This document shows, one piece after another, positions 1 to 15,609 of a stretch of DNA of 15,609 bases (positions are counted from its first letter, which is position 1; every line of letters begins with the position of its first letter). The notes beneath the pieces were generated by a model. That model saw only the letters and a program-made list of their open reading frames with translations. It was not told the origin of the DNA and searched no databases. Made by a program: the position numbers and the translations under genes. Where the stretch lies: positions 89,711 through 105,319 of IMG/VR virus record IMGVR_UViG_3300043410_000715; one strand, given 5' to 3'. The DNA comes from a virus. Its lineage: Duplodnaviria; Heunggongvirae; Uroviricota; Caudoviricetes.

Positions 1-648
1 ATTTCCTAAGTTACCATATGGTTTGTTGTGTGGGAACAACCATCCTGCAACAACACCAGTGTTGTTATTGATAACAATCTTATAGTATCCGTGAGGAACA
101 ATTACACCTTGTCCAATAGTTGGATTACCAGCGCCATATATAGCTCCAACGTATACTGTATAGCTTTGGTTCGTTTGTACTGCCCAGCCACGTACTGAAG
201 TTTCCAGTAATTTCCAGATTCCACGGTTTAGACTTCCATGCTGTGGATACATGTTTGTCATCAAAAAACTTTCGTACTCTACCATTTGATTATATGATAA
301 GTCACCATCAGGCGCCGCGTGTCCTTTATCATATCCTGTTCCAGTATAATCGTCAGGTCTTGCACCCTTTGACACAGACTGGTCTGCCACAAAAGCGTTT
401 GTTCTGGGAAAGCAACCTAAAGCATTTTGTGGTTGCAGTGTATACGCTACGTACACTGGAATTTTAGCTGGTGCATCATACGCAACAAGATACCCTTCAC
501 GACAAATAGGCTGTGCTGTTCTTTGTGTTTGTGCAAATCCATAAGGACTATGCACTTTACATTGTTCTACTGAAAGCGGGGCACGTTGATCCCACGCAAA
601 TACGTTTGTTGATAAAAGTAGTGCGATTGTTGTTATAATTCTTTTCAT
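1..648 (-). CDS. DNA/RNA non-specific endonuclease (NucA/EndoG-like His-Me finger family) with N-terminal signal peptide; 3' end runs off the window
   Basis: Not in the ORF track. Translated by hand from the ATG at 648, which overlaps the TGA of the upstream gene (ATGA): MKRIITTIALLLSTNVFA-WDQRAP...YDKGHAAPDGD...FLMTNMYPQHGSLNRGIWKLLE...VYVGAIY...VPHGYYKIV. DKGH (319-330) matches the DRGH catalytic motif and is followed by the NxxPQ...NxxxW..LE pattern. The frame is open to position 1. Confidence 0.93.
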   Translation of the reverse strand, partial: MKRIITTIALLLSTNVFAWDQRAPLSVEQCKVHSPYGFAQTQRTAQPICREGYLVAYDAPAKIPVYVAYTLQPQNALGCFPRTNAFVADQSVSKGARPDDYTGTGYDKGHAAPDGDLSYNQMVEYESFLMTNMYPQHGSLNRGIWKLLETSVRGWAVQTNQSYTVYVGAIYGAGNPTIGQGVIVPHGYYKIVINNNTGVVAGWLFPHNKPYGNLGN

Positions 649-2429
649 ATAATTCTCATGTAATCTTTAAAGTTTGCGTGTCTATCTTCTAATCCACGCA
701 TTGCGGGATTAATTGCTTTTGTAACTGCTGTGGTATCAGCAAAATTCGTAACAATTGGCTTTACTCTAGTTTTCCAATACCATACTGCAATCTTTGCGGC
801 AATGTCAGGCTTTGCGGCTAGTTCAGGATGATTCAACAAATCTATACCCAATGCTTGACCTGCCATCCTATAGTTATCACGACCTGTTAACTGAATAAAA
901 CCTCTACCATAATACTTTTGACCATCACCGGGTGCTTTATTACCTAGTATCTTAGCTGTCTTAGGTGCATATTTTACTCCGTAACGTTTCTCAAAGTAAT
1001 CTTTGCCCATTGGTTTTTCTTTTAATCTTTCAAAGTTCCACGATTCATGTTTCATTTGACCCAAGAACTGTGCTAGTTCAGGGCCTTTTAGTCCAGAACC
1101 TAATGCTGTTTTATGTACTGCGATTTCATTGTTAGCGTTATTACCTAACAAGTTATATTCTTTCGGTGGCTTAAGACCTGTCGCAGCCTGCGCACCTGCA
1201 GCCGCGGTTGCACCTAATGCACCTAATGCACCCAAGAAGCCTCTACGTGTCATATCTTCGTCAATGTCTTTTTCAACTAAATGTCTATAAGGTGCATCAC
1301 CGTTCCATTTAAACGAATCACCACCTGCACCACTAACCCCTGATTCTTGTGTTACTGGCTGTGTTTTTTTACGCAATACGAATACGTTAGTACCTGTTGC
1401 ACCTAATTGTGCTTGACCCTGTGGGCTTAGTTTACTAGTGTCGAACTGTTGATATCCAAATTGTCCAGCTAATCTGTTAATCATCTTTTGATATAAACCA
1501 CCGCGACCTTCACCCTTGCCACTGAATACAATTATCTTTGGTTGATATCCTTTTAAGTATCTTCTGATAGCAGTAACTACTGTGGCAAAGATAGCCATCT
1601 CATCACCCTTGCCAGTAAGGTCAAAGTTGTCCATCTTACTGAATTCAATATCAGTTACATTGTCACGCACAGGAACAAAGTTAATATCAATGTACTGACC
1701 TTGTCTATCATATGCACGTGCGTGAATTTCTTTAGGACCGAACTGGTCGTCCCATTCTAGTTTGTAACCAGAGTCAGGTTCAAACAATTCATTGATTTTA
1801 TTCTCTGGTTTGTCGTATGCCCTACGGTCAGTAAGAGAAAATATCATACCATCGACAGGATCTTTTTTACTGTATAAGTCCCAACCGGGTAATAATCTTT
1901 TAATCATCTTAGCATATAAACCAATGCGACTATCTTCTTTGGCATTGAATGTAATTTCTTCTACTCTGTCAAGTCCATATTCTTTTAAGAAAGCACGAGT
2001 AATATCAACTGCTGTTGACATTACTTCTGCTGAGTTACCTGTATCAGTTTTTCCAAACAAGTCTAACTCATCAGGGTCTACATCAGGTTTTCTTATCAAA
2101 CGAAATTGTATTTCCCACTTTGTAGGATTACTACCGGTAAATGCTTGCCAAAGATATTCTCTATCGCCTACTTTAAAAAACGCAGAAACTTCGTCACGAC
2201 CAAGGCGTGCCCATTCCCAGTTAGTCTTACCGGGTTTGAATAATTCATTTACTAATTCTGTATCTGTAACTTGTTGAAGTAATTCCCATGCACTATCTTG
2301 GTCACCTTGAGCAAGTAACCTTTTCATAAGTTCTTTTTCTTCGGGAGTGGCAATCTTGAAGAACTTCATCATCTCCATCATGCCTAAGTTACCTTTGTAA
2401 CTTGCTTCAATGAATTCAGTAGCTCTCAT
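645..2429 (-). CDS. Modular protein (putative virion polyprotein): two copies of an uncharacterised ~145-aa domain, then an internal Tat-like signal and a C-terminal glycoside hydrolase family 19 muramidase/chitinase-like domain
   Basis: GH19 motifs AQFLGQMKHES, YYGRGFIQLTGRDNY, LLNHPEL...AVWYW and TKAIN..GLEDR. Two similar blocks each start at xNE|LF. The start overlaps the dps stop (TAATG). Confidence 0.88.
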   Translation of the reverse strand: MRATEFIEASYKGNLGMMEMMKFFKIATPEEKELMKRLLAQGDQDSAWELLQQVTDTELVNELFKPGKTNWEWARLGRDEVSAFFKVGDREYLWQAFTGSNPTKWEIQFRLIRKPDVDPDELDLFGKTDTGNSAEVMSTAVDITRAFLKEYGLDRVEEITFNAKEDSRIGLYAKMIKRLLPGWDLYSKKDPVDGMIFSLTDRRAYDKPENKINELFEPDSGYKLEWDDQFGPKEIHARAYDRQGQYIDINFVPVRDNVTDIEFSKMDNFDLTGKGDEMAIFATVVTAIRRYLKGYQPKIIVFSGKGEGRGGLYQKMINRLAGQFGYQQFDTSKLSPQGQAQLGATGTNVFVLRKKTQPVTQESGVSGAGGDSFKWNGDAPYRHLVEKDIDEDMTRRGFLGALGALGATAAAGAQAATGLKPPKEYNLLGNNANNEIAVHKTALGSGLKGPELAQFLGQMKHESWNFERLKEKPMGKDYFEKRYGVKYAPKTAKILGNKAPGDGQKYYGRGFIQLTGRDNYRMAGQALGIDLLNHPELAAKPDIAAKIAVWYWKTRVKPIVTNFADTTAVTKAINPAMRGLEDRHANFKDYMRII

Positions 2430-2869
2430 TACTCACGTTCTTTTTTGAGGATACTGCGAATGAACCACGCTTTCTTTCCGTACAAGTCTTGTAGTTCTGC
2501 CATGAAATTAGCAATACCTTGTTGTTGCTCGTGAGTTGCTTCTTCGAACATAGCAACAACTAATTGGGACATGCGTTCACAATCTTGCAATGATTCAACA
2601 AACATTAATTCAGCACGTGGAATCTTTACTTGATCCTGAATGATTGATAACTCAGCATAACGAGTTAAACTTCCTGGAGTGTACGCACCTAATATTCTTA
2701 CGTATTCAGCAATCCTATCAATTGTACCTGATACATCACTGTATAATGTATCAAAGAATTCGTGATATTGTGGGAAGTTACTACCTTCAACGTTCCAGTG
2801 AAAGTTTTGTGATTTGATAGCAAAACTTTGTGTGCTTGCTAGTAATATTTTTAAATTGTCTGTTAGCAT
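2429..2869 (-). CDS. dps: Dps-family mini-ferritin (DNA-binding/iron-sequestering protein)
   Basis: NFHWNVEG...YHEFFD...TIDRIAE..R.LG is the Dps signature, with the ferroxidase His, His, Asp and Glu residues present; 146 aa. Confidence 0.95.
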   Translation of the reverse strand: MLTDNLKILLASTQSFAIKSQNFHWNVEGSNFPQYHEFFDTLYSDVSGTIDRIAEYVRILGAYTPGSLTRYAELSIIQDQVKIPRAELMFVESLQDCERMSQLVVAMFEEATHEQQQGIANFMAELQDLYGKKAWFIRSILKKERE

Positions 2870-2873
2870 ATAA

Positions 2874-2936
2874 TTATTTACTCAGTTTAGGAGGAGCACC
2901 TCTGTAATTCCAATAGAACTCCCACACTCTATCCAT
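2874..2936 (-). CDS. Possible 20-aa mini-ORF (MDRVWEFYWNYRGAPPKLSK)
   Basis: Starts 1 nt after the stop of the 1113-aa gene (TAA-A-ATG), the same junction seen at 6280 and 13839, and fills the gap up to dps. Too short to support by composition. Confidence 0.3.
   Translation of the reverse strand: MDRVWEFYWNYRGAPPKLSK
2875..2880 (-). promoter_or_regulatory. T4-like late promoter motif TAAATA, 5 nt upstream of the dps ATG
   Basis: Minus strand reads AG-TAAATA-ATTAT-ATG, with no Shine-Dalgarno between the motif and the ATG. It resembles the T4 gp55 consensus TATAAATA. Confidence 0.65.
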
Positions 2937-2937
2937 T

Positions 2938-5900
2938 TTATTTTTTAGCCTGTTTTTTTGCAATAGCAATAGCAGCCTGTTGTTTAGCATTCTTTGCTTC
3001 TGCTACTTTCTGTTCAGCAATCATCATTAATTCGTGTAATTGCTCAACACTTTCGCAATTCCAACGGCGTAATGCCTTATTGATTGGGCTATTAGGATCA
3101 CGTTTTGTTTTAGCACTTGCACGTGACTTCTTCATCCCACTCATTCTAGCGCAGAAAGATTTACGGCGTTTTGCGTCCTTAGAACCTTTCTTTAGTTTTG
3201 AAGGCTTCTTTGTAACAGCAGTTTTTAATTTAGAACCTGGATTCTCTCTGCGATATGCCTTGACGGCTTTACGGCTCATGCCATCAGTTTTGTCAGATTT
3301 ATTGACTTTTTGCCAATCTTCGTTAATTGCTAGTTCATCTATTTTCATATCAAATGATTCCTCTAAACTTTGTTCTTCCGCCACACCTTGCTCTTTGATC
3401 TTGTCTTGGATCTTTTTATAGCGTTGGAAGTTAGCATCTTTATCCGCATCAGTTTTACCAAACTTTCCAGCGTCCATCTTTTTATCTATTTCACGCTTGG
3501 CATATCCAGGAACAACCTTGCGTAGCGTCTGTGGCAAGCCTTCCGCCACACCTTGCTTCAATCCTTTGATGGCACGGTTAATCATACTGCGTTCCTCGTC
3601 AGGACCAATGCCCTCATATCCATAGTGCATTAGATAATCTTCATACGCATTGTTCAACGCGGTAATTACAGTTGCTCTATCAAATTGCTTTAACTGTGGG
3701 TACATCTGTAGTGCTATTGAATAGTAATTGCCACCTTCGCCTTCCGCCACGCCTTCTTTAGCAAGTTTACCTAACTCTTGTTTATATTTTTGTACAACTT
3801 GTTGGTATTGTTTAGTTTTAGCATCATCTCCTGCACGATTTGCGGCAATAGCCTTTTCTTCATACTTAGGAATAAGATTCTTTAGACTACGGATACGGTC
3901 TGCTCGTTGAGCATCTTTAAACATTGGGCTTGGTTCGCCTTCCGCCACACCTTTTTCTTTAGGTGGATTAACTGGAACAGTCTTATACACACGCTTGACA
4001 GGATCCCAAACAGTTTTGCGTGGGCCCTCTTTTGCTAATTTACCTACACGTTCAACCTTCTCATCCCATTCAGGGCCATACTCAGCTTCGCCTTCAGCAA
4101 GTTGCAAATCTTTCTTCAATGCGGCAACAACACGTTGTTTACTGCGACTGTCTAACTGGTCAATCAATTTTCTAGTTTGTGCATAAACTGTATTTAAATT
4201 TTTAGTCGCCGCTGGTGCCACTTGAGAACTAGGTGGTGTTGTCGGTGTACTTGTTGGTGTTGTATTTGCTGGTTCTTGTGCTGTAGGAGTTGCATTTGGT
4301 GGTGCAACTGAAGATGGATCAACGTCAATTTTTCTTTCTATTGATGAACCGCCACCTGGTTGACCGGGAGCAGGAATCTTCATATTATTAAACACTTGTG
4401 TGATAGTACTAGTTGGTACTCCTGCTTTTTGAATTAAACTAGCAACATCTAAACTATCTGTTGGGCTACCTGCTTTTTTCCATGCTTGCAATAACTTATC
4501 CGCAGTAATCTTTGTTGTTAGATTTTGTCCTTTAGTTGCTACATAGTTACCAACTTTACCTGCGGCACCCTTGACAGTATCCATTATACCTTCTTGTAGT
4601 CTTTGTCTCTCAACAATTTTACCAATCACTAGATATATTTGTGATTCAGAAAGTTTCTTAGACTCACTAAGTTTTGGTGAATTTGATGCAGCCGCCGCAT
4701 CATATTTTAAGAAGCCTGGATTATCGGGGTCTTTAATCCAACCTGGTAATAGTTTTCCATTATCATCATATGCAATACCTGCTTGGTTAGCTGGAATACT
4801 ATTCATTCTTTGTTGATAGTCAGCCATATTCTTAGCGTTAGTTGCATCGACCTGTGCGTTGTATGCATCAACATCTTTTACTTCAGCATCATACTTTGCT
4901 TGTTGCGCCGCATTGATTTTATCAACGTCAGCATCTACTTTAGCATTAGCACGGGCTAGTGGGTTAGTTTTACTATCAGCATAGTTAGTTTCGTCACCGG
5001 TTGGTGCAACCACAGTATCATTCGCCATCTTAGCAAACTGATCTGGATCAATCTTTGGTGGTACTCGTTGAGTATAATCAGGAGAAAGGTTACCTGATGG
5101 AACATCAACTGCTCCTTTTGGCACAAATTCCCCGCCCCAATCTACTGTATTACCAGCCCCTTGACCTGCTTGAATTGTTCCTCTTCTTGGAACATATTCC
5201 ATTTCACCTGAACCTTGTACAGGTAAAACTTTCTCACCGGAAACAGCGGCATGTTGTTGGGCACCTCTAATAGCATCACCGATCTTACTTGCACCGTAAG
5301 CCATTGCGCCTGTCTTAGTACCTTGATATGCCGCACTAGAAAACTTTTCACCTTGCAATAGTTTGTCTACCATTTTAAATAGACCCAATGCCGCGGCACC
5401 ACCAACGCCAGCACCACTAATACCGGCTGCGGCGATCAATGCTGAGTAAATCAAACTTTGTGCTACTGGATGTTTCTTAGCAAAGTCACGATACTTCTGC
5501 ACATACTGCATCACACCCTGATCGCCACCAGTTGCTTGTTTTAATTGTTCAGCAGCCTTATCATACATTGCATCAACGTTTTGAATAGGACCTGAATTCT
5601 GTACTTTAGTTTTTAAATCTTCCCATGCTTTGCTAACTGCACCTGCGGCATCTTTGCCCTTACCTAGCATAGTGCGATTGTCACCGCCTGCTGTTTGAAC
5701 ATTTTGAACGTATTGAAAAATTTGATTAATTTGGTCTGCTGTTAATTGTGCTTCTACTAATTTGTAGCCTGCACTCTCCCACAATCTAAAAGTTTTCGCT
5801 TCTGTCAACATATTTACGGGACGAGCAATAGATTCAGTAAATGAAATTGGTTCTGCAATTGGTGGCTCATCTTTCCATGGCTTCCACATTCCATACTTGT

Positions 5901-6279
5901 GATTATCAATCATGTGAACTTGCACCACGCCATCTTTGATGGGAGTAATTTTACCTACTTGTTTTTTTGCGCCCCAATTATGGTCGATATAACTTTTAAG
6001 TTCCCACTCAGCTTGTTGTGTAGTGGGCGCCTTAACTGTTACTGTCATATTATAACCAGCATCTCTATCTTCATCTTTGCTGATGTTATATTCAGGGCGT
6101 GAACCTTGTGCTGGTTGACGTTGAATAGGCTCATCATCATATTTTTCTAAATCACTATCATCATAGTCATCAACGCTAGGTTTACGAGGTTTATGTTTTA
6201 GTGCATTGTAATAATCAATATCGCTATCAAAATTGCGAGGATCAACCTCATTCACGATGCCTTTTAAAATATTACTCAT
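2938..6279 (-). CDS. 1113-aa modular protein, putative internal head/ejection polyprotein with a Gly/Ala-rich hydrophobic segment, a Pro/Thr linker, GVAE-delimited modules and a very basic C-terminal module
   Basis: Long ORF with many [VIL]-x-E boundaries (VNE, LTE, LVE, LSE twice, LQE, LAE, VAE four times, LEE, INE) and a C-terminal RRKSFCARM...ALRRWNC module. No catalytic motif was recognised. Confidence 0.8.
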   Translation of the reverse strand: MSNILKGIVNEVDPRNFDSDIDYYNALKHKPRKPSVDDYDDSDLEKYDDEPIQRQPAQGSRPEYNISKDEDRDAGYNMTVTVKAPTTQQAEWELKSYIDHNWGAKKQVGKITPIKDGVVQVHMIDNHKYGMWKPWKDEPPIAEPISFTESIARPVNMLTEAKTFRLWESAGYKLVEAQLTADQINQIFQYVQNVQTAGGDNRTMLGKGKDAAGAVSKAWEDLKTKVQNSGPIQNVDAMYDKAAEQLKQATGGDQGVMQYVQKYRDFAKKHPVAQSLIYSALIAAAGISGAGVGGAAALGLFKMVDKLLQGEKFSSAAYQGTKTGAMAYGASKIGDAIRGAQQHAAVSGEKVLPVQGSGEMEYVPRRGTIQAGQGAGNTVDWGGEFVPKGAVDVPSGNLSPDYTQRVPPKIDPDQFAKMANDTVVAPTGDETNYADSKTNPLARANAKVDADVDKINAAQQAKYDAEVKDVDAYNAQVDATNAKNMADYQQRMNSIPANQAGIAYDDNGKLLPGWIKDPDNPGFLKYDAAAASNSPKLSESKKLSESQIYLVIGKIVERQRLQEGIMDTVKGAAGKVGNYVATKGQNLTTKITADKLLQAWKKAGSPTDSLDVASLIQKAGVPTSTITQVFNNMKIPAPGQPGGGSSIERKIDVDPSSVAPPNATPTAQEPANTTPTSTPTTPPSSQVAPAATKNLNTVYAQTRKLIDQLDSRSKQRVVAALKKDLQLAEGEAEYGPEWDEKVERVGKLAKEGPRKTVWDPVKRVYKTVPVNPPKEKGVAEGEPSPMFKDAQRADRIRSLKNLIPKYEEKAIAANRAGDDAKTKQYQQVVQKYKQELGKLAKEGVAEGEGGNYYSIALQMYPQLKQFDRATVITALNNAYEDYLMHYGYEGIGPDEERSMINRAIKGLKQGVAEGLPQTLRKVVPGYAKREIDKKMDAGKFGKTDADKDANFQRYKKIQDKIKEQGVAEEQSLEESFDMKIDELAINEDWQKVNKSDKTDGMSRKAVKAYRRENPGSKLKTAVTKKPSKLKKGSKDAKRRKSFCARMSGMKKSRASAKTKRDPNSPINKALRRWNCESVEQLHELMMIAEQKVAEAKNAKQQAAIAIAKKQAKK
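3375..3953 (-). repeat. Four dispersed direct repeats encoding the (K/E/Q)GVAE linker
   Basis: AGCAAGGTGTGGCGGAAG is exact at 3375-3392 and 3540-3557. AAGG(T/C)GTGGCGGAAGGCGAA occurs at 3736-3755 and 3934-3953 (19/20 identical). All four share AAGGYGTGGCGGAAG. Confidence 0.95.
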
Positions 6280-6280
6280 T

Positions 6281-6901
6281 TTAGTGTTTCTTCTTGTTTT
6301 TGTTGTCTAAGTAGCCACGCTTGTTAGCAGTTGCCCATGCAATGTTCTCTGCTTCTTTAGAACTCTTGCCTAATTTCTTTTCTGACTTTTCAATGTGCTT
6401 AACCATACGGTCTACTTTAGCACCTTCGGCAGCGATGCCACCGGCAATAACGCCAGCAGGGCCACATTCATCAACTACATATTCATAATCTTTCATGCTT
6501 AGTGTCTTTCCACGAGCACCTCTTGATACTAGTTTCTCTGCTAAGTCGTGTAGGTCTAAATCGCTACCTGCTTCTTCACGTGCGAATTCAAGTAATCTGA
6601 TTAATAATGGAATATCAACTTTAATAACGTCTGTAGGATTCACTGAATTTTCTGGCTTTGAAAGTAAACCAGGCTTCAATTTGTTTCCTTTACCAGGAGT
6701 AATAATCTTGTCGTCTTCGTCTAGTTTCGCTTCTGAAACTCGTCCATCGCTAGTTTCTTTTCCCTCATTGACGCTGTTGGCATAGGGACCGTTTTTTGTT
6801 AGTTTTTTTGTAGGAATGCGCTTTTGCACTTCTCCTAGGGGCATAGATACAGTTGATATTGATCCTGCAGTGGTTGATTCTGATATTTCTGTGAAACGCA
6901 T
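6281..6901 (-). CDS. ~206-aa modular protein, putative internal head protein (start revised from TTG 6913 to ATG 6901)
   Basis: Begins MRFTEISE|S with a GGA 7 nt upstream. Short modules are separated by VNE, VSE, LDE, VDE and AAE. Includes the blocks DIPLLIRLLEFAREEA..DLH and KVDRMVKHI...IAWATANKRG. Confidence 0.8.
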   Translation of the reverse strand: MRFTEISESTTAGSISTVSMPLGEVQKRIPTKKLTKNGPYANSVNEGKETSDGRVSEAKLDEDDKIITPGKGNKLKPGLLSKPENSVNPTDVIKVDIPLLIRLLEFAREEAGSDLDLHDLAEKLVSRGARGKTLSMKDYEYVVDECGPAGVIAGGIAAEGAKVDRMVKHIEKSEKKLGKSSKEAENIAWATANKRGYLDNKNKKKH

Positions 6902-6904
6902 AAT

Positions 6905-6956
6905 GAAATCCAATGTGATATAGTATTTATCAAAAATCTATATACATTCGGAATTC
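6905..6956 (-). promoter_or_regulatory. Late promoter motif (ATAAATA, 6924-6930) in the loop of an imperfect hairpin whose 3' arm contains the putative RBS of the 206-aa gene
   Basis: Plus strand: gaaatcc-aatgt-g-atatag [14-nt loop] ctatat-acatt-c-ggaattc, an inverted repeat with 1 mismatch and 2 bulges. Confidence 0.65.
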
Positions 6957-6960
6957 TATT

Positions 6961-9528
6961 TTAGTATTTTCCGTTGGGATTTGCGTTTGGTGGTATGCCC
7001 GCTCTACTTGTTTTCCAGTAGAAGGCTTTTGCGTTCTTTTTGATACTGTCAGGGTGAACGTCTACTGTTAGTGCAGTCTTAAAGCGAGGATCGTTACGTT
7101 CTGCATAGCTAGGAATGTAGCCGCTTGCTTCTTCTAATTGAATGTTGACTTTTTTGATTCTACTAGGATCAATTATAGTGTCAACTATCAATTCATAGTC
7201 AGCACCTTTACTGATGTTCTTTTCTAAACCAGAAACGTCAATCTTTAGCATAGTCAACGGTTCATCGTCAAACTCGTCACCTAGCCAATTCATAACTGCA
7301 TCTTCTGCGCTTGTCCTGTCTGGAAATACATAGATTCCAGACTTCTCACCTGCTATCTGACTTGTTCTATCACCTACAGTAGGTTTAAGACCTTGCTTTG
7401 CTATTGACTTTAAATTTCTTGTAGGAGTTACATGATAGACAAACTGAGGTGTGGATTCTGCTTCTGCTACGCCCTGTTTCAACCTAGTCAATTCGTATAC
7501 TACTTGGTCGCCGTGATCCTCACTATATTCATCATATCCCCATGCTCTAGCGTATCGTCTAATTAAACTGTTGTATAGTTTTGCTCTGCTCTCACTATTT
7601 TTTGCATCGTTGGGATCCTTAGAGGCAGAAAATATTAGACGCCAAGGATGTTCTTTTTGAATGAATTGATGGATCGCACTGATTACGGTAGCAAATACTC
7701 TTTGTGCATCACCTTCGCCGGTGACCCCCATGCTGAAGTTCCTATCAAATCTCACATGCCATTCATCATCGCCTTCAGGTTCAATCATAATGCTTAACAG
7801 TGTACCATCGTCTAATGTAGCTAGTGCATCGTAATCGCCGAAATCACTTTTTTCCCAAGTAAAGGGATAGGGTTTATCAAATGCTTCAGACAATGTTTCT
7901 TTTGAGAGTTTTTCTACTTTATCTACAGCTTTTTTCAATGCGTCATCATAACCATTCTGTTTAGCTTCTTGTCTGGTCATTCCCAAGAACTGACTTAGCA
8001 TTTCTTTAGCAACTTGATTTGATAATTTTTGTCTAGTATCGCTATTAACCCTTAAATGACTTATGCTCCAATATAGAGCATCAGATAATCGTTTCATACT
8101 TAACTTGTCACCTTGTACATAGTTGTTGAATGTCTTATGTTGCTTGATAGCTCTTGGGTCTAAGATACATCCCTGATATGGTTCGCCAAACGCAATCCAA
8201 CTTTTACCTTCATCAAGCAATACAGTAAATCCCAAATTTCGTAGTATCTTATTCCATACAATGATTTTACGTTCGTCATTCTTGAATCGTCTACTTAATG
8301 CGTCATATGTAAACCATAATGCATCATTGATACCTTTCCTAGCACTCATGCTAGGCTCATCAATAGCATATTGTATATCACTATCTGTTATACCATACTC
8401 AGCTAATACTCTTTTCATGTCCTCGAAAGGGACTTTAGTATTAGGAGTCATCATGTGGCTAGTATCAAATTGTAACAACTGCATGTATGGTAAGTGGTCA
8501 CCCCAAGGCAAACGCTTTTTGTTGTCCAACATGCGTAAGAAATAATCTAATGGATAGAAATAAATGCCTTTAGGTGTGTCTTCGCTGACACTCGGTTGAG
8601 GATTGATACCTAACTTAGGAAGTAATGTCATGCTTACTCCCCAGTTACTTTTATCTCTGATACCTTCTGCGTAAGAAGCCAGTTCATATTTACCTGAACC
8701 ATACCTGTAATTCTGTTCAGGATTCGCTCTTGCTTCGTCTACTTCTTGTTGATTAAATTCTCTAGCAAACTTTTCTGCCAAGTTATCTTCTTGAACCTTA
8801 ATAGGGTCTTGGTACATTGTTTCAATAGTCAAATGTTCACTATGCAACTTGTCTCTCAGTGCATATAGTTTATCTATGTATCCTTGACTACGTAATGCTT
8901 TATATGCTAAGTTTTCAGGACCAAACTCCCCACCTTTGTCTAGTCCTGCTTTTCTATATTGTTTTATCTTTTTGATTATGTTTTCTATCTTCTTCAATTT
9001 ACTTGAGGTGAGCGCAAATTGAACTAATTCTAATAATTTATCGTATTTTGCTCTGGTAGCAGTTTGGTCAAAATTTGCTCTGCGCTTAGTTGGGATTCTA
9101 AGCCATTTGTTATCCTTGATACTGTACTCACCTAGACTTACGACTGGTTCTCTGGCGTCTTGTACGTATATTTCTACTGGTACCCCGTGTATTAAAATGT
9201 TATGTGTGTCGTTATAGATAATCTTTTTTGCATGGAATAATTCTCTATAGATATCATCATTTTCTAATCTGCTCATATCTATTAGAATGTGTAAATCTAA
9301 ATCTGAATGTGGTGTATAACTATATGCGGCGTTTGAACCCGAGACTGTTAAATCTTGTACTTCCAAATCGTGAACGCCTAATTCTGATAGAAAATCTTGT
9401 GCAACAAGTTCTAATTGTTTTTTTACTTCCGGACGCAAATGATTATTTCTCCATAACTTTGGATTCAATTCGTTATGGAAAGTGATTGCGTCAGATATCT
9501 TAAAACTGTCTAATTCTCGTAAATTCAT
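6961..9528 (-). CDS. ~855-aa multi-enzyme protein: Pol-beta-superfamily nucleotidyltransferase, ART-like module, GNAT-like repeat module, H-x-T ADP-ribosyltransferase/KptA-like module and a short terminal module (start revised from TTG 9543 to ATG 9528)
   Basis: SGSNAAYSYTPHSDLDLHILID (9295-9339) plus VEIYVQD; TPKGIYFYP...EPYQGCILDPRAIK; TGEGDAQRVFATV...RAKLY; YHVTPTRNLKSIAKQGLKP...GIYVF...YE..V..IIDP..I. Modules are bounded by VDE|A, LSE|A, VAE|A and LEE|A. Confidence 0.8.
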   Translation of the reverse strand: MNLRELDSFKISDAITFHNELNPKLWRNNHLRPEVKKQLELVAQDFLSELGVHDLEVQDLTVSGSNAAYSYTPHSDLDLHILIDMSRLENDDIYRELFHAKKIIYNDTHNILIHGVPVEIYVQDAREPVVSLGEYSIKDNKWLRIPTKRRANFDQTATRAKYDKLLELVQFALTSSKLKKIENIIKKIKQYRKAGLDKGGEFGPENLAYKALRSQGYIDKLYALRDKLHSEHLTIETMYQDPIKVQEDNLAEKFAREFNQQEVDEARANPEQNYRYGSGKYELASYAEGIRDKSNWGVSMTLLPKLGINPQPSVSEDTPKGIYFYPLDYFLRMLDNKKRLPWGDHLPYMQLLQFDTSHMMTPNTKVPFEDMKRVLAEYGITDSDIQYAIDEPSMSARKGINDALWFTYDALSRRFKNDERKIIVWNKILRNLGFTVLLDEGKSWIAFGEPYQGCILDPRAIKQHKTFNNYVQGDKLSMKRLSDALYWSISHLRVNSDTRQKLSNQVAKEMLSQFLGMTRQEAKQNGYDDALKKAVDKVEKLSKETLSEAFDKPYPFTWEKSDFGDYDALATLDDGTLLSIMIEPEGDDEWHVRFDRNFSMGVTGEGDAQRVFATVISAIHQFIQKEHPWRLIFSASKDPNDAKNSESRAKLYNSLIRRYARAWGYDEYSEDHGDQVVYELTRLKQGVAEAESTPQFVYHVTPTRNLKSIAKQGLKPTVGDRTSQIAGEKSGIYVFPDRTSAEDAVMNWLGDEFDDEPLTMLKIDVSGLEKNISKGADYELIVDTIIDPSRIKKVNIQLEEASGYIPSYAERNDPRFKTALTVDVHPDSIKKNAKAFYWKTSRAGIPPNANPNGKY

Positions 9529-9533
9529 ATATG

Positions 9534-9540
9534 TATTTAT
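9534..9540 (-). promoter_or_regulatory. T4-like late promoter motif ATAAATA, 5 nt upstream of ATG 9528
   Basis: Minus strand reads G-ATAAATA-CATAT-ATG, immediately after a terminator and with no Shine-Dalgarno. Confidence 0.7.
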
Positions 9541-9541
9541 C

Positions 9542-9567
9542 AAAACTAAAGCCCCTTTCGGGGCTTT
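9542..9567 (-). terminator. Rho-independent terminator after the glycosyltransferase gene
   Basis: Minus strand: AAAGCCCC-GAAA-GGGGCTTT-AGTTTT, a perfect 8-bp stem with a GNRA tetraloop and a U-rich tail, 3 nt after the stop. Confidence 0.85.
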
Positions 9568-9570
9568 GTA

Positions 9571-10458
9571 TTATTTGACTTCGTTACCGTCTTTATCGAC
9601 TAGTTTCATGCCTTTTTGTCGTTGTGCATCTAAGAACATAGGTCCTACTGTGTTTAATAGATGTTCTTGATTTTCCATACAGAATACGTATGAACCACTG
9701 TGACGTAATAATACACGCTTGTCAACCCAAATCTTACCACCCATGTCACGCCAGTTTTCACAGAATGTCCAGTCTTCACTGTAGTAACGATTCTGACGAA
9801 CTGCTGTGTCAAAGTATGTTTTTAAGTGTTGGTCGTACTTTGGATCAAGACCGATATCGTTCTTGTACTGTTTAACAGCTGGATGTGTCTTCATCTTCTC
9901 AAATACATGCTTCTTCATCAACAAGAAACCTGTACCAGCTTTACTTACTTCTTGTAATCCGTCTGGTCCTTCTTCTGCTCCTTCAAAGCCGTTAACAACC
10001 CACTTGATAGGCATCGTCTTCATTGGGTACAAACCACCGATAACGTCTTTGTCGTGATTCAACAAGACTAGTAAGTGCCATGGTTCCCAACCAATGTCAG
10101 CATCAACAAAGAATAAGTGAGTAGCTTCAGGCATATCCAAGAACTTTGCAGTTAGTGTATTACGTGCTCGGCTAATCAATGATTCGTTGACCATTGTTTC
10201 TAATGTCCAATCAATACCAAGTTGACGGGCTGTGTTTGCCCACTTGATAAATGACATGAATGTAGATTCTGTTAACATACCACCATAACATGGCATAGCA
10301 ATGTGTACTCGGGTAGTTTTTAAAAAGTCTACGTTAACTTGAACTTGACCCTGTTGCGGGGCTTGTTGTTGTTCTTGTGCGGCTTGTTCCGCAATTTCAT
10401 GTACCTTTTCTACGGGTACTGTTTTTTCTTCAGTTTTTTTGGTTTTCTTTGTTGCCAT
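9571..10458 (-). CDS. GT-A fold (GT2-like) glycosyltransferase
   Basis: HIAMPCY, ESLISRARN, HLFFVDAD (DxD), IGGLYPMK, AGTGFLLM, SEDWTFC and LRHSG motifs. RBS AGAGG lies 5 nt before the ATG. Confidence 0.85.
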   Translation of the reverse strand: MATKKTKKTEEKTVPVEKVHEIAEQAAQEQQQAPQQGQVQVNVDFLKTTRVHIAMPCYGGMLTESTFMSFIKWANTARQLGIDWTLETMVNESLISRARNTLTAKFLDMPEATHLFFVDADIGWEPWHLLVLLNHDKDVIGGLYPMKTMPIKWVVNGFEGAEEGPDGLQEVSKAGTGFLLMKKHVFEKMKTHPAVKQYKNDIGLDPKYDQHLKTYFDTAVRQNRYYSEDWTFCENWRDMGGKIWVDKRVLLRHSGSYVFCMENQEHLLNTVGPMFLDAQRQKGMKLVDKDGNEVK

Positions 10459-10463
10459 TTGGT

Positions 10464-10500
10464 CCTCTTTAAAGATGTAAATATTTACACTCTAAAGAGG
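10464..10500 (-). promoter_or_regulatory. Long hairpin that sequesters the glycosyltransferase RBS, with late-promoter motif TAAATA (10482-10487) at its apex
   Basis: Minus strand: CCTCTTTAGAG-TGTAAA-TA-TTTACA-T-CTTTAAAGAGG-ACCAA-ATG, about 16 bp with one G-U pair and one bulge. Confidence 0.8.
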
Positions 10501-10508
10501 GGGTCAAA

Positions 10509-13500
10509 TTATTTTTCTTCTAGATAATCATCGGCAACTTGCATTATTTTTTTATGGTCTTGCTTGATTTTATTCAAATCTGCTTTAATTTGCTTGATGT
10601 CCTGATCTTGTTCAGTATCTTCTTCTTCACTATGTTTTAACGCACGTTGGACATACTTCATAAAAGCCTGTTGCTTTGTGGGCGCATTTGGATAATGCTG
10701 TTGAACATAGTTCAAAATCTGCTGAGTTTCTGGATTCATATAGATGAATTCATCATCTTCTTTGTCACGTGACAACTCATCCAATTGTTGTTCACGCATT
10801 GGATCTTGCCCAGCACGAACTTTCTTATACCATCTTACTAGTTCATGGTCTGTGGCTAGTTCCAAATAGTTTACTTCCCAATCCATCTTCTGTGCCAAGT
10901 ATCTAATGATACGCTGTCTGTCAGAATAATTTAAAAGACTCTCAACTATTTTTTCTTTGCCATTCATTGACTCTTTAAGTCTTGCCAATTGCTCATAAAT
11001 TTTTTGTTTCTGAGCAGGTGTAGCTGTCTCAAGCATAGGCTTGATACGTTTAATGTATTCTTTAATGGCTTGTTGTTGAATGCCCATATTCTTTTTTGTA
11101 GTATCCATTAAATGTTCTATCCAATCTGAACCTAGTTTTTTAACATCAAATGCATTTAACCAAGTTTTTAATTTTTGTTGTTCGGAAGCATTTGGATCTT
11201 TTAATACGTTACGCAATTGTGTGAAACTAATACCAGTTCCACCTTTATTTGGGTCACGTTCTGTTCGCACTGTTTCAAAGTCTACTTGATTTTGTGTGCC
11301 ACCATACTTAGCAAGTGCGGCTGGATCCTTCATTCGCTTTTCTAAGCTATCCATCCAATTTTTCATGCCCTCATAACGGTCATCGCCCACTAACAATACG
11401 ATTTTATTGTATGGACTATTAACTGGTAATACAAGTTCTTTTTCAATTTTCTTCATTGGGGTTCCGCGAGAATCCCAAACTTGAATATTGTTTGCGTATT
11501 GTGGATATAGTTTACGTAATGTTGTTACTTTATCCCCTGGTGGAATAGGATCATCTGCACCCATCACAGGGCTAACATAGATGTATGGATCACCACCTAA
11601 TTTTTGTGCTGTAGCAATCGTTTGATTAATTAATTGCTCATGTCCTTTATGACCAACAAAACTACCAATAGTAACTACTGCTGGCTTAACACGATTGTCA
11701 CCTGTAGTTGGCTTTTTGTTTGCTAATTGTTTGTCAGCCATTTTCTTTTGCATGTCAGTGCTAGTAACTTTTGCAAGTGTACCGCTTGGCATGTTGATGA
11801 CCAGACCTTCAATCATATCACCCAATTGATCTTTACCAGGAATATCGCTTTTAATAATAGCGTTGCTTAATGCTTGTCTTGCTTTGCTCAAAATAGCTTT
11901 GGCTTGTTGTTTTGCAGGACTATCACCTCGTGTTGAAACTGCTTGCGTCAATGCTTCTGCGTTTTTAACGACAGGGTTAACAATCTTGCTCACATCTATT
12001 CCACGGTGGCTAAGTGTGTTGTTAATGATTTTGATATCTTTTGAACTGTCTTTAACTAACGCTTTTTTAATTTCTGCTGAGTCAGGTCTTGGTTCACCGG
12101 TGCTATATTGTCTGACGCTGATCGGAACTAATGTCATAACAGAACCTAATTTCTTAGGATCATATGGAATATTAACAAACTTCAATCGACCACCATCTTC
12201 TTTCTGAGCCATTGGATTGAATAACATTTCTGCCTGCACGATTGTGTCAGGGGGAATATCTTTCATAAACTTAGCATTAACAATTGTGCTTAATGCACTG
12301 TCATAATTTTTTGTTCGTGCTAATTGTTCTTCAGTTTGACCTTGTTTTCTACCATATATTTCAAAGTCACCGATATTATCCTTAGTCATTGGTGTATCTA
12401 CACGACTGGTCATGAAGAATGGTTCACCTTCGGCTGTTCTACCAAAGCGAATACCCGCACCATCGACTTTTAAATTGATAGGTACCCCTTCAAATTTACC
12501 ACCATCTTCTGCAATCTCTCTACAGAAGTTGATAAAGTCTACGTCTTTCATCTCAGTAGATGAACCTGGGTTGTAAATATGCTGAATGCCTTTACGCTTG
12601 TAATTGGGTGCTGCCTCATCTAGCGTATTCTTAGCCATGCTTTTAACTGTGTCTTTTCTCGACTGCACACCTTCGTCAGCTGGTGTCATCTTGTATGCTT
12701 TTCTGTAATCTTGTAACATTTTATTTAAGTTAGCAGGATTAGGTAACTTCAATGTTTTTAACATTGTGTTGATAGCAGTAGTCTTTTCAGCAATGTCTTT
12801 GTCAGGGTTATTTTTATACATACCCTGTGCACCTGGTCCTATTGTCTTTTCTAAGAAACCATTTAACACTTGTTGTTTTTCTTCTGGGCTCATTAGTGTG
12901 TTCATTACTTGTAACAACCCAGTGAATGACCAGAAATTCTTTTCTAATGCTTTTGCTTGCTGTGGCTTTAACTTTTCTCCCAATATGTTAGAGAAAATTT
13001 GTCCTATGTTTTGTTCATAACCTGATGTTGGTGCTTCACGCATCACAGGTAAGCCATCAATCATTAATGGTTTATTACCATCCATTACAGGTTCATACTT
13101 AGCACGTAAGCCGCCACCTTCTTTACTTGATACAGCAAAACTAAACATGTTGTCTGTCATAGGTGTGTCAACTTCTTGACGTAACTTACCACGACCCTTC
13201 ATCTTGCGTAAGATAAAATCTTTTCTAGTTAATGCAGTGAATGCTTGAATCAACCATTTATGGAACACACCCTTTACACCTGCTTGTAAATCGTCCCATG
13301 AACTTGAATGGCTGAAACGTGCCCAATCAGTTGGAACACCTTTGTCAAACTGTACAAACTCAAAGTCAATCTGTACTTTAACTGGTGGGTCTTGCATTTC
13401 AAACAATGCTGAGAATTGTTCATTCCCTCTTTGAAAACCTAATAATACAGCAGGGCCAATTCTCTTGTTTTCATTTTTTAATAAGAACTCTTGTAACTCT

Positions 13501-13838
13501 GGTTCTTTTTCCTTGTTCACCATTGTGTCAATGTCACCTACTGTGGGTTTCTTTGCTACGAATGTTTCGTCATCTATGCCCTTGACATTGAAAAAATGTA
13601 GTGAGCTACCGCTTAAGAATTGACCACTCTTTAACAGAGCCGGTCCCCATAATGGAGTCTTATACATTTTTTGAAACTGTGCATCGATGGCATGTAATAA
13701 CTCGTTTAACTTAGGAACCATGAAAGCACGATTTGTAACTTTTAAATCTAGGTGTTGTGCTTCATGCCCGCCTATAGCAAGATTACCACCTTCAAATAGT
13801 GATTTTTTGTTTTCTACTAATAGGTGACTGATTTTCAT
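10509..13838 (-). CDS. 1109-aa protein with a Pol-beta-like nucleotidyltransferase, a KxDG ligase-type covalent nucleotidyltransferase and a HIGH/HUP cytidyltransferase-like domain
   Basis: LSGSS (13602-13616), GDID (13527-13538) and QIDF; LKVDG (12459-12470), QAEM, IEGLVI (11796-11810) and AKV, matching ligase motifs I, III, IV and V; IGSFVGHKGH (11640-11666), LLVGDDR and ISFTQLR. Confidence 0.82.
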   Translation of the reverse strand: MKISHLLVENKKSLFEGGNLAIGGHEAQHLDLKVTNRAFMVPKLNELLHAIDAQFQKMYKTPLWGPALLKSGQFLSGSSLHFFNVKGIDDETFVAKKPTVGDIDTMVNKEKEPELQEFLLKNENKRIGPAVLLGFQRGNEQFSALFEMQDPPVKVQIDFEFVQFDKGVPTDWARFSHSSSWDDLQAGVKGVFHKWLIQAFTALTRKDFILRKMKGRGKLRQEVDTPMTDNMFSFAVSSKEGGGLRAKYEPVMDGNKPLMIDGLPVMREAPTSGYEQNIGQIFSNILGEKLKPQQAKALEKNFWSFTGLLQVMNTLMSPEEKQQVLNGFLEKTIGPGAQGMYKNNPDKDIAEKTTAINTMLKTLKLPNPANLNKMLQDYRKAYKMTPADEGVQSRKDTVKSMAKNTLDEAAPNYKRKGIQHIYNPGSSTEMKDVDFINFCREIAEDGGKFEGVPINLKVDGAGIRFGRTAEGEPFFMTSRVDTPMTKDNIGDFEIYGRKQGQTEEQLARTKNYDSALSTIVNAKFMKDIPPDTIVQAEMLFNPMAQKEDGGRLKFVNIPYDPKKLGSVMTLVPISVRQYSTGEPRPDSAEIKKALVKDSSKDIKIINNTLSHRGIDVSKIVNPVVKNAEALTQAVSTRGDSPAKQQAKAILSKARQALSNAIIKSDIPGKDQLGDMIEGLVINMPSGTLAKVTSTDMQKKMADKQLANKKPTTGDNRVKPAVVTIGSFVGHKGHEQLINQTIATAQKLGGDPYIYVSPVMGADDPIPPGDKVTTLRKLYPQYANNIQVWDSRGTPMKKIEKELVLPVNSPYNKIVLLVGDDRYEGMKNWMDSLEKRMKDPAALAKYGGTQNQVDFETVRTERDPNKGGTGISFTQLRNVLKDPNASEQQKLKTWLNAFDVKKLGSDWIEHLMDTTKKNMGIQQQAIKEYIKRIKPMLETATPAQKQKIYEQLARLKESMNGKEKIVESLLNYSDRQRIIRYLAQKMDWEVNYLELATDHELVRWYKKVRAGQDPMREQQLDELSRDKEDDEFIYMNPETQQILNYVQQHYPNAPTKQQAFMKYVQRALKHSEEEDTEQDQDIKQIKADLNKIKQDHKKIMQVADDYLEEK

Positions 13839-13839
13839 T

Positions 13840-14226
13840 TTAATAACTTAATTTAACGTATTGTACGCCACCGCCAGCAAGGTCTTCGATTTTTGCACGA
13901 ATGTAAACAAAGTTGCCCTCAACGTTTGTATAAACACTTGCATTACTTGCGATTTGCGGTGCTGAATTTGAAGCCGCATTTGCGTTTGCTTCTAGTTCAT
14001 AAACTTTGAACCAATCATCGTTACCAGGAGTCGTTGCTAAACTTGCTTGAATAACAATATTACCAGTCAAGTTAGTAGCTTTAATAGCCACTGTTTGTAG
14101 GTCTTTGTTACCCAAATAAAATGCGGCAGCTGGTTGACTGTTTCCAGTAACTGTGTATGGAGCTCCGTTTCCCGGATTGACGTAAGCTGTCTGAGGGAAA
14201 AGTATAAGTGTAGTCGTTTGTGACAT
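13840..14226 (-). CDS. Hypothetical 128-aa beta-strand-rich protein, possibly a virion structural/decoration protein
   Basis: Thr/Asn/Gly/Ala-rich with alternating hydrophobic strands (GNFVYIRAKI). Coupled on both sides (TAATG upstream, TAA-A-ATG downstream). The function is only a guess. Confidence 0.75.
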   Translation of the reverse strand: MSQTTTLILFPQTAYVNPGNGAPYTVTGNSQPAAAFYLGNKDLQTVAIKATNLTGNIVIQASLATTPGNDDWFKVYELEANANAASNSAPQIASNASVYTNVEGNFVYIRAKIEDLAGGGVQYVKLSY

Positions 14227-14393
14227 TATGCTTGTACCACTTCTACAACAATGCCATTACCCACTAGTTCTTGGGCAACTTGCTCCAACGCCGCTTTAAC
14301 TTCTTCAGTGATGCAGGTTGTTTGTCCCGGTGCACCGTCTTTAACGATTGTGCTGAATTTGATGACTAGTACATCTTCTAGAATCTTTGCCAT
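14226..14393 (-). CDS. 55-aa hypothetical protein (missed by the ORF track)
   Basis: MAKILEDVLVIKFSTIVKDGAPGQTTCITEEVKAALEQVAQELVGNGIVVEVVQA*. GGAG lies 8 nt upstream, the stop overlaps the next ATG (TAATG), and the ORF fills the gap exactly. Confidence 0.88.
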   Translation of the reverse strand: MAKILEDVLVIKFSTIVKDGAPGQTTCITEEVKAALEQVAQELVGNGIVVEVVQA

Positions 14394-14396
14394 GAA

Positions 14397-14422
14397 AAAT
14401 ACTCCATTAATAGAGTATTTAT
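14397..14422 (-). promoter_or_regulatory. Late promoter motif ATAAATA (14416-14422) overlapping the 5' arm of a hairpin that pairs with the GGAG RBS
   Basis: Minus strand: GAT-AAATACTCTA-TTAA-TGGAGTATTT-TTC-ATG, a 10-bp stem with one G-U pair and a 4-nt loop. Confidence 0.78.
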
Positions 14423-14427
14423 CATAG

Positions 14428-15162
14428 TTAGATAGGATCGGGACGCTTTTCCAGTTTGTACTTTTTACCCAGCATCTCCCCGTGCAATAGTGCTAGATAG
14501 CTTAACGTTGATTCGTCATCATATTCTATGAAATGACTAGAACTTGTAAACGTATATCTCCAAAAACGTTGGTGACTTCTATCGGAAATAGCATCTTTTA
14601 GCCAACGATTGAATGTTGGGCTAGGGTGTAGTGCTGGGCTACGTTCTAGTAAATCATTCAAATCTATTAAGAAATTATCATCCTTAACACGTTTAGATTT
14701 TAAATATATCCTAAATTTGTGTGCTGGTTCATTTACAAACAGTTTGATACCCGCATACTGTGAGGTCTGTGCTTCAGTATAGTCAATATTTAAATTATTT
14801 CCAAACTGTTCAATTTCCTTCAATAAAGTTAAATCGTTGCAAAATATTGCGGCAGTTTCGTACTCAACTCTAATGGTTGCTTTTTTATCAGCCTTCCTTA
14901 AGTTTCGCCATTCAATAAAATTACACAACGCTTCAAGGTTTGCTTTTATTTCAGGCAAATCTTCTTTTCTAATTCTAGAAAATGCTTTGTGTTTTCCAGC
15001 TAGACGGTCACGCAAATCTTGGGGTGTGTTAGAAAACCAAGTATATCTGATACCAGGAATTTTTAAACGTGCCCTGTAGTTGTATTTGTTGTAATAGATA
15101 TTATCACGGTATTCATAAAAATCAATACCGGGTACATTATCAACTGACTTCAATAATCCCAT
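14428..15162 (-). CDS. Hypothetical protein (~244 aa); likely start ATG 15162 rather than 15180
   Basis: Long ORF with phage-like composition and AAGGT 8 nt upstream of ATG 15162. It overlaps the end of the ClpA-like gene by 23 nt. No motif recognised. Confidence 0.75.
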   Translation of the reverse strand: MGLLKSVDNVPGIDFYEYRDNIYYNKYNYRARLKIPGIRYTWFSNTPQDLRDRLAGKHKAFSRIRKEDLPEIKANLEALCNFIEWRNLRKADKKATIRVEYETAAIFCNDLTLLKEIEQFGNNLNIDYTEAQTSQYAGIKLFVNEPAHKFRIYLKSKRVKDDNFLIDLNDLLERSPALHPSPTFNRWLKDAISDRSHQRFWRYTFTSSSHFIEYDDESTLSYLALLHGEMLGKKYKLEKRPDPI

Positions 15163-15609
15163 CTTCTCCGACCTTTGCATTTAGTTTCTGTGCAACATTA
15201 AAATCAATAGTATCAGTGCCCATCACTGCTGTTACAGTAGCATTTTTGATTCGCTCAAACAAAATCTTTTTGCTCAATGGTACACGAATCAATTCATCAA
15301 TCTTACGTGCTAGAGGACGTGCGCCCATCTTCTTATCATAGCCCTTTTCTGCTAGATAATCAATGACTGGTTCAGTCAATGTTAACGTAATATTGTGCTT
15401 GTCCACTAATTGTTTCTTCAAATCTTCTGTAAATTTAACTACGATTTTCTTAATTGCTAGATTGTCTAGTTTAGCAAATTTACACACTAAATCCAAGCGA
15501 TTACGGAACTCTGGTTTAAAGAATTCTTTCAATGCTTTATCATCTTCGCCGGTCTTTTCTTGACTACCGAAACCGATAACATTTTTTTCGTTATCAGCAC
15601 TACCCAAAT
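15140..15609 (-). CDS. clpA: ClpA/ClpB-family AAA+ ATPase, C-terminal part (end of D2 and D2-small domain); 5' end lies outside the window
   Basis: LGS...IGF...FFKPEFRNRLD...GYDKKMGARPLARKIDELIRVPLSKKILF. The track's 'start' TTG at 15607 is most likely an internal Leu. Confidence 0.88.
   Translation of the reverse strand, partial: LGSADNEKNVIGFGSQEKTGEDDKALKEFFKPEFRNRLDLVCKFAKLDNLAIKKIVVKFTEDLKKQLVDKHNITLTLTEPVIDYLAEKGYDKKMGARPLARKIDELIRVPLSKKILFERIKNATVTAVMGTDTIDFNVAQKLNAKVGEDGIIEVS

Follow-up and report, generated by a model that had tools for sequence, protein, structure and literature searches.

Putative capsid-cargo precursors built from swappable enzyme modules in a giant T4-related phage

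Introduction

Why should a phage string several enzyme domains together on single, very long chains, and what becomes of these chains? This question is raised by a gene cluster in a 15,609-nucleotide stretch of a tailed-phage record (hereafter, the window), in which a first-pass annotation had claimed five open reading frames, whose products consist of unrelated modules that are bounded by hydrophobic-x-Glu sites, cut during head maturation and ejected with the DNA. All five were found on the minus strand with the sizes that had been listed, and every listed hydrophobic-x-Glu site is present in them:

645-2429, minus strand: P0001, 594 aa
2938-6279, minus strand: P0002, 1113 aa
6281-6913, minus strand: P0003, 210 aa from TTG; 206 aa from the ATG at 6901 (6281-6901)
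6961-9543, minus strand: P0004, 860 aa from TTG; 855 aa from the ATG at 9528 (6961-9528)
10509-13838, minus strand: P0005, 1109 aa

These proteins are long and composed of swappable enzyme modules, each of which follows a head-protease-type motif, and most of the chains carry a T4-like capsid-address tag at the front. We regard them as putative precursors of capsid cargo in a giant phage related to T4, a reading to which we give a probability of about two in three; such chains would probably enter the capsid, be split there into individual enzymes and be delivered along with the DNA. The observations behind this reading are the module architecture, the conservation of the junction motifs, the leaders, the folds, a protease in relatives and one homologue that was detected in virions. 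The cluster is mixed with genes that have no leader (Dps-like, glycosyltransferase-like and secreted nuclease), and the window's own contig is 105 kb long and about 30% complete, with a proteome of 29.6k aa.

Leaders and predicted cleavage junctions

The leader consensus, MRAxEF[IL]xE, resembles the capsid-targeting sequence (CTS) of the T4 internal proteins, MKTYQEFIAE; IPII and IPIII begin MKTYQEFIAE/A in the T4 record (a slash marks a known or predicted cut). The T4-type leader is clear in P0001 (MRATEFIE/A) and P0003 (MRFTEISE/S), variants are found in P0005 (MKISHLLVE..LFE/G) and P0002 (MSNILKGIVNE), and the start of P0004, MNLRELDSF, has no clear Glu site within its first 20 residues. 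Leaders and propeptides end in [L/I/V]-x-E, which is the gp21 cleavage motif according to the sites in the T4 record. The leader codons differ synonymously and the DNA upstream of the leaders is unrelated. In the complete 364-kb genome of a syntenic relative, G001, the leader pattern occurred at 10 of 507 ORF N-termini compared with 0 of 2516 internal Met positions (Fisher 1.6e-8).

The raw density of [ILV]xE in P0001-P0005 was not above chance when compared with the rest of the contig (17.2 vs 15.4 per 1000 aa), so some of the listed sites probably arose by chance, and several, such as LVE/A, LSE/S and LQE/G in P0002, may carry no meaning; with a small P1' residue, the densities were 8.0 and 4.0 per 1000 aa, respectively. 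The placement of the sites relative to the domain boundaries in the AlphaFold models of P0004 and P0005 did exceed chance. In the P0004 model, 9 of the 17 [ILVMF]xE sites fell within the 21% of residues with a pLDDT below 50 (p=0.003), as did six of the seven with a small P1' (p=5e-4), a test that is not fully clean because Glu is generally common in linkers. In the 960-aa core of P0005, all three low-confidence linkers carry or adjoin a site (AF2, p=0.008). The GVAE joint occurs five times in the contig proteome, always within P0002 and P0004, and [QEK]GVAE[GAED] is repeated up to six times per ORF in related contigs.

In hundreds of relatives, [ILVM]-x-E stands before the same module regardless of the upstream neighbour: nearly all of the 126 starts of the ASGYIPS module and 66/66 DUF6934 starts follow it directly in many different contexts. 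Before unrelated modules, P3 and P1 are strictly conserved, while P2 and the codons vary. The junction motifs are kept across shuffled orthologues, and disordered AF2 linkers end in these sites. Standalone homologues start exactly at the predicted P1' residue or bear a short leader ending in x-E, and in standalone DUF6934, GH19 and DUF6321 proteins this leader ends at the same boundary as inside the polyproteins.

Relatives, head protease and transcription units

One of the five proteins has more than 1500 relatives and another has about 1000 representative clusters. No prohead protease or capsid genes were found in the 105-kb contig at its ~30% completeness. A Peptidase_S77 (gp21-type) protease passed the cut-off in three large relatives, which include G001 and of which two are 100% complete; there it sits in a T4-ordered head module, and the capsid and scaffold proteins carry [LV]AE/[SG] sites. 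A leader-bearing protein of G001 carries PF18760 ART-PolyVal.

The motif ATAAATA[CT], which is related to the T4 late promoter, heads all three transcription units of the cluster:

6923-6930, minus strand: late-promoter-like ATAAATAC (inside TGATAAATAC), upstream of P0003-P0002
9533-9540, minus strand: late-promoter-like ATAAATAC, 4 nt ahead of the P0004 ATG
9548-9567: terminator hairpin beside the P0004 promoter-like motif
14415-14422, minus strand: late-promoter-like ATAAATAC, heading the unit of the 55-aa ORF, orf128 and P0005
14226-14393, minus strand: 55-aa ORF of the P0005 unit
13840-14226, minus strand: orf128 of the P0005 unit

No copy of the canonical T4 late promoter, TATAAATA, is present, and at only 4-6 nt from an ATG, two of the ATAAATAC motifs are oddly close for promoters. 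In G001, the motif recurs 31 nt ahead of the orthologue of the 55-aa ORF, and 32 of the 51 such motifs precede a start by 60 nt or less, with tail-fibre-like and head genes among those served.

Module content of the five proteins

The enzyme domains that had been named by the first-pass annotation (NTases, ligase-like, ART-like, GNAT-like and muramidase) were borne out by Pfam and fold searches. The modules of P0005 were delimited using alignment A1, AF2 (pLDDT 84), VIA, Foldseek and the family N-termini:

13791-13838, minus strand: leader ending LFE/ (family N-termini)
12678-13790, minus strand: Pol-beta NTase
12615-12677, minus strand: disordered linker ending LDE/
11730-12614, minus strand: RNA-ligase-like KxDG domain
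11082-11690, minus strand: PPAT/NMNAT-like HxGH domain
10512-10970, minus strand: variable helical tail with an invariant C-terminal DYLEEK

The first module begins with GGN, and 76 of the 80 family representatives with upstream sequence have [ILVMF]xE immediately before it (background 1.7%), while 28 others begin M-GGN. Its homologue in Campylobacter phage IBB_35, gene 1-56, has the leader MKLSELMFILE/GGN and was identified as a virion protein by mass spectrometry, at 17% coverage, with the N-terminus outside the data (PMC3322345 supplement). Residues 410-703 matched the NTase domain of NgrRnl (Z 11.2, 192 aligned) and yeast Trl1 (Foldseek E 4.5e-6), and KVDG (aa 457-460), which supplies the motif I lysine of KxDG, does not vary among the orthologues (alignment A1); the modelled fold and this motif place them in the ATP-dependent RNA ligase (covalent nucleotidyltransferase) superfamily, with a predicted activity. 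The PPAT/NMNAT-like domain (Z 13.4) is separated from the ligase-like module by no site, and the pair behaves as one unit. Xanthomonas phage X1 has the P0005 modules as adjacent genes: of four, two match P0005 (BLASTP) and flank a third, and the fourth bears the annotation adenylyl/cytidylyltransferase. This suggests a single pathway, and contrary to the earlier claim, the modules are not all unrelated. The homologues in X1 and Vibrio phage Va1 have no leader, so packaging is not required for enzyme function.

P0004 was resolved using an AF2 model, Foldseek, VIA and shuffled orthologues with conserved junctions:

8833-9483, minus strand: ANT/AadA-like Pol-beta NTase (AF2, Foldseek, VIA)
7897-8697, minus strand: mid domain
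7885-7893, minus strand: LSE/ site
7480-7884, minus strand: DUF6934/GNAT-like module
7462-7473, minus strand: GVAE/ junction
7144-7455, minus strand: Tpt1/KptA-like ART lobe
7129-7137, minus strand: LEE/ site
6964-7128, minus strand: conserved C-terminal ASGYIPS module

Tpt1/KptA consists of an N-terminal RNA lobe with a catalytic Arg-His-Arg-Arg tetrad and a C-terminal NAD lobe. Model residues 697-800 of P0004 matched Tpt1 chain residues 88-180 (Z 9.3-9.5, 24-31% identity), and Pfam PTS_2-RNA reached 15 bits, below the cut-off of 26. Since the NAD (ART-fold) lobe alone was matched, P0004 was rejected as a Tpt1 enzyme and is described as having a Tpt1-related ART-fold domain. The mid domain is a weak fold match to cyanophage A4 gp27 residues 1418-1607 (Z 7.5), which we take as a lead. 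Peptidase M48/U49 domains are present in one P0004 relative.

The remaining chains combine small modules with a muramidase:

6878-6901, minus strand: P0003 leader MRFTEISE/
6247-6279, minus strand: P0002 leader ending VNE/
5830-6246, minus strand: P0002 conserved N-terminal module
5377-5454, minus strand: P0002 glycine-zipper hydrophobic segment
3940-3951, 3742-3753, 3541-3552 and 3376-3387, minus strand: four P0002 GVAE junctions
3319-3348, minus strand: P0002 embedded leader-like peptide ending INE/
3055-3318, minus strand: P0002 basic DUF6321 module
2406-2429, minus strand: P0001 leader MRATEFIE, like the T4 CTS
aa 9-62 of P0001 (minus strand): small module
1830-2243 and 1395-1787, minus strand: two P0001 DUF6934 modules (Pfam 5.7e-12)
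1257-1265, minus strand: P0001 IDE/ site
1179-1256, minus strand: P0001 Tat-like twin-arginine hydrophobic segment
648-1124, minus strand: P0001 GH19 muramidase (Pfam 6.8e-16)

P0003 is a small basic protein with a late-promoter-like motif upstream, and its G001 orthologue has the alternative leader MKINQIIVE/. In P0002, GVAE bounds four modules of ~55-67 aa, module m1 is found again beside other neighbours, and the DUF6321 module is in many phages a standalone ORF of ~100-125 aa with the same leader. DUF6934 has a GNAT-like fold. The GH19 domain of P0001 scored 59.2 bits against PF00182 (gathering cut-off 25.5, aa 436-558) and matched the PHROG 181 endolysin (2e-39); standalone DUF6934 and GH19 homologues have MRAxE[FI]..E/ directly ahead of the same module start.

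Proposed mechanism and alternative explanations

From these features we infer that the five precursors are cut, packaged and ejected. The leader (MRAxEF[IL]xE, MKIS..[IL][IL]xE or similar) would act like the T4 CTS and dock the precursor on the prohead core, and a gp21-type prohead protease would strip it and cut after Glu at the [ILVM]-x-E junctions, including the GVAE joints. Inside the head, this would free two Pol-beta nucleotidyltransferases, the RNA-ligase-like and PPAT/NMNAT-like unit, the Tpt1/KptA-like ART-fold domain, GNAT-like DUF6934 domains, small basic DUF6321-type proteins and the GH19 muramidase, whose Tat-like signal would be N-terminal once cut. The products may exit together with the DNA and be active from time zero; plausible roles are the repair or modification of RNA, NAD-linked chemistry and breaching of the wall. 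The polyprotein and cargo reading of the first-pass annotation thereby gained comparative support from the leaders, junctions, standalone starts, protease in relatives and virion homologue, while some of its sites are probably due to chance and its description of the modules as unrelated did not hold throughout.

The proteins could instead be multidomain enzymes of the usual cytoplasmic kind and stay out of the capsid altogether, with [ILV]-x-E and GVAE as flexible linkers and recombination joints for in-frame shuffling and the N-terminal peptide serving translation initiation or another localisation. The leaderless standalone homologues in cultured phages, the X1 gene order, which suggests a pathway fusion, and the chance-level raw motif density all fit this view, which we nevertheless find quite improbable: P3 and P1 are kept before unrelated modules while P2 and the codons drift, the leader agrees with the T4 CTS at positions that are important for targeting and processing (PMC9026906), the leader-bearing IBB_35 protein is a virion protein, and capsid and scaffold proteins of relatives have the same site type. 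Even less probable, in our judgement, is that prohead targeting and cutting do occur, but that the chains mainly act as core, scaffold or DNA-condensing filler, with fragments that are expelled before packaging or kept in the head rather than injected as enzymes. T4 core fragments mostly leave the head after gp21 cleavage (PMC9026906) and many modules of P0002 and P0003 are small, basic and of low complexity; filler, however, has no need of KxDG and HxGH motifs or of intact, high-confidence folds (RNA-ligase-like, Z 11.2; PPAT/NMNAT-like, Z 13.4; Tpt1-like, Z 9.5 with up to 31% identity; GH19), and T4 Alt and the internal proteins are a precedent for injected cargo.

A further alternative concerns only the GH19 part of P0001, which might be a Tat/SAR-type exported endolysin that serves lysis and not entry, made from the internal Met393 or as the whole chain. 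What follows IDE/ makes a good twin-arginine signal that ends in AxA, and standalone relatives consist of a leader, an RRGFLG signal and GH19, the whole of which also resembles a Tat signal with a long n-region. We consider this improbable, since a Glu site lies 2-3 residues ahead of the RR motif in four contexts, one of them a GVAE joint, G001 has a second GH19 without a leader that is suited to the endolysin role, and G001 lacks the twin arginine but has kept the hydrophobic segment.

Comparison with known systems

As putative capsid-cargo precursors, P0001-P0005 would be a variation on both the T4 CTS/gp21 cargo and the "polyvalent proteins". Like T4 IPI/IPII/IPIII and Alt, they have a short M-[KR]-x-x-(x)-E-F-I-x-E-type leader ending in hydrophobic-x-Glu (here one residue shorter), a gp21-family (Peptidase_S77) protease in the lineage and a cargo that varies strongly between related phages, with Alt as the injected-enzyme precedent. 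T4 cargo, however, comprises small individual proteins or a lone enzyme, with the propeptide at a terminus, whereas the chains described here, whose cargo role is predicted from sequence, reach 1113 aa and comprise 4-8 extensively shuffled modules, with junction sites in the interior and GVAE as a stereotyped joint. Thomas et al. are said to have reported in 2012 that phiKZ-type head proteases favour a small P3, [SAG]-x-E, whereas P3 here is aliphatic, as in T4; of the two protease precedents that had been invoked for the cluster, the T4 motif thus fits and the phiKZ motif does not. The inner-body and ejection proteins of phiKZ, 201phi2-1 and SPN3US are alike in that giant-phage head proteins are cut after Glu at many sites (gp175/gp245, gp21-related) and the cargo is ejected (PMC9026906, PMC5694885, PMC10052503); no sequence homology of the window proteins to them was seen.

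With the polyvalent proteins (Iyer, Burroughs, Anand, de Souza, Aravind 2017, PMC5512222) they share disparate domains (NTases, ART, GNAT, peptidoglycan hydrolase) on one chain and a predicted host entry with the DNA; Pfam, AF2 and fold searches found two or more domains of disparate biochemical activities within single polypeptides. For polyvalent proteins, release was proposed via embedded peptidase domains, with the zincin-like MPTase as a hub and assemblin-like or LonC domains in some (PMC5512222), and not by a head protease at conserved junctions, and a CTS-type leader is outside their definition. None of the hub domains (zincin-like MPTase, MuF, ART-PolyVal, others) was found in P0001-P0005 at Pfam thresholds. 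Podophage ejection proteins (T7 gp16; cyanophage A4 gp28, gp27, PMC12002296) are likewise capsid-internal and combine a muralytic enzyme with hydrophobic segments, but they assemble into an ordered portal-bound core, and their cutting into modules is not reported.

Implications

If the capsid-cargo reading is true, T4-type head targeting and gp21 processing would extend beyond a few small internal proteins to a general modular delivery of whole enzyme sets in abundant environmental giant phages. Many viral proteins without an assigned function, DUF6934, DUF6321 and DUF6267 among them, would gain one that can be tested, their mosaic architectures would be explained, and the leader and joint could be adapted for loading foreign proteins into large capsids. 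A bolder and tentative extension, which we hold to be possible but rather unlikely, is a lineage-wide "cargo cassette", in which any module framed by hydrophobic-x-Glu could be inserted, in frame, into a precursor with a leader, so that one late gene would yield a changeable set of capsid-borne enzymes, here a time-zero RNA-repair/NAD toolkit and a muramidase with a protease-unmasked Tat signal. In that case, the Trl1-like ligase, Tpt1-like ART domain, two NTases and NMNAT/PPAT-like enzyme would be set against anticodon nucleases and NAD-depleting defences, and the injected muramidase would be re-exported to the periplasm from within the cell by a Tat signal that only the head protease unmasks. 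More generally, the capsid-cargo reading would point to pre-packaged counter-defence enzymes that are active ahead of any phage gene expression.

Overall reading and gene content

The most economical reading of the five long proteins of the window, P0001 to P0005, is that they are T4-style head cargo precursors that have been extended into polyproteins. All five ORFs that the first-pass annotation had proposed as protease-processed polyproteins were present, as was every hydrophobic-x-Glu tripeptide that it named. The window makes up the final 15.6 kb of a 105-kb IMG/VR contig that is estimated to be about 30% complete; its genes of interest are all on the minus strand, and a Megablast search of the window against cultured phages revealed no near-identical phage DNA. 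The tests were carried out with this locus and with relatives of it, among them the complete 364-kb G001, which has a syntenic locus.

Features of the window (leader, short N-terminal peptide likened to the T4 capsid-targeting sequence; a slash in a peptide marks the predicted cut after Glu)

1-648, minus: secreted (signal-peptide) non-specific endonuclease, without leader
P0001, minus: 594 aa, clear leader; residues 436-594, GH19 muramidase
2429-2869, minus: Dps/ferritin-like protein, without leader
P0002, minus: 1113 aa, leader MSNILKGIVNE/
P0003, minus: 206/210 aa, clear leader
P0004, minus: 855/860 aa, leader unclear; N-terminal domain, Pol-beta NTase similar to aminoglycoside adenylyltransferases (Foldseek E 2e-3; hGS..DxD motif); 557-690 (DUF6934), similar to GNAT or to the DNase-I-like subdomain of RNase E (Z about 8 and Z 10); 697-800, NAD lobe of Tpt1/KptA only (Z 9.3-9.5, rmsd 2.7, 24-31% identity)
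9571-10458, minus: glycosyltransferase-like protein, without leader
P0005, minus: 1109 aa, variant leader MKIS..[IL][IL]xE; 17-387, viral Pol-beta NTase (motifs; Atlas neighbours); 410-703, RNA-ligase adenylyltransferase fold with invariant KVDG (NgrRnl Z 11.2; yeast Trl1 E 4.5e-6); 717-919, PPAT/NMNAT-type HxGH fold (Z 13.4)
6923-6930, 9533-9540 and 14415-14422, minus: exact TGATAAATAC, always intergenic and on the coding strand
15140-15607, minus: ClpA/B-like ATPase, C-terminal piece, without leader

The endonuclease, Dps-like, glycosyltransferase-like and ClpA/B-like genes interleave with the cargo genes, and their synteny is kept in the relative. Directly 5' of the P0005 gene, behind a late-promoter-like motif, are two short ORFs (13840-14393, minus), one of 55 aa and a beta-rich one of 128 aa, both possibly structural; the 55-aa ORF, at least, and its upstream motif are conserved in G001.

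Module shuffling and the junction motif

The comparative tests weigh most. More than 1500 relatives of P0004 share its N-terminal NTase and its C-terminal ASGYIPS module, while the internal modules, among them DUF6934, the ART-like domain, a deaminase and peptidases, are varied and reordered. In 120 of these relatives, [ILVM]-x-E precedes nearly all of the 126 starts of the ASGYIPS module and 66 of 66 starts of DUF6934, with P2 free and the sequence upstream unrelated. Across diverse representative clusters of the P0005 first-domain family, 28 proteins start as M-GGN, and in 76 of the 80 representatives that have anything upstream, GGN is directly preceded by [ILVMF]xE (background 1.7%), regardless of whether a leader of 5-20 residues or another module stands before it. 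Moreover, standalone DUF6934 proteins carry MRA[NTS]EF[ILV][ST]E/ directly before the residue at which the internal copies begin, standalone GH19 proteins open with a leader of this kind and then the RRGFLG segment, and standalone DUF6321 proteins have M[KR]xxE[IF] before NEDWQ, a leader that P0002 retains in embedded form as MKIDELAINE/D. At the syntenic locus of G001, the genes are the same but differ in their module sets, and there are additional GVAE joints.

The 1140-aa orthologue of P0002 (L091; G001:117095-120517) has a SAM-methyltransferase-like module flanked by joints. Its C-terminus, SESNIMKGIKK, repeats the protein's N-terminal leader MSNIFKGIK and is truncated there by the stop codon; modules look as if they had been added along with their leaders. 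T4-like cyanophages (L108, P-SSM2 105913-106728; L109, S-B43) have proteins that consist of the same small, basic modules with Cys and close with DUF6321; this module family extends well beyond the giant phages. One of these DUF6321-ending proteins is encoded between gp15 and gp16, and another is annotated as a 'structural protein', an unreferenced label in phage S-B43 that is the only pointer to DUF6321 in virions; T4-GC119, a cyanophage DUF6321 protein, has been described as a hypothetical protein within a mobile cassette.

The first-pass annotation had proposed a test of enrichment against non-virion genes. Per 1000 aa, the five proteins hold 17.2 [ILV]xE sites and the remainder of the contig 15.4; because this raw density was no different, the density argument was dropped. 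A twofold enrichment was seen only for sites at which P1' is small. A listing of sites is by itself no proof, and some of those that were named are likely due to chance. The distribution of GVAE is clearly non-random: the whole contig proteome has five copies, four in P0002 and one in P0004, and in related contigs [QEK]GVAE[GAED] occurs up to six times per ORF at intervals of 50-130 aa. No paper was found that mentions GVAEG and phage together. The suggestion of a phiKZ-like protease motif was rejected since its P3, [SAG]-x-E, does not fit that of the junctions.

Junctions, domain boundaries and folds

Domain boundaries were taken from AlphaFold2 models of P0004 and P0005 that were built with family alignments, and the proposed coincidence of sites and boundaries was borne out in both, albeit Glu is enriched in linkers generally. 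In P0004 (mean pLDDT 68; 75-90 in the domains), confidence is low at 1-20, 238-282, 550-554, 689-699 and 802-860; 9 of 17 [ILVMF]xE sites fall within the 21% of residues at pLDDT <50 (p=0.003), as do six of the seven with a small P1' (p=5e-4), and the inter-domain linkers have one site each (VDE/A, LSE/A, GVAE/A and LEE/A). In P0005 (mean pLDDT 84), the only weak stretches of the 960-residue core, 1-13, 388-409 and 959-962, end at or adjoin LFE16/G, LDE408/A and LKE956/S (p=0.008). Among its orthologues, E9, E16 and E408 are invariant, while residues 386-401 are variable.

The enzyme calls of the first reading (NTases, ligase-like, ART-like, GNAT-like and muramidase) found matching folds in P0001, P0004 and P0005. 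Residues 697-800 of P0004 were rejected as a full Tpt1. Sequence searches of P0005 against solved structures gave no match, the A3 profile matched only the HxGH stretch, and Pfam matches on cut-out segments were mostly sub-threshold. The mid domain of P0004 (7897-8697, minus; aa 295-477) weakly resembles residues 1418-1607 of a cyanophage A4 pre-ejectosome protein (9k3a chain B; Foldseek E 1.9e-4), which was kept as a lead and not as evidence because the VIA Z was only 7.5.

No Glu site separates the ligase-like from the HxGH domain in P0005, and its 1-955 core is never shuffled in the orthologues. In Xanthomonas phage X1 (L107, record 79667-83016), four adjacent separate genes without leaders parallel P0005: genes 1 and 3 match its NTase and ligase-like modules (BLASTP), gene 2 sits between them and gene 4 is annotated as an adenylyl/cytidylyltransferase family protein. 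By these matches, this is a Rosetta-stone relation, which argues for a functionally coupled set and not random passengers, plausibly one that acts on RNA ends. All of the P0005 orthologues carry an invariant DYLEEK (DY[LI][ED]EK; 10512-10529, minus) at the C-terminus, which also ends a shorter 400-aa protein at the P0005 locus of G001; the preceding 150-400 residues are not related from one orthologue to the next, and this ending may act as a signal for docking or processing.

Leaders and a virion-detected homologue

The T4 internal proteins IPII and IPIII start with MKTYQEFIAE/A and IPI with MKTFKEF...ITE/A. The first 10 residues are enough for capsid targeting, in which residues 4 and 7 matter, while 8 and 10 matter in processing (PMC9026906). 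The MRAxEF[IL]xE leaders of this lineage correspond to the T4 sequence minus one residue. The leader pattern occurs at 10 of 507 ORF starts in G001 compared to none of 2516 internal Met positions (Fisher 1.6e-8); the codons differ synonymously and the DNA upstream is unrelated, so it is the peptide that is under selection. In G001, the P0003 orthologue has the MKIS variant in place of the MRF form.

Gene 1-56 of Campylobacter phage vB_CcoM-IBB_35 encodes a homologue of the first P0005 module (28% identity over 369 residues, E 8e-22) that starts with MKLSELMFILE/GGN. This protein was identified in purified virions using ESI-MS/MS with 17% coverage (PMC3322345 supplement). In Vibrio phage Va1 and in X1, the homologues start with M-GGN, without leader.

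Head protease and possible late expression

A gp21-like protease was also predicted. The PF03420 search found no homologue in the window's own contig, a result that is uninformative because the contig is incomplete; homologues above the Pfam cut-off were present in G001 (285722-286357) and two other large relatives. The head module of G001 follows the T4 gene order of portal, acidic core protein, protease, scaffold and major capsid protein. Its capsid protein has LLAE/SS about 23 residues ahead of the conserved VIRRV block, comparable to FLTE/A of T4 gp23, and its scaffold protein has three [LV]AE/[GS] sites; by analogy, these would be protease sites.

The T4 late promoter TATAAATA was absent from the window, and a sigma-70 promoter scan gave no more matches than in shuffled sequence. 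ATAAATA[CT], a motif similar to T4-type late promoters, is present in 51 copies in G001; 32 of these are no more than 60 nt ahead of a start codon, and the genes behind them include tail-fibre-like, head and several leader-bearing genes. In the window, motifs of this type head three units: the 55-aa ORF, orf128, P0005 and the glycosyltransferase-like gene, followed by a terminator; P0004; and P0003, P0002, the Dps-like gene, P0001 and the nuclease. The distance to the ATG is very short in two of the three cases. At P0004, TGATAAATAC ends only 4 nt ahead of the ATG, which points to a late mRNA with a very short leader or none, or to a function of the motif in the start of translation.

Implications for the proposed cargo

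The cargo reading draws on the module architecture, the conserved junctions, the leaders and folds, a protease in the relatives and a single homologue located in virions. To this extent the proposal of viral-style polyproteins stands; targeting, cleavage, retention, ejection and host roles are inferred. The leaders would target the precursors to the head, where the head protease would cleave at the hydrophobic-x-Glu junctions, and the modules would be retained and then ejected. In P0001, a Tat-like signal (1179-1265, minus; RRGFLG, a Gly/Ala-rich core and AQA) starts two residues after IDE/ and is followed by GH19, so that cutting there would bring it to a new N-terminus; L142, L143, L147 and L157 show this spacing behind a plain leader, as does L139 behind a GVAE joint. 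In G001, the RR pair is lost and the hydrophobic segment kept, and there is an extra GH19 without leader. Once ejected, the modules would have roles in the host. A leader-bearing G001 protein that combines GNAT with PF18760 ART-PolyVal connects this cargo with the repertoire of polyvalent proteins (PMC5512222).

Follow-up and report, generated by a model that had tools for sequence, protein, structure and literature searches.

The T4 internal proteins IPI, IPII and IPIII and the T4 protein Alt carry a capsid-targeting sequence, are cleaved by gp21 and are ejected with the DNA (PMC9026906, PMC3012670). Within the capsid-targeting sequence, residues 4 and 7 serve targeting and residues 8 and 10 serve processing (PMC9026906). 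T4-type proteases work on proteins already within the prohead core, and the cleavage products remain encapsidated or exit only as small peptides (PMC9026906, PMC3012670). Once ejected, T4 head cargo reaches the cytoplasm (PMC9026906). This cargo is single-module and cytoplasm acting, and no export signal has been reported for it.

A different set of phage proteins brings peptidoglycan hydrolases to the cell wall. T7 gp16 and the GH19 proteins of phages Motura, FLC9, and Va2 are large, of structural or tape-measure-like type, and encoded in tail or core modules; they have no Tat consensus, capsid-targeting leader, or Glu-site junction. Among endolysins, exported forms include the signal-arrest-release (SAR) type, e.g., P1 Lyz and R of phage 21, and the Sec-exported Lys44 of Oenococcus phage fOg44. 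Their signals are N-terminal and serve in the producing cell, and none is known to be of the Tat type or to lie behind a capsid-targeting leader. SAR endolysin systems are discussed in PMC9239132.

The protein described here, P0001, is encoded in a 15,609-nucleotide stretch of viral DNA (the window) and shares features with each of these systems. As with the T4 internal proteins, it has a short leader with an E-F-I-x-E core that is found on many unrelated proteins, together with hydrophobic-x-Glu candidate cut sites, and one related contig encodes both a gp21-type protease and a gp23-type capsid protein. Unlike T4 cargo, P0001 has several modules, the last with a Tat signal (Sec in relatives) and a periplasm-acting enzyme, and its packaging is a reading from sequence. 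As with exported endolysins, a muralytic enzyme with a Gly/Ala-rich hydrophobic segment would cross the membrane by host export and with no holin hole, but most apolar cores in this family lack the length of a SAR span. As with T7 gp16 and the Motura, FLC9, and Va2 proteins, the peptidoglycan hydrolase is (putatively) particle borne with Gly-rich hydrophobic segments nearby. Our best explanation is that a T4-related jumbo phage makes P0001 as a modular precursor of cargo; taking all parts of that explanation jointly, we judge it about evenly balanced between right and wrong. The features are as follows (all on the minus strand).

645-2429 (-), the whole P0001 open reading frame, 594 amino acids plus stop, translated without an internal stop
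2406-2429 (-), N-terminal leader MRATEFIE, residues 1 to 8, closing in the F-I-E site and resembling the T4 capsid-targeting sequence
2244-2405 (-), helical insert module, residues 9 to 62, between FIE↓A and VNE↓L (the arrow marks the candidate cut), with AF2 helices at 15 to 63
1788-2243 (-), first alpha/beta module, residues 63 to 214, related to DUF6934 and ending at INE↓L (phrog_16075, AF2)
1362-1787 (-), second alpha/beta module, residues 215 to 356, DUF6934 (Pfam PF22028, AF2)
1257-1361 (-), disordered linker, residues 357 to 391, with LVE↓K (1272-1280) and IDE↓D (1257-1265) (AF2)
1185-1256 (-), Tat-type signal, residues 392 to 415 (TIGR01409, RR conservation)
1155-1184 (-), short Pro/Lys linker, residues 416 to 425 (translation)
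648-1154 (-), GH19 muramidase domain, residues 426 to 594 (PF00182, phmmer, AF2, Foldseek)
1-648 (-), downstream gene for a nonspecific endonuclease, 3' end beyond the window (PF01223 at 120 bits)
6923-6932 (-), TGATAAATAC, a motif like the T4 late promoter, upstream of the 210-amino-acid, 1113-amino-acid, Dps, P0001, and nuclease genes

The original prediction was that a Tat-like motif lies buried in this protein from Met393 to an AQA end, and we confirmed it at exactly those positions. Residues 384 to 415 read LVE-K-D-IDE-D-M-T-R-R-G-F-L-G-ALGALGATAAAG-AQA in the translation, with Met393 at nucleotides 1253-1251 and Ala415 ending at 1185. The n-region is D-M-T-R-R, with the RR pair at 1242-1247; the h-region, GFLGALGALGATAAAG (1194-1241), has 16 Gly/Ala-rich residues; and the c-region is AQA (1185-1193). 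All three parts, namely the S/T-R-R-x-F-L motif, a moderately hydrophobic core of about 16 Gly/Ala-rich residues, and the A-x-A end, are as in bacterial Tat signals (TIGR01409, PF10518; TorA, SufI). The NCBIfam model TIGR01409 (TAT_signal_seq) scored 21.7 bits against residues 394 to 415, compared to a curated cutoff of 16.7. Among the open reading frames of at least 60 amino acids in the 105-kb contig, this is the only one in which an apolar stretch comes after RR-x-[hydrophobic]2. The one departure is in location. A canonical Tat signal sits at the N terminus of the primary product, whereas this one starts at residue 392 of 594, and in relatives it lies as far in as residue 570. The P0001 signal would become N-terminal only once IDE↓D is cut.

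We found the block [V/I/L]-x-E-D-[L/M/I]-[S/T]-R-R-G-F-L-G in 154 homologue clusters, where it lies 11 to 570 residues from the N terminus, a recurrence well beyond chance; the homologues were gathered by sequence similarity to the query, so these counts are no unbiased census. The RR pair was present in 148/148 motif contexts even though its Arg codons varied synonymously (CGT, CGC, CGA, CGG and AGA, CGA, AGG, CGC), which implies selection at the protein level and rules out a passive Gly/Ala spacer. S or T precedes the pair in 149/154. The apolar core is mostly 14 to 16 residues long (median 15 to 16; 15.5), with only 12/154 reaching 18, and A-x-A follows it in 120/154. While RR lies past residue 20 in 117/154, the remaining 37/154 are short forms with RR within 20 residues of the N terminus and the signal behind a 9-residue leader only. 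The expectation that homologues would conserve RR thus held within the motif but not across the family, since KK or WKD Sec-like segments replace RR at the same place in about a quarter of homologues. When 33 sampled fragments (21 of the RR class and 12 KK/WKD without RR) were cut after the Glu, 20/33 matched TIGR01409, a total that does not name the individual matching members. Precomputed PF10518 matches are present on some minimal relatives. Taken together, these data support a real, conserved Tat-type signal. One and the same position holds three types of signal, and in this the segment behaves as an export signal that can be exchanged. Uncultured T4-related jumbo phages commonly have this arrangement, which we found in hundreds of protein clusters. 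The exact pattern E-D-x-[ST]-R-R-G-F-L-G also occurred in an unrelated 407-amino-acid IMG/VR protein, which we rejected as a chance match with no apolar core after the motif.

Directly ahead of the signal is a protease-type site, with P3 being V, I, or L in 147/154, P1 being Glu in 144/154, and P1' being Asp in 144/154. This Glu site stays coupled to the signal whether RR is at residue 11 or 570, and the KK and WKD variants are also preceded by [LIV]-x-E↓G. P0001 itself has five hydrophobic-x-Glu sites, FIE↓A, VNE↓L, INE↓L, LVE↓K, and IDE↓D. T4 prohead-protease sites have small residues at P1'. That P1' is Asp at the signal junction, compared to a small residue in the GVAE↓G linkers, counts against our best explanation. 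Whole-record searches covered relatives from IMG/VR. In a related contig (G001), a Peptidase_S77 gene (gp21 type, 100 bits) adjoins the gene for a Gp23 capsid protein (328 bits), and the GH19 protein of that contig has the same leader as P0001. In the contig to which the window belongs, which covers about 30% of the genome, Peptidase_S77 was not found, and this also counts against that explanation.

The leader itself resembles that of T4. Nearly all homologues listed begin MRA-x-EF-x-x-E (MRATEFI-x-E) whatever comes next, with MRATEFI-T-E in most relatives and MRATEFIE-A in P0001, and a simple leader regular expression matched 140/154 RR-class sequences. T4 IPII and IPIII start MKTYQEFIAE-A (read from NC_000866), and P0001 likewise has a short T4-like leader that closes in hydrophobic-x-Glu. 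In relatives, this leader is shared by runs of consecutive unrelated genes that lie between the Dps-like gene and the nuclease gene. From this comparison, the P0001 leader most likely directs the protein into the prohead.

The enzyme behind the signal appears intact. Pfam PF00182 matched residues 436 to 558 with 59 bits, and Glu462 (1044-1046) and Glu471 (1017-1019) lie in H-E-S...L-K-E. By phmmer, the domain matched 7R6S and the SPN1S endolysin 4OK7 with HES and the second Glu aligned (HES...QE in 4OK7). The AF2 model of the domain has a pLDDT of about 95, and Foldseek matched it to 7R6S, 4OK7, and 9MS7. Both sequence and model thus point to a GH19 fold with its catalytic Glu pair. Two related contigs (G001 and G004) have a second GH19 protein (206 and 208 amino acids) by fiber-like genes; it has neither leader nor signal and can serve as the endolysin.

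The P0001 gene sits in a nonstructural cargo array near the DNA polymerase gene and away from tail genes. The stop of the Dps-like gene overlaps the P0001 start, and the P0001 stop overlaps the nuclease ATG; the nuclease gene is translationally coupled to P0001. The GH19-then-nuclease pair recurs in related contigs. The nuclease has an ordinary N-terminal Sec signal (N terminus MKRIITTIALLLSTNVFA-WDQ), and neighboring nucleases and an S11 peptidase also have plain N-terminal Sec signals. Since this phage uses plain N-terminal signals for the neighbors, the buried signal of P0001 is a distinct design. The window has no strict T4 late promoter (TATAAATA), but the variant TGATAAATAC is present, with five copies in the contig that are all on the same strand, and ATAAATA has three matches in the window, all on the coding strand and all intergenic. 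On these grounds, TGATAAATAC is a putative promoter.

What the sequences show is a conserved signal, a Glu site next to it, a leader common to the family, and an intact GH19 domain, whereas packaging, cleavage, ejection, and re-export are inferred. In the best reading, P0001 is packaged in the head, where the protease unmasks its export signal, and acts after ejection; we give this roughly an even chance. The leader MRATEFI-x-E (8 to 9 residues) would take P0001 into the prohead as the T4 capsid-targeting sequence does for internal proteins. A gp21-type prohead protease would then cut FIE↓A, VNE↓L, INE↓L, LVE↓K, and IDE↓D, the last cut freeing a GH19 fragment of about 22 kDa that starts D-M-T-R-R-G-F-L-G, with the Tat signal now N-terminal and AQA as the signal-peptidase site. 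The fragment would be ejected along with the DNA into the next host, where the exposed signal would engage the host Tat pathway and bring the enzyme to the periplasm and its peptidoglycan; relatives with KK or WKD segments would take the Sec route instead. Since the fragment would arise inside the capsid, it would have no action in the producing cell, and the signal is probably exposed only in the capsid and serves in the cell that is infected next. This reading is supported by the TIGR01409 score, selection on RR, the coupling of the Glu site, and the interchangeable signal types; by the T4-like leader, the Peptidase_S77 and Gp23 genes of G001, and the separate leader-less GH19; and by the plain Sec signals of the neighbors, the unstructured residues 357 to 422, and the late-promoter-like motif. 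In E. coli TorA, RR is at positions 11 and 12. A 9-residue leader alone probably would not mask a Tat signal, which implies that masking is not essential everywhere, and the 37/154 short-leader forms may be exported in the producing cell.

The unmasking of the signal by cleavage, as originally predicted, was supported both by the adjoining Glu site and by the lack of a conserved start at Met393; our checks of motif conservation and of an internal start favor it. An internal start would make a nested gene for an independent 202-amino-acid, Tat-exported GH19 protein. There is an ATG at 1253, and T4 genes 17 and 21 have in-frame internal starts (annotation). No clear Shine-Dalgarno sequence precedes Met393, as had been observed (anti-Shine-Dalgarno duplex of −0.9 kcal/mol). 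That pairing counts against a start, but it does not discriminate, because the real gene starts of the window are equally weak (+0.6 to −5.8) and often without a strong Shine-Dalgarno sequence. However, the residue equivalent to Met393 in the 154 homologues is Leu in 86, Met in 43, Ile in 24, and Val in 1, with IMG/VR codons TTA (15), ATG (11), ATA (4), CTA (2), and ATT (2), and Met is absent at this place in the KK and WKD variants. We therefore rejected a conserved start at this usually Leu or Ile position (TTA, ATA), and a nested gene is highly improbable. An uncleaved bitopic, SAR-like endolysin is also decidedly improbable. Here the segment would be an internal signal-anchor, with the N-terminal modules cytoplasmic and GH19 tethered in the periplasm until depolarization. 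The Gly/Ala-rich composition fits, basic residues N-terminal to the core obey the positive-inside rule, and the uncharged stretch in P0001 is 22 residues. Internal Tat-dependent transmembrane insertion is also known for actinobacterial Rieske proteins. Nevertheless, SAR endolysins have an N-terminal, weakly hydrophobic, membrane-spanning segment, and this one is internal with family cores mostly too short for a stable span. It would leave the upstream Glu site without a role and the shared leader without an explanation, and no SAR release into the periplasm would occur with 392 cytoplasmic residues in tow.

The other two explanations accept cleavage and differ in where the fragment would act. 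Protease-timed, holin-independent lysis of the producing cell had been part of the original prediction, with the head protease freeing a signal-bearing muramidase into that cell's cytoplasm for Tat-dependent export. The position of the signal directly behind a conserved protease-type site would suit this, and the A-x-A sites would release a soluble periplasmic enzyme. PF00959 (T4-type lysozyme, GH24) was not found in five partial related genomes, which also fits but is uninformative because these contigs are 25 to 61% complete. On the other hand, T4-type cleavage is confined to the prohead core (PMC9026906, PMC3012670), so the capsid would retain the product of the cut; the T4-like leader indicates encapsidation, the leader-less GH19 of relatives could be the endolysin, and the minimal forms require no unmasking. 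This part of the prediction is therefore improbable. Its alternative, that the segment anchors the enzyme in the membrane during ejection, is a live rival. An entry muramidase is unlikely but less easily set aside. Here the packaged, cleaved fragment would exit the tail tip in the periplasm as infection begins and digest peptidoglycan locally while its hydrophobic N terminus dips into the inner membrane, inserted from outside as proposed for T7 gp16 and muralytic tape-measure proteins, with TatC not using the motif. Among cultured phages, the closest GH19 domains are those of Achromobacter phage Motura, Burkholderia phage FLC9 gp42, and Vibrio phage Va2, where they belong to large proteins of virion or tape-measure-like type that have Gly-rich hydrophobic stretches ahead of the domain. 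In addition, the leader and Glu sites suit packaging equally, and the KK and WKD variants make RR dispensable. A generic membrane-dipping helix, however, fails to explain S/T-R-R-x-F-L in 148/148 contexts, the cores are short for a transmembrane span, and the frequent A-x-A ends suggest signal-peptidase processing, which needs translocation from the cytoplasmic side. The gene also sits in the cargo array by the DNA polymerase gene and not among tail genes.

Extended beyond this protein, the preferred reading suggests, tentatively and with less than an even chance, that phages pack into their heads proteins whose export signals are caged by a capsid-targeting part and uncaged by the head protease, followed by host Tat or Sec re-export of the muramidase to the new host's periplasm. 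Thylakoid-lumen proteins have bipartite transit peptides, of which the stromal peptidase strips the first part and bares a Tat or Sec lumen signal. The logic is the same, with a silent export signal behind a first targeting element, exposed by a protease, and with Tat and Sec versions in one family. That system is eukaryotic and unrelated, and in the phage the first target would be the capsid, with the two steps in two cells. Our literature searches turned up no report of a Tat-dependent endolysin or of a protease-unmasked signal in phage cargo, with most subscription journals outside our coverage. If true, this would be a two-cell, two-step targeting route that is not described for any virus and a natural protease-caged signal peptide in bacteria and their viruses. 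Phage head cargo would then not be restricted to cytoplasmic targets, giving internal and ejection proteins wider roles, and enzymes could reach the host envelope from inside within seconds of infection by way of the host export machinery. Periplasmic cargo for delivery by phages could then also be designed along these lines.

Megablast with the whole window matched nothing among 50,697 phage records. With the N-terminal 392 residues of P0001, tblastn was likewise negative in these records, so that no cultured relative with a matching N-terminal region was found there. Foldseek with the whole AF2 model returned GH19 matches only and none for the N-terminal modules. The AF2 pLDDT of residues 357 to 422 is below 50, with no packing on GH19, and homologues have a longer P/Q/K-rich linker between signal and GH19 than P0001 does. 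The helical insert is missing from one homologue (P0002), in which the leader is followed directly by LFQPGK, and in three others (P0003, P0006, and P0139) it lies immediately ahead of the signal. For the first alpha/beta module, phrog_16075 matched residues 56 to 189 and the AF2 pLDDT is about 75 to 93. For the second, PF22028 matched residues 264 to 324 (46 bits), and an 860-amino-acid neighbor protein contains a block paralogous to it.

The window is the final 15.6 kb of an IMG/VR virus contig of 105 kb, whose estimated completeness of ~30% implies a jumbo phage with a genome of roughly 350 kb as the source. In P0001, the 594-residue product of 645..2429 (minus strand), Pfam places DUF6934 on residues 264-324 and GH19 on residues 436-558, and PHROGs matches the C-terminal part to endolysin families. 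The catalytic pair (H-E-S...E) is retained as Glu462 and Glu471 in alignment with the SPN1S endolysin 4OK7 and with 7R6S. The AlphaFold2 model of P0001 divides as follows:

Residues 15-63: helical module
Residues 71-206 and 224-354: two alpha/beta modules
Residues 357-422: unstructured stretch containing the signal (pLDDT <50)
Residues 430-594: confident GH19 domain (pLDDT ~95)

A 54-residue helical insert lies between FIE|A and VNE|L in P0001. It is absent from the homologue P0002 and is found elsewhere in the chain in other relatives, a variable placement that points to shuffling of modules at Glu sites.

Residues 384-415 read LVE-K-D-IDE-D-M-T-R-R-G-F-L-G-ALGALGATAAAG-AQA and are encoded at nt 1280-1185, exactly where the original prediction had placed the peptide. 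The NCBIfam Tat signal model TIGR01409 matched residues 394-415 with 21.7 bits (curated cut-off, 16.7 bits). No other ORF of at least 60 aa in the 105-kb contig has an RR pair with an apolar stretch of comparable kind.

Relatives were found in the hundreds among the 5.8 billion proteins searched, and conservation was counted on 154 cluster representatives of the RR form. These vary very little in the block [V/I/L]-x-E-D-[L/M/I]-[S/T]-R-R-G-F-L-G: around the putative cut site, 147 have V, I, or L at P3, 144 have Glu at P1, and 144 have Asp at P1'; in 149, the arginines are preceded by S or T. The pair is RR in all 148 block contexts and never KR, RK, or KK. Since the codons vary (CGT, CGC, CGA, or CGG for the first Arg; AGA, CGA, AGG, or CGC for the second), selection acts on the protein rather than on a copied stretch of DNA. 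The pair lies anywhere between residues 11 and 570: 37 of the 154 have it no more than 20 residues from the N-terminus, and in the other 117 it is internal. When 33 sampled fragments (21 of RR class) were cut after the Glu, TIGR01409 matched 20 (best E-value, 1.5e-8).

About one-quarter of the GH19 homologues have another type of segment at the signal position:

KK class: V-D-E|G-V-V-D-W-A-K-K, then a Gly/Ala core, then A-D-A|K
WKD class: L-E-E|G-W-K-D-W, then a Gly/Ala core, then A-D-A|K

Both resemble Sec signals, and a hydrophobic-x-Glu site precedes all three classes. Not all homologues carry RR, but its place is always taken by an export-type segment. The apolar core has a median of 15 to 16 residues in the three classes (at least 18 in only 12 of 154 RR-class cores), and most segments end in A-x-A, after which come a P/Q/K-rich linker and GH19. 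Cleavable signal peptides match this profile better than do transmembrane anchors or SAR domains.

Two proteins carry the block in other settings. In locus L082 (IMGVR_UViG_3300047481_000530), a 379-aa open frame has, at residues ~49 to 80, a V-D-E|D-L-S-R-R-G-F-L-G signal ending in AQA, before a non-GH19 domain, so the masked Tat signal is not strictly bound to GH19. In P0060 (558 aa, ENA), the leader and a single module are followed by M-S-E|D-I-S-R-R-G-F-L-G-G-L-A-G-M-A, which runs directly into a pyridine-nucleotide-disulphide oxidoreductase; this may be either a genuine fusion or an assembly chimera.

A conserved internal start at Met393 was ruled out. The equivalent residue in homologues is Leu (86), Met (43), Ile (24), or Val (1), and the codons in IMG/VR loci are TTA (15), ATG (11), ATA (4), CTA (2), and ATT (2). 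Met393 does lack a preceding Shine-Dalgarno sequence, as first noted, but this is uninformative because genuine starts in the window are just as weak.

Almost every homologue opens with MRA-x-E-F-I-x-E, regardless of whether the next module is DUF6934, GNAT, GH19, or another. This leader resembles the capsid-targeting sequence MKTYQEFIAE-A that begins T4 IPII and IPIII (read from NC_000866). In T4, residues 4 and 7 of that sequence direct targeting and residues 8 and 10 direct processing by gp21 (PMC9026906), and T-even internal proteins, which otherwise vary widely, have only this element in common (PMC3012670). In related contigs, the leader starts two to four consecutive genes between the Dps-like gene and the nuclease gene. 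The shortest relatives (209 to 226 aa) pass from the leader directly into D-[LMI]-[ST]-R-R-G-F-L-G and then GH19; a cut after their leader Glu, or after IDE in P0001, would give an identical mature N-terminus. On the same contig, outside the window, a 230-aa ORF (G000:C1:64843-65535, plus strand) starts with a leader of this type, MRASEFIKE.

A candidate protease is encoded by a relative. The related 230-kb contig G001 encodes a GH19 protein with the same leader and a Peptidase_S77 (gp21 family; 100 bits), whose gene is adjoined by those for a scaffold-like protein and a Gp23-family capsid protein (328 bits; 29% identity to T4 gp23). The window's own contig lacks these genes, as expected of a ~30% fragment, and a gp21-type protease in this phage itself is a presumption from G001. 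G001 and a second related contig, G004, also have a separate GH19 gene beside Gly-rich fibre-like genes:

L047 (G001), 1378-1998, minus strand: stand-alone GH19, 206 aa, without leader or signal
L046 (G004), 1369-1995, minus strand: stand-alone GH19, 208 aa, without leader or signal

These are 31% identical to the P0001 GH19 and are plausible candidates for the ordinary endolysin of the lineage.

The best-supported reading is that P0001 is a capsid-targeted precursor, for which we infer packaging, cleavage, ejection, and re-export. The leader would target the precursor to the capsid, the prohead protease would cut it at Glu sites, and the final cut, made while the muramidase is in the capsid, would uncover its Tat signal; that signal could act only once the protein has been ejected into the next cell. 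The original idea of cleavage-dependent unmasking is supported by the conserved Glu site and RR block and by the lack of a conserved internal start. Its extension to protease-timed, holin-independent lysis of the producing cell is unlikely, because T4-type maturation cleavage takes place inside proheads (PMC9026906) and relatives have a separate GH19. In the main rival reading, the muramidase would be released straight to the periplasm when the phage enters, and the segment would be a membrane-dipping helix; GH19 proteins of virion type from phages Motura, FLC9, and Va2 would fit this, but it leaves the invariant Tat consensus unexplained. Weak points of the capsid-targeted precursor model are the Asp at P1' and the 9-residue leader of the minimal relatives, which probably does not mask the signal. 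The literature searched contained no account of a Tat-dependent endolysin or of phage cargo with protease-unmasked signals; the proposed arrangement would combine known kinds, T4-type capsid-targeted cargo and a Tat or Sec signal.

P0001 is flanked by the following genes:

1-648, minus strand: non-specific endonuclease with a plain N-terminal Sec signal, downstream of and translationally coupled to P0001
2429-2869, minus strand: Dps/ferritin-like gene (PF00210), its stop overlapping the P0001 start

At the nuclease position, relatives encode EndoNS, SNase, or an S11 peptidase (DD-carboxypeptidase), each with a plain Sec signal and without the leader. The phage therefore relies on ordinary signals when proteins are to be exported by the cell that makes them, and the buried signal differs in design. 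The GH19 gene and the Sec-signal enzyme gene form a conserved pairing of envelope-directed enzymes, and the Dps/ferritin-like gene lies directly upstream of the leader-tagged run in every related contig examined.

Promoter-like sequences in the window are as follows:

6923-6932, 9533-9542, and 14415-14424, minus strand: TGATAAATAC, all on the coding strand, intergenic, and just upstream of genes
7157-7184, minus strand: near-consensus sigma-70-type sequence (TTGACA, 16-nt spacer, TAGAAT; 11/12 matches)

The contig has five copies of TGATAAATAC, all on the coding strand; one is upstream of the gene string containing P0001. The motif resembles the T4 late promoter TATAAATA and is a candidate late promoter of the lineage. 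The sigma-70-type sequence falls within the 3' end of the gene for the 860-aa protein and precedes the late-like motif by ~230 nt. T4 ip genes have both early and late promoters, and the cargo string here may be under both as well.

The 1113-aa protein (2938-6279, minus strand) has four K/E-x-G-V-A-E-G/E linkers between small modules at residues ~777 to 970, and the 860-aa protein has one more; these look like protease sites. A second conserved N-terminus, MS-x-ILKG-[IL]-x-x-E, is common to the 1113-aa protein and its orthologues. The listed TTG starts of genes 6281-6913 and 6961-9543 (minus strand) are probably wrong, as orthologues in locus L008 begin MNLRELDSF and MKINQIIVE-TSTTAGS. The real starts are probably the ATGs at 9528 (MNLRELDSFK) and 6901 (MRFTEISE-S), the latter giving a leader-like N-terminus.

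Follow-up and report, generated by a model that had tools for sequence, protein, structure and literature searches.

We analysed a 15,609-nt stretch of DNA (the window) from a giant T4-like freshwater phage. It covers part of the phage's late or structural region and holds a gene for a modular polyprotein, P0001 (2938 to 6279, minus strand; 1113 amino acids). The gene was defined by its open reading frame and translation, and it has three collinear orthologues, P0009, P0124 and P0125. The N-terminal two thirds of the protein are conserved, while the C-terminal part is an array of cassettes. Against cultured phages, megablast of the gene found nothing, and tblastn of the whole protein found only its DUF6321 end, in cyanophages and pelagiphages. 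No RNA data set is listed as containing the P0001 gene. A ferritin-like gene lies downstream of P0001, and likewise after P0055, P0059 and P0010.

In the direction of translation, the array begins with an anchor module (3940 to 4089, minus strand; amino acids 731–780, EYGPEWDEK...PVNPPKEKGVAE). This cassette is also met in other contexts. Copies 69–85% identical lie at differing positions in P0005, P0006, P0007, P0008, P0011, P0047 and others. Module 1 follows (3742 to 3939, minus strand; amino acids 781–846, 66 residues) and is a predicted helical hairpin. Its homologue in P0093 is bounded by GVAE and GVTE, each time behind the Glu. Module 1 is missing from P0009 and from relatives in runs X3 and X4; where part of P0001 is uncovered in X3, X4 and X5, this counts as absence of cover only. 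Module 2 (3541 to 3741, minus strand; amino acids 847–913, 67 residues) has linker-bounded copies that are 94% identical in P0003 and 75% identical in P0004 and P0047. These copies have other neighbours there and are bounded by GVAE or, once, by DVAE. The phage is present in freshwater runs X1 and X2. A contig of depth 75 in run X1 spans module 2 alone, the rest of the gene standing at about 10.

Module 3 (3376 to 3540, minus strand; amino acids 914–968, 55 residues) is basic and widespread. It occurs in at least 12 proteins at 91–100% amino-acid identity, always bounded by GVAE and with different neighbours each time, and it is present twice within P0033 and twice within P0015. It had no match among 50,697 cultured phage records. 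The terminal module (2938 to 3375, minus strand; amino acids 969–1113 and the stop codon) contains DUF6321 (PF19846; amino acids 996–1073, E 6.6e-11, 43.1 bits against a gathering cut-off of 28.5). This membership concerns the terminal module only, not the linker system. The DUF6321 module of homologues lies mid-protein, at the N terminus or in a gene of its own, often directly behind QGVAE; the DUF6321 protein of cyanophage MA01 has no canonical linker.

Modules 1 to 3 have no detectable similarity to one another, and direct repeats of at least 11 nt within 3300–4000 are the linkers only. Tandem duplication of one module is ruled out, as the modules are mutually unrelated. A single-sequence AlphaFold run on amino acids 727–1113 gave a weak model (mean pLDDT 62.6, pTM 0.27), within which the hairpin of module 1 reaches pLDDT 93–96. 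In this model, three of the four linkers lie between predicted helical units, in probable coil breaks or in stretches of low confidence.

The linker and its spelling

The four linkers are all in frame and on the minus strand. Linker 1 (K-E-K-GVAE-G; 3937 to 3957, GVAE codons 3940–3951, amino acid 777) is the left breakpoint of a three-module indel relative to P0009. Linker 2 (K-E-GVAE-G; 3739 to 3759, GVAE codons 3742–3753, amino acid 843) is spelled GGC GTG GCG GAA. Linker 3 (K-Q-GVAE-G; 3538 to 3558, GVAE codons 3541–3552, amino acid 910) is a perfect copy of the 21-nt master form described below. Linker 4 (E-Q-GVAE-E; 3373 to 3393, GVAE codons 3376–3387, amino acid 965) is the right breakpoint of the indel. 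GTG GCG GAA is used in all four, and Gly is GGT three times and GGC once.

A sequence-only reading had proposed that these linkers share their DNA down to synonymous positions and separate unrelated modules. Both points hold, the modules being 66, 67 and 55 residues long. The 15-mer AAGGYGTGGCGGAAG occurs four times, against 0.03 copies expected from dinucleotide shuffles and 0.02 from a synonymous-codon shuffle of the 105-kb record. Across the whole 105,319-nt record, GTGGCGGAAG lies solely at the four linkers (0.13 expected from a genome-wide synonymous-codon shuffle; maximum 2 in 300). The genome-wide count that the reading had called for thus came out as four copies against 0.02–0.13. In this genome, GTG encodes 13.5% of Val and GCG 9.6% of Ala residues. 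Ala within the P0001 gene is mostly GCA (56) or GCT (40), as had been noted, with GCG at 19 and GCC at 13. An internal control is a non-canonical GVAE in an 860-aa open reading frame (7462 to 7473, minus strand). It is indeed spelled differently, GGC GTA GCA GAA with AAA CAG before it, so the amino acids do not dictate the DNA.

The linker is a general element: hundreds of other phage contigs have the same rare codons. In its master form it is the 21-mer AAG CAA GGT GTG GCG GAA GGC, which encodes KQGVAEG. Loci found through DUF6321 are a poor unbiased sample (GVAE present in 6 of 80, absent from 74). A degenerate DNA scan of IMG/VR was used instead, with the third positions of Gly, Val and Ala left free. 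Among the new IMG/VR loci, 73 of 104 in-frame KQGVAEG sites carry GGT GTG GCG GAA exactly, where about 1% would be expected. Codon by codon, the master's share is 87% for AAG, 96% for CAA, 94% for GGT, 84% for GTG, 86% for GCG, 92% for GAA and 76% for GGC. The share of exact spellings is equal in all GC3 quartiles, with genomes ranging in GC3 from 0.21 to 0.69. The motif is in frame within long open reading frames in 121 of 128 frames. Its flanks are unrelated (230 distinct 72-mers of 233), and a genome holds only 3–6 canonical copies.

Variants are carried by about 27% of sites and form a star around one master. GMAE is spelled ATG GCG GAA in 11 of 11 cases, GVSE uses TCG, and GVEE uses GTG GAG. 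No lineage-specific alternative master forms were seen. Concerted drift within genomes was not seen either (9 of 71 identical pairs against 5.3 of 53 in shuffles, P about 0.1). For loci picked without regard to the third positions of Gly, Val and Ala and paired by protein, linker codons are 91% and 85% identical, against 42% and 53% for same-amino-acid codons of the adjoining homologous module. The silent sites of the linker are constrained beyond recency, and those of the adjoining module are near saturation. Across DNA copies of module 3, same-amino-acid codons are 80% identical and their linkers 90%. A search of 185,579 bacterial and archaeal genomes found the exact 21-mer in two records only, so it gives no clear host clue.

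Breakpoints at the linker

If modules are exchanged at the repeat, as the sequence-only reading had proposed, orthologues should differ there. This test was set beforehand, and the breakpoints do fall in the repeat: three pairs, the window and P0009, P0124 and P0125, and P0055 and P0059, differ by whole modules at a linker. P0009 has one linker in place of linkers 1 and 4, with the left flank of linker 1 on one side and the right flank of linker 4 on the other. Because this sole linker joins the two outer flanks, P0009 lacks modules 1 to 3 exactly. At the anchor linker, PVNPPKEKGVAE, different modules come next in P0009, P0124 and P0125. P0124 and P0125 differ by two modules at the same linker, with flanks 96–100% identical in protein. 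P0055 and P0059 differ by a linker-bounded block of 418 amino acids, with flanks 94–96% identical in DNA.

Fixed module content, or breakpoints elsewhere, would have told against exchange. Module content varies, and 473 of the 494 blastn blocks at 80–95% identity that reach a linker end within 12 nt of it; two pass it by at least 40 nt. For blocks at 95% identity or more, 80 of 352 end at the linker. Contigs of other phages in run X1 match the window until 3755, in linker 2, and then diverge. Foreign contigs have loose ends at 3537, 3539 and 3543, at linker 3, and homology to module 2 stops at 3537/3539 and 3755 in metagenome contigs. Module homology ends exactly behind the Glu of the linker. 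The linker-bounded modules collected (260, median 88 amino acids) fall into 187 clusters, and their neighbours vary. The commonest cassettes include module 3, DUF6321 and modules with CW.GY...NCVP and KRERIK.GSGERMRKPG. At some indels only one side has a canonical linker, with VDE or IEE opposite in L021/L072 and L020/L297 and GIAE in P0055, so two-sided identity is not strictly required. Contig joints at 3395>3937, 3557>3937, 3394>3537 and 3396>3535 were rejected as deletions; they are linker-repeat artefacts with about 20 letters on the short side.

A putative cut site that may serve recombination

We think it fairly probable, at roughly 60%, that the linker doubles as a site of protease cutting and a DNA handle through which an in-frame cassette array is reshuffled. 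The dual role is proposed because its rare codons are fixed across contigs and because modules are gained, lost and swapped exactly inside it. The C-terminal third of P0001 is an array of small, unrelated, self-contained modules joined in frame by one connector, K/E-Q-G-V-A-E-G, with the putative cut between Glu and Gly. The connector peptide would be a V-x-E site of the kind cut by a T4-type prohead protease. Its residues fit hydrophobic-x-Glu, namely V-A-E followed by G, A, E or D. T4 gp21 cuts behind Glu in L/I-x-E, and the leader of IPIII ends in I-A-E. The N terminus of P0001 (MSNILKGIVNE, then V) ends in V-N-E, a resemblance only to a capsid-targeting leader. Given such a site, the precursor would be packaged and then cut into separate small proteins inside the head. 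Judged from these residues, the cut would be made by a T4-type head protease, and the products may be injected. The gp21 family, Peptidase_S77 (PF03420), is present in two of five large linker-bearing records (E 1.7e-25 and 8.4e-25). It is absent at E ≤ 0.001 from G001, which is 99% complete, and a search of the 105-kb fragment that contains the window, itself about 30% complete, yielded none.

The connector DNA would offer a short homology for general recombination or copy-choice between co-infecting or sister genomes. A RecA/UvsX-like gene is present in three of the five large linker-bearing records. Recombination at the connector would delete, insert or exchange modules without a scar, in frame and with the cut site regenerated. 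Further exchange would be restricted to junctions that still match the common form. Cassettes with matching ends would spread to more genomes, because only matching junctions exchange further. This spread would favour one shared "plug standard", with silent positions fixed across lineages, and junctions no longer exchanging would decay by single steps. The breakpoints lie at the linker; we infer that its 15–21 nt are a substrate of recombination rather than its scar, and that DNA identity is a cause, not a product, of the shuffling. T4 and T7 are well known to lose DNA between short direct repeats.

The linker DNA may instead be a consequence only. Rare illegitimate or longer-homology events would make the junctions, selection would retain those with intact cut sites, and the linker DNA would be inherited from the junction's parents and would not promote exchange. 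The one-sided canonical linkers at some indels suit this account, as does the overall youth of the module 3 copies, whose same-amino-acid codons are 80% identical, against 90% in their linkers. The breakpoint statistics are also expected from selection for intact modules. The silent sites speak against it: they are 85–91% identical in linkers beside a near-saturated homologous flank, and every lineage and GC3 class has the same single master form. If linkers were inherited passively, with nothing to restore them, silent drift and lineage divergence should follow, and the GVAE at 7462–7473 shows that the protein tolerates drift. We consider the account unlikely. Constraint on silent sites could also come from RNA or translation, for instance if ribosomes pause where domains meet or if the mRNA is processed there, with shuffling incidental. 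The codons are rare in these AT-rich genomes, as for pause sites at domain borders. However, usage is equal across GC3 from 0.21 to 0.69, so the codons are not rare in every genome. Variants occur at about 27% of sites, the flanks offer no conserved structural partner, and a pause needs no single exact spelling of seven codons. In pairing with the anti-Shine-Dalgarno tail, the master also ranks only 1421 among 2048 synonymous spellings, below the average, which rejects Shine-Dalgarno-like pausing as the main cause. An RNA or translation function is very improbable.

That 15–21 nt is short for efficient homologous recombination counts against the handle and speaks for a dedicated, sequence-specific enzyme. 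Such a recombinase, nickase or homing-type nuclease would read the 21-mer and move cassettes in a true integron-like or homing system. One exact master across many lineages does resemble a protein recognition site. Yet the tyrosine recombinase family (PF00589) is absent from all five linker-bearing records searched (G000, G001, which is 99% complete, G002, G004 and G005), while a control search succeeded in 14 of 14 genomes. No conserved neighbouring candidate gene appeared in the loci inspected, and the linker lacks dyad symmetry. We regard this explanation as quite improbable, if less so than an RNA function. All data being metagenomic assemblies, one must also weigh chance, biased codon usage, duplication of a single module in tandem, and assembly chimeras formed at a short repeat. 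Shuffles reject chance, codon usage at the linker is independent of GC3, and the modules are mutually unrelated. Logan contigs are built with k = 31, and the linker, at 21 nt or less, lies below this. Such contigs bridge linkers 1, 2 and 4 of the window with zero differences, and independent samples and assemblers give the same architectures (P0009 in two runs, P0124 on two contigs). An explanation of this sort is close to negligible.

Returning to the linker as cut site and handle, the master duplex ranks only 551 in stability among 2048 synonymous spellings. As its stability does not stand out, the sequence alone gives no hint of annealing, and maximal duplex stability is unsupported as the cause of the spelling. 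A bolder view makes the 21-mer the universal connector of a pan-phage cassette exchange. It would be read by a dedicated enzyme, as an in-frame, protein-level counterpart of the integron, or be held by positive frequency-dependent selection on mobility. In the latter case the cassettes would be selfish in-frame mobile elements, an analogue of exon shuffling in prokaryotic viruses. We hold this broad view to be doubtful, a shade more so than the account of the linker as a mere consequence.

If the linker is a cut site and handle, it would explain variation in the small head-carried proteins of T4-like giant phages, which are presumably delivered with the DNA and would likely be counter-defence or take-over factors. 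It would also give a simple rule for splitting long orphan proteins into functional units, with more than 180 module families in a small sample. The linker would be a natural, testable case of silent-site selection for evolvability or cassette mobility. Engineered phages could further take from it a ready design for modular cargo released by a protease.

Comparison with known systems

Motif-mediated shuffling is known between phage genes (PeSLs), inside one adhesin domain (gp37/gp38) and at bacterial toxin tips (VENN). Here the principle operates within a reading frame, with whole unrelated modules, in hundreds of uncultured giant phages and with one 21-nt spelling that includes silent sites. 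We found no description of the linker system in the searchable literature; searches for DUF6321 returned no literature, and those for GVAE with phage nothing relevant.

The T4 proteins IPI, IPII, IPIII and Alt are loaded into the head, are cut behind Glu at hydrophobic-x-Glu, vary between relatives and act after injection. V-A-E here resembles the I-A-E of the T4 leader. T4 uses separate genes with their own leaders, whereas here many units share one precursor with putative internal sites. The sequence-only reading had called the system integron-like. This is borne out for the outcome, since there is an array of unrelated units with putative recombination-site bounds that are gained or lost one by one. 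It fails for the machinery. With no tyrosine recombinase of the IntI type in the five records, the system is not an integron; its units form one protein, not separate genes, and its mechanism is presumably homology-based. Integron attC sites are imperfect inverted repeats that fold as single strands, a structure that the 21-nt element lacks, having no dyad symmetry and no conserved flanks.

In the promoter-early stem-loop (PeSL) cassettes of T4-type phages, copies of a motif surround variable modules, most of them orphans (Arbiol et al. 2010, PMC2839356; Comeau et al. 2014, PMC4122927). In both systems a short conserved DNA motif bounds indels or replacements between close relatives, here in three orthologue pairs, and recombination between copies is the proposed driver. 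PeSLs are intergenic, consist of a promoter and a terminator, and flank whole genes, whereas the linker is 21 nt within a reading frame, keeps the frame and encodes a peptide. Lacking the intergenic early promoter and stem-loop terminator, it is no PeSL, although it works alike. PeSL mini-circles have been physically demonstrated, while the linker system is known here from assembled contigs alone.

The T-even adhesins gp37/gp38 carry glycine-rich motifs between hypervariable segments, as summarized by Trojet et al. (2011, PMC3157838, citing Tetart et al. 1996, 1998). There, exchange likewise yields new functional chimeras, but the motifs form the core structure of one domain whose segments are loops of a single fold. 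Here each unit is a complete module unrelated to the others, drawn from over 180 families, and the motif resembles a cleavage site. Phages and conjugative elements also encode polyvalent proteins, long mosaics of many unrelated effector domains. Such proteins are thought to accompany the DNA, with proteolysis releasing them (Iyer et al. 2017, PMC5512222). The sections of that paper used here describe embedded peptidase domains and architectures and no DNA-conserved standard linker, and the modules of the present system are mostly tiny.

In bacteria, the CdiA VENN motif and the Rhs core/tip junction offer an analogy only. There, a short peptide and its "highly conserved encoding sequence" mark swappable modules, the motif is the exact point where homology between loci begins and ends, and the gene is proposed to be reloaded through recombination of motif copies (Poole et al. 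2011, PMC3150448). Those loci have a secretion apparatus, one variable C-terminal toxin with an immunity gene, and silent orphan copies downstream, whereas many cassettes stand in series within one phage polyprotein here. Among the genes of the window and the related loci inspected, no immunity-type partner genes were seen. As in CdiA and Rhs, the DNA that encodes the motif is where homology between loci starts and stops.

Linkers of P0001 and their genomic setting

The 1113-aa polyprotein P0001 (2938-6279, minus strand) carries GVAE linkers at aa 777, 843, 910 and 965. The codons of all four read G(GT/GC) GTG GCG GAA and, with their flanks, fit AAGGYGTGGCGGAAG. GTG and GCG are minor codons in the virus record (13.5% and 9.6%). 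The linker 15-mer is found four times, with 0.03 copies expected from dinucleotide shuffles and 0.02 from synonymous-codon shuffles of the whole record. The same codon shuffle predicts 0.13 copies of the 10-mer GTGGCGGAAG, which is observed four times and has no further copy across the 105-kb record. Apart from the linkers, the linker region of P0001 has no direct repeats of 11 nt or longer. The modules between them are 66, 67 and 55 aa long and mutually dissimilar. At 7462-7473 another GVAE, the fifth, has the spelling AAA CAG GGC GTA GCA GAA, so the DNA spelling is not dictated by the peptide. The sequence-only reading had described linkers that share synonymous positions, separate unrelated modules and differ in codons from this fifth site; each point was confirmed.

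The border before the anchor module (4075-4095; aa 726-732, DLQ-LAE/GEAEY) reads CTT GCT GAA GGC GAA. This spelling is similar to GCG GAA GGC GAA, the linker's right half, and the border is perhaps a junction that has decayed.

The window is the terminal 15.6 kb of the 105-kb IMG/VR record (GC 38%), whose CheckV completeness estimate of 30% points to a giant phage. Every long ORF of the window lies on the minus strand. The sole Pfam match of P0001 is DUF6321 (aa 996-1073), and its neighbors are a ferritin-like gene (2429-2869), a GH19 muramidase polyprotein (645-2429), an Endonuclease_NS gene (1-648) and three more long orphan ORFs. In the window and in the contigs of the related proteins P0055 and P0059 (L305:4839-5279; L308:2585-3025), the gene next after the polyprotein gene is the ferritin/Dps-like one (146 aa). 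In the P0010 contig (L304:5179-5409) it lies one gene further downstream. This synteny is kept although module content is very different.

One master spelling across phages

The exact linker 15-mer occurs in at least 120 IMG/VR stretches; among the matches listed, 121 of 128 cases are in frame as GVAE within an open frame of at least 100 aa. Because this sample was selected by the DNA sequence itself, a second scan was run with the pattern AARCARGGNGTNGCNGARGG, which does not fix the third codon positions for Gly, Val and Ala, and only previously unseen loci were counted. GGT GTG GCG GAA was exact in 73 of 104 in-frame sites, against about 1% expected by codon usage. The whole master form is AAG CAA GGT GTG GCG GAA GGC, with its codons used at 87, 96, 94, 84, 86, 92 and 76% of sites, respectively. 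Each GC3 quartile (GC3 range 0.21-0.69) has 16-19 canonical sites among its 26. Conservation is lost sharply at the linker edges, as 230 of 233 sites are distinct once 30 nt of flank per side is included. Large related records hold only three to six copies, grouped in few genes, and no copy of a reversed control word.

Linker codons were then compared with module codons. Homologous modules were paired by protein, at loci chosen without regard to the Gly, Val and Ala third positions. Where same-amino-acid codon identity in the modules was 42, 53, 66, 82 and 99%, identity of the GVAE codons in the linkers was 91, 85, 67, 90 and 98%, respectively; the sole dip, at 66%, comes from a small sample. 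With DNA-based pairing the linker stays flat at 81-89% while the flanks range from 56% to 93%. Linker variants are one step off the master: GMAE is ATG GCG GAA in 11 of 11 cases, the Ser of GVSE is the rare TCG, and GVEE is spelled with GTG GAG. No clustering of variants by contig was seen. The silent sites of the linker are thus held, rather than simply young, and some force restores one sequence in all lineages.

Across 185,579 bacterial and archaeal genomes, only two records contain the 21-mer. A Bacteroidetes MAG contig (8,950 nt, GC 39%) carries two canonical linkers within one 510-aa frame (L310:108-128 and 465-485). It most likely represents phage DNA placed in a bacterial bin, and the binning is a weak host hint at best. 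A Rhizobiales isolate contig (UEIJ01000023.1, 471 kb, GC 53%) has one exact copy (L309:4048-4068), which reads LTKQGVAEG within a bacterial frame of 263 aa; the downstream part of this frame includes a deaminase-like H.E motif region. The copy may be explained either by chance, with about 0.3 copies expected across the collection, or by transfer of a cassette.

Module gain, loss and reuse at the linkers

P0009, a 983-aa protein present in two sequencing runs, is collinear with P0001. Its BLASTP blocks (q538-780 and q962-1113) overlap at its single KEKGVAE. The left flank of this junction matches that of window linker 1, with identical GVAE codons and a single difference over the 14 codons before them; the right flank is that of linker 4. 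Modules 1-3 (564 nt) are therefore a repeat-bounded indel. Orthologues with the common anchor PVNPPKEKGVAE differ in their tails. After the anchor, P0124 has one module, P0125 two other modules and then that of P0124, P0009 has DUF6321, and P0001 three modules and then DUF6321. Protein identity between P0124 and P0125 is 96.5% on one side of the insertion and 100% on the other. P0055 and P0059, which like the window's gene have the ferritin-like gene next, are 94-96% identical in DNA and differ by a 418-aa block with a canonical linker at one end and a GIAE linker at the other; the P0059 junction falls within the linker. Breakpoints of module gain and loss thus lie in the repeat. Across 259 linker-bearing frames, 494 blastn blocks in the 80-95% identity range extend to a linker; 473 of them end within 12 nt of it, and two run at least 40 nt past. 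Of the 352 blocks with at least 95% identity, 80 still end there.

DUF6321 is a separate 145-aa gene in the contigs of P0124 (L307:3070-3507) and P0125, starting 4 nt after the polyprotein stop codon, and is fused through a GVAE linker in the window and P0009. Fused and split forms therefore interconvert.

Modules also recur in other company. Module 3 is found at 91-100% aa identity in at least 12 other proteins, two of which hold two copies each. All complete copies except one are bounded on both sides by G[V/M]AE, and the neighbors differ every time. P0003, P0004 and P0047 also contain module 2, and the anchor module is found in other contexts. Modules with GVAE on both sides number 260, in 187 clusters (median 88 aa). 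Module 2 (3498-3721) lies on a contig of about 75-fold depth in freshwater metagenome X1, against about 10 for the remaining gene, and homology of that contig to the window stops at the linkers (3537/3539 and 3755). The same cassette is thus present, in another context, in a more abundant phage of that sample. Contigs of relatives in freshwater metagenomes X3 and X4 align at about 90-95% identity to 3964-6279 and to module 3. They hold nothing of modules 1-2, and one departs from the window at 3543.

Small cassettes recur beside DUF6321 in many orders in homologues (P0036, P0039, P0056, P0058, P0062 and others). These are CW.GYKK.GTK.K.G..V.NCVP, GLWANIHAKRERIK.GSGERMRKPG, ENLHKWFKEKWVRFGPDGKIRG.C and NLPEW.QEKIA.AK...V.VWDYM.

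What may hold the linker sequence

The T4 gp21 protease cuts after hydrophobic-x-Glu. V-A-E followed by a small residue fits this rule as a putative cut site, at which a packaged precursor would be processed before its products were injected. Module homology stops immediately after the linker Glu, and in many homologues the DUF6321 module begins directly after QGVAE or other [VIL]-x-E sites. A weak single-sequence model predicts helical units, and the stretches that separate them, in coil or at low confidence, include three of the four linkers. Proteases of the gp21 family were found in two of five related large records. G001 (342,865 nt, 99% complete, four canonical linkers) gave no match to PF03420, the gp21-type protease, at E≤0.001; its head protease may be divergent or from another family.

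For the DNA spelling we favor, by inference, module exchange itself as the force. A junction would join further scarless, in-frame exchange only as long as it matched the common form, so cassettes with matching ends would reach more genomes; junctions no longer exchanging would decay. In T4 and T7, short direct repeats are well-documented sites of deletion, and recombination is heavy in T4-type phages; this background favors exchange. Five linker-bearing records, one 99% complete, contain no integrase and three contain a RecA/UvsX-type recombinase, both of which also count for exchange. Against it, a repeat of 15-21 nt offers little length for homologous recombination, some indels are flanked by a canonical linker at just one end, and the master duplex is not unusually stable (rank 551 of 2048). 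A dedicated enzyme acting on the linker seems improbable. A translation pause could also conserve the DNA, but this explanation is weakened, as the synonymous spellings of the master have, on average, stronger anti-SD pairing than the master itself, and use of the master is independent of GC3. The proposal that the repeat serves in-frame insertion, deletion or swapping of modules is supported by the test it named, as module breakpoints fall in the repeat, and its mechanism is in part inferred.

Among the closest systems are T4 internal proteins, integrons and polyvalent proteins (PMC5512222). No description of the linker system was found in the searchable literature. It works similarly to, but is not a member of, three further close systems: shuffling through PeSLs in T4-type genomes (PMC2839356, PMC4122927), exchange at conserved motifs in gp37/gp38 adhesins (PMC3157838) and the VENN-encoding junction of CdiA (PMC3150448). 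Its own marks, compared with these three, are a coding in-frame motif, whole unrelated modules in series and a single spelling over a very wide set of phages.
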